From positions 848 to 64,847 of the forward strand of contig NZ_JAQGJV010000020.1 in the NCBI RefSeq assembly GCF_028290435.1: a DNA stretch of 64,000 nt. The letters are read 5' to 3'. Origin of the DNA: Devosia sp. (GTDB lineage Bacteria; Pseudomonadota; Alphaproteobacteria; Rhizobiales; Devosiaceae). Under the pieces are notes generated by a model. The model saw only the letters and a list, made by a program, of their open reading frames with translations, was not told where the DNA came from and made no database searches. The position numbers and the translations under genes were made by a program. Each line of letters begins with the position of its first letter. Within the stretch, counting starts at the first letter, position 1. Positions 1 through 64,000 of this stretch are shown in pieces.

Positions 1-160
1 CCCCGAATTCGGCGGCCAAGGCCTGGCGGATGTCGAGCGAGCCGGAAATCACCCGCAACTCGATAGCCTCGATGCCATAGGTTTGCGCCAGTTCTGCCGC
101 TTCGTGAACGGACAGATCGGGGCAGCCTAGGGTGGAGAAGCAATGGGTCAACGTGCTCAT
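1..160 (-). CDS. Sugar-phosphate isomerase/epimerase (TIM barrel), 5' part only
   Basis: Manual translation from ATG at 160: MSTLTHCFSTLGCPDLSVHEAAELAQTYGIEAIELR, typical of the N-terminus of this family. ATGA overlap with the upstream stop; runs off the window. Confidence 0.65.
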   Translation of the reverse strand, partial: MSTLTHCFSTLGCPDLSVHEAAELAQTYGIEAIELRVISGSLDIRQALAAEFG

Positions 161-1179
161 GCGATGCGGTCCAGTTCGGTTTCGCTCACCGCGAACAGCG
201 GCGGCTGGCCAGTGACGAAGCGTTCGATTTCGGTGATGGCGAGATCGGCCAGCCGGCGCAATTCATTGCCCTGGGCGCCGGCGATATGCGGCGTCAGCGC
301 GACATTGGGCAGATCGTAGAGCGGGCTTTCAGGCGGAAGCGGCTCGGGGTCTGGCGTATCGATCAGCACCCGCAGCCGCCCGGACTGCACTTCTGGCAGC
401 AGCGCATCGTGGTCGAGCAGCCAGCCGCGCGCGGTGTTGATGAGCACGGCATTGTCAGCCATCAGCGCCAGTTCGGCCGCGCCGATCATGTGGTGGGTTT
501 CGGGCAGGACCGGCGCGTGCAGCGATACCGTATCGGACCAGCCTAGCAGCGGGTGCAGGTCCATTTTGGTAGCGCCCATGGCGGCTGCATCCTCGGCGCT
601 GAGGAAGGGGTCGTAGACCGCGACGGCGAAATTGGCGTGCACCAGCATCTCGATGGTGAGCCTGCCTATGCGGGACGCGCCCACAATGCCGATACGGCGG
701 CGATAATTGCCGAGGTGCGACACGTCCATGCTGATGCGCGTGCCGAAGCCGCCCGTGCCGCGCTGCTCCCGATGGGTATCGCGGATGCGGAACACGTCCT
801 TGCCGCACATGATGATCGCGGCGAAGGTGAATTCGGCGACCGGCACGGCCATGGCCGACACCGCCGAGGTGATGAGAATGTCGCGCCGCCAGAACGGCGG
901 CGGGGCAACGGCGCGCACTGACGCCGCCGCATAGGCCACCATTTTGAGATTGGGCGCGCGCGCGAGCCGAGCTTCGGTCAAGGGAGGCACGCCCCAAGCG
1001 GCGAGCAGGATATCGGCATCGCGCAGGGCGGCTGCACCGGTGGGATCATCGAAATCGGTGAGGGCGTCGCGCAAGATGATGTCGGTGACCGCTTCAAGGC
1101 GCGTCCATTCCTCGGGGCCGAAGAAGCCAGCGGGCAATTCATCGCGCATGGCAAGCAGCAGCTTGGGTTTAGCGGTCAT
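157..1179 (-). CDS. D-isomer-specific 2-hydroxyacid dehydrogenase, NAD-binding
   Basis: GASRIG Rossmann motif plus SLHAP, INTARG and TPHIAG. Start re-called at MTAKPK, overlapping the upstream stop. Confidence 0.9.
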   Translation of the reverse strand: MTAKPKLLLAMRDELPAGFFGPEEWTRLEAVTDIILRDALTDFDDPTGAAALRDADILLAAWGVPPLTEARLARAPNLKMVAYAAASVRAVAPPPFWRRDILITSAVSAMAVPVAEFTFAAIIMCGKDVFRIRDTHREQRGTGGFGTRISMDVSHLGNYRRRIGIVGASRIGRLTIEMLVHANFAVAVYDPFLSAEDAAAMGATKMDLHPLLGWSDTVSLHAPVLPETHHMIGAAELALMADNAVLINTARGWLLDHDALLPEVQSGRLRVLIDTPDPEPLPPESPLYDLPNVALTPHIAGAQGNELRRLADLAITEIERFVTGQPPLFAVSETELDRIA

Positions 1180-2345
1180 GAGCGCACCGGAGCGGGAACG
1201 GGGCGGATGTCGATGTCGCCGATATCGAGATGGAGCGGGGTGGCTTCGGTGGCCAGGATCACGTCGAGGGTGAGGGTCGGCGAGTCCGTTCCCGGTCGCA
1301 GGCGGATGGGTGGTGTGCGCAAGAGGCCGCTCCAAGCCTCGGCCGGATAGGGCCAGAGTTGACCGTCGTCGGACTTGGAGGGGGCCAGGGAGATGGATCG
1401 CAGCCCCTCCTCCGCTGGATCGGTCAGAACGAGCGAGAGACCCAGAATGCCTTGATGGGCGGGCACGGCGATGGTGCAGCTGGCCGTTATCCAGGCGCCA
1501 GCACCGGGATAGACGATGTCGTCGGCCAGGACGTGGCTCGAACTAGCGGTTGCGTTGATCGACTGGTCTTGGGCGCGGGTGAGATTGCCGAGCGGGTTGT
1601 TGATGGCGTCGAAGCGGTCGTCCGGCGCTACGAGCCGGGGGGCGGCATGGGGGACGAGCGAGGCCAGGTAGGTGGCCAAGGCCTTCCCCACGGCGAAGCC
1701 GCCGGTGACGGAGAAATGGGTGCCGTCATTGGAGAAGCCGGCCTGGGGCGTGCCGTCGGGATCGGCGGTGTCGACCCAGGGGGCGTTCCAATCGAAGACG
1801 TGGCAATTGGCGTGGCGGGCGGCGAAATCCAGGCTCATCTGGTTGATCCAGTGCGCCTTGGCGCGCTCGGCGCCGCCTGATGCCCATTTTTGGGTGCCAC
1901 GCGCCAGAATGGGCAGCAGGATCACGGTCTTGCCGGCGGCGAGCACGGTCGTGGCGATGCGAGCACGGATTTCGGCGATGGTTTCCTTGGTTTCCACCAT
2001 CATGTCATTGGTGCCGGCATCGACAACGATCAGATCGAACTCCTCAGCCAGCAATCGGGCGACGCGCCGCTCGATCTCGATGGCCTTCTGGCCGGAGACG
2101 CCGAAATTGAGCCCGGTGAAGAAGCGACTGATGCCGGGCTGATTGCTGCGCTCCCAGCCTGGCACGACGGCCGGATCGTGATGGATCGGGCAGGCCAGCC
2201 GCCCATGCGACAGCACTTCGGCCCAGCTCATCCAGCCGCGCGCCGAGGTGGCGATATGACTGTCGCTGCCATTGTGATTTTGCTGCACGAGCGAGGTGCC
2301 AAGAATGGCAATTCGCCCGGCGCGGGGGATGGAAACAGCCATCAT
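1176..2345 (-). CDS. SGNH/GDSL hydrolase with extra C-terminal domain
   Basis: Blocks ILGTSL (Ser), FGVSGQ, DAGTND and DGTH. Start re-called at MMAVSIP after GAGG. Confidence 0.8.
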   Translation of the reverse strand: MMAVSIPRAGRIAILGTSLVQQNHNGSDSHIATSARGWMSWAEVLSHGRLACPIHHDPAVVPGWERSNQPGISRFFTGLNFGVSGQKAIEIERRVARLLAEEFDLIVVDAGTNDMMVETKETIAEIRARIATTVLAAGKTVILLPILARGTQKWASGGAERAKAHWINQMSLDFAARHANCHVFDWNAPWVDTADPDGTPQAGFSNDGTHFSVTGGFAVGKALATYLASLVPHAAPRLVAPDDRFDAINNPLGNLTRAQDQSINATASSSHVLADDIVYPGAGAWITASCTIAVPAHQGILGLSLVLTDPAEEGLRSISLAPSKSDDGQLWPYPAEAWSGLLRTPPIRLRPGTDSPTLTLDVILATEATPLHLDIGDIDIRPVPAPVRS

Positions 2346-2349
2346 TGCC

Positions 2350-3099
2350 TCAGGAATAGAGCACGCCACCGTTGATGTCGTAGCAGGCGCCGGTGATATA
2401 GGCCGCATCGTCGGACGCAAGGAACGCCACCAGCCCGGCCACGTCTTCGGAGGTGCCTTCACGCTTGAGCAGGGCCGCGCCCGCGACCCGTTCGCGCACT
2501 TCGGGCTTGGTGAAGGTGTCGTGGAAGGCAGTCGCGATCATGCCGGGGCAGACGGCGTTGACCCGAATACGCGGTCCGGCTTCCTTGGCCAAACCACGGG
2601 TAAAAGTCATCACCGCGCCCTTTGAGGTGGCGTAAGCGATGGCGCCGGGGCCGCCGCCGTCGCGACCGGCCTGAGAGGAGAAGGTGACGATGGCGCCGCC
2701 CTCGGTCATTTCGGGCAATACGGCTTGTGTCGTGAGGAAGAGCGAGGTGAGATTGACGCTCATCACCTGGTTCCAGAACGTCTCGTCCATTTCGGCCAAG
2801 GTCTTGCGCGCCACCAGCCCACCAGCGACATGGACCAGCCCATGGATGGCGCCGAAACGGTCGGTGGCGGCGGCCACGGCGGCGTCGACTGCTTCCTTCT
2901 GCGTCAGGTCGGCCTTGAGCGCGATGGCCTTGCCGCCGCGCTGTTCGATTTCGGCCACGGCGGAGCGGGCGCCCTCCTCCGCGCCATTATAGGTCAGCAC
3001 CACATTGGCGCCTTCCTCGGCAAAGCGCAGGGCGCAGGCGCGGCCGATATCGCGGCCGGCACCGGCAACGAGGACAGTCTTGTTGGAAAAGCGCTGCAT
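2350..3099 (-). CDS. SDR oxidoreductase, probable DEH (4-deoxy-L-erythro-5-hexoseulose uronate) reductase
   Basis: GAGRDIG, YATSK and NAVCPG motifs; directly downstream of the alginate lyase, as in Agrobacterium/Sphingomonas alginate loci. Confidence 0.85.
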
Positions 3100-3114
3100 G
3101 ATGAAACCTCTGAT

Positions 3115-5445
3115 CTAGAATTTCTTGGGAAGGGTGAGCTTGAAGCGCTGGTCATCGACATCGGTGAAATAGATGTCGGTGGCAAAACCCTGGTCGTCGA
3201 TGAAGCTGAAAATGCGCTTGGGCGCGTCGAGGCTGTAGGGGACCAGCAGGGTGACCAACACATGGCTCCTGGCTGCCGGAACGCTGGCCCGGATGTGATG
3301 GTGCTGTTCCAGTCCCTCGGTATCGGCGGGGTCGATTTCGGGGAAACCATGCACTGCAGTGATGGTGGGCGCGCCAGCGGACGAGAACACGAATTGCCCG
3401 TAAAACCCGGCCCGCTCGCCGTGATAGCGGAAGCTTGTGCGGCCGGCATCGGGCGCATTGGTGGTGTGGCAAAGCCAGTCCAGCGTGACGGGTTCGGTGG
3501 CTTCCACACGATCGACGATGACGAAATAGCTGTCATCGACGAAATGGATTTCGCGCTCGGCTTTCTGCACAAGCGGATTGGTCACGCGATACGCCTCGGT
3601 CGCGTCCCCGACGATGCGGACATGGCCGGGAGCTTCTTCGACGGAGACAATCTGGCCGGCGGCGCGACGGGCCAGGGCCTTGTCCTTGTCGGCATACTGG
3701 CCCTTGCCGTCGATCAGGATGGCATTTTTAGAGCGGGTCTGGCGCCGCCAGTCGCGGTGCATGCTGGAATTGAACGCCACGTAATGGCCGGACTGGATCG
3801 CCAGGTCCTCGCCATAGGCATAGAGCAGGAAGGCGTTTTGATCGCCGTGACTGTGGCTGAGCGAGCCATAGGCACTCGACTTGAACAGGAACTGAATGTG
3901 CCGCGCCGGATCATCCATGTGCTTCTGAATGGCGACCCAGCCGATATCTTTGAACCATTTTACGGCAGGCAGATCGGCCGGCGACAGCGCCTCGACCGGC
4001 GCGAAATCGTGCCGGTATTGCAGGTCGTCGAAATTGAGATCCCACCAGCCGTAATTGTAGAAGGCCATTTCGGTGCCGGCGGCGTCGGCCTTAAGTCGTT
4101 CGAAATACCATTGATAATGGCCGTTCCCCGTGACCCCGCCGAACTGGCGCACATTGTAGCCCACCTTGAGGCCGGGCAGATCGCCCAGCGTTGAATCATC
4201 GCCGAAGCAGGCGCGGCGCGTGCCGGGGGCCTTGGTGTAGAGCGGAAAGCCCCCGGTATTCTGGAAGAACGGGCGGCGATAGAGATCGACGCCGAGGTAT
4301 TTGCGCAGGAGATTAGCCGCCTCGATGAAATAGGCGATGCCGGTCATCCAGTAATGCGGACCCTCGGCCCAGCCGCCATCGGTGCCGGCCCAGGGCGAAT
4401 AAAGCGTGGCGAGGAAATCGAGCGTGTAGTCGAGCCAGACCGTGGCCTCCTCACTCTCGCCATCGAGCGCGATGCAGGCCGGGGTCAGCACGGCCGACAG
4501 CGAACGCACGGCGTGGCTGTCATAGGGGAAGACCTGGATGCGGGCATGGGCGATGACGTGGTTGGCCACTTCGCGCGTCCGGATCAGCAGCACGGCGCGG
4601 ACCTCGTCGCGCTCGGCCTCGGTCAGGTGATCGTGCAGCCAGTCATAGCCCCAGGCCAAAGCCACGACGACACGGAAACCGGCTTCGTCATTATAGGCGC
4701 GCGAGGTCGGCCCGGTCGGGTCCCAACGGGCAACGGCGAGCAGCCAGTCGCGAGATTTATCCAGCAGTTCGATACGGCCCAGCACCTTGCCGGCGATGGC
4801 GAGGTGGCGGATCGCGTAGATGATCTCCTGGCAGTCGATATACATCTGCCGCCACAGCGTCGCGACGCGGACATTGTCGGGATAGGGTTTCGGCTCGGCG
4901 ATGATGGGCCGGTCGATCCATGGAGCGACCGATTTCTCGTAGAACTGGTCCCAGCCGGCATGGCCGGCATCGGCTTTGACCGAGGCCAAGAATGTGCCCA
5001 GCTCGTCCGGATTCATCCACAGTCGGGGATGGCGCAAATCGCTCGCCGCGCGGCGAGCCGCGATCGATGGCACCGGCGTTTCTGGCAAACCTTCGGCCAG
5101 ATCGAAACTGCGGACGCTGCTCCAATCCGAACCTGCTGCGCCGGTCTTGCCGTCCCAAAGGGCGTAGCTCCAGAAATGGCGACCCGGCGGCAGTGATGCA
5201 TCGGGGGTGAAGAAATTCCACGCGAGGTCCGTGTGGACGCTGGTGCGGCCTTCGGGAAAGCTCGAAGCATCGGAGACGCGCAGCACATAGCGCGCACCGT
5301 CGTCGATATCGGGTAGCCATGAAAAGCGCGGCGGGTTCTCCGTCGGCGCGTGGTCCGCGTCGGGCATATAGGTGATGGTCAACGAACCCGGCCGGGGTTC
5401 ATCGAGAATGGATTTGCGCAGCTTGGCCGGGGCAGAGGAACGCAT
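3115..5445 (-). CDS. Exotype oligoalginate lyase, PL15 (Atu3025-like)
   Basis: Segments recalled from A. tumefaciens Atu3025: DEPRPGSLTI, TENPPRFSW, YDSHAVRS, WAEGPHYW, SHSHGDQNAF, C-terminal FKLTLPKKF. Confidence 0.92.
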   Translation of the reverse strand: MRSSAPAKLRKSILDEPRPGSLTITYMPDADHAPTENPPRFSWLPDIDDGARYVLRVSDASSFPEGRTSVHTDLAWNFFTPDASLPPGRHFWSYALWDGKTGAAGSDWSSVRSFDLAEGLPETPVPSIAARRAASDLRHPRLWMNPDELGTFLASVKADAGHAGWDQFYEKSVAPWIDRPIIAEPKPYPDNVRVATLWRQMYIDCQEIIYAIRHLAIAGKVLGRIELLDKSRDWLLAVARWDPTGPTSRAYNDEAGFRVVVALAWGYDWLHDHLTEAERDEVRAVLLIRTREVANHVIAHARIQVFPYDSHAVRSLSAVLTPACIALDGESEEATVWLDYTLDFLATLYSPWAGTDGGWAEGPHYWMTGIAYFIEAANLLRKYLGVDLYRRPFFQNTGGFPLYTKAPGTRRACFGDDSTLGDLPGLKVGYNVRQFGGVTGNGHYQWYFERLKADAAGTEMAFYNYGWWDLNFDDLQYRHDFAPVEALSPADLPAVKWFKDIGWVAIQKHMDDPARHIQFLFKSSAYGSLSHSHGDQNAFLLYAYGEDLAIQSGHYVAFNSSMHRDWRRQTRSKNAILIDGKGQYADKDKALARRAAGQIVSVEEAPGHVRIVGDATEAYRVTNPLVQKAEREIHFVDDSYFVIVDRVEATEPVTLDWLCHTTNAPDAGRTSFRYHGERAGFYGQFVFSSAGAPTITAVHGFPEIDPADTEGLEQHHHIRASVPAARSHVLVTLLVPYSLDAPKRIFSFIDDQGFATDIYFTDVDDQRFKLTLPKKF

Positions 5446-5476
5446 CGCCTGCTGAACTCCTGATCAAGGGAAGGGT

Positions 5477-5502
5477 GGGTGGCGGCGGGGAGGCCGCCAC
5501 CC
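5477..5502. other. Intergenic hairpin after the SBP gene
   Basis: GGGTGGCGGC-N6-GCCGCCACCC, perfect 10-bp stem. Confidence 0.6.
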
Positions 5503-5517
5503 GGGAGGACGGAACCG

Positions 5518-7101
5518 CTATTGCGCGGCGCCGTATTGGCGGTCATAGGCGGTCTGCATGACCGCGATGACTTGGTCGTAGCCCATATCGGTCAGGCGCT
5601 GCTTGTAGGCATCCCAGCCGGTATTGATGTCCTGCGCGCCAAGCACCCAGGTCTGCTGCATCTCGGTCATGTAGGTGAGCAGGCTCGGCCAGTATTGATC
5701 GTAGATCGCCTTTTCCTCGGCATTGAGCGCGACCCCCAGGAACTCGTCCTTGAGGCAATCGCATTTCTCGTACATGGCGATGCCATCGAGCGCGATCTGG
5801 TTGGTCCACTGGCGCTCATATTCATAGTCCATCCAGTAACCGCGCGGCACCTGGGCGCCCACGGCCCAGAGCTGGGCATTGACCGGCTCGCCATTGGTCA
5901 GCAGCTCTTTTTTGAACTGCGGCTTGCCGTCGACCATGTCGTAGGTCAGCCCTTCGACGCCGAAATTCGACATGGTCCGGCCCTGTTCGGAGAACCAGAA
6001 GTCGAAATATTTGATGGTTTCGACCGGGTGTTGGTTGGTGGCCGATATGGCCCAGCCGGCGGGCTGCACCTGTTGGCGGCGCGTGTCCTCGAAGCGGTCG
6101 CCCGACACGGTCTTGGGCGGCAGCATGGGGACGAAGTTGAAACCCTCGATGGTGGGCCGCAGCGCGTCATTATAGGTGGCGGTGCTGGCGAACCAGTCAT
6201 GCATCATGCCGCCCAGATTGTTGCCGAGCAGGAATTCGCGCGACCGGGAGCCGCGGGTGAAGATCTCCTTGTCGATCAGCCCTTCCTTGTACCACTGCGC
6301 CACATTGGAAATGCCGGTTTTGTAGTTCTCTTCAGCCCAGGGATGGCGCACCTTGCCGTCATAGGTGGCAAAATCGCCGTAGCGCTCGGAGCCGGAGACG
6401 CGGGCGTCCCAGAGGTTGATCAGGCGGACGGCATCGACCACATCCCGGGCGAAGTACGGGACTTCGTCCTTGACGCCATTGCCATTGGGGTCCTGGTCGC
6501 GGAAGGCCGTGAGGACGGCGTGGACTTCCTCTGGCGTTTCAGGCTGCTTCAGGCCCAGCTTGTCCAGCCAGTCCTGGCGGATAAACCAGCCGCGCGAAAA
6601 CTTCCCGTCCGGCACATAGGGGATGAAGTAGATATTGCCGTCCGGGCCCGAGATCGATGCCTTGATCGCAGGGTGGCTGTCGAAGAAGGCCTTGAGATTC
6701 GGCGCGTTCTGTTCGATCAGGTCGTTGAGCGGAACGAAGGCGCCCTCCAGCCCGTAACGGATGAAATCGTCCTTCAGCCCGCCCGTCGCGTCGCCACCCA
6801 CGATGTCGGGCAGATTGCCCGAAGCGATCAACAGGTTGAAGGCGTCGCGACTGCTGGTCGTTGCCAGCGAGGCCACATTGCGCACGTGGATATTGGTTAG
6901 CTCGGCGGCCTTCTTCTCCACCGGCCAATCTTCCGTGTAGACGTATTTGTCGCGGAAATGGAAGTGGATGGTGAGCTCGAGCGGCTCCTCGGTAATCTTA
7001 GGCGCCTCCTGCGCCCAGGCCAGATTTGGGATGACCAGGTTTGGTGCGGTCAGGGCGACCGCGATGGTCATGCTCAACACGCCTTTGAGAAATGCTTTCA
7101 C
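5518..7101 (-). CDS. algQ: Alginate-oligosaccharide ABC substrate-binding protein (AlgQ1/Q2-like)
   Basis: Signal peptide; IHFHFRDKY, YFIPYVPDG, HDWFAST and DYEYERQW match recalled Sphingomonas A1 AlgQ. Confidence 0.88.
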   Translation of the reverse strand: MKAFLKGVLSMTIAVALTAPNLVIPNLAWAQEAPKITEEPLELTIHFHFRDKYVYTEDWPVEKKAAELTNIHVRNVASLATTSSRDAFNLLIASGNLPDIVGGDATGGLKDDFIRYGLEGAFVPLNDLIEQNAPNLKAFFDSHPAIKASISGPDGNIYFIPYVPDGKFSRGWFIRQDWLDKLGLKQPETPEEVHAVLTAFRDQDPNGNGVKDEVPYFARDVVDAVRLINLWDARVSGSERYGDFATYDGKVRHPWAEENYKTGISNVAQWYKEGLIDKEIFTRGSRSREFLLGNNLGGMMHDWFASTATYNDALRPTIEGFNFVPMLPPKTVSGDRFEDTRRQQVQPAGWAISATNQHPVETIKYFDFWFSEQGRTMSNFGVEGLTYDMVDGKPQFKKELLTNGEPVNAQLWAVGAQVPRGYWMDYEYERQWTNQIALDGIAMYEKCDCLKDEFLGVALNAEEKAIYDQYWPSLLTYMTEMQQTWVLGAQDINTGWDAYKQRLTDMGYDQVIAVMQTAYDRQYGAAQ

Positions 7102-7125
7102 AGGATTTCCTCCCTTGTGGTGCAG

Positions 7126-8007
7126 TTATTCTTTGACGCCACCCAGCAGGATGCCTTTGGTGAAATAGCGCTGGGCGTAGGGGTAAATGATGAGGACGGG
7201 AATGATCGAGGCGACCATGATCGCGGCCGTTACCGTCTCGAACGAGTACTGGGCATTGAGCAGGCTCGAAGCGAATTCGTCGTTGGAATTGAGATCGACG
7301 ATGACGCGCTTGAGATAGACCTGCAGCGGGATTTTATCTTCGCCGCGCAGCAGCACCATGGCCCAGAAATAGCCGTTCCAGCGCGAGACGATGCAGAACA
7401 GCGCAACCGTGACGATCGCGGGTTTGGAGAGGGGAATGAACACCTTCCACAGCAGTTGGATTTCGCTGGCGCCATCCATCTTGGCGGCTTCCTCGAAGGA
7501 CTTGGGAACGGCTTCGAAGAAGTTGCGCAGCAGGATCACGTTGAAGGCATTGCAGGCAAAGCCGATGATGATGCCGAAGCGGCTATCGAGCAGTCCCAGA
7601 TCCCGCATATTGAGGAAGAAGGGGATCATGCCGGCGTTGAACCAGAGCGTGAAGGCGATGGCGATGTTGAAGAATGTCCGCCCGCGCAGCCGCTTGCGGG
7701 ACAGCGCATAGGCGCCCGGGATCATGATGAGGAGGCTCATCAGCGTGCCGCCGAAGGTGTAGATGAAGGTGTTGCCATAGGCGACCCAGAACATCTTGTC
7801 CGACAGCACCCGCTCGTAGGCGGCCAGTGTCAGCCCGACCGGAAAGAACGTGACCTTGCCCGAGGTGACGGCCGCGCCCGAAGACACCGACACCGCCAGG
7901 ATGTAGATGAACGGATACAGCGTCGAGAGCACGAACAGCGTCAGCAGGACCGCATTGGCCCATCCGAAAATCTTGTCGCCGCGCGTATAGAGATTGAAGG
8001 CTGCCAT
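7126..8007 (-). CDS. algM2: ABC permease (AlgM2-like)
   Basis: EAA loop FEEAAKMDGA, TM helices, operon position. Confidence 0.85.
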   Translation of the reverse strand: MAAFNLYTRGDKIFGWANAVLLTLFVLSTLYPFIYILAVSVSSGAAVTSGKVTFFPVGLTLAAYERVLSDKMFWVAYGNTFIYTFGGTLMSLLIMIPGAYALSRKRLRGRTFFNIAIAFTLWFNAGMIPFFLNMRDLGLLDSRFGIIIGFACNAFNVILLRNFFEAVPKSFEEAAKMDGASEIQLLWKVFIPLSKPAIVTVALFCIVSRWNGYFWAMVLLRGEDKIPLQVYLKRVIVDLNSNDEFASSLLNAQYSFETVTAAIMVASIIPVLIIYPYAQRYFTKGILLGGVKE

Positions 8008-8018
8008 TTATCTTCTCC

Positions 8019-8948
8019 TCACCACAGCGACGTCGACGACAGCTTCCGGCTGATCCGGTTGGCCGAGTAGACGAGGACGAAGGCGATGACGGCGTTGAAC
8101 AGGCCGGCAGCAGTTGCCAGGTCGTATTGGGTGCCCTGCAGGCCGGTGCGGTAAATGAAGGTGGAGACCACGTCGGCCGTCTCGTAGGTCGAGGGCTGGT
8201 AGAGCAGGATGATGTATTCAAAGCCCACTTCGACCAGATTGCCGATGCGGATGATCAGCATGATGATGATGGTGGGCAGGATGCAAGGCAGCGTGATGCG
8301 CCACATCATCTGCCAGCGCGAGGCGCCGTCGACGCGGGCACTTTCGTAAAGCGTCGGGCTGACCCCGGCGATCGCCGCCAGATAAACGATGGATTCAAAA
8401 CCCGCTTCCTTCCAGACGCTGGACCCGATGAAGATGGTTCGGAACCACTCGGGCTGGGTCAGGAAATAGATGGGTTCGAGGCCGACCCATTTGAGCAGGA
8501 TGTTGATGACCCCGGTCGATGGCGACAGAAAATTGATGACGATACCGGCGACGATGACCACCGAGATGAAGTGCGGCAGATAGACCACGGTCTGGGCCCA
8601 GCGCCGCGCCACCGCGCTCTGCACTTCGTTGAACATCAGCGCCAGGATGATCGGTACCGGGAAGGCGAAGATCAGGCCGATTGAGCTGATAATGATGGTG
8701 TTGAAGAACGCGCGGATGAACAGCCCGTTGTTGAACAGCTCCTGGAAATGGGCGAACCCGACCCAGGGGCTGGCAGCGACGCCGCGGAAAATCGAAAAAT
8801 CCTTGAAGGCGATCTGCAGCCCGTCCATGGGCTTGTAGAGGAACAGCACAAACCAGATGACCATGGGCGCCAGCAGCAGGTAGAGCTGCCAATCGCGCTT
8901 CAGATCTTCGCCGAGCGTGCGCAGATATTCGCGAAAGCGGTGGTCCAT
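8019..8948 (-). CDS. algM1: ABC permease (AlgM1-like)
   Basis: LYESARVDGA EAA motif, YLPHFIS. Start re-called at MDHRFRE. Confidence 0.85.
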   Translation of the reverse strand: MDHRFREYLRTLGEDLKRDWQLYLLLAPMVIWFVLFLYKPMDGLQIAFKDFSIFRGVAASPWVGFAHFQELFNNGLFIRAFFNTIIISSIGLIFAFPVPIILALMFNEVQSAVARRWAQTVVYLPHFISVVIVAGIVINFLSPSTGVINILLKWVGLEPIYFLTQPEWFRTIFIGSSVWKEAGFESIVYLAAIAGVSPTLYESARVDGASRWQMMWRITLPCILPTIIIMLIIRIGNLVEVGFEYIILLYQPSTYETADVVSTFIYRTGLQGTQYDLATAAGLFNAVIAFVLVYSANRISRKLSSTSLW

Positions 8949-8958
8949 CGCCCTGCCC

Positions 8959-10062
8959 TCACGCCAGCGTCTTGAGGGTTCGACCCGTTTCGGCGTCGAA
9001 GACATGCATGCGACTAGTGTCGATCCCCAATCGGCGGATATCGGCGAGGTCGTGGATGGCCGAAAGGGTCTCGGCCTTGGCGATGAAGGGATGATCATCG
9101 ATGCGGCCATGCAGCAGCGCCTCGGCACCCAGCGGCTCGACCAGATCGATGACGCAGTCGATGCCCTCGGCGGCGGAATCCGCTGCGACCAGCATGGCCT
9201 CGGGCCGGATGCCGAGCTTGACGGCTTGGCCGTCCCTTGTGTTGCGGGCGAAAGCCTCGGGAATGGCCAGGCTCTGCCCTGCCCCACCAGCAATCACGCC
9301 ACGAGCCTTGCCATCGACCATCGAGATTGTCGCGTCGATCAGGTTCATCGGCGGGGAGCCGATAAAGCTGGCCACAAAGGTATTGGCCGGCTCAAGAAAC
9401 ACGTCCATGGGCGAGCCGACCTGCTCGATATGGCCGTTGTTCATGATGACGATACGGTCAGCCAGTGTCATGGCCTCGACCTGGTCATGCGTCACGTAAA
9501 TGCTGGTGGCTTCCATCCGGCGGTGCAGCAGCTTGATCTCGGCGCGCATATGGGTACGCAGCTTGGCATCGAGATTGGAAAGCGGCTCGTCGAACAGGAA
9601 AACCTTGGGCTTGCGTACGATGGCGCGGCCCATGGCGACGCGCTGGCGCTGGCCACCGGAGAGGTCGGCGGGCTTGCGCTTGAGATACTCGGTCAGGCCC
9701 AGAATTTGCGCTGCCTCGGCCACCGCCTTGTTGACCACATCCTTCTTTTCGCGCCGCACCCGCAGCCCGAAGGCGATGTTTTCAGCCACATCGAGATGGG
9801 GGTAGAGCGCATAGTTCTGGAACACCATGGCCACGTCGCGATCTTTGGGCGCGACCTTGTTGACCGTGCGCCCGCCGATGGACACCGTGCCGCCTGATAT
9901 GTCTTCGAGCCCGGCCACCATGCGCAAGGTTGTCGACTTGCCGCAGCCGGAGGGACCCACCAGCACCACGAATTCCTTGGGTTGGATGGAGAGGTTGATG
10001 CCGTGCACAACCTCAAGCGCGCCATAGCGCTTGACGACGTCGTTGATCTCGACTGCGGACAT
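8959..10062 (-). CDS. algS: ABC ATPase (AlgS/MalK-like)
   Basis: [25 protein letters not shown]. Confidence 0.9.
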   Translation of the reverse strand: MSAVEINDVVKRYGALEVVHGINLSIQPKEFVVLVGPSGCGKSTTLRMVAGLEDISGGTVSIGGRTVNKVAPKDRDVAMVFQNYALYPHLDVAENIAFGLRVRREKKDVVNKAVAEAAQILGLTEYLKRKPADLSGGQRQRVAMGRAIVRKPKVFLFDEPLSNLDAKLRTHMRAEIKLLHRRMEATSIYVTHDQVEAMTLADRIVIMNNGHIEQVGSPMDVFLEPANTFVASFIGSPPMNLIDATISMVDGKARGVIAGGAGQSLAIPEAFARNTRDGQAVKLGIRPEAMLVAADSAAEGIDCVIDLVEPLGAEALLHGRIDDHPFIAKAETLSAIHDLADIRRLGIDTSRMHVFDAETGRTLKTLA

Positions 10063-10104
10063 GGAAAGGCTCCTCCTCAGGGCCCTGGAGTTTCAGGAGA
10101 CGGT

Positions 10105-10896
10105 CTATTCAGCGACCGTCTTGGACCCACGCGGAGCGCGCTTCTTGGGCACGCGGGTATTGATCTGTTCGATATAGGCCCAGATCTTGGGGTTCTTGGA
10201 GAGTTCGGCGATCTTGGATTCGAGCGAGCCCAGATGCTTGGCAACGGCCTGCTGCGCCGCCTCCACGTCGCCCGATTCAATGGCCACGACGATGGCCTCG
10301 TGCTCGCTGATCACCTGCTCGGTGCGGCGCACGGCGAAGACGCGCTTGAGATGGCGCATGCGGTCCATTTCGCCCTTGGCCTGGTTGACCACGCTCCAGG
10401 CACCCGGAAGGCGGGCGGCCGCAAAAATCGTGCGATGGAATTCCTCATCGAGCAGGAAGAAGTTCGTGAATTCTTCGTCTTCGGCCGCCGTGCGCTGTTC
10501 GGCGAGGCAGGTCTTGAGGCGCGCTATGTCCTCGAAACTGTGCCGCTTGGTGGCCTCGATCACCGCGCCCTCTTCCAGCTTGAAGCGGATGAAGCAGGCT
10601 TCCATGTAGCGTTGCACGTCAATGGGCGCGACATAGGTTCCACCCTGCGGCACGACCTTCAGGAAGCCGTCCTCCGACAGCCGGATGATGGCCTCGCGGA
10701 CCGGCGTCTTGCTGACATGCAGCAGCGCCGCGATTTCTTTTTCCGACAGCGCCCGCCCGGGCAGCAGCTTCACCTCGACGATCAGCTTGCGCAGCAGGCC
10801 GTAGATTCGATTGGCCATATTGCCGACCGATGGCAGCTCATCGGAACGCACAAGTTCCGACAACGGCAGTGATGGAAATTCGCTCGTAGGAGACAT
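10105..10896 (-). CDS. GntR (FCD) transcriptional regulator
   Basis: wHTH SEKEIA..VSKTPVREA and FCD DEEFH; heads the alginate operon. Confidence 0.9.
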   Translation of the reverse strand: MSPTSEFPSLPLSELVRSDELPSVGNMANRIYGLLRKLIVEVKLLPGRALSEKEIAALLHVSKTPVREAIIRLSEDGFLKVVPQGGTYVAPIDVQRYMEACFIRFKLEEGAVIEATKRHSFEDIARLKTCLAEQRTAAEDEEFTNFFLLDEEFHRTIFAAARLPGAWSVVNQAKGEMDRMRHLKRVFAVRRTEQVISEHEAIVVAIESGDVEAAQQAVAKHLGSLESKIAELSKNPKIWAYIEQINTRVPKKRAPRGSKTVAE

Positions 10897-11171
10897 ATCA
10901 ATCCACTAACTGATATCTTAGTTTCGCTGGTGATATATCTTGTGCGCATCGCTTGTCAACGCCCAAACCGGGTTCGTGTACCCGCTCGGAGCTGGCACCG
11001 ATCCCGCAGATGGTGGAATAGGTGCGATCCCGACGATCGATTTGAAGTACGATGCAAACGTCGTAGTGGTGATAAAGTCATTGTTCCGACAGGCGAATGC
11101 CATGAGGGACCGCGACCTCAAAATTCGACTGAGCGCGGCGAATATTTAGTCGCTGTAAGACTTTAGGAGCC

Positions 11172-12038
11172 GTGTTGGCAGACCAGACCAAGGACAGACC
11201 GCCGGCGATCGAGTTCGCAACCTTCATGGCCGAGCTGACCGAGCGCGAGAGCAAGCTCAGCCGCCGCCTGCAGCAGGTGGCGCGCTTCTTCGTCAACAAT
11301 CCCGAGGATGTGGCGATCCACACCATCGTCGAACTGGCGCGCCAGGCCGGGGTGCAGCCCTCCGCCATCACCCGCTTCGCCAAGGAGATGGGGTTTGCCG
11401 GCTTCAACGGCCTGCAGAGCGTGTTCCGGCAGCGTCTGCTCGGACCGCGGATGACCTACGACGAGCGCATGAAGTCCTTCGCCGATGCGCCGCGGCCCAC
11501 CAAATCCAAGGTGTTGCATCTCGACGAGCCGAGCCTGGTTTTCGACACCTTCGTGCAGGCTGCCATGGACACGCTGATCCGGTTGCGCGAAGACGTGGAT
11601 CGCCTAGAGCTTCAGGGGTTTGTGGATGTGCTCGCAAAATCCGGCGCGGTTCACATTCTTGGCGCGCGCGGCGCCTACGGTGTCGCTACCTACTGTTATT
11701 ACAGCCTATCGCGCGTCGGCAAACGCGCCCACCTGATCGACAATGTCGGCTCGATGCGCGAGCAACAGCTCGCCGCCGTCGATGCGAATGACGTGCTGTT
11801 GGTGCTGACATTCGACGATTACACCCCCGAAACCATCGACATCGCCCAAGCGGCGCACCAGAAAGGCCGCACGCTCCTGGTGATCACCGACAACGAGCTC
11901 AGCCCGGTGGCAAAGCTCGGGGCGCACACGCTGTTCGTCAAGGAAGCCCGGCTCGGCCACTTCCGCTCGCAGGTGCCCGCCATGGTCTTGTGCCAGTCGA
12001 TCATTATCAGCCTGGGAAAGCTGATCGAGCGCGCCTAG
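11172..12038 (+). CDS. RpiR/MurR (IolR-like) regulator, HTH + SIS
   Basis: TIVELA..AGVQPSAITRF HTH and SIS domain with GAR.AY. Confidence 0.88.
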   Translation: MLADQTKDRPPAIEFATFMAELTERESKLSRRLQQVARFFVNNPEDVAIHTIVELARQAGVQPSAITRFAKEMGFAGFNGLQSVFRQRLLGPRMTYDERMKSFADAPRPTKSKVLHLDEPSLVFDTFVQAAMDTLIRLREDVDRLELQGFVDVLAKSGAVHILGARGAYGVATYCYYSLSRVGKRAHLIDNVGSMREQQLAAVDANDVLLVLTFDDYTPETIDIAQAAHQKGRTLLVITDNELSPVAKLGAHTLFVKEARLGHFRSQVPAMVLCQSIIISLGKLIERA

Positions 12039-12045
12039 ACTGGTC

Positions 12046-13221
12046 CTAAAGCCTGGTCCAGGCGGAGCCCGCTAGGCTCGAATTCACCGCAGCCTCGATG
12101 AACCGCATGCCGAGCAGGCCATCCTCGACGCTGGGCACATGCCCGCCACTGGCCCCCTCTCCGCTCCGCCGCCGCAGGATCGCGTCGACCGCGTCGCGGT
12201 AAAGATTGGCAAAGCCCTCGATATAGCCCTCGAGATGCTCGGACGGCATCCGCGACACGTCGGCCGAGGCTGGGCCGAGGCCGGGACCGCCCCGGACGAG
12301 AATGCGGGTCGGCTCGCCGAACGGGGTGAAGCGCATGATCTCGGGCTCATGCCCCAGCCATTCGAGGCCGGCCTTGTCACCGTAAAGCTTGAGCGCCAGG
12401 CGATTGCCGCTTCCGGGCGACACCTGGCTGGCGATCAGCACGCCGCGGGCGCCATCTGCGTAGCGCAGCAGCACATGGGCATTGTCATCCAGCCGGCGGC
12501 CGGGAACAAAGGTGGTTAGATCTGCCGCGACAGCCTCCGGCGCCATGCCGGTGACGAACTGCGCCAGGTTGAAGGCGTGCACGCCGATATCGGCAAGGCA
12601 GGCCGAGCGGCCGGCGCGCTCGGGATCGGTGCGCCACTCCGCCTGCTTCTGGCCGTCGGCATCGATCGGCTGGGTCAGCCAATCCTGGATATATTCAACG
12701 CGGACCACGCGCAGCGTGCCGAGCTGGCCTGCCGCCACCATGGCACGGGCCTCACGGACCATCGCATAGCCGGTATTGTTGAAGGTCACGGCAAACACCA
12801 GGCCGGAGGCCCTGGCGAGGGCGGCAAGCTCTTCGGCCTCCGCCAGCGTTGCCGAGAGCGGCTTGTCGCAGATAACGTCGATGCCGGCGGCGAGGAACGC
12901 CTTGGCGACCGGCGCGTGCAGATGATTGGGCGTCACAATGATGACGGCCTCGATGCCGTCGGGGCGCCCAGCCTCGCGCTCGGCCATTTCGGCAAAACTC
13001 GAATAAGCGCGGTCGGCCCCAATGCCGATATCGGCTGCCGAGAGACGCGCGCGTTCCGGGTCCGACGACAGGGCGCCGGCGACCAGTTCGGTGCGATCGT
13101 CGAGCCGCGCCGCCATGCGGTGCACGGCGCCGATGAAGGCATCGCGCCCCCCACCAACCATGCCGATCCTCAGGCGCCGCGTGGCGCGGGCATCACTGCG
13201 TGCATCAACCATTTTTGCCAC
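12046..13221 (-). CDS. Gfo/Idh/MocA oxidoreductase
   Basis: IGMVGGG, TPNHLH, CDKP, DIGVH. Confidence 0.9.
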   Translation of the reverse strand: MAKMVDARSDARATRRLRIGMVGGGRDAFIGAVHRMAARLDDRTELVAGALSSDPERARLSAADIGIGADRAYSSFAEMAEREAGRPDGIEAVIIVTPNHLHAPVAKAFLAAGIDVICDKPLSATLAEAEELAALARASGLVFAVTFNNTGYAMVREARAMVAAGQLGTLRVVRVEYIQDWLTQPIDADGQKQAEWRTDPERAGRSACLADIGVHAFNLAQFVTGMAPEAVAADLTTFVPGRRLDDNAHVLLRYADGARGVLIASQVSPGSGNRLALKLYGDKAGLEWLGHEPEIMRFTPFGEPTRILVRGGPGLGPASADVSRMPSEHLEGYIEGFANLYRDAVDAILRRRSGEGASGGHVPSVEDGLLGMRFIEAAVNSSLAGSAWTRL

Positions 13222-13241
13222 CCCTTGGCAGACGACTTACT

Positions 13242-14762
13242 CTAGATCAGCGCCGCGACGACTTCGATGGCTGGCGCGGCGCGCAACTGCCCGACGAATT
13301 GGGCGAGCCTGGCTTTGACCGGCTCATTGTCCACCAGGTCGGTGCCGAAAATATCCGCGAGCTTCAGCATTTCGGCAACGAAACCCGCCGGATCGCTGCC
13401 ATAGCGGCGACCGATCTCCGTGGTCACCCAAGCCTTGGGGTCGCGCACATCGATGGGCTTGTTCTGCCAGTGCAGGCCGCCCGCGTAGCACATCCATCCC
13501 GCGATGCCGAGCAGCAGGCCATTGGCCGGGCGACCAGCCGTGAGGCACGCGTGGAGCGGTTCGAGCAAGCGCTGCCTGATCTTCTGCGACCCGTCGGTCG
13601 AAATCTGCAGCGTGCCGTGCTTGAGGTCGCCATTTTTCAACCGGCGGATCGATTGCTCGACATAGGCCAGCACGTCGATGCCGGAAACCGGGGGCAGTCC
13701 CGGCACCACTTCGTCCATGATGGTGCGCCGCGCAAAGGTCTCGAATACCTCGCTGCCCATGACTTCGGACATGAATTGCAAATCCGACAGCAGGCCAAGC
13801 TGGCACACATTGGACTGGATGCCGTTCAGCACCCGCATCTTGAGGATTTCATAGGGCCGCACGTCATCCACGATGAGCGCCCCGACCCGGTCCCAGGCCG
13901 GCATGGCGCAGCGATGCGTGTCCTCGATCACCCACATGCGGAACGGCTCGCCGACGACAAGGCCGAAATCGGCAATGCCGGTTTGCGCGGCAAAGCGCTC
14001 GATATCGCCCGGTTGCGTCGCCGGCACGATGCGGTCGACCATGGTGTTGAGGAAATGCACGTCCCGGGCAATGCGGTCGCCAATCGCGGCGTCGACGCGC
14101 TGGGCCAGTCCGAGAACGGCCCGCCGCAGCGTCGCGCTATTGTCGGGCACGTTGTCGCAACTCATGATCGCCAGCGGGCCCGCCCCGCGCTGCAACCGCA
14201 GCGTCAGCGCTTCGAGGATAAAACCAGGGACGGAGCGCGGAGCGCGCGGATCGGCGATGTCGTGCACGATATCGGGATGGTCGAGGTCAAGCTCGCCGGT
14301 CGCGGGGATGTGGCAATAGCCCTTCTCCGTCACCGTCAGGGTGATCAGCCGGATGGCTGGATCGGCCGCGGCCTCGAGCGCCACGCGGAGCGACAATCGA
14401 TAGGGATCGTAGCTCTCGTCCAGCACCGAGATATGCGCGATTTCCGAGCCGACCAGGCGGCGATCAACGGCGCCATCCTCGCGCAGTTCGCGGCAGAACA
14501 GGCCCGACTGGGCGCCGAGCGCGTTGGCGATATCGGGCGCACGCAGATTGATGCCGACGATTCCCCAGTCGCCGAATGCGGCCTGCAGCGCATCGTCGGT
14601 CCACTCGGCCTGGTGGCAGCGGTGGAAAGCGCCGTCGCCAAGATGGACAATGCCCGGCTTGAGTTTCGTGCGGTCGTAGGCGGGGCGCTGCACTGATGCG
14701 GGCAGTTGCGCCGCCGTAGCGGGCGTCAGGCGCTCGGCACCCACGAGCGGCAAGACGCTCAT
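13242..14762 (-). CDS. Mannitol dehydrogenase family (mannonate/fructuronate oxidoreductase-like)
   Basis: IVHLGDGAFHRCHQA, TVTEKGY, SCDN, MVDRIVP, KMRVLNG. Start re-called at MSVLPL. Confidence 0.88.
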   Translation of the reverse strand: MSVLPLVGAERLTPATAAQLPASVQRPAYDRTKLKPGIVHLGDGAFHRCHQAEWTDDALQAAFGDWGIVGINLRAPDIANALGAQSGLFCRELREDGAVDRRLVGSEIAHISVLDESYDPYRLSLRVALEAAADPAIRLITLTVTEKGYCHIPATGELDLDHPDIVHDIADPRAPRSVPGFILEALTLRLQRGAGPLAIMSCDNVPDNSATLRRAVLGLAQRVDAAIGDRIARDVHFLNTMVDRIVPATQPGDIERFAAQTGIADFGLVVGEPFRMWVIEDTHRCAMPAWDRVGALIVDDVRPYEILKMRVLNGIQSNVCQLGLLSDLQFMSEVMGSEVFETFARRTIMDEVVPGLPPVSGIDVLAYVEQSIRRLKNGDLKHGTLQISTDGSQKIRQRLLEPLHACLTAGRPANGLLLGIAGWMCYAGGLHWQNKPIDVRDPKAWVTTEIGRRYGSDPAGFVAEMLKLADIFGTDLVDNEPVKARLAQFVGQLRAAPAIEVVAALI

Positions 14763-15553
14763 GGGCCGCGTCGGGCCGGTGCGCCGACCACGCTCTGTTC
14801 GAGATCGACCAAGGCGCCGGTCATCAGGCCAGCGCTGTCGCTCAGCATGAACAAGGCGAGCTGGGCGACCTCGTCGTCGGCAAGCATGCGCCCGAGCGGC
14901 ATGTTGGCCGCGGCCCGCGCGGCCCAATCGGCACCCTTGCCAAGCGTAGCGCTCTGCATCTGGTTCTCGCCGGGGGTTGCGGCCCAGCCCATCATGATGC
15001 CGTTGACGCGGATCCGGTCGGCCAGATGCGCATTGGCGGCGTTGCGCGTCAGGGTTGTGAGAGCCCCCTTGGTGGCCGAATAGATGGCCAGTTCCGGAGT
15101 GCCGCAATAGGCGTTCATCGACAGGATATTGACGATGGCGCCCGGCGCCTTGCGGCCGAGCATGTCGCGGATGGCGGCCTGCATCAGGAAGTACGGTGCC
15201 TTGGCGTTGACCGCGAACAGCTTGTCCCACAGCTCCGGCGATCCGTCGAGGAACGAAGCTCGATCGGTGCGGCCCGCCGCGTTGACCAGCGCGTCGATGC
15301 GACCGAACCGCTTGATGGTCGCGGCGGCGACCGTTTCGGCGGCCTCAGCCTCCCCCAAATCGGCGGCAATGAAATCGACCAGGCATTGCTGGGTGCCGAG
15401 GTCTCGCGCCAGTGCCCTGCCCCGCTCGGTATCACGACCGGTCAACATCACACCGGCAGCGCCGCCGGCGACGGTGAGCGCGGCAACCTTGGCGCCGACG
15501 CCCTGCGTCGATCCCGTCACCAGTACGATCTTGCCGTCCAACCGAACGTCCAT
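14759..15553 (-). CDS. SDR oxidoreductase
   Basis: TGSTQGVG, NAAG, YSATK. Start re-called at MDVRLDGK. Confidence 0.88.
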   Translation of the reverse strand: MDVRLDGKIVLVTGSTQGVGAKVAALTVAGGAAGVMLTGRDTERGRALARDLGTQQCLVDFIAADLGEAEAAETVAAATIKRFGRIDALVNAAGRTDRASFLDGSPELWDKLFAVNAKAPYFLMQAAIRDMLGRKAPGAIVNILSMNAYCGTPELAIYSATKGALTTLTRNAANAHLADRIRVNGIMMGWAATPGENQMQSATLGKGADWAARAAANMPLGRMLADDEVAQLALFMLSDSAGLMTGALVDLEQSVVGAPARRGP

Positions 15554-15586
15554 CTCATCCAACCAGAATTTCAAACGTTGCAATAT

Positions 15587-15600
15587 GGAATTACATTTCC
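15587..15600. promoter_or_regulatory. IolR/RpiR-type operator GGAA-N6-TTCC
   Basis: GGAAttacatTTCC in the divergent promoter region; matches the recalled S. meliloti IolR motif. Confidence 0.6.
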
Positions 15601-15745
15601 AATCGACACTGTCAAACGCTAGCCGAACTCGGTCGAAGGCCTCCAACCGCCCGGAAGAGTTGGACTTTTTGGCCTGGCGTGCAAAAGCGCAAATAGAATA
15701 TGCTCGATTGACGTGCTAAAAACGACCATCCATATTGGCAGAAAT

Positions 15746-15759
15746 AGAAATCCGGTTCC
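15746..15759. promoter_or_regulatory. Second IolR-type operator (one mismatch)
   Basis: AGAAatccggTTCC upstream of the TIM-barrel gene. Confidence 0.5.
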
Positions 15760-15809
15760 GAAAGAGAAGGCCATAAGGCCTGGTGGAACAAGGAGCCAGG
15801 GAGGCAAAG

Positions 15810-16724
15810 ATGCAGCTCGGCATTCTGACCGCGCCTTTTGCGGAGACGCCGCTTGACGACGTGGCCGATTGGGCCGCGTCGGTCGGGTTTGAAGCGCTGG
15901 AAATTGCCTGCTGGCCGAGATCGTCGGGCGCCACCCGTCGCTATGCAGGGACAAGCCACATCGACGTCGCCAGCCTCGGCGCCTCGCAAGCCAGGGACAT
16001 CGTCGCCTCGCTGCAAGCCAGGAAGCTCGCCATTTCGGCGCTCGCCTACTATCCCAACCCACTCCATCCCGACCTCGCCTACCGCCAGGCCGCGATCGAG
16101 CACCTCAAATCCGTCGTCAACGCCGCCAGCCTGATGGGCCTGCCGGTGGTCAACACTTTCGTCGGCGGCGATGCTGCCCAGACGATCGAGGCCAACTGGA
16201 AAGAGGCCGAAAAGGTCTGGCCGGAAATCATCGCTTTCGCCCGCGACAAGGGCGTGACCCTGGCGTTCGAGAACTGCCCGATGCTGTTCAGCGCCAGCGA
16301 ATGGCCGAGCGGCCACAACATCGCCTATTCGCCGATGATTTGGCGGCGCATTTTCGAGGCCTGGGGAAGCGATGTGGGGATGAACTACGATCCATCCCAC
16401 TTGGTCTGGCAGATGATCGATGGCGCCCGCTTCATCCGCGAATTCGGCGCGCGCATGCTGCATGTGCATGCCAAGGACCTGCTGATCGATCGCGATGGTC
16501 TGTACGAGCGCGGCATCATGTCGGCCGGCATCGGCTGGCAGATTCCGCGCATGCCGGGGCTTGGCGAGGTGAACTGGACTGTGTTCTTCTCGGAACTCTA
16601 CCGGGCCGGCTATGACGGGCCGGTCATCATCGAGCACGAGGACCGGCAATTCGAAGGCAGCGACGACAAGGTCAAGCGGGGCTTCCTGCTCGCCCGCGAC
16701 GTGCTGCGGCCACTGGTAAAATGA
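15810..16724 (+). CDS. Sugar-phosphate isomerase/epimerase (IolE/xylose-isomerase-like TIM barrel)
   Basis: FENCP, YDPSH, HVHAKD and IIEHED metal motifs; RBS GGAGG. Confidence 0.85.
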   Translation: MQLGILTAPFAETPLDDVADWAASVGFEALEIACWPRSSGATRRYAGTSHIDVASLGASQARDIVASLQARKLAISALAYYPNPLHPDLAYRQAAIEHLKSVVNAASLMGLPVVNTFVGGDAAQTIEANWKEAEKVWPEIIAFARDKGVTLAFENCPMLFSASEWPSGHNIAYSPMIWRRIFEAWGSDVGMNYDPSHLVWQMIDGARFIREFGARMLHVHAKDLLIDRDGLYERGIMSAGIGWQIPRMPGLGEVNWTVFFSELYRAGYDGPVIIEHEDRQFEGSDDKVKRGFLLARDVLRPLVK

Positions 16725-16796
16725 AATTCTGCAACGAGAGTCCATAAGGACCGCGGACAACAAGGGCCGGAAGGCCACAAAGGGAGAGGAAACCCC

Positions 16797-17834
16797 ATGC
16801 GACTTGCGAAGACTTCAATCATCTCACTGCTCGCCGGCGCGGCCATTCTGGCGTCGTCCGGCATGGCCTTTGCCGCCGGCACCTACACGATCGGCGTCTC
16901 CAACACCGTACAGGGCAACGGCTGGCGCGAGGAAATGATCTGCGCCATCAAGGCTCAAGCCCTGGCTTCCGGCGAAGTTGCCTCGCTGAATATCGCCCAC
17001 CGCAATACCGATGCCGCCGGCCAGCTGGAAGATATCCGCAACCTGATCAGCGCCAAGGTCAACGCCATCATCGTCAATCCGTCGGATCCTGCTGGCATCG
17101 CGCCCGCCCTGCAGGAAGCCGAGGCCGCCGGCATCACCGTCGTCGTCGTCGACCAGTCGGTCACCGATCCCAATATCTACACCATCCAGAACAACCAGTC
17201 GGATTATGCCTATCTGGGCGCCAAGTGGCTGTTCACGCAAATGGGCGGCAAGGGCGGCGTGGTCTATATGCGTGGCGCCGCCGGCGCTTCGGCCGACACC
17301 GATCGCGATGCCGGCTTCAAGAAGGCCCTTACCGAGTTCCCCGACGTCAAGGTGGTGAGCGAGACCTTCACCGGCTGGCAGCAGGACCAGGGCAAGCAGC
17401 AGATTCTCGACTTCATCGCGTCGGGTGTACCGTTCGAGGGCATCTGGACCTCGGGTATCGACAACGTCATCGTTGATGCGCTGACGGAATCCGGATCCAA
17501 GCTCGTGCCCGTGGTCGGCGCCGATAATGCCGGCTTCGTCGAGCAGCTCAACACCGTCGCCGGCCTCTCCGGCGCAGCGGTTACCAATCCCGGCTCCGTC
17601 GGCGGCGCCGGCGTGACGCTGGCGCTGCAGGTGCTGGACGGCAAGGCCCCCGCGGAAAAAAGCAACTTCGTCACCCCAGTGCTTTGGGAGAACGTCACCC
17701 CGGAGGGCAAGGCCAATCTGCTGGCTGCCGCCGATCCGTCGCTGAACAAGGAATGGCCGGTGTCGATCTCGATCCCGGACTGGACCACCTACACCAAGGA
17801 ACAGATCATCGCCTGCAAGGGCCCAGGCGAATAG
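16797..17834 (+). CDS. Monosaccharide ABC substrate-binding protein
   Basis: Signal peptide; Peripla_BP-like GNGWREEM, IIVNP. Confidence 0.88.
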   Translation: MRLAKTSIISLLAGAAILASSGMAFAAGTYTIGVSNTVQGNGWREEMICAIKAQALASGEVASLNIAHRNTDAAGQLEDIRNLISAKVNAIIVNPSDPAGIAPALQEAEAAGITVVVVDQSVTDPNIYTIQNNQSDYAYLGAKWLFTQMGGKGGVVYMRGAAGASADTDRDAGFKKALTEFPDVKVVSETFTGWQQDQGKQQILDFIASGVPFEGIWTSGIDNVIVDALTESGSKLVPVVGADNAGFVEQLNTVAGLSGAAVTNPGSVGGAGVTLALQVLDGKAPAEKSNFVTPVLWENVTPEGKANLLAAADPSLNKEWPVSISIPDWTTYTKEQIIACKGPGE

Positions 17835-17916
17835 ACTCGATCCGCACACACTCGTTGAGTGGGGACACCGGTCAGGCACTGGCGTCCCCGTTCGCTTTCA
17901 CGGATTTTTTCTCGCC

Positions 17917-19455
17917 ATGCCGATGACGACGAGCCCACTCCTTGAAGCCAACGGCCTGGTGAAAACCTATGGCGCGGTGCGCGCGCTGCGCAATGCCTCG
18001 CTGTCCTTGCTGCCCGGCGAAGTGCATGCGCTGATGGGTGCAAACGGCGCCGGCAAATCCACCATGGTCAAGATCCTGACCGGTGCCCTGCGTCCGACCG
18101 CCGGCAGGATTGCCATCCGCGGCGTAGAGCAGAAGGTCCGCTCGCCCGCCGATGCGCGGCGTGCTGGCCTCGTCTCGGTGTATCAGGAGCCATCGCTGAT
18201 CCCCGATCTCGATGTGCTGTCCAACCTGCGGCTGACCCGTACGCCGGTGGACGCGTTCCGCCACTGGGTTCACGAATTGGGCGTGCCCGATCTCGACCTG
18301 GGCGAGATGGCGCGCGACGTGCCGCTGGCGATCCTGCGCGTCCTCGATCTCGCGCGCGCTTTGGCCATCGAACCCGATGTCCTGCTGCTCGATGAAATGA
18401 CCGCGGCCCTGCCGGCCAATCTTGCCGAAAAAGTGCTTGAGGTGGTGCGCAAGCAAACCCAGACCGGCCGATCGGTGATCTTTATCTCGCACCGGTTCCT
18501 AGAAATTTCAGCCCTGTGCGACCGGGCCACCATCCTGCGCGACGGAGAAACTGTCGGCGTCTTCGATATCGGGCCCGATGTCGAAGACCGCATCGTGGAG
18601 CTGATGCTGGGGGAGCGCATTCTGCGCAAGCACGGCGCGGCGGTCGCCGCAGAGGCCCGCCCGCATGCGCAGGGTAAAACCCGACTCAGCGTACGCAATC
18701 TGCGCGTCGGCACCAAGCTCAACGACGTATCGTTCGATCTGCATGACGGCGAGGTCGTCGGTGTCGTCGCCCTCGAAGGACAAGGGCAGGACGAGCTGTT
18801 CGCCGCGCTGGCGGGCTCGATCCGTCCGAGCGCGGGCGTCATCGAGGTCGAGGGTGAAGCGGTGAAATTCGGCAAGCCGCGCGACGCCATCGAACGGGGC
18901 ATCGCCTACGTGCCGGGCGACCGCAGCGACGCCTTGCTGATGCACCGCTCGGTGCGCGAGAACATCGCCCTGCCCTTCAGCGCCGGTGTGCGGCGCTGGG
19001 GCCCGATCAATATGGGCAACGAGCGCTCCACCGTGCTGCGCGCCATCGAGCGGTTGCAGATCGACACCCGCGCCCAGGGCGAGGTGCGGCGGCTCTCCGG
19101 CGGCAACCAGCAGAAGGTGACGATCGCCCGCTGGATCGCCGCCGACGCCAAGACCATTCTGTGCTTCGATCCGACACGTGGCATCGACGTTCGCACCAAG
19201 ACGCAGATCTATGCGCTGGTTCGCGAGCTGGCGGCACAGGGCAAGTCCGTCCTCTACTACACCTCCGAACTCGAGGAAATTCAGCTGGTCTGCGACCGGG
19301 CGGTGGCCATCTTCGGCGGCAGGGTTGTCGACGTGCTGCCGGTCGGGATCGCCGACGAACTCGCCTTGACGCGGGCGGCCTATGGCCTGCCGCGCGATGC
19401 GGCTGCCGATCTCGGCATCCTGGCCGACCCAACCCATCCGAGGGCCGCGCCATGA
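17917..19455 (+). CDS. Sugar ABC ATPase (tandem NBD, RbsA-like)
   Basis: GANGAGKST; LSGGNQQK in the second NBD. Confidence 0.9.
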   Translation: MPMTTSPLLEANGLVKTYGAVRALRNASLSLLPGEVHALMGANGAGKSTMVKILTGALRPTAGRIAIRGVEQKVRSPADARRAGLVSVYQEPSLIPDLDVLSNLRLTRTPVDAFRHWVHELGVPDLDLGEMARDVPLAILRVLDLARALAIEPDVLLLDEMTAALPANLAEKVLEVVRKQTQTGRSVIFISHRFLEISALCDRATILRDGETVGVFDIGPDVEDRIVELMLGERILRKHGAAVAAEARPHAQGKTRLSVRNLRVGTKLNDVSFDLHDGEVVGVVALEGQGQDELFAALAGSIRPSAGVIEVEGEAVKFGKPRDAIERGIAYVPGDRSDALLMHRSVRENIALPFSAGVRRWGPINMGNERSTVLRAIERLQIDTRAQGEVRRLSGGNQQKVTIARWIAADAKTILCFDPTRGIDVRTKTQIYALVRELAAQGKSVLYYTSELEEIQLVCDRAVAIFGGRVVDVLPVGIADELALTRAAYGLPRDAAADLGILADPTHPRAAP

Positions 19456-20426
19456 TCGCCTTTTCGCTGCGGCAGAGCTGGGTGATCGGGCTCGTCGTGC
19501 TGTTCGTCGCGCTGTTCGTGATCACCCGCTTCATCCAGCCAGCTTATGGCGCCAGGGACTTCGCGTCTCTAACCCAGGCCGCGCTGCCTTACGCGTTCGC
19601 GGTGGCGGCGCAGACCGTCATCGTGCTGGCCGGCGGCATCGACCTGTCGATTGCCGCGATGATGGCCGTGACCAGCGTCACGGCGGCACTGCTGATGAAG
19701 GACCAGAGCGCGGCATCGGCGCTCTACGCGGTGCCGCTGGTGCTCGCCTTCGGCTTCGCGCTGGGCGCCCTCAACGGCATTCTCATCACCATCTCCCGTG
19801 TGCCCGACATCGTCGTCACGCTGGCGATGATGTTCGTGCTGCAAGGCGTGGCCCTGCTCATCCTGCCATCCCCGGGCGGCGGCGCCGCCGATTGGCTGAA
19901 GGCGCTGGTGGTGGGCTCGTTATCGGTGCCGGGGCTGCCCGAGGCCATATCGGCCTGGATACCGCATGCGCTGCTTGTGGTGGTCATTGCGGTGTGCGTG
20001 GTGTGGATACCTCTCAAGCGCTCGCAACTTGGCCTCAGTATTTACGCGATCGGCAGTAGTGAACTGGCCGCGTTCCGCAGCGGCGTTCCCGTGGCGCGCA
20101 CCCGCATTCTCGCCTATGGCATCGGCGGTATCTTCGCCGCGCTGGGCGGCCTGACGCTGACCATGAGTACGGGCATCGGTGCACCGATCCCCGGACCCTA
20201 CCTGCTGGCCAGCGTTGCCGCGGTGGTGCTCGGCGGGGTGGCGCTGACCGGGGGGCGCGGCGGACTGGTCGGCCCCATCGTCGCCGTGTTCGTCTTGCGC
20301 CTTGTGCGCACCGACCTGACCTTGCTGTCGGTCGATCCCAACGTTACCACCATCATCGAGGGGGTGATCATGGTCACCGTCGTCATGTTCGGCGCCTTGT
20401 TGGCCATGCGGGCGCGATCGACATGA
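19452..20426 (+). CDS. Sugar ABC permease
   Basis: GGIDLS, AAVVLGG, multiple TM helices; ATGA overlap. Confidence 0.88.
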   Translation: MIAFSLRQSWVIGLVVLFVALFVITRFIQPAYGARDFASLTQAALPYAFAVAAQTVIVLAGGIDLSIAAMMAVTSVTAALLMKDQSAASALYAVPLVLAFGFALGALNGILITISRVPDIVVTLAMMFVLQGVALLILPSPGGGAADWLKALVVGSLSVPGLPEAISAWIPHALLVVVIAVCVVWIPLKRSQLGLSIYAIGSSELAAFRSGVPVARTRILAYGIGGIFAALGGLTLTMSTGIGAPIPGPYLLASVAAVVLGGVALTGGRGGLVGPIVAVFVLRLVRTDLTLLSVDPNVTTIIEGVIMVTVVMFGALLAMRARST

Positions 20427-21409
20427 GCGAAATCGCCAGCCCCTTACCGCAGCCTCACCTGGGCCGACGCCTGCGCCGCCTCATGGCGGATCAGCCGATC
20501 ATTCCGCTGATGGTCCTGCTGATCCTGCTTTGCGCGGTGCTGCAACTGCTCAGCCCCGGCATCATCAACCCCCTATGGGTTGCCAATACGATAAAGTTCG
20601 CCATTCCCCTGGCATTACTGGCGGGCGCCCAGACCTTGACCATGCTCACCGGCGGCCTCGACCTGTCGGTTGGCACCGTGGGGACCATGGCCGCCTTCAT
20701 CATGGCGACGCAGATCGGCCACCACGACCCGGCAACAACGCTGGCGTTATCACTGCTGCCCGCAGTCTTGATCGGGCTTGCCAACGGCGTCGGCGTCGGC
20801 ATCTTCCGGGTGCACCCCCTGATCATGACCCTCGGCACGGGCCTCGTCGGTTCGGGCATCCTGCAGGTCTATCAGCGCACCGTCATCGCCTCCGGCTCGG
20901 AAATCCCGCCCTTCATCGTCTGGCTGGGCACCGGTCTCACCTACGGCGTGCCCAATGCTCTTCTGCTCTTCGTGCCGATCGCGGCGCTGATCATTTTCGT
21001 GCTGCGGCGCACAGGATTTGGCCGGCAGGTCTATGCCATTGGCGACAACGAGAAGGCGTCGCGCCTGTCGGGCTCGACCTATTGGCAAGTCATCCTGGCG
21101 CTTTACGTCGCCTCCTCGCTGCTCGCCGCCATTGCCGGCCTGCTTTATGTGGGCGTGATCCGCACCCCGTCGCTGACCCTGCTCGAGCCCCTGGTACTGC
21201 CCTCGGTGGCGGCAACAATTATCGGCGGCACCTCCATCTTCGGCGGCCGCGGCAGCTATGCCACCGCCATCCTCGGCGCCCTCATCCTGCGCGTGCTCAC
21301 GACACTGCTGACCGTGTTGCAAATGCCCGAAGGACTGCGGCAGGGGCTGTTTGGCCTCGTGATCCTGCTCGTCACGGCCATCTACTTGCGGATAATCGAA
21401 GACAGTTAG
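20423..21409 (+). CDS. Sugar ABC permease
   Basis: GGLDLS, ATIIGGTSIFGGRG. Confidence 0.88.
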   Translation: MSEIASPLPQPHLGRRLRRLMADQPIIPLMVLLILLCAVLQLLSPGIINPLWVANTIKFAIPLALLAGAQTLTMLTGGLDLSVGTVGTMAAFIMATQIGHHDPATTLALSLLPAVLIGLANGVGVGIFRVHPLIMTLGTGLVGSGILQVYQRTVIASGSEIPPFIVWLGTGLTYGVPNALLLFVPIAALIIFVLRRTGFGRQVYAIGDNEKASRLSGSTYWQVILALYVASSLLAAIAGLLYVGVIRTPSLTLLEPLVLPSVAATIIGGTSIFGGRGSYATAILGALILRVLTTLLTVLQMPEGLRQGLFGLVILLVTAIYLRIIEDS

Positions 21410-21505
21410 CCGATCGGACGCGTGGTGCTAACGGCCGCGAAGCATCTGCGCAGGAAGTGCCGACCGGGGCGTAGTCGGTGATTGAGGCGCGTTGGCCACA
21501 CGGCC

Positions 21506-22168
21506 CTAAGCCGCGTAAAACTTCAGGAACATGTCCACACCGCTGGCGACTACACGGCTGATTTCTTCGGCGGGCATTTCATGCGGCAAGTTGCCGAAGA
21601 GACGCCGCTTGAACGAGGAGGCCATCGACAGATCGATAAACTGCCGTGCTGCCAGTTCGGTATCGTCGATGCGCAGTTCGCCCGATGCGACCTTGGCGTC
21701 GAGGAAAGCCTTGAGCACGACGATGGCTGAAAATGGATCGGGGCCGAAGAACCGCGTCGCGAGGTCGGGCATGCGTTCGGTTACCGCCAGCACCATGCGC
21801 TGCGCCCGGATCACCACGTCGGAGGTCATCTTGGTGGTAGTGGCAACGCCAAAGCGCTGCAAGGCCTCGGCGGTGGATTGGGCTTCATTGAGCTCATGCT
21901 CGGCGAAGGTCAGCATGGCCGTGCGTTCGCGGTCGATCAGATTGGCGAACAGCTCTTCCTTGTTCTCGAAATAAACGTAGATCGTACCCTTGGAGACGCC
22001 GGCCTCGGCGGTGATTTCATTCATGCTGGCGGCTTCGAAGCCAAGCTTGAGAAAGCAGTTCTTGGCACCGTCGAGAATCTGGTCACGCTTGGCGGGGTCC
22101 TGCCCCGCCGCGGCGCGCCCACGCTGGCCCGCCGGAGCAAGTGGGGCGCCATTTTGTGAGTCGGTCAC
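21506..22168 (-). CDS. TetR family regulator
   Basis: GFEAASMNEITAEAGVSKGTIYVYF. Confidence 0.9.
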   Translation of the reverse strand: MTDSQNGAPLAPAGQRGRAAAGQDPAKRDQILDGAKNCFLKLGFEAASMNEITAEAGVSKGTIYVYFENKEELFANLIDRERTAMLTFAEHELNEAQSTAEALQRFGVATTTKMTSDVVIRAQRMVLAVTERMPDLATRFFGPDPFSAIVVLKAFLDAKVASGELRIDDTELAARQFIDLSMASSFKRRLFGNLPHEMPAEEISRVVASGVDMFLKFYAA

Positions 22169-22193
22169 TATGCACTCCTTGCATGGTTGGCGT

Positions 22194-22211
22194 TCGAACC
22201 GAGCGGTTCGA
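22194..22211. promoter_or_regulatory. TetR operator 1
   Basis: TCGAACCG-AG-CGGTTCGA, perfect inverted repeat between tetR and emrA. Confidence 0.7.
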
Positions 22212-22251
22212 TTTATCTTGATATGGAATATGGACAGGTCTATGTCAATCG

Positions 22252-22268
22252 AACCGAACAGTTCGGTT
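22252..22268. promoter_or_regulatory. TetR operator 2
   Basis: AACCGAAC-A-GTTCGGTT palindrome sharing the GAACCG half-site. Confidence 0.65.
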
Positions 22269-22297
22269 TAACGAATTCAAGCTCTGTGGTGCCCGCT

Positions 22298-23506
22298 ATG
22301 GCCAACGATAACGACAAAGTCCGCCGCTTGCCTGCCGCCCGCCGGGCCCAGACCGCAGCAGCCCCCGCGCCAGTTGAGGCGCTGGAGGCAACGCCCGAAG
22401 CTCCCCACGTGGTGGATGCTCCCGAGCCTGCTCCCGCTGCCCCCACCAAGCCCAAAGGCGGCAGCCGCCGCCGGATCGTCGTCTCGATCATCGCGCTCCT
22501 GGCCCTGGCCGGCGCCGGTTGGTACGGCAACAATTATTACACGACCGGCCGCTTCATGGTGTCCACCGACGACGCCTATATCGTTGGCGATATCACCACC
22601 ATTTCCCCTAAGGTCACCGGTTATGTGACCCAGGTCAATGTGGTTGCCAACCAGTCCGTCAAGGCCGGCGATACGCTGGTAACGCTGGACGATGGCGACT
22701 ATCGCATCGCCCGTGACCAGGCCCAGGCTACCATCGACACCCAACACCTGACCCTCGCCCGCATCGACGCCCAGATCACCGGCGCTGGCGCTGCCGTCAC
22801 CCAGGCCGAGGCGCAGAAGACCGCGCTCCAGGCCGCCCAGCGCAACGCCCAGCTTGCCTTCGATCGCTCAACCGAACTGACCGCCCGCGCCGTCGTCTCG
22901 CAGGCCGATCTCGACAAGGCAACCGCCGCGCTCGACCAGGCCAATGCCAATATCGCTGCCGGCGACGCGCAAATCGCCGCCGCACAGTCTAATATCGGCG
23001 TGCTGCAGGCGCAGCGCGCGGAAGCCGCCGGCGCAATCAAGTCGCAGGAACTGGCACTGCAAAAGGCCGAGCGCGACATGAGCTTCACCGTGCTCCGCGC
23101 CCCCTATGACGGCATCGTGGGCAACATGGCCGTGCAGACCGGCGACCTGGTCAGCCCCGGCGCGCGCCTCGCCGCGGTCGTCCCGGTCAACGCGCTCTAC
23201 GTCGAAGCCAATTTCAAGGAAACCCAGCTCGCCAGCCTGGTTCCCGGCGAAAAGGTGACCATCACCGTCGATGCCCTCGGCGCTGACCCGATCCACGGTA
23301 CCGTCGAGTCCCTGGCCCCTGCCTCCGGCTCGGTGTTCTCCCTGCTGCCGGCAGAAAACGCCACCGGCAACTTCACCAAGGTCGTGCAACGCGTTCCCGT
23401 GCGCATCGCCCTGCCCGCCGATGCGCTGGCGACCGGCAAACTGCGCGCTGGCCTCAGCGTCACCATCGAGGCCGATACCCGCACCATCCCGGCGTCGGCG
23501 AACTGA
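22298..23506 (+). CDS. emrA: EmrA/HlyD membrane-fusion protein
   Basis: STDDAY, biotinyl-lipoyl-like segments, ENATGNFTKVVQRVPV. Confidence 0.88.
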   Translation: MANDNDKVRRLPAARRAQTAAAPAPVEALEATPEAPHVVDAPEPAPAAPTKPKGGSRRRIVVSIIALLALAGAGWYGNNYYTTGRFMVSTDDAYIVGDITTISPKVTGYVTQVNVVANQSVKAGDTLVTLDDGDYRIARDQAQATIDTQHLTLARIDAQITGAGAAVTQAEAQKTALQAAQRNAQLAFDRSTELTARAVVSQADLDKATAALDQANANIAAGDAQIAAAQSNIGVLQAQRAEAAGAIKSQELALQKAERDMSFTVLRAPYDGIVGNMAVQTGDLVSPGARLAAVVPVNALYVEANFKETQLASLVPGEKVTITVDALGADPIHGTVESLAPASGSVFSLLPAENATGNFTKVVQRVPVRIALPADALATGKLRAGLSVTIEADTRTIPASAN

Positions 23507-23529
23507 CGCCGGCATGAGGGAGCGGTCCG

Positions 23530-25110
23530 ATGGCAAACGCAATTGTCGACGTCGCGGCGGTCAGCGCCGATAAGGATGCCATGCCCGCCCGCCGCATCTT
23601 CGCCTTCGTGGCGATGGTGTTCGGCATGTTCATGGCCATCCTCGATATCCAGGTGGTCTCGGCCTCGCTCGCCGAAATCCAGGCCGGCCTCAGCGCCGGC
23701 TCGGACGAAATCGGCTGGGTACAGACCTCCTACCTGATCGCTGAAGTCATCATGATCCCGCTGTCCGGCACACTGGGGCGCATCATGTCGACCCGCGTGC
23801 TGTTCACCATTTCGGCCGCCGGCTTCACCATCGCCAGCGCGCTCTGCGCCACCGCCACCAATATCGACCAGATGATCGTCTATCGCGCGCTGCAGGGCTT
23901 TATCGGCGGCGGCATGATCCCATCGGTGTTCGCCGCTGCCTTCACGATTTTTCCGCCGTCCCGGCGCGCCATCGTTTCCCCCATCATCGGCCTCGTCGCC
24001 ACGCTGGCGCCCACCATCGGGCCGACCGTCGGCGGCTATCTCACCAGTGCCCTCTCCTGGCACTGGCTGTTCCTCATCAACGTCATCCCCGGCATTCTCG
24101 TCGCCACGGCCGCCTGGCTGCTGATCGACTTCGACAAGCCCGAAAAGGGCCTGATGGCCAAGTTCGACTGGTGGGGCCTGCTCGCCATGGGGACGTTCCT
24201 CGGCGGCATGGAATATGTGCTGGAGGAAGGCGCCGCGCATGACTGGCTGAACGACCAGACCATCCTGATGGTCTTCATCTCCATGGTTGTCGGCGGCGTC
24301 GTGTTCTTCTGGCGCGCCTTCAAGGTCGAATTCCCCATCGTCGACCTCCGCGCCTTCAGCAACGTCAACTTCGCCTTCGGCTCGGTGTTTTCGTTCGTCC
24401 TCGGCATCGGCCTCTATGGCCTGACCTATCTCTACCCGCTCTATCTCGGGCGCATCCGCGGCTATGACTCCATGATGATCGGGGAAACCCTGTTCATCTC
24501 CGGCCTCTGCATGTTCCTAACCGCACCATTTGCTGGGTTCCTCTCCAGCAAGATGGATCTGCGCGTCATGATGATGATCGGCTTCCTCGGCTTTGCCGCC
24601 GGGACCTATTCGATGAGCCAGCTCACCGCCGACTGGAGCTTCAACGAACTCCTGATCCCGCAGATTTTCCGCGGCGTGTCGATGATGCTGTGCATGGTGC
24701 CGATCAACAACCTGGCCTTGGGCACGCTGGCACCGGAGCGGCTCAAGGGCGGCTCGGGCCTGTTCAACCTCACCCGCAATCTCGGCGGCGCGGTTGGCCT
24801 GGCACTGATCAACACGATCCTCGTCAACCGCACTGCCACCCATTACGAGGTGCTGGCCGAGCATGTCACCTGGTCCAATCCGGCAGCCGTCGCACAGATG
24901 GACCAAATGGTGCGCAACAACACTGCCAACGGGCTCAACGGCCTGGAGGCCGCGACCCGCCAACTCTCCAACATTGTGCGCCAACAGGCCACGATCCTGT
25001 CGATGATCGACGTGCTGCTGATCCTGACCGTGGCCTTCGCCGGCCTCGCCGTCTTCGCCTTGCTGATGAAGAAACCCGGCAAGGCGGCAGGCGGTGGCGG
25101 CGGTCACTAG
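23530..25110 (+). CDS. emrB: DHA2 MFS efflux pump (EmrB/QacA)
   Basis: FMAILDIQVV, WVQTSYL, about 14 TM helices, LFNLTRNLGG. Confidence 0.9.
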   Translation: MANAIVDVAAVSADKDAMPARRIFAFVAMVFGMFMAILDIQVVSASLAEIQAGLSAGSDEIGWVQTSYLIAEVIMIPLSGTLGRIMSTRVLFTISAAGFTIASALCATATNIDQMIVYRALQGFIGGGMIPSVFAAAFTIFPPSRRAIVSPIIGLVATLAPTIGPTVGGYLTSALSWHWLFLINVIPGILVATAAWLLIDFDKPEKGLMAKFDWWGLLAMGTFLGGMEYVLEEGAAHDWLNDQTILMVFISMVVGGVVFFWRAFKVEFPIVDLRAFSNVNFAFGSVFSFVLGIGLYGLTYLYPLYLGRIRGYDSMMIGETLFISGLCMFLTAPFAGFLSSKMDLRVMMMIGFLGFAAGTYSMSQLTADWSFNELLIPQIFRGVSMMLCMVPINNLALGTLAPERLKGGSGLFNLTRNLGGAVGLALINTILVNRTATHYEVLAEHVTWSNPAAVAQMDQMVRNNTANGLNGLEAATRQLSNIVRQQATILSMIDVLLILTVAFAGLAVFALLMKKPGKAAGGGGGH

Positions 25111-25146
25111 ATCAGCCCAGCACCGCCGACGGGGAGCCCCAATCTG

Positions 25147-25278
25147 CTCCCCTCTCCCTTGAGGGGAGGGTTAGGGTGGGGGGATTTTTCCCCACCAGTG
25201 GAGCCCGGCCAAGCCGAGCCGCCACTCCCGCCACGAGTTCCCCCCACCCCGACCCTCCCCTCAAGGGGGAGGGGGAAG
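25147..25278. repeat. Palindromic REP/RPE-like element between convergent genes
   Basis: Arms CTCCCCTCTCCCTTGAGGGGAGGGTTAGGGTGGGGGGA and TCCCCCCACCCCGACCCTCCCCTCAAGGGGGAGGGGGAAG are near reverse complements; each has an internal CCCT-TGA-GGG hairpin. Confidence 0.75.
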
Positions 25279-25292
25279 AAAGAGGCGCCCCC

Positions 25293-27995
25293 TCAAATGA
25301 CCGGCAACCGCACCCTGAAACACGCGCCCGGCAATGCGCTGGGCGCCAGTTCCAGCGTACCGTTCATGCGGGTAATGATCTGGCGGCTGATGGTCAGTCC
25401 CAGCCCCGCCCCGCTCTGATCGGTCCCACTATGTCGTCCCCGCGAAAACTTGCGGAAGATCAGCTTGCGCTCGCCCTTGGCGATGCCGCCGCCATTATCG
25501 GCGATATCGACCACATAATGCCCTGAGCGCACCTGCGAGGTAACCCGCATCACCGGCTGCTCGGCATCATTGTATTTCACCGCGTTGGAAATCAGGTTGA
25601 TGAACACCTGACACAGCCGGTCCGGGTCGCCATCCACCATGGCGGCGCGCGTCCTCGGCCCAAGCTCCACGCCCATCCCCCGTTGCCGCAGCAGCGCATC
25701 ACAGACGCTCAACGCCCGCTCCAGCGCCGCCTCGGCATCGGTTGGCCGGTTCTCCCACGCCCGCTCCCCCCGCTCCAGCGCACTCAGGTCAAGGATTTCG
25801 TCCAGCAGCTTGGTCAGCCGCAAACTCTCCTGGTGAATGGTGGACAGGAACCGCTGCCGCTGGCTATCGTCCAACTCGCCCGGCTCCAGCAATATCTCCG
25901 AGAACGAGCGGATCGACGTCATCGGCGTGCGCACCTCGTGGCTCACCTGGCTCAGGAAATCGTCCTTCTGCCCATCGAGTTCACGCAATTGCGCATTGGC
26001 ATCTTCAAGCTTCTGCGCCGTCGAGCGCAACTCGGCCGAGGTCAGCTCCAATTGCTGGGAGTACTGGATCACCTGCTGGGTTTCGTCCGCCATCTGCATG
26101 ACCTCTTCCAGCGACACGTCGCTGCCCGACACCACCTTGGACAGCATCACATGCGCCGAAGCCGCGCCGATCGAGCCGGCGAGTTCACGCTCCAGCCGCC
26201 CGATGAACTCCGGCGACGGATCAAGCTGCGCCGGCTCCACCCCGCTATCGCGCGCCGCCGTCTCAAACAACGCAACCGCGCGCCGTTCCCCCAACACCCG
26301 CTCGGCGACAAAATACAGATCGTTGGCCGTGGCCGAGCCCCGAATGAAATTGCCCTGCGGCACTGCACCCCGGCGGAAAATATCGACGAACACGGTGGCC
26401 TGGATGCGCTCTAACGCCGATTGGGTGGTGAACAGCGACACCACCACCAGCATGAAGACGTTGAGGAACAGGCTCCAGAACACCGAATGCACCAGCGGAT
26501 CGAGTCCATCGAGCCCAAACAGATGCTCCGGTCGCAAGAAGCCGATGCCCCATGGCCCCTCAACCATCAGCCGCGCCACCACCGGGCTGACCGTCTCGAA
26601 GCTGGGCAGGAACATGGTCCAGGCCCAGACCACGAAACCGACAAACACCCCCGTCGCGGCGCCCTTGAGCGAGGCCTCGCGCCAATACAGCCCCGCCAGG
26701 ATCGCCGGCAGCAATTGCGCCACGCCCGCAAACGAGATCAGGCCGATGGGCGCCAGCGCATCGCTATCGCCGGTCAGCGAAAAGTACAAAAACCCCAGCG
26801 TCAGGATCAGCGCGATGGAAATGCGCCGACTGATCAGCAGCAGCCGCGTCACCCCGCGGCCATCCCCCTGCCCGATGCCGCTCGAACTGCGCAGCACGAT
26901 CGGCATGATGATGTGGTTGGACACCATAATCGACAGCGCAATCGAGGCGACGATGATCATCGAGGTGGCCGACGAAAACCCACCGATAAACGCCAGCAGC
27001 GCCAGCCCCGACTGCCCCGCCGCCAGTGGCAGCGTCAGCACGAACATATCGGGATTGGCGCCAACCGGCATATTGGTCAGCCCATAGAGCGCGATGGGCA
27101 TAGTGAAAACGCTCATCAGCAGCAGATAGGCCGGAAAGGCCCACCCGGCGGTGCGCAAATGGTTCTCGTTGGAGTTCTCGACCACGGTGATCTGGAACTG
27201 GCGCGGCAGACAGATGATGGCGGCACCCGACAGTATGGTCATCGCCAGAAACCGCGAGCCGAACGTGTCGTCGGAATAGATTTCGATGCCTGCAGCAGCC
27301 GCTCGGCTGTAGATCGCATCAAACCCGCCACCCAGCCCGAAGGTCACGAACACCCCGACCGCCAGCAGCGCCGTCAACTTGACCACGGCTTCAAAGGCAA
27401 TAGCCGCAACGACGCCATGATGCTGCTCCTTCGCGTCGACATTGCGGGTGCCGAACAGGATGGTGAACAGCGCCATCCCCGCCGCGATGCCAAAAGCCAG
27501 CGCGCCGTCATCAACCCCGGCCAAACTCCCCCGTGCCCCTTCGGACGAGGCAGCGACGGCTTGAATAGAGGACGTAATCGCCTTGAGCTGCAGCGCGATA
27601 TACGGCGTAATGCCGATCACCGCGATTAGCGTGATCAACACCGCCAGCCGATTGGATTTGCCGTAGCGCGAGGACAGCAGATCGGCGATCGAGGTAATCG
27701 CCTGCGTCCGCCCGATCCGCACCAGTTTGCGCAGTACGAACCACCAGCCCACGAAGACGATGGTCGGCCCCAGATAAATCGTCAGGAATTCCAGCCCGCT
27801 CCGCGCCGCATTGCCCACCGCGCCGTAAAAGGTCCAGCTCGTGCAATAAACCGAAATCGACAGCGTATAGACCGCCGGCGAATGCAGGAACGAGGTCTTG
27901 CTCTGTCGTGCCCGCCGGTCGCCAAAATAGGCCAGCACGAACAGCAGGCCGACATAGCCCACCGCCGAAATGATGACGAAATCGGCCGACAGCAT
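25293..27995 (-). CDS. SLC5 (Na+/solute symporter)-STAC-histidine kinase, CrbS/CbrA-like
   Basis: SSS part (YCTSWTFYGAVG, PRQF), H-box VSHEVRTP, NLISNAVKY, GLGL G-box; no C-terminal receiver. Confidence 0.88.
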   Translation of the reverse strand: MLSADFVIISAVGYVGLLFVLAYFGDRRARQSKTSFLHSPAVYTLSISVYCTSWTFYGAVGNAARSGLEFLTIYLGPTIVFVGWWFVLRKLVRIGRTQAITSIADLLSSRYGKSNRLAVLITLIAVIGITPYIALQLKAITSSIQAVAASSEGARGSLAGVDDGALAFGIAAGMALFTILFGTRNVDAKEQHHGVVAAIAFEAVVKLTALLAVGVFVTFGLGGGFDAIYSRAAAAGIEIYSDDTFGSRFLAMTILSGAAIICLPRQFQITVVENSNENHLRTAGWAFPAYLLLMSVFTMPIALYGLTNMPVGANPDMFVLTLPLAAGQSGLALLAFIGGFSSATSMIIVASIALSIMVSNHIIMPIVLRSSSGIGQGDGRGVTRLLLISRRISIALILTLGFLYFSLTGDSDALAPIGLISFAGVAQLLPAILAGLYWREASLKGAATGVFVGFVVWAWTMFLPSFETVSPVVARLMVEGPWGIGFLRPEHLFGLDGLDPLVHSVFWSLFLNVFMLVVVSLFTTQSALERIQATVFVDIFRRGAVPQGNFIRGSATANDLYFVAERVLGERRAVALFETAARDSGVEPAQLDPSPEFIGRLERELAGSIGAASAHVMLSKVVSGSDVSLEEVMQMADETQQVIQYSQQLELTSAELRSTAQKLEDANAQLRELDGQKDDFLSQVSHEVRTPMTSIRSFSEILLEPGELDDSQRQRFLSTIHQESLRLTKLLDEILDLSALERGERAWENRPTDAEAALERALSVCDALLRQRGMGVELGPRTRAAMVDGDPDRLCQVFINLISNAVKYNDAEQPVMRVTSQVRSGHYVVDIADNGGGIAKGERKLIFRKFSRGRHSGTDQSGAGLGLTISRQIITRMNGTLELAPSALPGACFRVRLPVI

Positions 27996-28228
27996 CAACC
28001 GCCCCCGTCGCCGGAATCGGGTGGCACATGCTTGGGCAGATAGTGCGTCAACAGTGCCGTGCCGGCGATCAGCAGCGCCCACACCACGAACAGGTAGATG
28101 ACGATCTGCGGTATGCCGAAATGGCTGATGCGCTGATTGAACACAAACACCAGCGGTGGCACGAACAGCAGCGCGCCGAACACCGCCAGCACCAGCATCC
28201 CGCTTTCGAGCTTACGGCGATCCGGCAT
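27995..28228 (-). CDS. Small two-TM membrane protein coupled to the SLC5 kinase
   Basis: Two hydrophobic helices; stop overlaps the kinase ATG. Confidence 0.7.
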   Translation of the reverse strand: MPDRRKLESGMLVLAVFGALLFVPPLVFVFNQRISHFGIPQIVIYLFVVWALLIAGTALLTHYLPKHVPPDSGDGGG

Positions 28229-28595
28229 TTTCGCCCAGCAATTGCCGCACCGCGCCAACCACGTCGGCATTGGCGTAAGGCTTGGTGACGAAGGCATCAG
28301 CCCCCAGTTCGGTGGCAATCCGCCGGTCCTGCTGCTGGCCCTTGGCCGTCAAAATCAACACCGGCATGCCCTGCAGCGCCGCATCGGCCCGTACCAACTT
28401 GAGCACGTCGAAGCCGCTGCGCTTGGGCAGCATGACATCAAGCAGCAGCATGCGCGGCCGCAGACGACGCACGCCCTCCAGCGCCGCATCGCCATCGGTG
28501 ACCGCGCTGACGCTCCAGCCAGCCCGCCGAAGAATGAACTCGAGCGATTCCAAAATGCTCGGCTCATCTTCGGCGATCAACACGTCGATTGCCAA
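28212..28595 (-). CDS. Single-domain response regulator
   Basis: IAEDE, LLDVMLP (phospho-Asp), LTA, TKPY. Confidence 0.9.
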   Translation of the reverse strand: MAIDVLIAEDEPSILESLEFILRRAGWSVSAVTDGDAALEGVRRLRPRMLLLDVMLPKRSGFDVLKLVRADAALQGMPVLILTAKGQQQDRRIATELGADAFVTKPYANADVVGAVRQLLGENAGSP

Positions 28596-28651
28596 AATCC
28601 CCCCTTTGCATCCGCGGTCTCCCCTCCGCGAATGACGCTACTAAAGCGCAA

Positions 28652-30280
28652 TCAGTCCAGATCGCCAAGCGCAAACCCCGCCGGCACCAATGGCGAGCGG
28701 ATTTCCGCCGCCGCGCCGCCCGGCGCCATCACCTCTTCCTGCCGGCTGGGACACTCGCGCCGCGTACACAACCGGCAGCTCGGGCCGACCGGCACATCGG
28801 CCGATTGATCCTGCAAGTCGAGCCCCGCGCTGTAGATGGTCCGGTCGGCATGCAGCACATTGCAGGCCAGCATGATCGAGGTGGGCACCACCGTTTCGCG
28901 GAACGCCGCCGTCCGCCGCTGCACCGTCTGCGCCAGGAACAGATAGCGCGATCCATCGGCAAACCGGACGATCTGACACACCATCGTATCGGGCGTGCGA
29001 AACGCGCCATAGATCGCCCAAAGCGGGCACGCATGTCCGCTATTGGGCAGCAGCAGGCCCGGCAGCGGGAAATGCTTGGTCAACCGCCCCGCCGGATCGG
29101 AGCGCAGGAACCCGAACGGAATGCCCTGCTCGCCCGGCCGCCGCAGCGTCACCAGCCGATGGGCAATCTGCTCGAAGCTGGCATGATAGATCTGGCGCAA
29201 CCGGTCGATATCGTAGCGCACCGCCTCGGCGTCGCTCAGAAAGCGCGAATAGGGAAACACCATCGCCCCGGCCAGATAAGTGCCCAACGCCCGCGCCGCC
29301 AACCGTCGCGCCACCGGGCTCGACAGCGCCGCCGATTGCAATCCCTCCGCCAGCACATCCCCCGCCGCCAGCTCCCCATAAAGCCGCGCCAGTTGGAACT
29401 GCCGCGTCGCCAATGTCGCCGCCCCCTGGAACCACAGCACCCTCGACTCGGTGTCAAACCGATATTGCCCCGGAAAATCGGAGCCGACATTTGCCGCCGC
29501 ACCGCCGAACACGACCGAGACGCCGAAACGGGTCCCCAGCAGCGCCGTCAGCGTGACGACGTTAAAAGGCCCCGCCGCCTCGATCTCATCCCGCAAAACC
29601 GCCGCCGCATCCTCCAGCGTCGGGAAATAGTTCTCCCGCTCAATGATCAGGTCATCGATCTCCCGCGCCGGGGAAACGCCGCGTCTGGTTTGGCTCGCCG
29701 TATCGAACTGCCCGATCAGATTCCGCGCCACATCGCTCAGCGCCAACGTCTCGCGCCCGATCGCCGCCAGGAACCGCTGGCGCTCCGCATCATCCAGATC
29801 AGGCACATCCTGCAAGATTTCAGCACTGGACCGCACCGCCGTGATGCTCGACAAAATCTGGTGCAGCATCTGCGACAGCAACGGATCGCTGCGCAGCCGA
29901 TCGGCATATGCATCGGCGCTGGTCACCGCCGCCCCGTAGGCCCGATGCAGGCGCGACAGCGCTGCCGCGCTCGCCGGATATTGCGCCACGAGGTCGCGCC
30001 GCTCGTCGGGTTGGAACGGAAGTGCCTGCACCGTCGGATCAGCGAACGCCTCTTCCAGGTCCTGCAACAATTTTTGTTCAAGAAGTCCAGCAAGCTGGTT
30101 GATATCGATGTCCAGATGCTGCGCCACGCGCTGCAATAGCGAGCCGCCGATGTCACGTTTGTTGTTCTCGATCAGGTTGAGATAGCTCGGCGAAATGCCG
30201 ACCAGCCGAGCCAAGGCGGCCTGCGAAAGCTTCAGCGCCTTGCGCCGATTACTGATGCGAAAGCCGATGGGCGCGCGCAT
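28652..30280 (-). CDS. XRE short-chain fatty acyl-CoA regulator (RamB/PrpR/ScfR-like)
   Basis: HTH LSQAALARLVGISPSYLNLIENNKR, SFEQIAHRL, GHACPLW, C-terminal GPSCRLCTRRECPSR. Confidence 0.85.
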   Translation of the reverse strand: MRAPIGFRISNRRKALKLSQAALARLVGISPSYLNLIENNKRDIGGSLLQRVAQHLDIDINQLAGLLEQKLLQDLEEAFADPTVQALPFQPDERRDLVAQYPASAAALSRLHRAYGAAVTSADAYADRLRSDPLLSQMLHQILSSITAVRSSAEILQDVPDLDDAERQRFLAAIGRETLALSDVARNLIGQFDTASQTRRGVSPAREIDDLIIERENYFPTLEDAAAVLRDEIEAAGPFNVVTLTALLGTRFGVSVVFGGAAANVGSDFPGQYRFDTESRVLWFQGAATLATRQFQLARLYGELAAGDVLAEGLQSAALSSPVARRLAARALGTYLAGAMVFPYSRFLSDAEAVRYDIDRLRQIYHASFEQIAHRLVTLRRPGEQGIPFGFLRSDPAGRLTKHFPLPGLLLPNSGHACPLWAIYGAFRTPDTMVCQIVRFADGSRYLFLAQTVQRRTAAFRETVVPTSIMLACNVLHADRTIYSAGLDLQDQSADVPVGPSCRLCTRRECPSRQEEVMAPGGAAAEIRSPLVPAGFALGDLD

Positions 30281-30468
30281 GGAAAGTCCTCCAAACCGGC
30301 GATTTGTCAATCAATTGACTATTGTTCATCGGTTTCCGATCAAGAATTTACAGAATATCGCTGCGATTACAACAGCCTATTGCCAGGCTTTGCACGCAAG
30401 GCAAATACTCTGCACGCGGAGACCTGCTGGCTATGCATCAGCCGTCCCGCGCCAAAAGGAGGAAATCG

Positions 30469-31809
30469 ATGGCACTTTTGACTCGGCGCAGGCTGCTCCA
30501 GACCGGCATGGCCGGCATTATCGGCACGGGCATCGCGCCCATGATGTTCACCAAGGGCGCCTGGGCCCAGGAATTCTGCAACAATCCCACCGGCGACACC
30601 GTCACCTTCGGCTTCAACATGCCCCTGACCGGCGCTTACGCCGATGAAGGCGCCGACCAACAGCGCGCCTTGACCCTCGCCGTCGAGCATCTCAATGGCG
30701 AAGGCGATGGCGGATTGCTGCCGACATTCTCGTCTAAGTCTTTGACCGGCAAGGGTGTTCTGGGCAAGAAAGTCGCCTATGTCACCGGCGACGACCAGAC
30801 CAAGGCCGATGCCGGCCGCGACTCGGCCCGCCGCATGATCGAGCGCGATGGCGCCATCATGATCTGCGGTGCTTCGTCTTCCGCCGTCGCTATCGCCGAA
30901 CAGGCGCTCTGCCAGGAAATGGGCGTCATCTACATGGCGGGCCTCACCCACTCCAATGACACCACCGGCAAGGACAAGAAAAAGTACGGCTTCCGCCACT
31001 TCTTCAACGCCTACCAGTCCGGCATTGCGCTCGGCCCGGTGCTGGGCGAAGCCTATGGCAAGGACCGCGTCGCCTACCACCTGACCTCCGACTACACATG
31101 GGGCTGGACCCAGGAAGAGTCGATGAAAAACGCCACCGAGGCGCTCGGCTGGAAGACCATCACCCCTGTCCGCACGCCAGTGGGTGCCGGCGATTTCAGC
31201 CAGTATCTGACCCCGGTTCTTAACTCCGGCGCCGACGTGCTGATCCTCAACCATTACGGCTTTGATGGCGTCAATTCGCTGACCCAGGCCGTGCAGTTCG
31301 GCATGAAGGACAAGACCGTCAACGGCAAGAAGTTCGAGATCGTCTTGCCGCTGGTCTCGGACCTGATGGCCAAGGGCGCAGGGGAAGCCATGAAGGGCGT
31401 CTATGGCACCTCGAACTGGGACTGGCAGCTCAAGGACGCGGCCAGCGCGGCGTTCACCAAGTCATTCGGCGCCAAATATGGCCAACCGCCGAGCCAGATC
31501 GCCCATACTTCCTACGTCCAGGCGCTGCTCTATGCCGATGCCTGCGAGCGCGCCGGCACCTTCTATCCGCCCGAGGTCATCAAGGCCTTGGAAGGGTTCG
31601 AGTTCGACGGCATGGGCAATGGCCCCACGCTGTACCGCGATACCGATCACCAGTGCTTCAAGGATGTACTGGTGGTGCAGGGCAAGCGGGCCCCAACCAA
31701 CCAGTATGACCTGCTCGACGTGGTCGCCACGGCCTCCAAGGAAAGCGTCACCTACGATCCGGCGATCTTCGGCGGCGAACTGGGTCCCGATACCGCGGCT
31801 ATGTGCTGA
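30469..31809 (+). CDS. LIV-type ABC substrate-binding protein, Tat signal
   Basis: TRRRLL twin-arginine leader; Peripla_BP_6-like; RBS AGGAGG. Confidence 0.85.
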   Translation: MALLTRRRLLQTGMAGIIGTGIAPMMFTKGAWAQEFCNNPTGDTVTFGFNMPLTGAYADEGADQQRALTLAVEHLNGEGDGGLLPTFSSKSLTGKGVLGKKVAYVTGDDQTKADAGRDSARRMIERDGAIMICGASSSAVAIAEQALCQEMGVIYMAGLTHSNDTTGKDKKKYGFRHFFNAYQSGIALGPVLGEAYGKDRVAYHLTSDYTWGWTQEESMKNATEALGWKTITPVRTPVGAGDFSQYLTPVLNSGADVLILNHYGFDGVNSLTQAVQFGMKDKTVNGKKFEIVLPLVSDLMAKGAGEAMKGVYGTSNWDWQLKDAASAAFTKSFGAKYGQPPSQIAHTSYVQALLYADACERAGTFYPPEVIKALEGFEFDGMGNGPTLYRDTDHQCFKDVLVVQGKRAPTNQYDLLDVVATASKESVTYDPAIFGGELGPDTAAMC

Positions 31810-31871
31810 TCTAACGGGGTCCGGCCACGTGCCGGGCCCTGCCCTTCTCCCGCGCGAACACCGGTAGGTTC

Positions 31872-32900
31872 ATGGACGCGATCCTCGCACAGCTTCTCAA
31901 CGGCCTCGACAAGGGCGGGGCCTATGCCCTGATCGCCCTCGGCCTGACCCTGGTGTTCGGCACGCTGGGCGTCGTCAACTTCGCCCATGGCGCGCTGTTC
32001 ATGCTCGGCGCCTTCTGTGCGGTGGCCTTCCGCCAACTCATTACGATGGAGACGGTGACGATCGATCCCTCCCAGCTTTCGCCCTGGGGCGCGCCGCTGG
32101 AGATCAAGACGCCACTGGCGCAGACCTGGTTCGGTGAGTTCGGCGCCGTGATGATCGAGTACTCAGTGCCCTTGTCCATCGTTCTGGCCATTCCGGTCAT
32201 GCTGATCATCGGCATCGCCATGGAACGCGGCATCATCAAGCATTTCTACAAGCGTTCGCATGCCGAGCAGATCCTGGTTACGTTCGGGCTGGCCATCGTG
32301 GCGCAGGAGGTCATCAAGGCCATCTTCGGCCCAAACCCGATTTCCCAGCCGATGCCCACCTCGCTGCGCGGCGCCGCCGATGTCGGCCTGTGGCTGGGCA
32401 TGGGCCCCAATGTGCTCACCTATCCCTGGTGGCGGCTGCTCTACTTCGTGTTTTCCGCCGCCATCATCGCCGCCGTCTTCGCTTTCCTCCGCTTCACCAC
32501 ATTTGGTATGGTGGTGCGGGCCGGCATGGCCGACCGCGAAACTGTGGGCCTGCTCGGCATCAATATCGGCCGGCGATTCACCATCATGTTCGGCCTCGCC
32601 GCGGTGGTCGCAGGGCTGGCGGGCGTCATGTACACGCCACTGGTGCCGCCCAACTATCATCTGGGCATGGATTTCCTGGTGCTGAGCTTTGTCGTCGTCG
32701 TGGTCGGCGGCATGGGTTCGCTGCCGGGCGCCGTGGCCGCAGGATTCCTGCTCGGGATTCTCCAAAGCTTTGCCTCGATGGCGCAGGTCAAGGCCATGCT
32801 GCCGGGGATCGACCAGATCATCATTTACCTGACGGCAGTGATTATCCTGCTGGTGCGTCCGCGTGGCCTGATTGGCCGGCGCGGCATGATGGAGAGCTGA
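31872..32900 (+). CDS. LIV-type ABC permease (LivH-like)
   Basis: [21 protein letters not shown]. Confidence 0.88.
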
Positions 32901-32901
32901 G

Positions 32902-34050
32902 ATGAACGCCCTCCTGACCTCCCGCCGCGACGCCATCACGCTGGCGATCTTCGCCCTCGTCGTGCTCACCATGCCGGTCTGGCTGCAGCCGTTCGGCGCC
33001 GCCTATCCCGGCCTGATGCAGAAATTCGCGATCTACGCCATTTTCGCCATCGGCTTCAACATCCTGTTCGGCCTCACCGGCTATCTCAGCTTTGGCCACG
33101 CGGCGTTTCTCGGTGTCGGCTCCTACACCGCCGTCTGGTCGTTCAAATTGCTGACTATGGATGCCCTGCCCGCCATCGCCTTTGCCATCATCCTGTCGGG
33201 CCTACTGGCCGTAGTCATCGGCTATCTGAGCCTCCGACGTTCGGGCATCTACTTCTCCATCCTGACGCTCGCCTTCGCCCAGATGTGCTACAATCTGGCC
33301 TATTCGGTACTGACGCCGATCACCAATGGCGAGACCTCGCTGCAGCTCAACCTGCAAGACCCCCGCATCATCGACTCTGCGCTCGCGCCACGGCCCGCCG
33401 GCTTGCCCAGTGCCAGCCTGTTCGGCCACACCTTCAGCGGCTTGCAAGGCTTCTACTTTTGCGCCGTGATGCTGCTGATCGCCTTCTTCATCGCCCAGAA
33501 AATCTTCGCCTCGCCCTTCGGCATGATGCTGCGCGGTATCAAGTCCAACCAGACGCGGATGAACTACACCGGCTTCAACACCCGCCCCTATGCGCTGACG
33601 GCCTTCGTCATTTCGGGCATGTATGCGGGCCTCGCCGGCGCGCTGCTGGCCGTTACCGACCCGCTGGCCGGAGCCGAGCGCATGCAGTGGACCGCTTCGG
33701 GCGAGGTCGTGCTGATGACCATTCTGGGCGGTGTCGGAACACTGACCGGGCCGGTGCTGGGCGCCTGGATCATCAAATATTTCGAGAACATCTTCTCGGC
33801 TTTCAACGAGCAGATCGTCAGCCGGTTCTTCGATTTCCTGCCCGCCGGGATGCATGATGTGGTCGTGGCCGTCGCCAGCAAGTTCGTCGGCGAGGGCTGG
33901 AACCTAACGCTCGGCCTGGTCTTCGTATTGATCGTCGTGTTCTTGCCTGGAGGCATTATGGAGGGCGTCCGCCGGATCACTCATATGTTCGACAAGTCCC
34001 GCCGCGCGCCGCCGACACCGGCCAGGCTTTCCACCCAACCCGCCGAATAG
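32902..34050 (+). CDS. LIV-type ABC permease (LivM-like)
   Basis: [25 protein letters not shown]. Confidence 0.88.
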
Positions 34051-34060
34051 GACGACAATC

Positions 34061-34828
34061 ATGGCTATTCCCAATGTCGTCCTGCATGTTGCCGATGTCC
34101 ACAAACGCTTCGGCGGACTGCACGCTCTCGCTGATATCGATCTGCAAATCGAAGAGGGTCAGACCCATGCCATTATCGGCCCCAATGGCGCGGGCAAATC
34201 GACGTTGCTGAATGTGTGCATCGGCAAACTGGCGCCGACCAGCGGCACGGTGGTGTTCGATGGTCAGGTGCTGACCGGCAAGAAGCCCTATGAAATCAAC
34301 CAGCTCGGCATTGCCCGGGTCTTCCAGACCCCGGAGATTTTCGCCGATCTTAGCGTGTTGCAGAATGTCATGATCCCCGCCTTGGCCAAGCGCGATGGCG
34401 CCTTCAAGCTCAACCTGCTGCGTTCGCTGGAGAGCCAACGCGACATTCGCACCGAGGCGGAGGAGATGCTGGAGGATGTGGGCATGCTCAATCGCCGCGA
34501 TATGCTCGCCGGCAGCCTCAGCCGCGGTGACAAGCGGCGGATGGAGCTGGCGATGTGCCTGATCCAGCGCCCGCGGCTGCTGTTGCTCGACGAGCCCACC
34601 GCCGGCATGAGCCGCCACGACACCAATACCACCATCGAACTGCTCAAGAAAATCAAGAGTCGCGGCATGACCAAGGTGATCATCGAACACGACATGCATG
34701 TTGTGTTCTCGCTGGCCGACAAGATTTCCGTGCTGGCGCAGGGCCGTATCATCGCCGATGGCACGCCCGACGAGGTGCGCGGTAATCCTAAGGTGCAGGA
34801 AGCCTATCTCGGAGGGCCGCAGCAGTGA
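34061..34828 (+). CDS. LIV-type ABC ATPase (LivG-like)
   Basis: GPNGAGKS, LLLDEP, IIEHDM. Confidence 0.9.
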   Translation: MAIPNVVLHVADVHKRFGGLHALADIDLQIEEGQTHAIIGPNGAGKSTLLNVCIGKLAPTSGTVVFDGQVLTGKKPYEINQLGIARVFQTPEIFADLSVLQNVMIPALAKRDGAFKLNLLRSLESQRDIRTEAEEMLEDVGMLNRRDMLAGSLSRGDKRRMELAMCLIQRPRLLLLDEPTAGMSRHDTNTTIELLKKIKSRGMTKVIIEHDMHVVFSLADKISVLAQGRIIADGTPDEVRGNPKVQEAYLGGPQQ

Positions 34829-35595
34829 GCGCGATCGCCATGGAAACGCAAATCCTCGGAAACAGCCAAGCCGCCAGCGTCGAGACCATCCGCCCGTTCT
34901 TCTCGGTGCGCGATGTGCATGCCTATTATGGCGAAAGCTACATCGTGCAAGGCGTCTCGCTGGATATCCGCCAGGGCGAAATCCTGGCTCTGCTCGGCCG
35001 CAACGGCGCGGGCAAAACCTCGACCCTGCGCGCCATCGCCCGCACCGATGATCCGCAATTGCGCCAGGGCGAAATCTGGCTCGATGGCGTGCCCATCCAC
35101 CAGATGAAGTCGTTCCAGGCCGCCCGCGCCGGTATCCAGCTAGTGCCCGAAGACCGCCGCATCATTGCCGGGCTGACTGTCGAGGAAAACCTGGCCTTAG
35201 CCCGCGTCGCGCCCGGCCACGGCTGGGAGCTGGAGCAGATTTACCAGAGCTTTCCGCGCCTTGCGGAGCGCCGCAAGCAGGAAGGCGTGACCCTCTCCGG
35301 CGGCGAACAACAGATGCTGGCCATCGCCCGTGCCCTCGCCCGCGACCTCAAGCTACTGCTGCTCGATGAACCGTATGAGGGGCTCGCCCCGGTCATCGTG
35401 CAGGAGATCGAGCGCATCCTGCATTCGATCAAGGCGCTGGGCATTACCACCATCATCGTCGAGCAAAACGCCATCGCGGCGCTCAAGCTGGCCGACCGCG
35501 CCGTGATCCTCGATACGGGCGAAGTCGCTTTCGCGGGCACCGCCAAAGAGGTGCTCGACAACACCGAACTGCGCCACGAATACCTGGCGATCTGA
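34825..35595 (+). CDS. LIV-type ABC ATPase (LivF-like)
   Basis: GRNGAGKT, LSGGEQQM, VEQN. Confidence 0.9.
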   Translation: MSAIAMETQILGNSQAASVETIRPFFSVRDVHAYYGESYIVQGVSLDIRQGEILALLGRNGAGKTSTLRAIARTDDPQLRQGEIWLDGVPIHQMKSFQAARAGIQLVPEDRRIIAGLTVEENLALARVAPGHGWELEQIYQSFPRLAERRKQEGVTLSGGEQQMLAIARALARDLKLLLLDEPYEGLAPVIVQEIERILHSIKALGITTIIVEQNAIAALKLADRAVILDTGEVAFAGTAKEVLDNTELRHEYLAI

Positions 35596-35679
35596 AATCC
35601 AACCCTGGGGCTTCCGCCCCAAGGCAATTGTGCCGTCTCTCTCCCCAGGACGCCCCAGGGTCGGATATTTTCTCAGGCG

Positions 35680-37596
35680 CTAGCTCGTCGCCCGCAGCCA
35701 GACCAGCATTTCGCCCGGCTCACGGTTGTCCCACAGGTGATAGGGCACCATGCGCGCAGTATCGGGCTTGGCGACCGGCTCCATATCGCCGTAAAGCGCA
35801 TCGCCCCAGCCCTCGGCCACTTCGCGCAGCACCGGCAGATCGATGGCGATGGCGCCGTTGAAGTTGGGAATGGTCGCGGTCTGCGACTGGCCCAAGCCAT
35901 CGCCGAGCAGGATCGAATTCAGGCCAACCGGATTGTCGGTGCCTTCGAGGCAATAGACGAGCGGCCCGCGCATCACCGCGACCCGGCCGGCATCTTGGCG
36001 CACTTTCGGATTGGCCCTCAAAGCGCGCGGCACCAGTGGCAGATCGAGCCGGACACTGTCCCCTGCCCGCCATTCACGGTCGATCCGAGCATAACCGTCC
36101 GCCGTAATGCCCTCGACATCCAACGCCTGCCCATTGACCGCGATAGTCGCGCCCTTGGCCCAGGCCGGAATGCGCAGCGACAGGGCAAACCGCGCCGGCT
36201 TGTCGACCGCGACCGACAGTCCAATGGCCCCGTCCCACGGATACTGCGTCTGCTGCGTCAGCGTCACCGAGCCAACCGCCAGATCGACCCGGGCCGTGCT
36301 CTCGCCATAGAGATGCACGGCGATTTCATCATCGGCGACGCCGTACATGTACGAGCCGATCGAGGCCACCAGCCGCGCGATGTTGGGCGGGCAGCATGGG
36401 CAACGGTGCCAGTTCCAGCGGTGATGCTTGCCGGCGCTTTCCAGCGGATTTTCGTAGAAGAAGGTCTTGCCGTCGCGTGACAGGCCCGCAATGGCGCCGT
36501 TGTAGAGCGCCTGTTCCATGGTGTCGGCATACAGCCGGTTCGGCCCGCGCCCCAGCATGCGATTGGCCCAGAACACCAGGCCGACCGAGGCGCAGGTTTC
36601 GGCATACGCGCTCTCATTGGGCAGGTCGTAATAGTCGGTGAAACCCTCGTTGGCGGCGGCTGGCCCGATGCCGCCGGTCAGGTACATCTGCTTTTGCGTC
36701 AGGTCGGCCCACAGCGCCTCCAGCGCATGCGTCAGGCTATCGTCGTGATACTCGGTGGCGATGTCCGCCATGCCCGAATAGATGTACATCGCCCGCACCG
36801 CGTGGCCGACCACCTTGGTCTGGTCGCGCAGCGGCATATGGGACTGGTTATATTCCAACGTATTGGCCTGCACGCCTTTGGGATCACGGCCATGGGCGAT
36901 GGCCTCCTCGATGAAGAAATTGGGCGCCTGGCCGCGCTCGTCGACGAAAAACTTGGCCAGCTCCATATAGCTGGCATTGCCGGTCTCGCGCGCCAGCCGC
37001 ACCAGCGCCAGTTCGACCTCCTCGTGTCCGCAATAACCGCGTACCTGGCCGGGTCCGCGCCCGAAGCGCTTGACCATGTAGTCGGCCATGCGGCTCATCA
37101 CATCGAGGAATTTGCGCTTGCCGGTGGCCTGGTGAAAGGCGACAGCCGCCTCGATCATATGGCCGGCGCAATAGAGCTCGTGGAAATCGCGCATATTGGT
37201 CCATTTCCACTCCGGCTTGATGCGCTGGAAGAAGGAATTGAGATAACCGTCGGGGTCCTGCAGCTTTTCATAGAGATCGATGATCGCGTCTGCCCGCGCT
37301 TCTAGTTCCGGATTGGCTTTGCGATAGAGCGAATAGGCGATGGTCTCGATGGATTTGGCCAGATCACTGTCCCAGAACATCTGCGTCGTGCCGAGCCAGC
37401 CCACGATGGGAATGACCAGGCCCGGATTGGGCGCGTCGACATCGACCTGTTCGAGCATGCGTGCCTCGATGCAGCGGTCGAGCAGGATGGCGGCAGTCTC
37501 GTCGCAGACGGCCTCCTGCCAATCGCCCCAGAAACCCGCGACATCGACGCTGGGTACGGGCAGAGGACGGAATTGACGCGTGGTGGGCTGATCCAT
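35680..37596 (-). CDS. GH127 glycoside hydrolase (beta-L-arabinofuranosidase family), cytoplasmic
   Basis: HELY, GHEE, GHAVR, ETCAS and CPCCPPN Zn/Cys motifs; no signal peptide. Confidence 0.9.
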   Translation of the reverse strand: MDQPTTRQFRPLPVPSVDVAGFWGDWQEAVCDETAAILLDRCIEARMLEQVDVDAPNPGLVIPIVGWLGTTQMFWDSDLAKSIETIAYSLYRKANPELEARADAIIDLYEKLQDPDGYLNSFFQRIKPEWKWTNMRDFHELYCAGHMIEAAVAFHQATGKRKFLDVMSRMADYMVKRFGRGPGQVRGYCGHEEVELALVRLARETGNASYMELAKFFVDERGQAPNFFIEEAIAHGRDPKGVQANTLEYNQSHMPLRDQTKVVGHAVRAMYIYSGMADIATEYHDDSLTHALEALWADLTQKQMYLTGGIGPAAANEGFTDYYDLPNESAYAETCASVGLVFWANRMLGRGPNRLYADTMEQALYNGAIAGLSRDGKTFFYENPLESAGKHHRWNWHRCPCCPPNIARLVASIGSYMYGVADDEIAVHLYGESTARVDLAVGSVTLTQQTQYPWDGAIGLSVAVDKPARFALSLRIPAWAKGATIAVNGQALDVEGITADGYARIDREWRAGDSVRLDLPLVPRALRANPKVRQDAGRVAVMRGPLVYCLEGTDNPVGLNSILLGDGLGQSQTATIPNFNGAIAIDLPVLREVAEGWGDALYGDMEPVAKPDTARMVPYHLWDNREPGEMLVWLRATS

Positions 37597-37618
37597 TTTG
37601 AGGTTCCGGTGGTTGGAA

Positions 37619-38482
37619 TTATTTGACCGCGCCGGCCATCAGGCCGCGCATGTAGTAGCGTTGCAGGATGAGGAATACGGCGAGGCACGGGATGGTCATC
37701 ACCATGACGCCAGCCTGCACCGCCCCCCAATTGATCGCCCCGAGCCGGCCGGCGCGCACGGCCGTCATCAGCACCGGCAGGGTATATTTCTCGTTGTCCG
37801 ACAGCAGGATCAGCGCCGCTAGGAACTCGTTCCACGAATTGAGGAAGGCGAAGATCGCCACGCTGGCGAGGCCAGGCGTGACCAGCGGGAGCAGCACGCG
37901 GACCAGCAGCGTGAGATCGCGGGCGCCATCGATGCGCGCGGCCTCCTCGATTTCGCGCGGCACCGCATCGAAGGCGTTGCGCATCATGAACACCGAGAAG
38001 GGCAGTTGCAGCGTCACATAGACCAGCACCAGCCCGACCAGCGAATTGTTGAGGCCCAGCTTGGCTAGGATGATGAAGAGCGGCGTCAGGATGGACTGGA
38101 ACGGGATCATCAAGGTGGCGATGATCAGCACGAAGAACACGTTCTTGAGCGGGAAGCGATATCGCGAAAAACCGTAGCCGGCGAGCAGGCTGACGATGAC
38201 GGTCAACACCACCGTTGCCAGCGCCACGACCATGGAATTGAACGTGTGCTGCCAGATGCCGGCGCCAAAGGTGTCGAGCACCGCATAGGTGTCGAAACTG
38301 ATGCCATGCGTCGGCCAAGGCGGTAGCGGCGGTGATTGCGCTTCGCTGCCGGTGCGCAGCGAGGCCAGCCCGGTCCAGGCGAATGGCGCGAAGAAGAACA
38401 GCGCCGCGCCGATACCGAAGGCGTGGTAGCCGAACCCGCCCCAGAATTTGCGCCGCTGACGCGCTTGCATGGTGGCGGTCAT
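37619..38482 (-). CDS. Carbohydrate ABC permease
   Basis: EEAARIDGA, WNEF. Confidence 0.88.
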   Translation of the reverse strand: MTATMQARQRRKFWGGFGYHAFGIGAALFFFAPFAWTGLASLRTGSEAQSPPLPPWPTHGISFDTYAVLDTFGAGIWQHTFNSMVVALATVVLTVIVSLLAGYGFSRYRFPLKNVFFVLIIATLMIPFQSILTPLFIILAKLGLNNSLVGLVLVYVTLQLPFSVFMMRNAFDAVPREIEEAARIDGARDLTLLVRVLLPLVTPGLASVAIFAFLNSWNEFLAALILLSDNEKYTLPVLMTAVRAGRLGAINWGAVQAGVMVMTIPCLAVFLILQRYYMRGLMAGAVK

Positions 38483-39402
38483 TTGTCGTCTCCCACGCGC
38501 AGCAGGCGAAGTTGCACGACGCTCAGCACGATCAATATGCCCAGCAGCGCGATGGACAGCGCCGAGCCATAGCCGAGGTGGAACGACACAAAGGACTGGT
38601 TGAAAATGTAATAGACCACCGAAATCATCCGGTTCTGCGGCCCGCCGCTGGTCATGATGTAGAACTGATCGAAGGCCAGCACCGAGCCGGTGACCGAAAG
38701 GATCAGCGCCAGCGCGATGGTGCGGCGCATTAGTGGTAGCGTCACATGGCGGAAGCGCTGCCAGCGCCCTGCCCCGTCGATCCGCGCCGCCTCGTTGAGT
38801 TCAACCGGGATCGACTGCAGCCCGGTGAGCAGGATGATCATGGTGAAGCCCGCGACCTTCCACACCACCATGACGATGATGGTCCAGAAGGCGCTATCGA
38901 AGGTGGCCAGCAGGTTCACCTTCTTGCCGGTGAAGCCCATCATGCGAATGGCCGGGCCGATCAGCCCGCTGTCGACATTGGCTAGCCACACCCACAGCAG
39001 CGAGGCCGTCGCCAAGCCCACCACGACCGGCATGAAGAATATTGTGCGGTAGAACCCCACCCCGCGGCGCTGCTTTTCGACGAACAGCGCCAGCGGAAAA
39101 GCGACGATGAAAATCGCGATCGTAGTGATGACGGTATAATAGGCGGTGAACCGCAGCGACGACAGAAACCGCGTGTCTTTGAGCATTTGCATATAGTTGC
39201 CCAGCCCGATCCATTCGGGCTGGCCCAGCAGCGGCCAGTCGTGAAAGCTCATCCAGAACGTGAACAGCACCGGGATGACGAAGAACACGATCACCAGCGC
39301 CATGGCCGGGGCGATATAAAGCAGCCCCTGCCACTGCCCCAGGCGGGCGCGGCGGCGGCGCGCGCGCGCCGGCACGGCCAAGGTGAGAGCGGGACTGGTC
39401 AT
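38479..39402 (-). CDS. Carbohydrate ABC permease
   Basis: EAARIDGA. Start re-called at MTSPALT. Confidence 0.88.
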   Translation of the reverse strand: MTSPALTLAVPARARRRRARLGQWQGLLYIAPAMALVIVFFVIPVLFTFWMSFHDWPLLGQPEWIGLGNYMQMLKDTRFLSSLRFTAYYTVITTIAIFIVAFPLALFVEKQRRGVGFYRTIFFMPVVVGLATASLLWVWLANVDSGLIGPAIRMMGFTGKKVNLLATFDSAFWTIIVMVVWKVAGFTMIILLTGLQSIPVELNEAARIDGAGRWQRFRHVTLPLMRRTIALALILSVTGSVLAFDQFYIMTSGGPQNRMISVVYYIFNQSFVSFHLGYGSALSIALLGILIVLSVVQLRLLRVGDDK

Positions 39403-39455
39403 CGTATGGCTCCGGAAGGGAAGTTGACCGGGAGCCGAAGCCCCCGGCCCGTGCC

Positions 39456-40694
39456 TTACTTGGCGTTGTCGATGATCGACTGCATTTCGGCCTGCGCATC
39501 GGCAAAGGCCGCATCGACGTCGTCGCCATAGATGGCGGCGTTGATGAAGGTCGCCCATGGGCCGTTGCTGGAGTTGATCAGGTCGTTGAACAGCACGGTG
39601 TAGGGCGTCTTTGCGGTCGCGATGGCGTCAACCGCCACCTGCAGGCGCGGATCGAGGCCCTTGAGCACGTCGGCGGCGATATCGCTGCGGGTCGGCAGGC
39701 TGCCGTTCTGAGCAAACACCTTCTGGGCTTCGGGCGAATACATGTATTCGATGAATTCCTTCACCGCGGCCATGTGGGGCGTGCCCTTGGTGACGACGAT
39801 ATTGTCACCGCCGGCGAAGGACGAGGTGCCGCTGGTAATGCCCGGGATCGGCGCGATGCCGAAGTGCAGGTCCGGATACTGGTTGATCATGGTGCCGATG
39901 GCGAAGGCGCCCAGGCTCTGCTGGCCGATCTTGCCATTGGTGAAGCTCAGGAAGTTGGTGCCGTTATCGGTCGCGGCGCTTTCCGGCACCAGGTCTTTGG
40001 CGACCATGGAGCGGTACTTGTCGATCGCCGCGCGCATTTCCGGCGTGTCGAGCGTTGCCGTCTGGGCGTCCTCAGAGAGGATATCCTTGCCTTCGGCCCA
40101 AACCAGCGGGGTGAAGGTGAAAATCATGCAGCCGCCGCAGCCGCCGCCGGAGAAGTAGAAGCCATAGGTATCATCGCCCAGGGCCCGGATCTTTTCGGCA
40201 TTGGCTTCGATTTCGTCCCAGCTCGTCGGCGCTTTGTCAGGATCGAGACCGGCGGCCTTGTAGAGGTCCTTGTTCCAGGCGAAAACCGAGGTTTCCACCG
40301 ACAGCGGCAGGCCGTAATTCTTGCCCTCATAGGTGCCCAGCTTGACATGCGATGGCGCCAGGGCATCGAAGTATGGCAGGCCATGGGCCCAATCGGTCAG
40401 GTCTTCGAGCTGGCCGGCGGCGGCGAAAGACGGCGTATAGATCAGGTCGAGCGACAGCGCATCCGGCGCCTGGCCGCCGGCGATGGCGGTGGCGTATTTC
40501 TGCACCAGCTCTGCAAACGGCACTTCGGTCAGCGCGACCTGGTTTTCGTGACTGTCATTGTAGGCCTTCACGACGCCAGTGAATGCAGCGCCAATGCCGG
40601 TGCGGACCCACATATTGATGGTGTCGGCCGCCGAAGCGTTCGATACTAGGCACAGCGTCGCAATGCTGGCCGTTGCTAAAAGACGTTTAAGCAT
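39456..40694 (-). CDS. Carbohydrate ABC substrate-binding protein
   Basis: Signal peptide MLKRLLATAS; SBP_bac_1-like. Confidence 0.88.
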   Translation of the reverse strand: MLKRLLATASIATLCLVSNASAADTINMWVRTGIGAAFTGVVKAYNDSHENQVALTEVPFAELVQKYATAIAGGQAPDALSLDLIYTPSFAAAGQLEDLTDWAHGLPYFDALAPSHVKLGTYEGKNYGLPLSVETSVFAWNKDLYKAAGLDPDKAPTSWDEIEANAEKIRALGDDTYGFYFSGGGCGGCMIFTFTPLVWAEGKDILSEDAQTATLDTPEMRAAIDKYRSMVAKDLVPESAATDNGTNFLSFTNGKIGQQSLGAFAIGTMINQYPDLHFGIAPIPGITSGTSSFAGGDNIVVTKGTPHMAAVKEFIEYMYSPEAQKVFAQNGSLPTRSDIAADVLKGLDPRLQVAVDAIATAKTPYTVLFNDLINSSNGPWATFINAAIYGDDVDAAFADAQAEMQSIIDNAK

Positions 40695-40744
40695 TTCATT
40701 CCTCCCTGTTGGGGCCCTCAAACACGCCGGCCCGTGGCGTAACT

Positions 40745-41764
40745 TCAGCCTGCTTCCGCTCCTCCGCAGGATTGGCGCACGACCAGTTGGCACGGCAGTT
40801 TCCGGATTCCCGGTTCTACTGTCTTGCCTTCCGCCATCGCCAGAACCGTCAGCCCGGCCTCCTTGCCGAGGGTCTTGAGGTTCATATCCACACTGGTCAG
40901 CGGCGGACGCGTTGCCGCCGCGACGATTTCCCAATTGTCGAACCCGACCACCGACACATCGCGCGGCACATCGACACCGCGCTCGCGCAGCGCATCGACC
41001 ACGCCACGCGCAATCTGGTCATTGCCGCAGAAAATGCCGTCTGGATGGGGGCCAGAGCCGGCCCACAATTGCGCGACCGCATCGTGTCCCCAGGCTTCCG
41101 ACCATTTGCCGTGCAGAATTTCAGCATCCGCCCCGACCACGCCGGCATAGGCATCGGCGCGCTCTTTCACCGAGGCAAAACTGGCCGGCCCGGTGACGTG
41201 AACAATGCGCTTTCGGCCTAGCCCCGCCATCCATTGCACTGCCTCGCGCGAGCCCTGCGCGTCGTCCGACACAAAGCGCACGCTATCGTCAGGACCATCG
41301 GTGAAGGCATAAACCACCGGCACCGGCAAATGGCTCAGGTCCACCGGCAGCCGGCGGTCGATGCGCTTGCCGGACGCGATGATGCCGTCGACCTGCTTGT
41401 CGAGCATGGCGTCCACATGAATTTTCGCCAGCACCGGATCGTCCTCGATGGTGCAGAGGAAAACCGACACGCCGTGATCGACCAGCGCTTCGGAAATTCC
41501 GGCCATCAGCGGAAGGGTGAAACGGCCGTAGGTATCGTTGGTCAACAGGCCGATGGTGAAGCTGCGTTTGCCCTGTAGGCCTCGCGCCATAGCATTGGGC
41601 CGGAAGCCCAGCTCCACCGCCGCACGCTTCACCCGCTCGCGCGTTTCGGCCGTCATCCGCCCGGTGTCGTTGAGCGCCTTGGACGCCGTCGCGACGCTGA
41701 CGCCGGCCGCCAGGGCGACGTCGTAGATGCGGATGCGCTCAACCTTTTTAGCCTGCTGTTCCAC
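40745..41764 (-). CDS. LacI family regulator
   Basis: IYDVALAAGVSVATASKALN HTH. Start uncertain; GTG at 41764 preferred. Confidence 0.88.
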   Translation of the reverse strand: MEQQAKKVERIRIYDVALAAGVSVATASKALNDTGRMTAETRERVKRAAVELGFRPNAMARGLQGKRSFTIGLLTNDTYGRFTLPLMAGISEALVDHGVSVFLCTIEDDPVLAKIHVDAMLDKQVDGIIASGKRIDRRLPVDLSHLPVPVVYAFTDGPDDSVRFVSDDAQGSREAVQWMAGLGRKRIVHVTGPASFASVKERADAYAGVVGADAEILHGKWSEAWGHDAVAQLWAGSGPHPDGIFCGNDQIARGVVDALRERGVDVPRDVSVVGFDNWEIVAAATRPPLTSVDMNLKTLGKEAGLTVLAMAEGKTVEPGIRKLPCQLVVRQSCGGAEAG

Positions 41765-41782
41765 CGGATTCCGCGAAAATGA

Positions 41783-41815
41783 GAAAACGTTTGCGCATTT
41801 GAGATAACGTTTTTC
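41783..41815. promoter_or_regulatory. Tandem LacI-type operators
   Basis: GAAAACGTTTGC and GATAACGTTTTTC (AAACGTTT core) just upstream of lacI. Confidence 0.6.
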
Positions 41816-41924
41816 CACATTCGATTATGGGCGTCAAGTTGGATGCACGAAGATGATCATGAAAATTCGGCCGGCCGGACGTTGGCCGTCACCAGGCCCG
41901 ACTGGACAGAATTACCCGCCAACG

Positions 41925-42701
41925 TCAGCGATAGGGCTGCATCCAGCCGAGACCGGCCGTGGTCGTGGTCCTGGGCTTGTATTCGCAGCCAACGAAGCCG
42001 TCATAGCCGAGCCGGTCGAGGGCCGGCAGGACGTTGGCATAGTTGATTTCGCCGGTGCCCGGCTCGTTGCGGCCGGGATTATCGGCGATCTGGATATGGG
42101 CGACGCGTTCGCGCAGCCGCTCATAGGTCGCCAGCAGATCGCCCTGCATCACCTGGGTATGATAGATGTCATATTGCAGGAACAGATTGCTGTAATCGAC
42201 GTCGGCCATGATGGCCTCCGCATGGTCGGTGGTGCTGAGAAAGAAGCCCGGCATATCGCGCTGGTTGATCGGCTCCATCAGCAGCTTGATGCCGGCGTCA
42301 GCCAGTCGCGGCGCGGCATATTTGAGATTGTCGACCAGCGTCGACTGCAGCAGAGCTCGATCCGCGCCCGCGGGTGCGATGCCAGCCAGGCAATTGATCT
42401 TGGTGCAGCCGAGGGCCTTGCCATACTGGATGGCGGTCGCGACACCGGCCTGAAATTCCTCGACCCGGTCGGGAAAGCAGCCGATCCCCCGCTCACCCCC
42501 GGCCCAATCGCCGGCCGGGAGGTTGAACAGCGCCTGTTGCAGATTGTGTTGCCGAAGCAGGTCGGCGATGACCTCCGACGGATAATCATAGGGCCCGACA
42601 TATTCCACCGCCGGAAAACCATCGGCGGCGGCCGCCGCAAACCGCTCCAGGAATGGCAATTCGGCATAGAGAAACGTCAGATTGGCGGAAAATCTGGGCA
42701 C
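41925..42701 (-). CDS. hyi: Hydroxypyruvate isomerase family (Hyi/OtnI)
   Basis: MPRFSANL, LMEPIN, QYDIYH, HIQIADNPGRNEPGTGEINY. Confidence 0.88.
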   Translation of the reverse strand: MPRFSANLTFLYAELPFLERFAAAAADGFPAVEYVGPYDYPSEVIADLLRQHNLQQALFNLPAGDWAGGERGIGCFPDRVEEFQAGVATAIQYGKALGCTKINCLAGIAPAGADRALLQSTLVDNLKYAAPRLADAGIKLLMEPINQRDMPGFFLSTTDHAEAIMADVDYSNLFLQYDIYHTQVMQGDLLATYERLRERVAHIQIADNPGRNEPGTGEINYANVLPALDRLGYDGFVGCEYKPRTTTTAGLGWMQPYR

Positions 42702-42713
42702 GGTGAAAAATCC

Positions 42714-44816
42714 TCAGTTCAGCGGCATATCCGGCGCGAAGTCGGCACGCCTTGTGACAATAGCATCGTAGAACGCCGGTAGCCGCGCATCGAAAGCCGC
42801 CAAGGCACGGCATTCGGCGATCTCGGCCAGCGCCGGCTCCCCTGCCCGCAGCGCTAACAGCAGCCGGTCGTGACAGGCGGCCAGATCGGCAAAGGCCGCG
42901 CTTGTTGCCAGCTCTTCTGGCCCCAGCAGGAGATGAATTGGCTCTCGCTCACTCATCCCCTTGAGCGCGATGGAGCCGGCATCGAGCAGCGCCAGTTCGG
43001 CAACGGCGTCGCGGGTCTCGCGGGTCACCAAAATATCGTAAAGCACCGTCTTGCAAGCGCTTTCGAGGCGGCTGGCGACGTTGACGGTTTCCCCGACACA
43101 GGAATAATCGAACCGCGCCTCGAACCCCATATTGCCCACCAGCGCCGGGCCGGAGGCGATGCCGATGCCGATGGCGATCGGCTCGGCGCCTTGCGACAGG
43201 TTGGTCTGGTTGAGCTGTCCCAGCGCCTCGCGCATGGCTAGGGCCGCCTGACAGGCCCTCAGCGCGTGGCGCTCGACGTCCACCGGCGCATTCCAGAACG
43301 CCATCACGGCATCGCCCATGAACTTGTCGATAGTGCCCATCTGCTCGATGATCGCCGCGCCCAGCGCCCCGAACAGCGTATTGAGCATCCGCACCAGGTC
43401 GGTCGGCGCGGTCTTTTCGCTGATGGCGGAGAAATTGCGCACGTCGGAAAACATTACCGTCAGTTCGCGAACGTCGCCGCCCAGCCGCAGGCTTTCGGCA
43501 TTGTTTTCGATCTGCGTCAGCAGCGACGGCGCCACGTAATGGGCAAAAGCATTGCGAATACGCCGCCGCTCGGCATCGGTGATGGCGAACTGGAAGAAGG
43601 CCATTGCGGCATAAACGATCAGCGCCCCAAGCAGCGCGAAGCTCGGGTCCAGCAACAGCCCATATTGGGTGAAGGCGAACCAGCTCGCCGCGGTGGTTAC
43701 CAGTGCGACCATGACCGAAAACGCCAGCCCAATCAGCGGGCCGGTGAAGATGATGGCCAGCGTAATGGCGATGCCGCTCAGCACGAAGACCAGGATTTCG
43801 AGCCCCCCGACCCAGTCGGCGCGATTGAGATAAACGCCGGTCAGCATCTGCTCCAGCGCCTGCACGTGGATGGACACGCCGGGGACAGGCTCGCCGAGTG
43901 GGCTTTGCCGCACATCGAGCAGGCCGCTTGCGGAGGCGCCGACGAAGACGATATTGCCCGCAATCTGCGGCGCGAGGCTAGCATAGTCGTCAGCCAGCAG
44001 ATTGCGGGCGGAGACATAGGTCGACGGTCCTAGATGGCGATAATACAACCACAGGTCACCGCTCGGCCCGGTCGGCACGGTGATATCACCGATCCGCAGG
44101 GCCTCAATGGTGCCGGTATTGGTGGTGTCGCCCAGCACAACCAGTGTCGAAGTCCCGAAGGCGACGCGCAGGGTTTCCACCGACAGCGCCGGAAACTCCG
44201 ATGTGCCATTGGACCACAGCAGCGGCAGGCGACGGGGAATGCCGGAGTTCTCCTGATCGAGGCTGGCGACGCCAAGGCCCCTCGCGGCCTCGGCTAGCTG
44301 GGCCATCGGCAGCGCCGCGCCCGTCAGCGTCGGCAAAAACGGCAGCGGATCGGCCCCCGTCATGGCAAAACCGGCCTTGGCCTGCTGCGGCAGCACCGCA
44401 CTATTCTCGTTCTGGGTGAAGCTCAGGATCGACGGGCCACCAGCCAGCGCCGCCGCGAATTCGGCGTCGTAATCCACGCCACCGGCGGCGCTTGCTGATG
44501 GAGAAAGGCGATCCGGCTCGGGAAACAGCACGTCGAAGGCGATAGCGGCGGCGCCGAGTTCGGTCAGGCGCTGGGTCAGGGTCGCCATGGTATGCCGCGA
44601 CCACGGCCACTGCCCGATTTCAGCGAGCGACCGCTCATCGATATCCACGATCCGAATGGGCAGGTCGGGCGCGGCGCGCGGACGCAATTGCTGGAAGAAG
44701 TCGAAGCTAGTCTCGCGCGCCACCCGCAGCGGATAGGGGTCGGCAGCGCGCAGCAGCACAAGTGCGGCAATGATGCAAAAGCCGAACAGGAAGGCCCAGA
44801 GGCGCCGTTTCCACAT
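42714..44816 (-). CDS. CHASE2-domain class III adenylate/guanylate cyclase
   Basis: IVDIDERSL (CHASE2), TM helices, MFSDVRNF, DKFMGDA, VNVASRLE. Confidence 0.9.
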   Translation of the reverse strand: MWKRRLWAFLFGFCIIAALVLLRAADPYPLRVARETSFDFFQQLRPRAAPDLPIRIVDIDERSLAEIGQWPWSRHTMATLTQRLTELGAAAIAFDVLFPEPDRLSPSASAAGGVDYDAEFAAALAGGPSILSFTQNENSAVLPQQAKAGFAMTGADPLPFLPTLTGAALPMAQLAEAARGLGVASLDQENSGIPRRLPLLWSNGTSEFPALSVETLRVAFGTSTLVVLGDTTNTGTIEALRIGDITVPTGPSGDLWLYYRHLGPSTYVSARNLLADDYASLAPQIAGNIVFVGASASGLLDVRQSPLGEPVPGVSIHVQALEQMLTGVYLNRADWVGGLEILVFVLSGIAITLAIIFTGPLIGLAFSVMVALVTTAASWFAFTQYGLLLDPSFALLGALIVYAAMAFFQFAITDAERRRIRNAFAHYVAPSLLTQIENNAESLRLGGDVRELTVMFSDVRNFSAISEKTAPTDLVRMLNTLFGALGAAIIEQMGTIDKFMGDAVMAFWNAPVDVERHALRACQAALAMREALGQLNQTNLSQGAEPIAIGIGIASGPALVGNMGFEARFDYSCVGETVNVASRLESACKTVLYDILVTRETRDAVAELALLDAGSIALKGMSEREPIHLLLGPEELATSAAFADLAACHDRLLLALRAGEPALAEIAECRALAAFDARLPAFYDAIVTRRADFAPDMPLN

Positions 44817-44842
44817 GAGTTGACGCCGCCTGCCCTGCCCGA

Positions 44843-45772
44843 TCAGTTATATTGCCGTTCCGGGACCAATCGATGCTCGGCTGGAGTCGGCCGGGTGCGC
44901 ACGTCGCGGCGGAAATCGGTGGGCGACATGCCGGCAATCTTGCGGAATGACTTGTTGAACGCGCTCAGCGAGCCAAACCCGCTGTCCATGGCCACATGCA
45001 GCACGTTGGCGTCATCCTGCATCAGCAGCGCCTGGGCATAGCTGAGCCGCATCAGGTTCACATAGTCGTTCAGCGTCATGCCGGTCGATTTCTTGAAGAC
45101 GCTCATCGCGTATTTCGGATGGATATCGGCGGCCTTGGCGATATCGGACGAGTCGATGTCCTCGCGGAAATTGTCGGCGATGAAATCACAGATACGCACG
45201 ACGAGAGGCGAGGAATGATTGTCGAGCCCGACCACGGCGTTGGCCTCGCCGGCTGGGCTGGACAGCAGGTCATAAGGATCAAAACGAACGCGTTCGATGC
45301 GCAGCAGCAACTCATCGATCGCCATGCTGGCCTTCATCGGATCCCCTGATCGCGCATAAGCATTCCATCGCTCGAAGTTCGGCGGATCCGAGGCATCGGT
45401 CGCTTGAGTGATTAGCGTTGCCCCCTGCATCAGCTTGGACTGCATGTTCTGCGGTAATCGCAGGCGAAAAAAATGCACCAGCGGCAAATGTCCGCCGGCA
45501 TAAACAAGGTCGTCCGATGCATCGTATAGTTGATGGGGCAATCCTCCCCAAAACAATGCCATCTCCCCGGTGTTCAGGCGCACTTCATGGCCGCTCATGC
45601 GGTAATGGGCCCAACCGCAGATGATGTAATTGACCTCGACCTGCGCGTGCCAATGCGCTGCCCGCATCAGCAGGGGTGAAGTATGAAACATGTTCATTTC
45701 CGTCGGCAGGCGCTCCACCCCGTTGCTGTCGGGTTCGTAATACGCCCTTTGTGCCATCTTACTTTCCGCCAA
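44843..45772 (-). CDS. AraC family regulator (MelR-like)
   Basis: HWHAQVE cupin; C-terminal double HTH SGFGSLSAFNKSF; divergent from lacE. Confidence 0.9.
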   Translation of the reverse strand: MAESKMAQRAYYEPDSNGVERLPTEMNMFHTSPLLMRAAHWHAQVEVNYIICGWAHYRMSGHEVRLNTGEMALFWGGLPHQLYDASDDLVYAGGHLPLVHFFRLRLPQNMQSKLMQGATLITQATDASDPPNFERWNAYARSGDPMKASMAIDELLLRIERVRFDPYDLLSSPAGEANAVVGLDNHSSPLVVRICDFIADNFREDIDSSDIAKAADIHPKYAMSVFKKSTGMTLNDYVNLMRLSYAQALLMQDDANVLHVAMDSGFGSLSAFNKSFRKIAGMSPTDFRRDVRTRPTPAEHRLVPERQYN

Positions 45773-45862
45773 CTCTGCATGCCCATTGAGTGGGACGCCA
45801 TGTCTTATTCAGGTAGCTTAGAAACGGCTCAGCATAAGAGCAAATGAAAAGGGAGGACTACA

Positions 45863-47137
45863 ATGAACCGTATCGCTTCGCGGCGCGGGCGTCTGCTCGG
45901 CCTGGCTCTGGCCGGAATCAGCTTTTTCAGCGTCGCAGCCGCTTCGGCCGGGGAAATCTCGGTCTGGGTCTGGGACAAGGCCTTCAACGGCGACACCATG
46001 CGTGAGGCCGGCGCGCTCTACACCGCCGACCATCCGGACGTGACCTTTAACGTCGACGACAGCGCCAGCCAGGACGATATCCGCGCCAAGCTGCAGACGC
46101 AGCTGCTTGCCGGCAGCACCGATGGCCTGCCCGATATCGTGCTGATCCAGGACGATATCGCCCAGAAGTACCTGCAGTCCTTCCCCGGCTCGTTCGAGCC
46201 GCTGTCGGACAGCATCGATATGTCGGTCTTCGCACCCTACAAGGTTGCGGCCGCCACCTATGACGGCAAGTCGTACTCGTTGCCCTTCGATTCCGGCGTC
46301 ACCGGCCTGTTCTACCGCTCCGACTATCTCGAGGCAGCCGGCTTCAAGGCCGCCGACCTCAAAGACATCACCTGGGATCGCCTGGTCGAAATCGGCACCG
46401 AAGTCAAAGCCAAGACCGGCCATCTGCTGCTCGATCTCGATCTCAACGATACAGGCGTCATCCGCATGATGATGCAGTCGGCCGGCCAGTGGTATTTCAA
46501 TGCCGATGGCAGCCTGCATGTCATCGACAACGCCCCGCTCAAGAAGGCGCTCGAGACCTACGCCAAGTTCTACACTGCGGGATTGGTCAAGCCAGTCTCC
46601 GGTTGGGCCGAATATACCGGCACGTTCACGTCGGGCGAAGTCGCCGCCGTTCCCGTTGGCGTCTGGATCACCGCGACCATCAAGGCCAATGCCGATCAGT
46701 CCGGCAAGTGGGCCGTGGCCCCGATCCCGCGCCTCGACATGGAAGGCTCGGTCAACGCCTCCAACCAGGGTGGCTCGAGCTGGTATGTGCTGTCCTCCTC
46801 GGACAACAAGGCCGAAGCCATCGACTTCCTCAAGACCGTCTGGGCCGGCAACAAGGATTTCTACCAGGACATCCTGATCAAGCGCGGTGCCGTTGGTTCC
46901 CTGCTCGCTGCCCGTGAAGGCGATGCCTACAAGGCCTCCGACGACTTCTTCGGCGGCGCACCGGTGTGGCAGGACTTCTCCACCTGGCTGAGCCAGATCC
47001 CGAGCGTGGATTATGGCACCTTCACCGCCGAGGTCGACTCCGCTGTGCAGGCACAGTTGCCCGGTATCATTGCGGGCGGCGACATCGACGCGGCCCTGCA
47101 GGCGATCAACGATCAGGCCCAGCAGCAGATGCAATAA
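45863..47137 (+). CDS. lacE: Lactose-type ABC substrate-binding protein
   Basis: LPDIVLIQD..AQKYLQSFPG resembles recalled rhizobial LacE. Confidence 0.7.
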   Translation: MNRIASRRGRLLGLALAGISFFSVAAASAGEISVWVWDKAFNGDTMREAGALYTADHPDVTFNVDDSASQDDIRAKLQTQLLAGSTDGLPDIVLIQDDIAQKYLQSFPGSFEPLSDSIDMSVFAPYKVAAATYDGKSYSLPFDSGVTGLFYRSDYLEAAGFKAADLKDITWDRLVEIGTEVKAKTGHLLLDLDLNDTGVIRMMMQSAGQWYFNADGSLHVIDNAPLKKALETYAKFYTAGLVKPVSGWAEYTGTFTSGEVAAVPVGVWITATIKANADQSGKWAVAPIPRLDMEGSVNASNQGGSSWYVLSSSDNKAEAIDFLKTVWAGNKDFYQDILIKRGAVGSLLAAREGDAYKASDDFFGGAPVWQDFSTWLSQIPSVDYGTFTAEVDSAVQAQLPGIIAGGDIDAALQAINDQAQQQMQ

Positions 47138-47240
47138 TCTGCTGCGTGAAAGCGGGCTTCAGCTCGCTTTCACCGCCGGGCGCCCAAAGCGCCCGGCGCC
47201 TATTGGACGTGATGACGTTGCTGCACCAGGGAGGTGACAA

Positions 47241-48137
47241 TTGGCACAGGCGCGACTCGATCGCAGAGAGCAGGTTACCGGGTGGACATTCGTCGCCCCG
47301 GCGCTGATCCTGCTCGGACTGTTCATGATCTACCCGATCGTGTGGTCGCTCTGGATGAGCTTCCAGGTCGGCAAGGGCATGAATCTCAGCTTTGGCGGCT
47401 TCGCCAATATCATGCGGCTGACCAAGGATCCGGTCTTCCTGCGCGCGCTGGGCAACACCTTCACCTTCTTTATCGTGCAAGTGCCCATCATGATCGTGCT
47501 CGCCCTGCTGTTCGCAGTGGCGCTGAACGACTCGACCCTGAAATTCCGTGGCCTGTTCCGCACCGCGATCTTCCTGCCCTGCGTGACGTCGCTGATCGCC
47601 TATTCCACCGTGTTCAAGTCGATGTTCGCCACCGATGGCATCATCAACGAAGCCCTGATGGCGGTCCATCTCATCGGCGCACCGATCGGCTGGTTCAGCG
47701 ATCCGTTCTGGGCCAAGGTGGCCATCATCCTCGCCATCACCTGGCGCTGGACCGGCTACAACATGATTTTCTATCTTGCAGCGCTGCAAAACATTGATCG
47801 CTCGATCTATGAAGCCGCGCGCATCGATGGCGTTCCGGCCTGGGCCCGGTTCCGCTACCTCACCATTCCCATGCTCAAGCCGGTGATCCTGTTCACCACC
47901 GTGATCTCCACCATTGGCACGCTGCAGCTGTTCGACGAGGTCTACAATTTCACCGCCGGCAATGGCGGGCCATCGGACTCCACCATCACCCTGTCGCTCT
48001 ACATCTACAACCTGACCTTCAAGTTCATGCCCAGCTTCGGCTATTCGGCGACGGTGTCCTGGGTGATCGTCGTGGTCGTGGGCATTCTGAGCTTCATGCA
48101 GTTCCTTATCGCGCGTGATCGGAGGAGGTCGTCATGA
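47241..48137 (+). CDS. lacF: ABC permease
   Basis: WRWTGYN, YEAARIDG. Confidence 0.75.
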   Translation: MAQARLDRREQVTGWTFVAPALILLGLFMIYPIVWSLWMSFQVGKGMNLSFGGFANIMRLTKDPVFLRALGNTFTFFIVQVPIMIVLALLFAVALNDSTLKFRGLFRTAIFLPCVTSLIAYSTVFKSMFATDGIINEALMAVHLIGAPIGWFSDPFWAKVAIILAITWRWTGYNMIFYLAALQNIDRSIYEAARIDGVPAWARFRYLTIPMLKPVILFTTVISTIGTLQLFDEVYNFTAGNGGPSDSTITLSLYIYNLTFKFMPSFGYSATVSWVIVVVVGILSFMQFLIARDRRRSS

Positions 48138-49015
48138 CATCGACCACGATGGCCGAAAATACCGGCTCGGCCGCCACCAAAGTTGGCGTGGCCACATCGG
48201 CTGCGCCGTTCCGCCTCATCCGCCGGGGCCTAGTGTATCTGCTGCTCAGCATCGCCGCCTTTATCTCGGTATTCCCGTTCTACTGGATGATCGTGGGCGC
48301 CACCAACCTGTCGGCCGACGTCATCAGGGGCAAGGCCACGCTCGGCGGCGCGCTGTTCACCAATGCCGCAACCTTCTTCGCCCAGGTCGATGCGCCCCGC
48401 ATTTTCTTCAACTCGGCCTTCATCGCCGTCGTCGCCACGGCGCTGACGTTGGTGATCTCCTCGCTGGCCGGTTACGGCTTCGAAATGTTCCGCTCCCGCG
48501 TGCGCGAACGCATCTTCGGGCTGTTGCTGCTGCTGCTCTCCATCCCGTTCGCGGCGATGATGGTACCGCTGTTCGTGATGTTCTCACAGGCCAAGCTGGT
48601 GAATACCTACGTGGCGGTTATCCTGCCAACCGTGGCCTCGATCTTCATCATCTTCTACTTCCGGCAAGCCACCAAAGCCTTCCCCACCGAATTGCGCGAC
48701 GCCGCCAAGATCGATGGGCTCAAGGAGTGGCAGATTTTCGTGTTCGTTTACCTGCCGGTGATGCGCTCCACTTACGCCGCCGCGACCATCATCGTGTTCA
48801 TGGCCAACTGGAACAATTACCTGTGGCCGCTGATTGTGCTGCAGACTGCGGAAAACAAGACGATCACGCTGATCCTGTCTGCCCTCACCTCGGCCTATAC
48901 GCCCGATTACGGCATGATCCTGTTCGGCACCGTGCTGGCGACCCTGCCCACCCTCATCATTTTCTTCCTGCTCCAGCGCCGCTTCGTCGAAGGCATGCTG
49001 GGCGCGGTCAAATAG
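48134..49015 (+). CDS. lacG: ABC permease
   Basis: DAAKIDG, WNNYLWPL. Confidence 0.75.
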   Translation: MTSTTMAENTGSAATKVGVATSAAPFRLIRRGLVYLLLSIAAFISVFPFYWMIVGATNLSADVIRGKATLGGALFTNAATFFAQVDAPRIFFNSAFIAVVATALTLVISSLAGYGFEMFRSRVRERIFGLLLLLLSIPFAAMMVPLFVMFSQAKLVNTYVAVILPTVASIFIIFYFRQATKAFPTELRDAAKIDGLKEWQIFVFVYLPVMRSTYAAATIIVFMANWNNYLWPLIVLQTAENKTITLILSALTSAYTPDYGMILFGTVLATLPTLIIFFLLQRRFVEGMLGAVK

Positions 49016-49026
49016 GTGCATAGAAC

Positions 49027-50112
49027 ATGAGCCATCTCACGCTTAAGGCCGTGCGCAAATCCTACGGGTCGGTCGAGGTCATCAAGGGCATCGACCTGGC
49101 GATCAAGGCCAAGGAGTTCGTCGTTTTCGTCGGCCCCTCCGGCTGCGGCAAGTCAACCTTGCTGCGCATGATCGCCGGGCTTGAACATATCAGCGACGGC
49201 GATCTGGAGATCGGCGGCAAGCGGATGAACGATGTCGATCCAAGTAAACGCGGCATCGCCATGGTGTTCCAGTCCTACGCGCTTTATCCGCACATGACCG
49301 TCCGCGAAAACATGGGCTTCGCCCTGCGCTTTGCCGGCGTCGCCAAAGATCAGATCGCCAGGCAGGTCGCCGAGGCAGCGCGCATCCTGGCGCTGGAGCC
49401 GCTGCTGGACCGCGTGCCCAAGGAGCTTTCGGGCGGGCAGCGCCAGCGCGTCGCTATCGGCCGCGCCATCGTGCGCAATCCCGAAGTTTTCCTGTTCGAC
49501 GAGCCGCTGAGCAATCTCGACGCCGAGCTGCGCGTGCATATGCGCATCGAGATCGCGCGGCTGCACAAGGAACTGCAGACCACGATGATCTACGTCACCC
49601 ACGATCAGGTCGAAGCCATGACGCTGGCCGACACCATCGTGGTGCTGCGCGATGGCCTGGTGGAGCAGGTCGGCAAGCCGCTCGAGCTTTACGACGATCC
49701 GGCCAACCAGTTCGTTGCCGGCTTCATCGGCTCGCCCCGCATGAACTTCATGGCCGCCAAGGTGGTCGAAGCCGGCGCCGGCACGGTGACGGTTGCGCTG
49801 ACCAAGCAGGGCAATGCCCACGTCACCCTGCCCCTGACCGCCTCCCCCGCCATCGGCTCCGACGTGACGCTGGGCGTCCGCCCCGAGCATTTCGGGCTAG
49901 CTGGCGCCGGCGATGCCGACTTGGCGGTCGATGTGGACGTGGCCGAGCATCTCGGCGCCACCAGTTATCTCTATGCCAATACCGGCACCGGCGAGCAGTT
50001 GATCATCGAACGCGAGGAACTGCGCAACGAGACTGGCAAGGAAAACCTCACCGTCTCGGTCCGCGCCGCCAATTCATACCTGTTCGACAATTCGGGCCAG
50101 CGCCTGCGCTAA
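49027..50112 (+). CDS. lacK: ABC ATPase
   Basis: [17 protein letters not shown]-like C-terminus. Confidence 0.78.
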
Positions 50113-50138
50113 CGCCCTCTCTTTCTAGGAGCAATTTC

Positions 50139-52151
50139 ATGACCGAAACTAAAAAAGTCCGCTGGGGCATTATCGGGCCGGGCTCGATCGCCAAGGCATT
50201 CCAGGGCGGCGTTGCCGGCTCCAAGCATGCTGAACTGGTCGCCATCGCCACCCGCAATCCCGAAAAGCCGGGCCTCGCCACCGACTTCCCCGGCGCGCGC
50301 ATCCTCAAGGGCTATGACGCGCTGCTGGCCGACAAGGACGTCGATGCGATCTATATCGCGACGCCCCATCCCGGCCACGCCGAATGGGCGATCAAGGCTG
50401 CCGAAGCCGGCAAGCACGTGCTGGTGGAAAAGCCGATGGCGCTCAGCGCCTTCGAGATCGACGCCATTTTCCACGCCCACCGCAAAGCCGGTACCTTTGC
50501 CGGCGAAGCGTTCATGTATCGCCTGCACCCGCAGGTCAAAAAGCTGGGCGAGCTGATCGCCTCCGGCGTCATCGGCGAAGTGCGGATGATCCAGTCGAGC
50601 TTCGGCTTCTCCATGGGCAAGTTCCAGCCGCAGCACCGCCTGTTCGCCAATGACCTCGCAGGGGGCGGCATTCTCGACGTCGGCGGCTATCCCGTATCGA
50701 TGTCGCGCTTCATCGCAGGCGCCGCCATGGGCAAGCCCTTCGCCGATCCGATCAAGGTTTCCGGCACTGCCAAGCTCAACGCCGAAGGCACCGACGATTG
50801 GGCCGCCGCGGTCCTGACCTTCGAGAACGGCATTGTCGCGCAGGTCTCCTGCGCCGTGATGGCCAATCTCGATAACGTGCTGCGCATCCATGGTTCTGAA
50901 GGCCGCATCGAGGTTCCCGAATTCTGGTTTGCCGGCGGCAATCGCGACCAGGGCCTCGGCCGCATCGACGTCATCAAGGGCGGCAAGACCGAAACCATTA
51001 GCGTCAACGAAACCGGCCACGTCTATGCCTTCGAGGCCGATGGCGCGTCCGAAGCGATCCTGGCCGGCCGTCATGAATTTGCCGCGCCGGGCATGAGCTG
51101 GGCCGATAGCCTGGGCAATGCCCGCGTGCTCGACAAGTGGCGCGCCGATGCCGGCATCGAATTCAACATCGAAAAGCCGGTGAAACGCGTCAACACGCTT
51201 TCGAACCGTCCTCTCGCTTCGGGCGGCACCGCCATCCCGAAGCGCTCGATCCCCGGCCTCACCAAGCAGGCCTCGGCCGTCGCTTTGGGTTTTGAGGATT
51301 TCAAGACCTTCTCGTCCGGCGCCATCCTGCTCGATGCGTTCTGGGAAAAGGGCGGCAACCTGTTCGACACCGCCTTCGTCTATGGCAGCGGCTATACCGA
51401 AAAGCTGTTCGGCGATTGGCACAAGAGCCGCGGTACCCGCGAGCAGTCGGTGCTGATCGGCAAAGGCGCGCATAGCCCGCTGGTCTATCCCGACGTCATC
51501 GCCAAGCAGTTGACCCAGTCGCTGGATCGCCTGCAGACCGACTATGTCGACGTGTATTTCATGCATCGCGATAATCTGGATGTTCCGGTCGGCGAGTTCG
51601 TCGATGCCATGGATGCCGAGGTCAAGGCCGGTCGCATCCGTGGTCCGTTCGGCGGCTCCAACTGGACCCGCGAACGCATGGACCAGGCGATTGCCTATGC
51701 CGACAAGACTGGCAAGCAACGCCCCGGCGCCCTGTCGAATAATTTCGCTTTGGCGGAAATGCTCGACCCGATCTGGGCCGGCTGCGTCACCTCTTCGACC
51801 CCAGAATGGAAAACCTGGCTCAACGATCGTCAGGTCACCAATTTCTCGTGGTCAAGCCAGGCCCGCGGTTTCTTCACCGACCGCGCCGGTCGCGACAAGA
51901 CCGACAACGAAGAACTGGTCCGCGTCTGGTATAACGAGCAGAACTTCGGCCGCCGCGACCGCGCGATCGAACTCACCAACAAGCTCGGCCATTCGCCGAT
52001 CCATGTCGCGCTGGCCTATGTGCTCGCCCAGCCCTTCCCCAGCATCCCGCTGATCGGGCCGCGCACGCTCGGCGAACTCGACGACAGCATCAAGGCGTTT
52101 GACATCAAGCTGACGCCGGAAGACCTGAAGTGGCTGGAAGACGGCAAGTAA
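50139..52151 (+). CDS. Gfo/Idh/MocA-aldo/keto reductase fusion
   Basis: N-half WGIIGPG, VEKP, DVGGY; C-half AKR tetrad FDTAFVYG, IGKG, YFMHRD. Confidence 0.88.
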   Translation: MTETKKVRWGIIGPGSIAKAFQGGVAGSKHAELVAIATRNPEKPGLATDFPGARILKGYDALLADKDVDAIYIATPHPGHAEWAIKAAEAGKHVLVEKPMALSAFEIDAIFHAHRKAGTFAGEAFMYRLHPQVKKLGELIASGVIGEVRMIQSSFGFSMGKFQPQHRLFANDLAGGGILDVGGYPVSMSRFIAGAAMGKPFADPIKVSGTAKLNAEGTDDWAAAVLTFENGIVAQVSCAVMANLDNVLRIHGSEGRIEVPEFWFAGGNRDQGLGRIDVIKGGKTETISVNETGHVYAFEADGASEAILAGRHEFAAPGMSWADSLGNARVLDKWRADAGIEFNIEKPVKRVNTLSNRPLASGGTAIPKRSIPGLTKQASAVALGFEDFKTFSSGAILLDAFWEKGGNLFDTAFVYGSGYTEKLFGDWHKSRGTREQSVLIGKGAHSPLVYPDVIAKQLTQSLDRLQTDYVDVYFMHRDNLDVPVGEFVDAMDAEVKAGRIRGPFGGSNWTRERMDQAIAYADKTGKQRPGALSNNFALAEMLDPIWAGCVTSSTPEWKTWLNDRQVTNFSWSSQARGFFTDRAGRDKTDNEELVRVWYNEQNFGRRDRAIELTNKLGHSPIHVALAYVLAQPFPSIPLIGPRTLGELDDSIKAFDIKLTPEDLKWLEDGK

Positions 52152-52181
52152 GCGCGTCAACGCCGTAGCCTGAACGTACTC

Positions 52182-52217
52182 AACACCCTCGGGCTCGCCC
52201 CGAGGGTGTTTTGATTT
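52182..52217 (+). terminator. Rho-independent terminator-like hairpin
   Basis: AACACCCTCGGG-CTCGC-CCCGAGGGTGTT followed by a T-rich tract. Confidence 0.7.
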
Positions 52218-52224
52218 ACACAGG

Positions 52225-52403
52225 TGTGCAGAGACACTTGATCTCGGAGTGGGCGGGAACGAGTGAAAAGAGGCGGGAAAGGGTGGAAAGGCTTGGTGGC
52301 GTGGGGTTTTGGCCGGGCGGTGGTGGTCGGTTGGCATCGGCGGCCTGGGACTCTTGAATTTGGAGCGGCGGAGGCAAGGGGACACTTCGATCTGGAGTGG
52401 GCC
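52225..52403 (+). repeat. Candidate Mu-like left end with two transposase-binding repeats
   Basis: TG at 52225, then GACACTT-GATCTCGGAGTGGGCG (52233-52255) and GACACTTCGATCT-GGAGTGGGCC (52381-52403). Confidence 0.6.
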
Positions 52404-52676
52404 GATTTGTGCGGGCGGGCTTCAAGGGCGCCGTGAAGTGGCTTTGAGGCCCCGATTTCCTGAAGTTTACGGGGCGGGCATGATGGAGTCGAGGGGTTGG
52501 TGACTGCCACCCGACGCAACACCGGCGCCGGACGCCGACAACGCGATTATGCTGACGGGGCAAAAGGGACCGCGATGCCGGCAATCGGGGCGTTTGCGGC
52601 GCGCTGACGGTCCGGCGAGGCAAGCGGGGCGAGTTGCAAGATGCGCGTCTAATTGGCTCCAGACTTAGACGGGTTT

Positions 52677-53162
52677 TTAGAGCTGTTTGGCGATCTGGGT
52701 GCTGAGCCAGCTTGTATAGGTCAGCCCATCCACCGCCACGGTGCTGTCGTTGACGCCGGAGGCGTCGCCCTGGTCGGCTAGGTAGGTGCACTGTGCGTAG
52801 CTACGCAGCGGCACGCCGAAGCCATTATCGGCGTCATAGGTCAAATTGACAGTGAACAGGCGGGGCCGCACCGTGCCCGCGCCGATCTCCTGAACATAGA
52901 ATTCGATTATGCTGGCGCTTCGGTTGCCCTGGGCTTTGGCGAGGGTGGCCCATTGATCGGCAGTGAGCGGCGTTGCAGTCTCGGCGAGGTCAATGCGGGC
53001 ATAGGTCGAGGGGGCCGCCAGTCGCTGCTTCAGGCTGCCCTCGCACGCCTTGAGCATAGCAGAATCGAACAGGTTCGAGATTCCGCCCCCCATGACCAGG
53101 GCTGTCGTTGCGGCCAATGCACCGGCGACGATGACGCCGGCCGCTACATACGCTCGCTTCAT
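52677..53162 (-). CDS. Hypothetical exported/membrane-anchored phage accessory protein (161 aa)
   Basis: Own RBS and ATG (MKRAYV), N-terminal hydrophobic helix, two Cys; intact. Confidence 0.7.
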   Translation of the reverse strand: MKRAYVAAGVIVAGALAATTALVMGGGISNLFDSAMLKACEGSLKQRLAAPSTYARIDLAETATPLTADQWATLAKAQGNRSASIIEFYVQEIGAGTVRPRLFTVNLTYDADNGFGVPLRSYAQCTYLADQGDASGVNDSTVAVDGLTYTSWLSTQIAKQL

Positions 53163-53176
53163 CGCAAATCCCCCGA

Positions 53177-53892
53177 TCAATGCTTTTGCGCAGACCAGAC
53201 GATGCGGTGCAAGGGGGGTGGGTTTTTGGCAGGCACGGGAAAGCGCCAGTTCGTATCGGCATCGGCCGCCAGCTCTAGGCGATTGTCTGGCGTGCGATAG
53301 AGCCGGCGCGGCAGTAGCTTCGTCGCCGATCTCCGCCAGATAGACGCCGGAGCGCAATGGCTGACCTGGGCGGATATCGAGGATGACTGAAGCGCCTTTG
53401 GGCAGAAGCGGGCCCATCCCGCCGTCATCGAGCGTGGCGTAACGGGCAGTGCTTTCGCTCAAGCCGAACAGATTGGATAGCCAGACGGCGCTGACGGCGA
53501 TGTCGGAGGGCACCCAGCGCTCGATGCTCGTGCCGGCCTGGTGGACGAGCTGCGGGCGCAAAGGCAGCAGTTGCACGAAGCCGGCAGCGGGTGTCGACAT
53601 GGGTCCGGCCTCGCCCAAACCCTGCCGCCAGCCCAAAGCCTCAATATCCGGGCGCTGCTGGTAGCCGGTGGCAACCCAGTCAAGTAACCTTGGCTTCGAT
53701 GGCGATGGGCAGGATGCCGTCTACCGGGAGACGAGCACCCTCCTTACGCCAGTTGTTGACGGTGTCGGGGCTGACTTTGGCCAGTTTTGCCGCCTTGGCG
53801 AGTCCACCGACCATCTCAACGAGCATGGCCACGCGCTCGTGCTGGGGCACGGAAAAACCGGGAATGCCAAGGGATTTCTGGAGGTCAGCCAG
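53177..53892 (-). pseudogene. CI-like repressor (HTH + S24-like domain) with two frameshifts
   Basis: Reconstructed LADLQKSL..HERVAMLV..VNNWRKEG..KVT/LDWVATG..GMGPLLPKGASVILD..GDE/LLPRRLYR..WSAQKH; shifts near 53683 and 53318. Confidence 0.75.
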
Positions 53893-53919
53893 GGTTGGTC
53901 TCCGTATGTGCGCAGACAG

Positions 53920-53957
53920 CCGATAAAATCGGTTGATAGATGCCGAGCAAATCAGTT
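53920..53957. promoter_or_regulatory. Tandem operator-like sites between the divergent HTH genes
   Basis: Palindrome CCGAT-AAA-ATCGG(TT) and related CCGAGCAAATCAG(TT) 23 bp downstream. Confidence 0.55.
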
Positions 53958-53999
53958 ATCGTCACGTAAATACTCGTCACTTTGACCGAAGGGGCGGTT

Positions 54000-54341
54000 A
54001 TGTCAGCTCCTGCCTTGTCGCATTCCGGGCATTCAAAAGTCGAGTCAAAAGCCGCGTCCGGATTAGACGCGCCGAGCGCTGTTGCGCTGGAGCGTCATGA
54101 ACGAGTGGCGTTGGTGGTGCGACTGCTCGGTGGCACCGGCCGCGCGGCAAAAATCGCCAAGGTCAGCCGTTCCACCATCGATAATTGGCGCAAGGAAGGC
54201 GTGAGCCAGCCGATCGACGGACTGCTCACGCTCGCTGTCGCTGCCGGCATCTCGCTGGACTGGCTGGCCGGTAGTGACCGCCAGATCGATCGCCAATTTG
54301 AGGCCGGGCTCGGTGAGTTCGGCCAGAGGGGCGGCAACTGA
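54000..54341 (+). CDS. Cro/Ner-like HTH protein, intact
   Basis: AAKIAKVSRSTIDNWRKEG..ISLDWL; divergent from the repressor; RBS GAAGGGG. Confidence 0.8.
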   Translation: MSAPALSHSGHSKVESKAASGLDAPSAVALERHERVALVVRLLGGTGRAAKIAKVSRSTIDNWRKEGVSQPIDGLLTLAVAAGISLDWLAGSDRQIDRQFEAGLGEFGQRGGN

Positions 54342-54776
54342 TGCTCGACGCGTCCCTACTCGACATGCTGGACGGGGGCGATGCCTCGGCGCTGGTCGAG
54401 ACCATTGCCAGCGCGCTGAGCCAAGGCTTGCCCCGAAAGTGCCGACGTCATCGCGGCAAAGATCGCCGAAACCACAGGGATCAGGCTCTCGGGTCACACC
54501 CTTTACACCTATACCGCACCCTCCAAATCCGACCGGCAGATCAGCCTGATCGAGTTCGTCGCCTTCGTCCGCGTGACCGGGGCCCTGTGGCTGTGGGATT
54601 TGCTGGTCGAGGACGATGGCCTAGTCGTGCTGCAGGGTGCCGAAGCCAAGCTGGCCCAGCTCGGCCATTTGCGCGAGCAGCGCAGGCGCCTTGATGACGA
54701 TCTGCGCGGGCTGGAACGCGAGCTGCGCGAGGACCCGGTGCATGTCTCCAAGCGCCGCCCCGGGAGCCATCCATGA
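54341..54776 (+). pseudogene. Mu-like early regulatory ORF, frameshifted
   Basis: MLDASLL..ALS/KACPESADVIAAKI..LYTYTAPSKSDRQISL..; one shift near 54421 restores an ORF ending at the TGA that overlaps the transposase start. Confidence 0.65.
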
Positions 54777-56140
54777 TGGCCTGGTTGACGGCCGCCGAAA
54801 TCGTGGAAGCGAGACTGCCCGGCCTGCCAGGCGACAAGGGCGCCCTCTCGCGGCTGGTGGCTCGTGATGGCTGGCGGGATAGTCCGTTCGCCCGTGAAGG
54901 CGAGCGCGGTTGGGAATACCATGCCAAACTGCTGCCGGCCGAAGCCCAGGCGGCTCTGGCGGTGCGATCCGCCAAGGCCGCGATGCCGGGCCTGCAGGTT
55001 GTGGCGGCCGAGCGGTCCGATAGCGCCTGGGCGCTGTTTGAAGCCCTGCCGGAAAAGACCAAAAGCGAAGCGCGCGTGCGCCTTTCGGTGCTGGACCAGG
55101 TTGGCCAGCTCAAGGCGGGTGGCATGAAAGCCGGAGATGCCGTGGCGCTGGTCGCACGGCGCGCCGAGGTGTCGCCCTCAACCCTGTGGGGTTGGTGCAA
55201 GCTGGTTGACGTCGTGCCGCGGGCCCATTGGCTGGCGGCGCTGGCGCCGCGCCACAAGGGGCGAACGGCCACGGTCGAATGCGACCCACGCGCCTGGGAT
55301 TTCCTTGTCGCCGATTATTTGCGCGCCGAGCAGCCCAGCTTCAATGCCTGCCTGCGCCGGATGATGGAAGCCGCGGCCGAGCATGGCTGGGCCCCGATCC
55401 CGGCTTCAAAGACCCTGCAACGCCGGCTCGAAAAGACCATACCGGCAGCTGTTCGCACCCTGGCACGCAATGGCCGCGAGGCCGCCGCGCGGCTCTATCC
55501 GCATCAAAGCCGCGATCGGTCGGGATTTGCCGCAATGGAAGCGGTCAATGCCGATGGTCACATGTTCGACGTGTTCTGCCGCTTCGAGGACGGCACGATC
55601 GGCCGCCCGACGATGGTGGGCGTACAGGACTTGGCGAGCGGCCTGATCCTGGGCTGGCGCGTGGGCGAAACCGAAAACTGGACCGCGGTGCGCCTGGCTT
55701 TTGCCGATGTCGTCACCCGGTTCGGCATTCCCCAGCAATGCTGGCTGGACAACGGTCGCGCCTTTGCCAGCAAGTGGCTCACAGGCGGCATGAAGACCCG
55801 GTATCGCTTCACCGTGCGCGATGACGAGCCCTCCGGCATCCTGACCGAATTGGGCATCAAGGTGCATTGGACCACGCCCTATCATGGGCAGGCCAAGCCG
55901 ATCGAGCGCGCCTGGCGCGACCTGTGCGAGGAGATCGCCCGCCACCCCGAATGCGCCGGCGCCTATACGGGCAACAATATCGACGCCAAGCCCGAAAATT
56001 ACGGCTCAAGGGCCATCCCGATCGACCAATTCCGCGCCTTGGTGCATCGGGAAATCGTGCGCCACAATGCGCGGCCGGGGCGGACGGGCGGGGTCTGTAA
56101 CGGCCGCAGTTTCGCGCAGACCTTTGCCGACAGCTACGCG
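54773..56140 (+). pseudogene. Mu-type transposase A, C-terminally truncated
   Basis: N-terminal WLTAAEI..LPGLP, DDE motifs NADGH, LDNGRAF and KPIERAW; similarity stops after RSFAQTFADSYA. Confidence 0.85.
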
Positions 56141-56510
56141 GGTGGCCTGGGCGCGACCCATGCCAGCCAGCCACGAATGGTACCGGGTCAATTCCGTGCC
56201 CTATGTCGAGGCTTTTGCCGATCGCACCATCCTGCTGCCGCGCGACGAAGACGTGCTGCGCGATCACCAGGCGCTGGCCTATGTCGGCGGCGTCATCAAG
56301 GTGCCCGACGATTTCCGCTTCAAAGGCGCCGATGGGCTTGATCGCCATGGCGATACGGCCATCGCCGGACTGCTGCTGTGGTTCGCCAGCCTGCAGGGCG
56401 CCATGGAATACGACTATCGCGGCGCCGGCGAGGCCACCCGGCCGGCCGAGGGGCGCATGACGGAGCGGCCCTATCATGCCGACGACTATGCCCGCAGCGA
56501 TGACTATCGA
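56141..56510 (+). pseudogene. C-terminal fragment of Mu gp28-like large terminase
   Basis: EWYRVNSVPYVEAFADRTILLPRDEDVLRDH..DRHGDTAIAG in another frame; boundaries approximate. Confidence 0.7.
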
Positions 56511-56898
56511 GCGGGCCGATTGGCACAGCAACCTGATCTGGCGGATGGAAGTGTTCGGCGCCAGGGCCGCCGGAAGGTGGGAACAGGGGCAGCGGCTGCA
56601 GCGGGCGCGGCCGGGCGTGCAGTATTATTTCCGGTACCTGACGGCCGGCGATCATCGCGTGCGCGAGAGCCACGCCGAATGGCATGGCGTGATCCTGCCG
56701 GTCGATAACCCCTGGTGGCTGACCCACTGGCCGCCGAACGGGTTCAATTGCCGGTGTGAGCCGCAGATCGTCAGCGGGCGGGATCTGGTGCGGTATGGGT
56801 GGGTTGTGACGAAGGATGACGATCCCCGGCTGGCGATCGCGCCGGACGAAGGCTTTTCGGGCAATGCGGGAGCGGTGTGGGAACAGCTGCGGCGCTGA
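56510..56898 (+). pseudogene. C-terminal fragment of MuF (gp30) head morphogenesis protein
   Basis: AAGRWEQ, YLTAGDHRVRESHAEWHG, PPNGFNCRC. Confidence 0.85.
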
Positions 56899-56953
56899 CT
56901 TTGCTTTGCAGTTGACTGATGCTAGCTCCTGCAGACGAGAGAGGATGGCGATT

Positions 56954-57742
56954 ATGACCGAGAACGAATGGCCCGACGAAGAAGAAGCTCCGGTCGAGGC
57001 GCTATTCGGGCCAGGTGATCTGGCTCAGGCTCTGATGGGATTAAAGATGCTTGGAGACGACATGTACCTGTCGATGCAGGCAAATAACATCGGCGCCATC
57101 GACAACTTTCTCAATGCCATTGAGACCCAGGTCTTGCGCGAACTCATCGAGGGGGACGGCACGCCGGCTTCAGCCTTCTTTTTGCAGGCACAAACCCAAA
57201 TGTGGATTTTTGCGCTTTACGAGCTTCTTCGGACTTGGCGTGAGCGAGCAGACAATATGATCAAATGGCGCGACAATCTTGTCTTGGATCAAATGATCGA
57301 TAAGTACCGACAGCCGCTCAGCTACAAGCATTACGGACGCGAGAGGTTCGCGGCGCAGCTTCAGGAACTCAAGGATGATCCTCGTGTGGTGTTGGCGCTC
57401 AGAAACGACCTGCTGAAAACTGAGCGCCCATTCCGGTGGATGGAACTGTTAAGAATGTCCCTGGCTAAGCATGAGGTTGCAAAGGTGAAAGGCTCCATTG
57501 CCTTCGCTCCAGGCTACGGAAGAATAAATCATGAGAATGGCTCGATGCAGTACGAAATCTCTACTGACTTTGCCGTTTTCGACACCTTGAGCCGGCGACA
57601 GATAGCCAATTCTTTTCGATCTCTGCCAAGCATGGTCGTCCCCACGAAGGCCGAAGCAGCAGAGTTTCGTCAATTGTTGAAGGAAATGCAGGCCTTGGAA
57701 GACCCATTCTCATCGCCATCGCCTCTTGGTGGGGACTTCTAG
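56954..57742 (+). CDS. Hypothetical alpha-helical protein, candidate HEPN-type RNase
   Basis: Intact ORF with RBS and lower GC; WIFALYELLR and R-x5-H (RMSLAKH, 57452-57472). The family call is inference. Confidence 0.55.
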   Translation: MTENEWPDEEEAPVEALFGPGDLAQALMGLKMLGDDMYLSMQANNIGAIDNFLNAIETQVLRELIEGDGTPASAFFLQAQTQMWIFALYELLRTWRERADNMIKWRDNLVLDQMIDKYRQPLSYKHYGRERFAAQLQELKDDPRVVLALRNDLLKTERPFRWMELLRMSLAKHEVAKVKGSIAFAPGYGRINHENGSMQYEISTDFAVFDTLSRRQIANSFRSLPSMVVPTKAEAAEFRQLLKEMQALEDPFSSPSPLGGDF

Positions 57743-57838
57743 TTATTTCAGCCGTCTGAAGGCGTTACGACCGTTACGTGGCTAGATATTGCGCGGCTCT
57801 TTGCTAAGCTGGCGAACGGAACATTGTAAGGGTGCGGA

Positions 57839-59440
57839 ATGAGTTTTGAGTTTGGGGTGCCTACACCCAATGGGGAGACCAAGTTCTCTGTTGAGCCCGG
57901 CTCATCGCTACTGTTCGTGGGTGCAAATGGCGGGGGAAAGACAAGGCTTGCCGTTCATATTGAGGACAGCCTGCTGGCACGGGCCCACCGAATATCCGCG
58001 CATCGTTCGCTAACTCTGAACCCAAGTATCAATAAGATCAGTCAGGAAAAAGCCACACGCGGACTAGCCTACGGGAATGTCGACTACGAAGTAAGCCAAC
58101 GAAAAGGGAGCAGGTGGAGAAGTCAGGCGGCCACCATATTGCTGAATGACTACGACTTTTTGGTTCAACTTCTGTTTGCAGAGCAATCCAACATTGCACT
58201 TGAAACACACAAAAACGTCCACGCCCAAAATCACGCGCCGCTAAAGCGTACCAAATTCCAGGCGCTCTTGGATATCTGGTCGCGTATTCTGCCGCACCGG
58301 CATTTGGAGGTGAGCGGAGACGACATCAAAGTGAGCGTCGCAAGTGGGGCCCCGCAATATCCTGCTAACGACATGAGCGACGGTGAGCGCGCGATTTTCT
58401 ACCTCATAGGTCAGACGCTAGCGGCTGCGCCGGACAGTCTTCTAATATTTGACGAGCCGGAACTGCACATTCATCGCTCCATCATGTCTCGTTTGTGGGA
58501 CGAACTGGAGGCAGCACGGCCCGATTGTGCGCTAGTGTTCATTTCTCATGATCTGGAGTTCGTCGCGTCGCGTGAGGGCGAGAAATGGGTCTTGCGGGAC
58601 TATGATCCCACCAACGGCTGGGCCCTGGAAAAGGTACCCGAAGACACGGGGTTCAGCGAGCAGCTGGCTACCCTAATTCTGGGCAGTCGCAGGCCAATTC
58701 TGTTTGTCGAGGGCGTCGGGACCAGCCTGGATAGAGCCATCTACCGCGCGTGTTATCCCACGTGGACCGTGGTACCTCGCGGATCATGCGAGGAGGTGAT
58801 CCACGCTGTGGTGACTATGCGCGCGAATCCATCCCTAACGCGAGTTACTTGCTCGGGCATCGTCGATGCCGATGCATATAGCGCAGGCGAGATCGCCTTT
58901 TTCAAGGGGAAGGGCATCGAGGTTTTGCCGGTTTCCGAAATCGAGAACTTGTTCCTCTTACCTTCTGTTGTCAGGGCAATTGCAGAAGATAATGGTTATA
59001 CGGGTGGGCCCTTGAACGCCAAAGCGCAGGCGGTTCTGGACGAACTTTTTGCTCAGGCTGGCTTGCCCGGCAACTATGAACCCATTGTCTTGCGATACTG
59101 CCGACGCCGCATCGACCGGGTGCTGAAAAATATCGATCTCAGCAAGGCGGCGGATGTGGCGGCGCTAGCTGCCGACTATACCACCAAGACCGCTTCCCTC
59201 GACATCAATGCACTGGCGGAGGAGGTCCGCAATGCGATAACGGCAGCTGTCGCCGCCAAGGATGCCCCCACCTTGCTGGCCTGGTACGACAACAAGGGGT
59301 TGATGGCGATAGCCTGCAAGGCCAAGGACACCAGCATGAACTTGTTCGAGAGCTGGATCGTGCGCGCCTTGCGGAATGGAAACGCACCCAAGATGGCTGC
59401 AGCGATCGCGGCAGTACTGCCGGTCGTTACGCCCATCTAG
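57839..59440 (+). CDS. ABC-type ATPase-TOPRIM fusion (OLD/DUF4435-like), probable anti-phage nuclease
   Basis: Walker A GANGGGKT, MSDGE signature, LIFDEPE, ISHD; TOPRIM FVEG, VDAD and EIEN. Confidence 0.8.
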   Translation: MSFEFGVPTPNGETKFSVEPGSSLLFVGANGGGKTRLAVHIEDSLLARAHRISAHRSLTLNPSINKISQEKATRGLAYGNVDYEVSQRKGSRWRSQAATILLNDYDFLVQLLFAEQSNIALETHKNVHAQNHAPLKRTKFQALLDIWSRILPHRHLEVSGDDIKVSVASGAPQYPANDMSDGERAIFYLIGQTLAAAPDSLLIFDEPELHIHRSIMSRLWDELEAARPDCALVFISHDLEFVASREGEKWVLRDYDPTNGWALEKVPEDTGFSEQLATLILGSRRPILFVEGVGTSLDRAIYRACYPTWTVVPRGSCEEVIHAVVTMRANPSLTRVTCSGIVDADAYSAGEIAFFKGKGIEVLPVSEIENLFLLPSVVRAIAEDNGYTGGPLNAKAQAVLDELFAQAGLPGNYEPIVLRYCRRRIDRVLKNIDLSKAADVAALAADYTTKTASLDINALAEEVRNAITAAVAAKDAPTLLAWYDNKGLMAIACKAKDTSMNLFESWIVRALRNGNAPKMAAAIAAVLPVVTPI

Positions 59441-59454
59441 GCTCAAACGTGACT

Positions 59455-59469
59455 GTTCTCACTTCGTTC
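59455..59469 (+). promoter_or_regulatory. Alphaproteobacterial LexA (SOS) box
   Basis: GTTC-tcacttc-GTTC about 40 bp upstream of umuD. Confidence 0.8.
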
Positions 59470-59509
59470 CCGATGCTATGAGTCGGTCCCTCTGATGATG
59501 AGGGACCGC

Positions 59510-59956
59510 ATGCCGATCGTCTTCCCAGCCCTGGCTGTCCCGGTAACGGTCGCTATCCTGACCTCGGTGAAAATTCCCCTGGTTGGCCAACTCGTGCACG
59601 CGGGCTTTCCCAGCCCGGCCGACGACTTCATCGAAGACATGATCGACCTCAACGAGGTGCTGGTGCAAAACCCGGCCGCCACCTACCTGTGGAAGGTGGT
59701 GGGCGACTGCATGATCGACGTGAAGATATTCCCCGGCGATGTCGTCGTCGTGGACCGTAGTCTCACCCCCAAGCATCGCAGCATTGTGCTGGCGGTCATT
59801 GATGGCGAGGCGACGCTGAAGCGCATCAACCGCCGCGGCGGGGTGATGGTGCTGCACAACGAGAACACCAGGCTGCCGGTGTTTATGATCGCCGAGGGGA
59901 CGGAGGTTTCAATCTGGGGTGTCGTTACCGCCACGATCCGCGACCTCAAGAAATGA
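59510..59956 (+). CDS. umuD: UmuD-like S24 protein
   Basis: HAGFPSPADD cleavage motif, GDCM, ATLKRI; ATGA overlap with umuC. Confidence 0.85.
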   Translation: MPIVFPALAVPVTVAILTSVKIPLVGQLVHAGFPSPADDFIEDMIDLNEVLVQNPAATYLWKVVGDCMIDVKIFPGDVVVVDRSLTPKHRSIVLAVIDGEATLKRINRRGGVMVLHNENTRLPVFMIAEGTEVSIWGVVTATIRDLKK

Positions 59957-60546
59957 GCGCCTTGGCGCTGATCGACGGCAATTCGTTTTACTGCTCCTGC
60001 GAGCGGGTGTTCGACGCCAAACTGGAGACCCGTTCCTTCGGGCAGCGGGTCACGTCTAAGGTAGAGATGGAGCAGGCGGTCGCCAGCTATGCGACGCGCC
60101 TGGGCGAAAAGCTGCGCCGGCATGGTCTCGCCACCGATCACGTGACGGTCTTCATGCATACCAGCCAGTTCGATGACGACGAGCCGCAGCGCAATGTGTC
60201 CATGACGGTCGATATTCCCGAGGCGACCAATGACACGCTGCAGCTGATCAAATCGGCTCGTCGAGCCGTCGACCAGCTTTGGCGGTCGGGCTTTCGCTAT
60301 TCCAAGGCTGGCATCATCACGCAGGACCTGGTGGCGCCGCCGATCCCCCAGCTCGCGCTGTTTGATGGGCTGAACCATGAGCGCGCGGCAAGAGTGATGG
60401 CGGCAATGGATGCGGCCAATGCGCGGTTCGGCCGCGGCACGGTGGTGCCGGCCGCGATCGGGACGAAGGTCAAATGGGCGACGAAGTTTGAGATGCGGTC
60501 GCCAAGATATACGACCAGGTGGGATGAGTTACCGAAGGTCATATAA
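59953..60546 (+). pseudogene. umuC: UmuC-like Y-family polymerase with in-frame deletion of the catalytic core
   Basis: IDGNSFYCSCERVF joined directly to TRSFG (little finger); QLALF and SPRYTTRW tail present; only 197 aa. Confidence 0.85.
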
Positions 60547-60560
60547 GGGGTGGGAAGCAG

Positions 60561-60589
60561 AACGACCGCTTTGGGGTGATCGACCGACC
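60561..60589 (+). repeat. Short repeat, copy A (AACGACCGC..GGGGT)
   Basis: AACGACCGCTTTGGGGTGATCGACCGACC; related to the copies at 61334-61392. Confidence 0.5.
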
Positions 60590-60825
60590 AACGCTCTTGG
60601 TTCGGTAATGTTGTCCCCACGGCTCTTCTAACCTAAGTCGGCCGTAGCATTTGCGCACCGGAATATTGAGGCATCTTCGTCGGCACGAATGGCACCAGGG
60701 AATGCCGGATCGAACTACTCATCAAGCGGCGTGAATCGGAGCACATACGTAACCCAGTGCACCTCACTTGACATAAATTGAATTTAATAATTCACTCCTA
60801 AAAGTAAATTTTATGGAGCGTCATC

Positions 60826-61299
60826 ATGAAAATCATGTCAGCTTGTCTTGCCATTATTGCGGCGTATTCTCTTGCAGCTTGCACAACCCAACGCGCATCA
60901 CCAACCCCAACTATTAGTTTGCAGGCCGCCTTAATAGATACTGCAGACAGCCTCAACGCACTTCGACAAAGAACAGCTTCAAGAGACCGATTTGGACTTG
61001 CTGTCGAGACTGTTACAGTCGAATTTAATGTAAGTTCCAAGGCAACAAATACCGCCAAGGCTGGACTTTCCACCAAGGATACCCCTTTGGGTGTGGGCGG
61101 CCTTCTTGGAATAGATGCCAGCAATGAGTTCGTCACTGACAATTCAGCGGGAAACAAAATCACTATTGTGCTGAGAAATCTTGCGACAATGGATAATAGT
61201 AAGGCCAATCCGGATCTTTATAGGGACTGCCGCCCCGGAGGAAATCCGGCGAATTGCTCATCGGTCCTCGGCAATGGTGGGCGGACCGTGGCGCAATGA
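60826..61299 (+). CDS. Low-GC lipoprotein, possible Trypco2-like fold
   Basis: Lipobox LAAC, RBS GGAG; helix followed by beta-strands (VETVTVEFNV..KITIVL). Confidence 0.65.
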   Translation: MKIMSACLAIIAAYSLAACTTQRASPTPTISLQAALIDTADSLNALRQRTASRDRFGLAVETVTVEFNVSSKATNTAKAGLSTKDTPLGVGGLLGIDASNEFVTDNSAGNKITIVLRNLATMDNSKANPDLYRDCRPGGNPANCSSVLGNGGRTVAQ

Positions 61300-61333
61300 A
61301 ACTAAAACGTAGGTGAAGAGCGGAGCGTTCCTA

Positions 61334-61392
61334 AACGGTCGAAATGGGGCGCTGAGCTGCCACGAACGACCGCATCGGGGTCGGAAGCGGCC
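61334..61392 (+). repeat. Tandem short repeats, copies B and C
   Basis: AACGGTCGAAATGGGGCGCTGAGCTGCC-acg-AACGACCGCATCGGGGTCGGAAGCGGCC. Confidence 0.5.
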
Positions 61393-61432
61393 ACCCTAAC
61401 TGGATCTACTTGGCGCCGACGCTTCGCCAGTG

Positions 61433-61710
61433 CTAATCCAGGTGTGAAGCCAACACACCCCATTCCGCCCGCCACAGTTGGCTGCTCTCGATTTCGATGG
61501 CGATGGCGTAATACCCGAAAGCCGTCGCATAGCTGTCGGCGAGCGGCACGGCAACGTCCATGGATGGGGCCCGTCCCAGCCAGGGGCCAGCTCCTCCCAA
61601 GCTGGCGGCGTCAACCGACCCGTCGTCACTCCGGAGTCGTCGGTGCGGACGACGAGCACGATCAAGCGCTCGTCGGGCTCATCGACCGTCAGAAGAAATC
61701 GCGGTCGCAC
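61433..61710 (-). pseudogene. Small hypothetical gene, one frameshift
   Basis: MRPRFLLTVDEPDERLIVLVVR..WDGP/MDVAVPLADSYATAFGYY..SHLD*; GTG abuts the upstream stop. Confidence 0.5.
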
Positions 61711-61974
61711 TCACTCCAGCTCCGGCACATCGCCGTGCTGGAACAGCACTATCGGCTCGCCGAAGACGCCATTCACCAAGTCGGCCGTGCGGGTCCAGGT
61801 GATGACACCGACATGGCGCCGGGCCATCTCCTTGGCCGTACGTATGGCGCTGGCCTCGTCGCGGATCTCGCGCGGCTCGAAGGAGGGCAGCAACTCGCCG
61901 TCTTCCCCCTTGTCAAATGCCAGCAGCACGATCAGTTTCTGCGGCGGTGTGGCCGGTTTCTCTCTGCGTTCCAT
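61711..61974 (-). CDS. Small hypothetical protein (87 aa)
   Basis: Intact ORF with RBS and protein-like composition; middle gene of the SOS-boxed operon. Confidence 0.65.
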   Translation of the reverse strand: MERREKPATPPQKLIVLLAFDKGEDGELLPSFEPREIRDEASAIRTAKEMARRHVGVITWTRTADLVNGVFGEPIVLFQHGDVPELE

Positions 61975-62401
61975 TTCTAGCTCTCAACGGAAACTCGGCC
62001 AGGGTCTCGTATGTCACGGCGTCTTGCGTCTTGCCGATCTCTTGGGCGATCCAGTGCAGGATGACCGCGGGGTACAGCACCTGGGGCCGCAGGTCGTCGG
62101 GCAGCTCCACAGTTACCGGGTCGAAATCGTCGCCGGCACCGAGGAACATCTCGACTTCGTCGGGCCGCGGTCCGTCGCAGTCAACGAATACCGGCAGTGG
62201 CTTCATGAGCTCGACTGCTTTTGGTGACAGCCAGATAGTGGATTTCTCACCTTCCTCGCTGCCGGCGTCGACATAGACCGCTGCGGCCGACCAGCTGGGC
62301 CCTTCCATGCGCGGAAAGACGGCGGCCTCGTAGCTATCGATCAGCTGTTCGGCGGCGTCCTAGATCGAGCGATCGCCTAAGTCCCAGCGCTTCCATCCCA
62401 T
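61913..62401 (-). pseudogene. Hypothetical acidic protein with premature TAG
   Basis: RBS GGAAGGAG, then ATG at 62401: MGWKRWDLGDRSI*DAAEQL.. in frame with ORF 61913..62308. Confidence 0.55.
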
Positions 62402-62434
62402 CTGATCTCTCCTTCCAAACGCAAGGACAAAATA

Positions 62435-62449
62435 GAACATAAAGAGAAC
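62435..62449 (-). promoter_or_regulatory. Second LexA (SOS) box
   Basis: GAAC-ataaaga-GAAC (GTTC-N7-GTTC on the minus strand) about 35 bp upstream of ATG 62401. Confidence 0.75.
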
Positions 62450-62476
62450 AAATGTCGAGTCCGATAGCGAACGGCA

Positions 62477-62672
62477 ATGGCACTATTCGATGGATCGAAC
62501 CATGAGCGAGCGACCTTGGGCGATGGCGACGATGAAGTCACCGGCGCTGGGCGGGCCACAGTGGTGCCGGCAGCCGTGGGCATCGGGGGCAGGAGCGGGT
62601 TCAAGACGAAGTTCGAGATGCGCTTGCCGCGATAGTACGACGCGGTGGCACGAGCCGCAGCACTGCAGGTAA
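62477..62672 (+). pseudogene. umuC: Second, degenerate umuC 3' end
   Basis: ALFDGSNHERA..GRATVVPAAVG..KTKFEMRLPR*/TTRWHE compared with ALFDGLNHERA..GRGTVVPAAIG..ATKFEMRSPRYTTRWDE in the first copy. Confidence 0.7.
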
Positions 62673-63126
62673 AAGTGGCGGAGGTCTGGGGGCTCGTCGG
62701 CGACCGGCGGCGCTGCGGCCGGCTTATTCCACGAAAAACATGCTTCACGTCACGTTAGTGCTTCCCGGCGCTGCCGTGGGCAGCTTTTGAAGGCTCTTCG
62801 AAGGGCTTAGAAAGGTCACCTACCTGACTTGCACATGTAGCGGGCATAGTTTCATCAAATGACCGTCTGGTAGCCACCGTGCGCCTAACACAGGCGGCGA
62901 CGTCGTTCCTGTTTCCTTCCGGATATGAAGACAGAGCAGCGCTCGTGCCTCATATCCCAGCTTCGGCGGTCAATCTTCGTCCCATCGCCGTTACGACCAG
63001 CTCGTTAATGCCCGGTTCGATGTCGAGTATCTTAGGCTGAGACAAGGAATTTCAATAACTTGGCCAGTATTGAGAGTCTTTTGAATATCTGCCACTCTTA
63101 CACTGAATACAGAGGGAGGATTTTTG

Positions 63127-64000
63127 ATGTCACTAAAAGAAATACACGAGGCAGTTGCGGCAGAATTTGGCGATAGAATCACACTTAGCTTCGACAAACA
63201 AGAATGGTTCCGGCTGGCGAAAGATGCAGCTGAGCAATCTTTGCAGTCAGTGACGTTGACGGACCTGTTCACACCGCTGGCTGAGCTAATGGCGGACGTC
63301 GAGTTTGACGCCAGCACCAGTCGTTTCGAGTTCTTTCCGCCGAACCAACTCACCAAGATGCGAGCGCGAAATATAACGGTCACGGTTTCCTTAAAGACTG
63401 CAGCGGGTCTAGGAAAAATTTCGAGTTATCTGATCGAGTACGCCGAGATCAATTTCGAGATCAACGTGGTCGACGGAAAAATCCTGCTTACCCCAACGCA
63501 GGATCAAACCTACCGGGCAAACCCGCCTGATCGAACCGATCCGTATCGTCAATCCCATCTCGACTACCTGCTTCAGCATGGGTGGACCCAAGCCAACTTG
63601 GATGACTTCACCAACGTAACCGAAATGTTCCTCGGTCACACACTTGGAGGTATGTACGTATCGGATGCTTTCGGTGGCATTTCAATTTTCGACCTAAGCG
63701 CTCTTTTTCCCGGTCTGAAGATGTCGGGGTCGTTCAATGTAAAAGGGCTGACGGTGTCCGCTACGGAGGAGATCGTCTGTTTCGCTCCCGATTTTTTCGA
63801 GAAACTAGAGCCGACTCCCTGTTCCTTGGAGATGGTGAAAGACAGTATCTATTCGGTTGCATCTCCTAACGCTCCTGGATCGAACTCCGGGAAAGTGCGG
63901 CTCAATAATCTCGGGCCAAAGATTTTCAGGGCGTATGAGGACAATCCGGTACTTCCGAATGCGGGGACAATCTATGCTTATGTGCCCAAAGGCGCCACCC
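63127..64000 (+). CDS. Unknown low-GC protein, 3'-partial (>291 aa)
   Basis: RBS GGGAGGA and ATG at 63127; manual translation stays open to the window end (MSLKEIHEAVAAEFGDRITLSF..). Absent from the ORF track. Confidence 0.7.
   Translation, partial: MSLKEIHEAVAAEFGDRITLSFDKQEWFRLAKDAAEQSLQSVTLTDLFTPLAELMADVEFDASTSRFEFFPPNQLTKMRARNITVTVSLKTAAGLGKISSYLIEYAEINFEINVVDGKILLTPTQDQTYRANPPDRTDPYRQSHLDYLLQHGWTQANLDDFTNVTEMFLGHTLGGMYVSDAFGGISIFDLSALFPGLKMSGSFNVKGLTVSATEEIVCFAPDFFEKLEPTPCSLEMVKDSIYSVASPNAPGSNSGKVRLNNLGPKIFRAYEDNPVLPNAGTIYAYVPKGAT

Follow-up and report, generated by a model that had tools for sequence, protein, structure and literature searches.

The Devosia gene described here encodes an intact serine esterase, which is under purifying selection and is translationally coupled into an operon predicted to serve the import and breakdown of alginate. 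On balance, we favour the reading that its product is an active cytoplasmic serine esterase, most likely removing acetyl groups from fragments of bacterial (biofilm) alginate. Bacterial alginate is O-acetylated, and acetylation shields it from most lyases (PMC4444821); if our reading is true, the enzyme adds a missing step to the textbook pathway of import, lyase, and reductase.

The features of the locus are collected in Table 1, with positions counted in the window, that is, the whole stretch of 64,000 nucleotides that was analysed.

Table 1. Coordinates of the esterase, its domains and sequence blocks, and the neighbouring operon genes
Feature	Position	Strand	Basis
SGNH esterase gene	1176..2345	-	Pfam GDSL families above cut-offs; homologues
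Catalytic SGNH domain, residues 1-238	1632..2345	-	AF2 model; VIA structure matches; dN/dS
Block I GTS, residues 16-18, nucleophile Ser18	2292..2300	-	Translation; invariant in 75 homologues
Block II GVSGQ (GxxG), residues 82-86, oxyanion Gly (Gly85)	2088..2102	-	Translation
Block III GTND, residues 111-114, oxyanion Asn113	2004..2015	-	Translation
Block V DGTH, residues 207-210, triad Asp207/His210	1716..1727	-	Translation
C-terminal beta-sandwich, CBM-like domain, residues 239-389	1179..1631	-	Separate structure model; structure matches
GntR/FCD regulator, operon head	10105..10896	-	Profile search
ABC importer: two permeases and MalK-type ATPase	7126..10062	-	Profile search
AlgQ1/AlgQ2-type alginate-binding protein	5518..7101	-	674 bits to AlgQ1
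PL15 exotype oligoalginate lyase, close Atu3025 homologue	3115..5445	-	1395 bits to 3A0O, residues 1-776
SDR oxidoreductase, presumed DEH reductase	2350..3099	-	441 bits to 3EDM
D-2-hydroxyacid dehydrogenase, 340 aa	157..1179	-	Sequence
Xylose-isomerase-like TIM-barrel gene, just beyond the window	L041 228-1007

Gene boundaries and start codon

A preliminary description of this DNA had placed an ORF here, and both translation and homologues show that it is real and that its coordinates are correct. The gene ends at a TGA stop codon (1176-1178) and can be read from either of two adjacent ATG codons, giving 389 aa from ATG 2345 and 388 aa from the second ATG, 2342. The second is probably the likelier start, because of the spacing of a GAGG motif and because database homologues are 388 aa long. 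A longer, stop-to-stop frame of 428 aa, with GTG at 2462, was rejected, as it overlaps the upstream SDR gene and its extension is absent from all homologues; M2 is invariant in one alignment (A1) and at least 90% conserved in another (A2). In total, 100 homologues were found, those from other Devosia at 91% identity.

Catalytic domain

Membership of the SGNH/GDSL superfamily is evident from the sequence blocks, the fold, and Pfam scores above the cut-offs for both Lipase_GDSL_2 (PF13472; 48.8 bits, cut-off 32.9) and Lipase_GDSL (PF00657; 30.4 bits, cut-off 23.6). The full set of blocks read in the preliminary description (GTS, GxxG, GTND, and DGTH) is borne out by translation and by conservation in 75 homologues, among which G16, T17, S18, G82, V83, G85, Q86, D207, and H210 are invariant, and S84, G111, T112, N113, and D114 are at least 90% conserved. 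The lack of a signal peptide, also noted there, holds as well: the nucleophile serine is already residue 18, so a signal peptide is impossible.

The AF2 model of the catalytic domain (pLDDT 94.3) has the three-layer alpha/beta/alpha, flavodoxin-like fold of the superfamily. The best VIA structure match is 4RSH (Z 21.0, rmsd 2.1, 171 aligned residues), and all 50 entries listed have a Z of at least 14, aligned over model residues 2-255 except for two wider ranges. With Z values from 21 down to 14, they comprise experimentally determined structures of SGNH esterases, among them enzymes acting on acetyl-xylan and sialate and members of CE3. Likeness to the carbohydrate esterases (CEs) comes from structure comparison only, with Z 16-17 for CE3, 14.6-14.8 for CE2, and 14.9 for CE16; solved members of the SGNH-fold families in CAZy (CE2, CE3, CE6, CE12, CE16, and CE17) gave no sequence match, the best having an E of 0.3. 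It is plausible that the protein is a carbohydrate acetyl-esterase.

The SGNH fold is also found in acyltransferases, namely the SGNH-like AlgX/AlgJ and OatA, and the C-terminal domains of OatA are among the structural matches (Z ~14). It is nevertheless very improbable that the Devosia protein transfers acyl groups instead of hydrolysing esters: it is cytoplasmic, with no signal peptide and no match to Pfam ALGX at E <= 0.01, and its operon is catabolic, not biosynthetic, and contains neither an MBOAT nor an AT3 partner.

Selective constraint on the catalytic domain equals that on the neighbouring lyase (dN/dS 0.085-0.14 vs 0.07-0.15 for PL15). Three basic residues, K87 (directly after block II), K153, and R69, adjoin the catalytic blocks and are conserved only in the clade of operon-borne esterases, which suggests an anionic substrate.

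The alginate operon

The operon consists of a GntR regulator, an AlgS/M1/M2/Q-type ABC importer, PL15, SDR, the SGNH esterase, the 2-hydroxyacid dehydrogenase, and the TIM-barrel protein. The SDR gene stops 4 nt upstream of the esterase ATG, the esterase stop shares an ATGA overlap with the dehydrogenase start, and a second ATGA overlap joins the dehydrogenase to the TIM-barrel gene. The alginate setting claimed at the outset is well founded, with the PL15 neighbour matching the Atu3025 structure over all 776 of its residues. Bacterial acetylation of alginate falls on mannuronate. The preference of Atu3025 is for polyM (PMC11921355). A search of this genome for PL5 (PF05426), for which the control worked, found no gene, so the organism is probably dependent on either oligosaccharides or its exolyase alone.

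One should keep in mind that the SGNH fold does not reveal the substrate, and the esterase could be a genuine member of the operon that acts on some other ester, either an imported uronate oligosaccharide with another acyl decoration (e.g., rhizobial polymers of the acetylated glucuronan type) or a lactone or ester of a uronate that arises in the pathway. The dehydrogenase and the TIM-barrel protein, which accompany the 389-aa form of the esterase, point to pathway steps that are unexplained, and no characterised homologue was found by a PDB sequence search (best match E 0.3, none informative) or an NCBIfam profile search (no match). We consider this unlikely, however. To our knowledge, lactonase activity is not typical of SGNH enzymes; the lyase and the binding protein have close homologues for which activity on, or binding of, alginate has been demonstrated; and acetyl is the only natural ester known on alginate (PMC4444821).

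Conservation and distribution

Of 35 genome loci, 33 have the order ABC-AlgQ-PL15-SDR-SGNH, together with GntR, and they come from several Rhizobiales families (Agrobacterium, Rhizobium, Neorhizobium, Ensifer, Chelatococcus, Nitratireductor, and Devosia). In the case of one Ensifer locus (L029), the esterase is the sole extra gene and the last in the operon; the 389-aa clade also has the 2-hydroxyacid dehydrogenase and the TIM-barrel protein. The operon-borne esterases form a single clade (SH-aLRT 100) with two subclades, the 389-aa and 425-aa forms, which parallel the identity groups of PL15 (75-77% vs 65-68%).

These data bear on the possibility that a captured phage esterase is merely riding in the operon, as a general short-chain esterase, as a lysophospholipase-like housekeeping enzyme, or with no role in alginate use at all. 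Its database name is lysophospholipase L1-like, its relatives are viral, and its C-terminal domain is relaxed and partly deleted (see below). There is also a truncated copy in Rhizobium sullae (30% coverage), as well as orphan copies at two loci from which the operon is absent (L032 and L036), and a sample of 400 further genomes from the order yielded no homologue at E <= 1e-20. The gene is therefore rare, and co-occurrence was counted in targeted loci and on plasmids. Against such a passenger, position, coupling, and purifying selection on the catalytic domain have been retained even though the lineages share only 48-66% identity, and the single operon clade has subclades that follow PL15. 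A mere passenger would not have been preserved like this, and we regard this explanation as quite unlikely.

Algal alginate is unacetylated. On plasmids and chromids, the esterase is present in 11/11 PL15 operons of plant or soil Rhizobiales and in 0/7 of those of marine Rhodobacterales; in Limimaricola and Falsirhodobacter, there is no gene-sized gap after the SDR gene, and no esterase match on the whole plasmid. This split is consistent with an esterase that acts on O-acetylated bacterial alginate, as one phylogenetic contrast only, in which terrestrial vs marine coincides with Rhizobiales vs Rhodobacterales and the operons also differ in cupin, PL7, and kinase genes.

Phage relatives and the C-terminal domain

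Beyond the operon, the esterase has its closest relatives among phage virion proteins that share its two-domain module. The match of P0002 to phrog_6102 (E 7e-37) covers profile positions 28-253 of 442 only, and homologues of 450-630 aa match that profile over its full length. An example is a tail-fibre protein of Pseudomonas syringae phage nickie (BFVD E 3e-42, 30% identity), whose structural superposition spans both domains of the esterase (TMq 0.88). The module is also present in 22 IMG/VR loci, and Foldseek likewise found esterase tail fibres. Characterised virion esterases of a similar kind, such as G7C gp63.1, de-O-acetylate surface polysaccharides; if the alginate reading is true, the kinship hints that alginate might also be a target of related esterases in the virions of Pseudomonas syringae phages. 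A phage-borne pair of alginate lyase and deacetylase was considered and set aside, as the 'particle-associated lyase' of nickie could be placed in no lyase family and has only a weak match to a NosD beta-helix and matches to tail-fibre anchors.

The preliminary description had pointed to an extra C-terminal segment of about 130 aa; the segment exists, and its actual size is about 150 aa. Modelled separately, as had been proposed there, it is predicted to be a beta-sandwich (pLDDT 91). Its best structure matches (Z 9.7-8) are CBM16, CBM61, CBM4/22, a hyaluronan-binding module, and phage tail-fibre CBDs, a range of Z that supports a claim of common arrangement only. On this model, the domain would be an inherited glycan-binding module.

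The C-terminal domain is fast-evolving and poorly conserved, and selection on it is relaxed (dN/dS 0.27-0.45). Both the operon forms of 425-440 aa and the viral forms have about 40 aa more in this domain. A fast-evolving, partly deleted CBM-like domain in common with phage proteins had not been foreseen in the preliminary description.

Proposed function

For the substrate and the order of steps, we infer the following. The esterase would be co-produced with the alginate importer, the PL15 exolyase, and the SDR. Oligomannuronates acetylated at O-2 or O-3, of the type found in Pseudomonas or Azotobacter alginate, would enter through the AlgQ/AlgM1M2/AlgS-like importer, and the esterase would take the acetyl groups off either the oligosaccharide or the unsaturated monomer once this has been released. 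Residues could then be peeled off by the PL15 exolyase, and the SDR could reduce DEH to KDG. The C-terminal beta-sandwich may have been inherited as a glycan-binding module that is now under relaxed selection.

The original suggestion of an alginate O-deacetylase thus gains from the intact cytoplasmic esterase, its fixation in the operon, its absence from the marine operons, and its phage kinship; as to the substrate, it stays a conjecture. More tentatively, we propose that this may be the first alginate O-deacetylase with a catabolic role, and that it may found a new family of carbohydrate esterases. A phage virion module would have been captured once by a plasmid-borne alginate operon of the Rhizobiales, allowing soil and rhizosphere bacteria to feed on the acetylated biofilm alginate of Pseudomonas and Azotobacter, while marine operons, meeting unacetylated algal alginate, would never have needed the esterase.

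If true, this shows how plant-associated Rhizobiales use alginate away from seaweed, and it offers a helper enzyme for degrading acetylated biofilm alginate of Pseudomonas. An accessory esterase within a sugar-utilisation operon is a familiar design.

Comparison with known systems

The Atu3025 cluster of Agrobacterium fabrum C58 is the same operon with the same gene order, and Agrobacterium loci carry a 389-aa esterase orthologue (61-64% identity) directly after the SDR gene. In the literature searched, which did not include the primary papers (Ochiai 2006, 2010), the lyase alone is described and cluster comparisons omit the esterase; the search returned nothing on this esterase or on Atu3026-3029, and no characterised relative. 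If our reading is true, the well-studied Atu3025 exolyase is paired with a catabolic deacetylase.

The phage virion SGNH esterases (phrog_6102 and the nickie 'GDSL-like lipase') share the two-domain module in both sequence and fold, and the tail-fibre deacetylases of the G7C gp63.1 type are alike in fold (4QNL, Z 14.6). Phage esterases have N-terminal tail-fibre anchors or are located in a head module, and they act extracellularly on polymers, whereas the Devosia esterase has no anchor, is cytoplasmic, belongs to a catabolic operon, and is shorter in its C-terminal domain.

The acetyl-mannan esterase of Roseburia intestinalis (6HFZ; Foldseek E 1e-7, VIA Z 14.2) likewise joins an SGNH domain to a beta-sandwich CBM-like domain. 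Its gene lies with those of an ABC importer and depolymerising enzymes, and it works on material already imported, as we presume for the esterase described here. It differs in having no detectable sequence relationship to the Devosia protein and a domain placement that cannot be superposed (rmsd ~19 A over both domains), and the presumed Devosia substrate is another polymer, namely a polyuronate that a lyase deals with.

As an alginate deacetylase, the N-module of PsmE from Pseudomonas syringae is the only one reported so far; compared by its description, it is like the enzyme proposed here in being a predicted SGNH hydrolase that takes O-acetyl groups off alginate (PMC4444821). PsmE, however, is a secreted protein in which this module is joined to a mannuronan C-5 epimerase, and it modifies the polymer rather than serving catabolism, the role that we propose for the Devosia esterase.

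Structural annotation of the esterase gene

The esterase begins four bases after the stop codon of the SDR gene (2350-2352), and has two candidate start codons, ATG 2345 and ATG 2342, with a GAGG lying 2 nt ahead of the first and 5 nt ahead of the second. On the sequence, 2342 is the likelier start, because database homologues are 388-389 aa long and the ESM Atlas record begins at residue 2 (residues are numbered here from ATG 2345). A longer stop-to-stop frame from GTG 2462 was rejected, as it overlaps the SDR gene and its extension is absent from every homologue.

Genes of the alginate operon and the adjoining divergent genes (window coordinates unless stated)
Feature	Position	Strand	Remarks
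GntR/FCD regulator	upstream of esterase	same as esterase	
MalK-type ATPase	upstream of esterase	same as esterase	
Two permeases	upstream of esterase	same as esterase	
Binding protein	upstream of esterase	same as esterase	674 bits to Sphingomonas AlgQ1
PL15 lyase	upstream of esterase	same as esterase	776 aa; 1395 bits end to end to Atu3025 (3A0O)
SDR	upstream of esterase	same as esterase	441 bits to 3EDM
Esterase ORF	1176-2345	-	389 codons + stop
D-2-hydroxyacid dehydrogenase	157-1179	-	340 aa; ATG overlaps esterase stop (ATGA)
Xylose-isomerase-like TIM-barrel gene	G000:C22 228-1007 (contig stretch L041), just past window edge		ATGA overlap with dehydrogenase
RpiR/SIS regulator, Gfo/Idh/MocA oxidoreductase, mannitol-dehydrogenase-family protein	11172-15230	divergent	adjoins operon

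The four SGNH catalytic blocks listed in the preliminary description are confirmed as GTS (16-18), GVSGQ (82-86), GTND (111-114), and DGTH (207-210). Across 75 homologues, down to 27% identity, G16, T17, S18, G82, G85, D207, and H210 are invariant, G111, T112, N113, and D114 are conserved in at least 90%, and both Pfam GDSL families match the esterase above their curated cut-offs. The description had also seen no signal peptide, and this is borne out; judging from its sequence the enzyme is cytoplasmic, since the nucleophile at residue 18 leaves no space for one. Its database names are "SGNH/GDSL hydrolase" or "lysophospholipase L1-like", none of the NCBIfam models match it, and a literature search found no paper on this esterase.

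Operon organization and distribution

By their overlaps, the dehydrogenase and TIM-barrel genes are predicted to be translationally coupled behind the esterase. Aligned to a 533-kb plasmid of Devosia neptuniae, the 11-kb Devosia locus shows 90% identity across 99% of its length. The divergent genes may constitute a linked hexuronate branch; the mannitol-dehydrogenase family includes mannonate/fructuronate oxidoreductases.

When genomes were scanned, one for each species, 35 loci held an esterase relative, and the order GntR-ABC-AlgQ-PL15-SDR-esterase is kept in 33 of them (Agrobacterium, Rhizobium, Neorhizobium, Aliirhizobium, Ensifer, Nitratireductor, Chelatococcus, and Devosia). A dehydrogenase gene behind the esterase is restricted to the 389-aa clade (Agrobacterium, Rhizobium, Devosia) and is missing from the Ensifer/Chelatococcus clade. 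In Ensifer adhaerens (locus L029, 425-440 aa clade) the esterase lies directly after the SDR, last in the operon, with convergent genes beyond, which leaves the esterase as the only addition that every Rhizobiales version shares. It is a rare gene: a search of 400 other genomes, sampled evenly across the order and with six from this genus among them, gave no match at E <= 1e-20. Many copies reside on plasmids or chromids.

Some copies look broken or orphaned. The esterase of Devosia sp. A8/3-2 (L024) is called as 306 aa beside partial SBP and PL15 matches, possibly through assembly indels; a Rhizobium sullae chromid (H59) retains 30% of the gene; and Rhizobium aethiopicum and Ensifer adhaerens SD006 (L032, L036) carry partial copies away from any alginate operon.

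Against four orthologues (91-62% identity), dN/dS is 0.085-0.14 for the esterase catalytic domain, 0.07-0.15 for PL15, and 0.09-0.13 for the SDR, as compared with 0.27-0.45 for the C-terminal domain. This divergence of the C-terminal domain explains why overall identity is lower for the esterase (61-66%) than for its operon neighbours (75-92%). Rarity and orphaned copies are what one might expect of a passenger or general esterase, a reading that we consider improbable beside the conserved gene order and these dN/dS values; we think it quite probable that this is a functional carbohydrate esterase serving the operon, whatever the ester.

Predicted structure and phage relatives

Modelled with AlphaFold2 from the alignment of 75 sequences (mean pLDDT 94.3 for the whole protein), the esterase shows a standard SGNH fold at residues about 6-235, and the closest solved fold is 4RSH (Z 21.0, rmsd 2.1 A, 171 residues). 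All 50 listed structure matches have Z of at least 14 and include acetyl-xylan, sialate, CE2, CE3, and CE16 esterases and PAF acetylhydrolase; these matches to the model confirm the fold and do not indicate the substrate. That the protein is instead an acyltransferase seems very improbable. A PDB sequence search gave no solved structure better than E 0.3.

The C-terminal domain, whose structure the preliminary description had suggested predicting, was modelled alone (residues 240-389) as a beta-sandwich with pLDDT 91.1. Its best matches are CBM16 (Z 9.0), CBM61 (8.6), a hyaluronan-binding module (8.4), CBM4/22, and phage tail-fibre binding domains, a Z range that supports a shared arrangement only. 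In the 389-aa clade this domain is ~40 residues shorter than in the 425-440 aa operon forms and the viral forms.

Homologues of 450-630 aa that lie outside the operon clade are matched along both domains by PHROG 6102 ("lipase"), and some carry N-terminal stretches matching tail-protein families. Within a viral structure library, the top match is a 688-aa protein of Pseudomonas syringae phage nickie named "GDSL-like lipase" (E 3e-42, TMq 0.88, 30% identity), with tail-fibre anchors matching its first 74 residues. Relatives also occur on 22 IMG/VR contigs, and on one of these (L050, 5992-7365) a 457-aa homologue is flanked by the portal and major head protein genes rather than placed with the tail genes. 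Maximum likelihood puts the operon proteins in a single clade (SH-aLRT 100), in which the 389-aa forms branch from within the 425-aa forms; the neighbouring lineages are viral or metagenomic. With the root insecure, the operon esterase was likely captured from a phage.

Phage nickie (29071-38836, L037) has four such genes in a row: three for SGNH esterase paralogues (688, 787, and 455 aa) and one for a beta-helix protein of 953 aa annotated as "particle-associated lyase". Tail-fibre anchor N-termini are found on both the 688-aa esterase and the 953-aa protein. This "lyase" matched no known lyase family and is therefore not counted as evidence for alginate.

Plant and soil versus marine operons

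A plasmid collection held 18 records with a full-length PL15 at an identity of at least 55%. Eleven are from Rhizobiales of nodules, roots, rhizosphere, or soil, and in all 11 the esterase follows PL15 at a distance of about 0.8 kb, although the Rhizobium sullae copy is truncated. The other seven are from marine Rhodobacterales (Limimaricola, Marinovum algicola, Tropicibacter, Jannaschia, a sea-cucumber isolate, Pseudooceanicola algae from Fucus, and Falsirhodobacter algicola from a red alga), and none has it. In the annotated Limimaricola and Falsirhodobacter loci (L064 and L065, marine Paracoccaceae plasmids) the ABC-AlgQ-PL15-SDR order is unchanged and other genes follow within 40-170 nt of the SDR; neither tblastn of the loci nor a whole-plasmid profile search found the esterase. 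Both loci contain a small cupin gene, possibly KdgF-like, and no cupin was seen in the Rhizobiales operon; downstream of the Limimaricola operon are a sugar kinase and a PL7 lyase.

Alginate from algae carries no acetyl groups, whereas that of Pseudomonas and Azotobacter is acetylated on mannuronate (PMC11921355, PMC4444821), so an esterase present in plant and soil operons and absent from marine ones is what an acetyl-alginate substrate predicts. This distribution should be read as a single contrast, as it coincides with one taxonomic split between operons that differ in other genes too, and a different ester substrate is an unlikely but real alternative. Basic residues near the catalytic blocks, K87, K153, and R69, are conserved only in the operon clade and would suit a polyanionic substrate.

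Proposed function

We somewhat favour an intracellular O-acetyl esterase for bacterial alginate, less securely than a role in the operon as such. The enzyme would clear acetyl groups from imported oligomers, or from released unsaturated monomers, and PL15 and the SDR would proceed once these are gone. Atu3025 prefers polyM (PMC11921355). This Devosia may scavenge oligomers or rely on its exolyase, rather than attack the intact biofilm polymer, since Atu3025 is the only alginate lyase reported in A. fabrum C58 (PMC4866713) and no PL5 gene was found in this Devosia genome. Elsewhere in the genome, two further genes with a heparinase II/III C-terminal domain (G000:C62:19546-20241 and G000:C1:19041-19754, whose open frames span 955 and 582 aa) may encode additional polyuronate or glycosaminoglycan lyases.

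The sole reported alginate deacetylase is the secreted PsmE N-module (PMC4444821); if confirmed, the Devosia enzyme would be the first catabolic one and would probably represent a new esterase family. As a type, however, accessory SGNH acetyl-esterases of glycan-utilisation operons are familiar: intracellular acetyl-esterases that act on acetylated manno- or xylo-oligosaccharides once an ABC importer has taken these up are a parallel design, and the two-domain mannan esterase 6HFZ is among the Foldseek matches of the esterase.

Follow-up and report, generated by a model that had tools for sequence, protein, structure and literature searches.

A putative decayed immunity switch with paralogous repressor and Cro-like DNA-binding domains in a Mu-like prophage remnant of Devosia

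Introduction

In coliphage 434, the repressor and Cro are encoded by divergent adjacent genes and have operators in common. Cro is a paralogue of the N-terminal domain of the repressor and shares its five-helix fold; the identity between 434 Cro and the head of the repressor is about 48%. In this lambdoid phage, the C-terminal domain of the repressor is an S24 autoprotease activated by RecA. A different repressor architecture is found in 186 CI (PDB 2FJR, 2FKD; PF07022), in which an HTH head of the PF07022 type is joined to a C-domain that has the S24 fold and lacks the protease residues. In phage Mu, the repressor c is encoded leftward at the left end; Ner, a small DNA-binding protein, is the product of the first early gene, which points rightward and precedes transposases A and B.

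These three systems are the closest described counterparts of a locus in a 64,000-nucleotide stretch of Devosia sp. DNA (the window), which belongs to a high-GC genome (assembly G000, 99 contigs, 4.58 Mb). The locus resembles 434 cI/cro in its layout and in the paralogy of its two proteins, 186 CI in the architecture of its repressor, and Mu c/Ner in its gene order. The lytic partner of 186 CI, Apl, is not known to be a paralogue of CI.

The repressor pseudogene

The leftward gene of the locus encodes a 186 CI-type repressor (53177-53877, minus strand) with an N-terminal HTH domain and a non-catalytic S24-like C-domain. Its coding sequence is spread over three minus-strand frames (53877-53683, 53684-53319 and 53317-53177). 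The first frame encodes the HTH domain and runs into a stop codon; LDWVATG...EIGDEA continues in the second frame, and the C-terminal LLPRRLYR...QKH lies in the third, which ends at 53177. The first frameshift is located near 53683 (53682-53685, minus strand), at the EAKVT/LDWVATG junction (GTTAC/TTGACTGG; net -2 or +1), where the aligned relatives have an unbroken AxVTLDWVATG. The second is located near 53318 (53317-53320, minus strand), at the EIGDE/LLPRRLYR junction (GACGAA-G-CTACTG), where one base is extra and the aligned relatives read GDE-LLxRRL.

Reading through both shifts yields a protein of 227 amino acids that can be aligned along its entire length with 13 intact proteins, which have 204-245 amino acids and are 45-69% identical to it. 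This end-to-end alignment justifies the reconstruction of the repressor already attempted in the first-pass annotation, and it indicates that the gene is a pseudogene, broken by two frameshifts in the assembled sequence. No ATG, GTG or TTG was found 5′ of the conserved GIPGF motif, which is included within the proteins of the repressor relatives. The names of these relatives refer to Devosia and Hyphomicrobiaceae, and this suggests that the Mu-like phage lineage has alphaproteobacterial hosts.

Profile searches of PDB sequences gave no match for the Cro-like family and just weak matches to the 186 CI C-domain for the repressor (E 0.18-0.5), so predicted folds were compared instead. For the repressor, the comparison was made with P0095, an intact relative (AF2, pLDDT 88.9), rather than with the broken copy of the window. 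The best PDB matches of P0095 in Foldseek are 186 CI (7jvt_C, 1.5e-6; 2fjr_A, 2.3e-6); the top matches include a lambda-186 hybrid, and the E-values for 186 CI and the hybrid span 1.5e-6 to 2.8e-6. The match to 2fkd_A is at 4.3e-4, and all 186 CI matches rank above LexA. The fold of the 186 CI C-domain is thus found in this relative, although the likeness in sequence is marginal (15% identity).

The catalytic residues of S24 proteases are largely absent from the family. Among 32 members, the column of the catalytic Ser contains Gly in 22, Ala in five, Val in one and Ser in four, and that of the catalytic Lys contains Arg in 28 and Lys in four. The window repressor has DGGMGP and PRRL at the dyad positions. 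It therefore lacks the Ser/Lys dyad in the manner of a 186 CI-type repressor, and does not carry the signatures of the LexA/lambda CI autoproteases (Ser in GDSM, Lys in KRL); the Pfam PF00717 score of 19.6 is under the threshold of 23.3. Given the loss of the dyad, members of this family are unlikely to undergo RecA-stimulated self-cleavage.

Downstream of the repressor, an open reading frame of 161 amino acids (52677-53162, minus strand) begins with a hydrophobic stretch like a signal peptide and has no Pfam match. The same spot is occupied by a conserved exported Cys-containing protein of about 105 amino acids in phages L023, L024 and L025, and by another exported protein in L033. This position resembles a slot for variable cargo at the phage left end.

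The Cro-like gene

The divergent gene (54000-54341, plus strand) is intact and encodes a Cro-like protein of 113 amino acids. The ATG at 54000, preceded by GAAGGGG, is a more likely start than the alternative TTG at 53982, and the stop codon overlaps the ATG of the next gene at 54341. The protein scores 26.9 bits against PF07022 (Phage_CI_repr), for which the cut-off is 22, and its relative P0094 scores 31.8 bits. The repressor head remains under this threshold (17.6 bits for P0095, no match for the window fragment), and its assignment to PF07022 consequently relies solely on the 55% identity that it shares with the Cro-like protein. Neither window protein matches the Pfam domains of Ner (PF13693) or of the Mu-type repressor; in this the locus differs from Mu c/Ner.

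The AF2 model of the Cro-like protein contains helices at residues 32-42, 46-53, 57-63, 72-82 and 86-89, with a core pLDDT above 90. Together they form a five-helix, all-alpha HTH domain of the repressor fold (residues 31-92, approximately). In Foldseek, the model matches P22 c2 (TM 0.77, rmsd 1.7 Å), 434 Cro (TM 0.71) and the 434 repressor, with superpositions on the three at 1.7-2.0 Å. It differs from 434 Cro by an N-terminal extension of about 35 residues, which is modelled with low confidence, and by a C-terminal helix. The N-terminal (F/L)SHxxxxxVESK motif and the short C-terminal helix of the Cro-like proteins have no counterpart in the repressors, and LDWLAG is found in Cro-like proteins where repressors have LDWVATG.

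The conserved N-terminal peptide of the Cro-like proteins (54000-54100 in the window) reads LSHSGHSKVESKA; its forms in relatives are FSHPAGSGVESKA, FSHPATHGVESNR and MHSGVESVESNR. The longer Cro-like proteins (P0094, P0016, P0021 and P0037) and a Gp27-like protein of 110 amino acids (L001:5498-5830; present in L001 and L026), although otherwise unrelated, both end in a short helix with the pattern L(I/V)xLIDxR(I/V)xxxLxR. This helix could be a common dimerisation or partner-binding peptide, and DRQIDRQFEAGL in the window may be the same element. A terminator-like hairpin (54053-54071, minus strand) lies in the 5′ part of the Cro-like gene and faces the repressor gene; the count of such hairpins is at chance level for the region (one found, 0.9 expected). 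Survival of the Cro-like reading frame was considered as a sign of selection and rejected, because at the rate seen in the repressor (about two indels per 690 bp) a frame of 340 bp would remain intact by chance in about one case in three.

Operators and promoter

A row of operator-like sites occupies the DNA between the two genes. O1, CCGATAAAATCGGTT (53920-53934), contains the palindrome CCGAT-AAA-ATCGG and abuts the -35-like hexamer of a promoter-like element. O2, CCGAGCAAATCAGTT (53943-53957), lies inside the promoter spacer, and O3, CGTAAATACTCG (53965-53976), follows O2 by 21 bp and is placed just 3′ of the -10-like hexamer. A fourth site is degenerate in the window (about 53984-53996), and in relatives lies near the Cro start. 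The promoter-like element itself (53933-53962, plus strand; TTGATA, 18 nt, TATCGT) would serve the rightward early operon. The promoter scan found one such element where 0.1 was expected, bracketed by O1, O2 and O3, and found none for leftward transcription of the repressor. O1 and O2 match their common pattern, CCGANNAAATCNGTT, exactly and are its sole exact matches in the 64 kb, a uniqueness that is circular since the pattern was derived from these two sites.

The same CGA-N5/6-TCG row is found in phages L023, L024, L025 and L034, in the same places and with spacings of 21-23 bp, the fourth site usually lying over the start codon of the Cro-like gene. CAAATCAGTTA of O2 is invariant in five phages (the window and these four), palindromes equivalent to O1 (ACGAcAAAAATCGT and similar) are present in L023, L024 and L034, and the promoter hexamers are conserved in the related phages. 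The two related sites at 53920 and 53943 that had been noticed from the window alone are thus joined by a third in phase, and conserved in four relatives. A shared set of candidate operators that is flanked by the two genes and overlaps the promoter-like element is supported by these comparisons. Their arrangement as three to four phased sites differs from the OR1-3 pattern of 434.

Specific paralogy of the two DNA-binding domains

BLASTP aligns the HTH domains of the repressor and the Cro-like protein with 32 identities in 58 positions (55%), 81% positives and no gaps (E 2e-25); identity is 53% in a 60-column alignment. A hand count in the first-pass annotation had arrived at 32 of 60, and its number of identities was exact. 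In an exhaustive phmmer search of 1.84 billion representative proteins, the Cro-like protein had just 81 matches at E≤1e-3, nearly all of them long repressor-type proteins or short Cro-like relatives of 89-142 amino acids. The exhaustive search was needed for the short relatives, as a word-indexed search with the Cro-like protein returned only the query. With matches so few and nearly all from the same family, the likeness exceeds generic HTH resemblance, and the two domains are true and specific paralogues.

No HTH of this family is encoded by the cultured phages in a collection of 50,697 records. The repressor shows no similarity to the divergent product in Aussie or RhkS_P1, both of them cultured Mu-like phages of Alphaproteobacteria (E 33 and 0.23), in agreement with the contrast to Mu drawn earlier.

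The recognition helices had been described as near-identical. They are merely similar, with SPDTVNNWRK in the repressor and SRSTIDNWRK in the Cro-like protein sharing 6 of 10 residues and differing at positions 2, 3, 5 and 6. The T-x-x-N-W-R-K core of the helix is nearly invariant across the family, which fits a conserved operator core. Covariation of recognition-helix residues within phages was also considered and rejected, since none was seen in four pairs.

A Mu-like prophage in decay

The locus appears to be the immunity region from the left end of a Mu-like transposable prophage that has collapsed. When the proteins of phage L025 are mapped to the window, its repressor is recovered in three frames and its Cro-like protein at 65% identity over 79 residues. 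The next feature (54341-54776, plus strand) is a remnant of two early genes created by an internal deletion, with residues 1-36 of a gene of about 210 amino acids running out of frame into residues 54-163 of one of about 165. It is followed by a truncated Mu-type transposase A (54773-56170, plus strand), which retains residues 1-463 of about 621 and is 76% identical to the L025 protein; the match ends after residue 463, at about 56170. Neither MuB nor the later early genes of L025 have a match on the window. The transposase is at most 49% identical to proteins of cultured phages, the nearest being those of Microcystis phage Mwe-Yong1, Ochrobactrum POA1180 and Sinorhizobium Aussie. A second copy of the HTH family was not found elsewhere in the genome. 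Neighbouring host genes are open, for example a reading frame of 670 amino acids at 50139-52151.

Recurrence in related phages

The same divergent pair is present in four intact phage left ends: L023, L024, L025 (identical to IMG/VR L027) and L034. Their genes are ordered as a small exported protein, the leftward repressor, intergenic DNA of about 110-270 bp, the rightward Cro-like protein, proteins of about 210 and 165 amino acids, and MuA; MuB is seen in L023 and L025, where the contigs reach it. Divergent adjacent genes with significantly similar HTH domains, by which a 434-type switch can be recognised, are therefore found in the window (55%, E 2e-25) and in its relatives (47-70%). The 434 pair, at about 48%, comes close to this range. 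A lambdoid background with an autocleavable repressor was not found, the gene order being of the Mu type (MuA/MuB) and the dyad absent; the locus accordingly looks like one that works as 434 does without being a member of the lambdoid family. The first-pass annotation had implied that the layout was new. It is real but does not constitute a new principle, since at least four intact relatives share it and it had already been reported in coliphage 434.

Other relatives depart from this arrangement. In L001 and L002, the repressor is 61% identical, the divergent slot is held by the unrelated Gp27-like protein of 110 amino acids, and no paralogue was found within 6 kb on each side of the repressor. 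In L026 (2-1564), a Gp27-like protein of 113 amino acids comes first and is followed by two HTH paralogues (100 and 96 amino acids) that flank the gene of about 210 amino acids. In L033 (833-2391), the first early slot holds a true Ner homologue (PF13693) and the second an HTH paralogue of 140 amino acids. The HTH of the latter is of the window repressor type, whereas the repressor head and operators of L033 itself belong to another type; the paralogue may represent a heterologous 'headless repressor'. The HTH module has been copied more than once in this phage clade, and the layouts of L033 and L026 imply that the paralogue is not always the Cro or Ner of its phage and that another role is possible.

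Among 243 genomes of the same family, 16 besides that of the window contain a match, a single one each. These matches lie in long repressor-type frames, except the weakest (L021), which is a frame of 131 amino acids with an internal stop. No second paralogue was found in any of the 16.

Age and direction of the duplication

A maximum-likelihood tree was built from 39 HTH domains (64 columns). The Cro-like HTH of the window groups with that of L025 (96/88) and then with L024 and P0017 (98/93), whereas the repressor HTH falls within a repressor-only clade (98/89). Both the Cro-like and the repressor-only clades are nested among the closer repressors, and distant repressors branch outside. AU tests reject a sister relationship between the two HTHs of the window (p 0.009); one origin for the whole set of short, Cro-like forms is not rejected (p 0.34). 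Consistent with this grouping, the Cro-like HTH of the window is 70% identical to the Cro-like HTH of L025 and 53% to its own repressor. Identities within each phage are 53% in the window, 47% in L025, 54% in L024 and 70% in L023.

The two copies in the window share 0.62 of their nucleotides, with 0.62, 0.81 and 0.43 at codon positions 1, 2 and 3, a pattern that indicates an old duplication under constraint at the protein level. A repeat search found none in the intergenic region, where the operator sites are too short for it, or between the two HTH segments of the window, which have diverged too far. The duplication is older than the split between at least five phages and is not an event of this genome. 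The first-pass annotation had derived the switch from an inverted duplication and proposed a tree of both HTH domains with intact relatives as the check. Specific paralogy stands in that tree, but the neighbours are not sisters, and a local duplication at this locus finds no place in it.

L023 differs from the other phages. Its repressor-head and Cro-like coding segments (1228-1427 and 1710-1909) form an inverted repeat of 200 nt with 73% identity. Its pair, 70% identical at the protein level, is much more alike than the pairs of the other phages, and its Cro-like HTH, unlike theirs, finds its best similarity in its own repressor. A later exchange or a recent gene conversion between the divergent paralogues may have occurred in L023, a point that the 64-column alignment cannot resolve.

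Proposed mechanism and alternatives

The overall explanation is probably a decayed immunity switch of a Mu-like prophage, with a repressor and a Cro-like protein that are paralogues. In the intact ancestor, a 186 CI-type repressor, its HTH head joined to an oligomerisation domain with a non-proteolytic S24 fold, would have been transcribed leftward. It would have occupied a phased row of three to four operators (CGA-N5/6-TCG, 21-23 bp apart) covering the rightward early promoter. Cooperative binding through the C-domain would have occluded this promoter and silenced the early operon, which comprised the Cro-like gene, two small genes and transposases A and B. The product of the first early gene, with an HTH that is an old duplicate of the repressor head and no oligomerisation domain, most likely bound the same operators without the cooperativity domain. 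It would thereby have shut off repressor synthesis and tempered early transcription, which is the role of Cro or Ner. We infer both the binding of the two proteins to the same operators and the regulatory outcome of the switch from sequence. The phased, conserved sites in the intergenic DNA and the kept core of the recognition helix point indirectly to shared operators. The two proteins may also prefer different sites, because their recognition helices differ at four positions (2, 3, 5 and 6).

As the main alternative, the small paralogue could be an anti-repressor rather than a Cro, poisoning the repressor for lack of an oligomerisation domain. It would do so by pairing head to head with the repressor on DNA, or by filling single operators and so disrupting cooperative repressor arrays, and such action would provide an induction route for a non-cleavable repressor. 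An anti-repressor would suit a repressor family without the Ser/Lys dyad, in which RecA-stimulated self-cleavage is unlikely, and would accommodate L033 and L026, where the paralogue exists besides another small DNA-binding protein in the Ner slot, as well as the lineage-specific extras of the Cro-like proteins (the N-terminal SHxxxxxVESK and the C-terminal helix). However, the gene lies within the repressed early operon and so cannot start induction, and the recognition-helix core is kept, as for a protein that itself reads DNA. The anti-repressor is thus unlikely.

It is also conceivable, though quite unlikely, that the early operons of this uncultured Mu-like clade carry the repressor-head HTH as a mobile cassette, aimed at relatives too and not just serving as the phage's own Cro. 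This idea arises from the Ner and foreign-type paralogue of L033, the two paralogues of L026 and the inverted repeat of L023, a hint of repeated exchange between its divergent copies. The immunity type of the L033 HTH paralogue is that of other phages rather than that of the L033 repressor. If the cassette were real, copies of headless repressors could act on resident heteroimmune prophages, binding or poisoning their operators or repressors, and would be anti-immunity or cross-exclusion factors.

Assembly errors would be another source of the frameshifts, in which case an intact repressor would regulate the Cro-like gene as part of a domesticated two-gene module. The intact Cro-like gene and operators agree with such a module. 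Nevertheless, it is very improbable: the shifts are two and independent, a start codon is absent 5′ of the conserved motif, the large deletions in neighbouring phage genes are beyond base-calling error, and the neighbouring host genes are open. Almost no credence can be given to the Cro-like frame as a functionless remainder of another, truncated repressor gene, such as one brought in by a second prophage end in inverted orientation: the HTH and, in P0094, P0016 and P0020, the linker LDWLATGHMVRPDL do resemble a cut-off repressor N-terminus, and the prophage is otherwise full of deletions, but the reading appears already largely refuted by conservation, as the same short gene stands in the same place in four intact phages with its own conserved N-terminal motif, a start conserved over the fourth operator and a stop overlapping the next start, codon position 2 is conserved at 0.81 against 0.43 for position 3, and no further copy of the HTH family was found elsewhere in the genome, which speaks against another such prophage end.

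Under the preferred reading of a decayed immunity switch, the switch appears dead in the window, with the repressor frameshifted twice and the early operon and MuA truncated; a broken repressor would leave no working switch.

Implications

For annotation, the message is that the locus would be a dead prophage remnant and not an active switch. Its wider meaning lies in the family. Alongside 434, these phages would represent a second, independent lineage whose lytic regulator arose from the DNA-binding head of the repressor itself. This lineage consists of Mu-like transposable phages without a cultured member in the phage collection searched. Five naturally diverged repressor/Cro pairs over a near-constant operator core would provide a compact system for the sharing and splitting of sites between paralogues.
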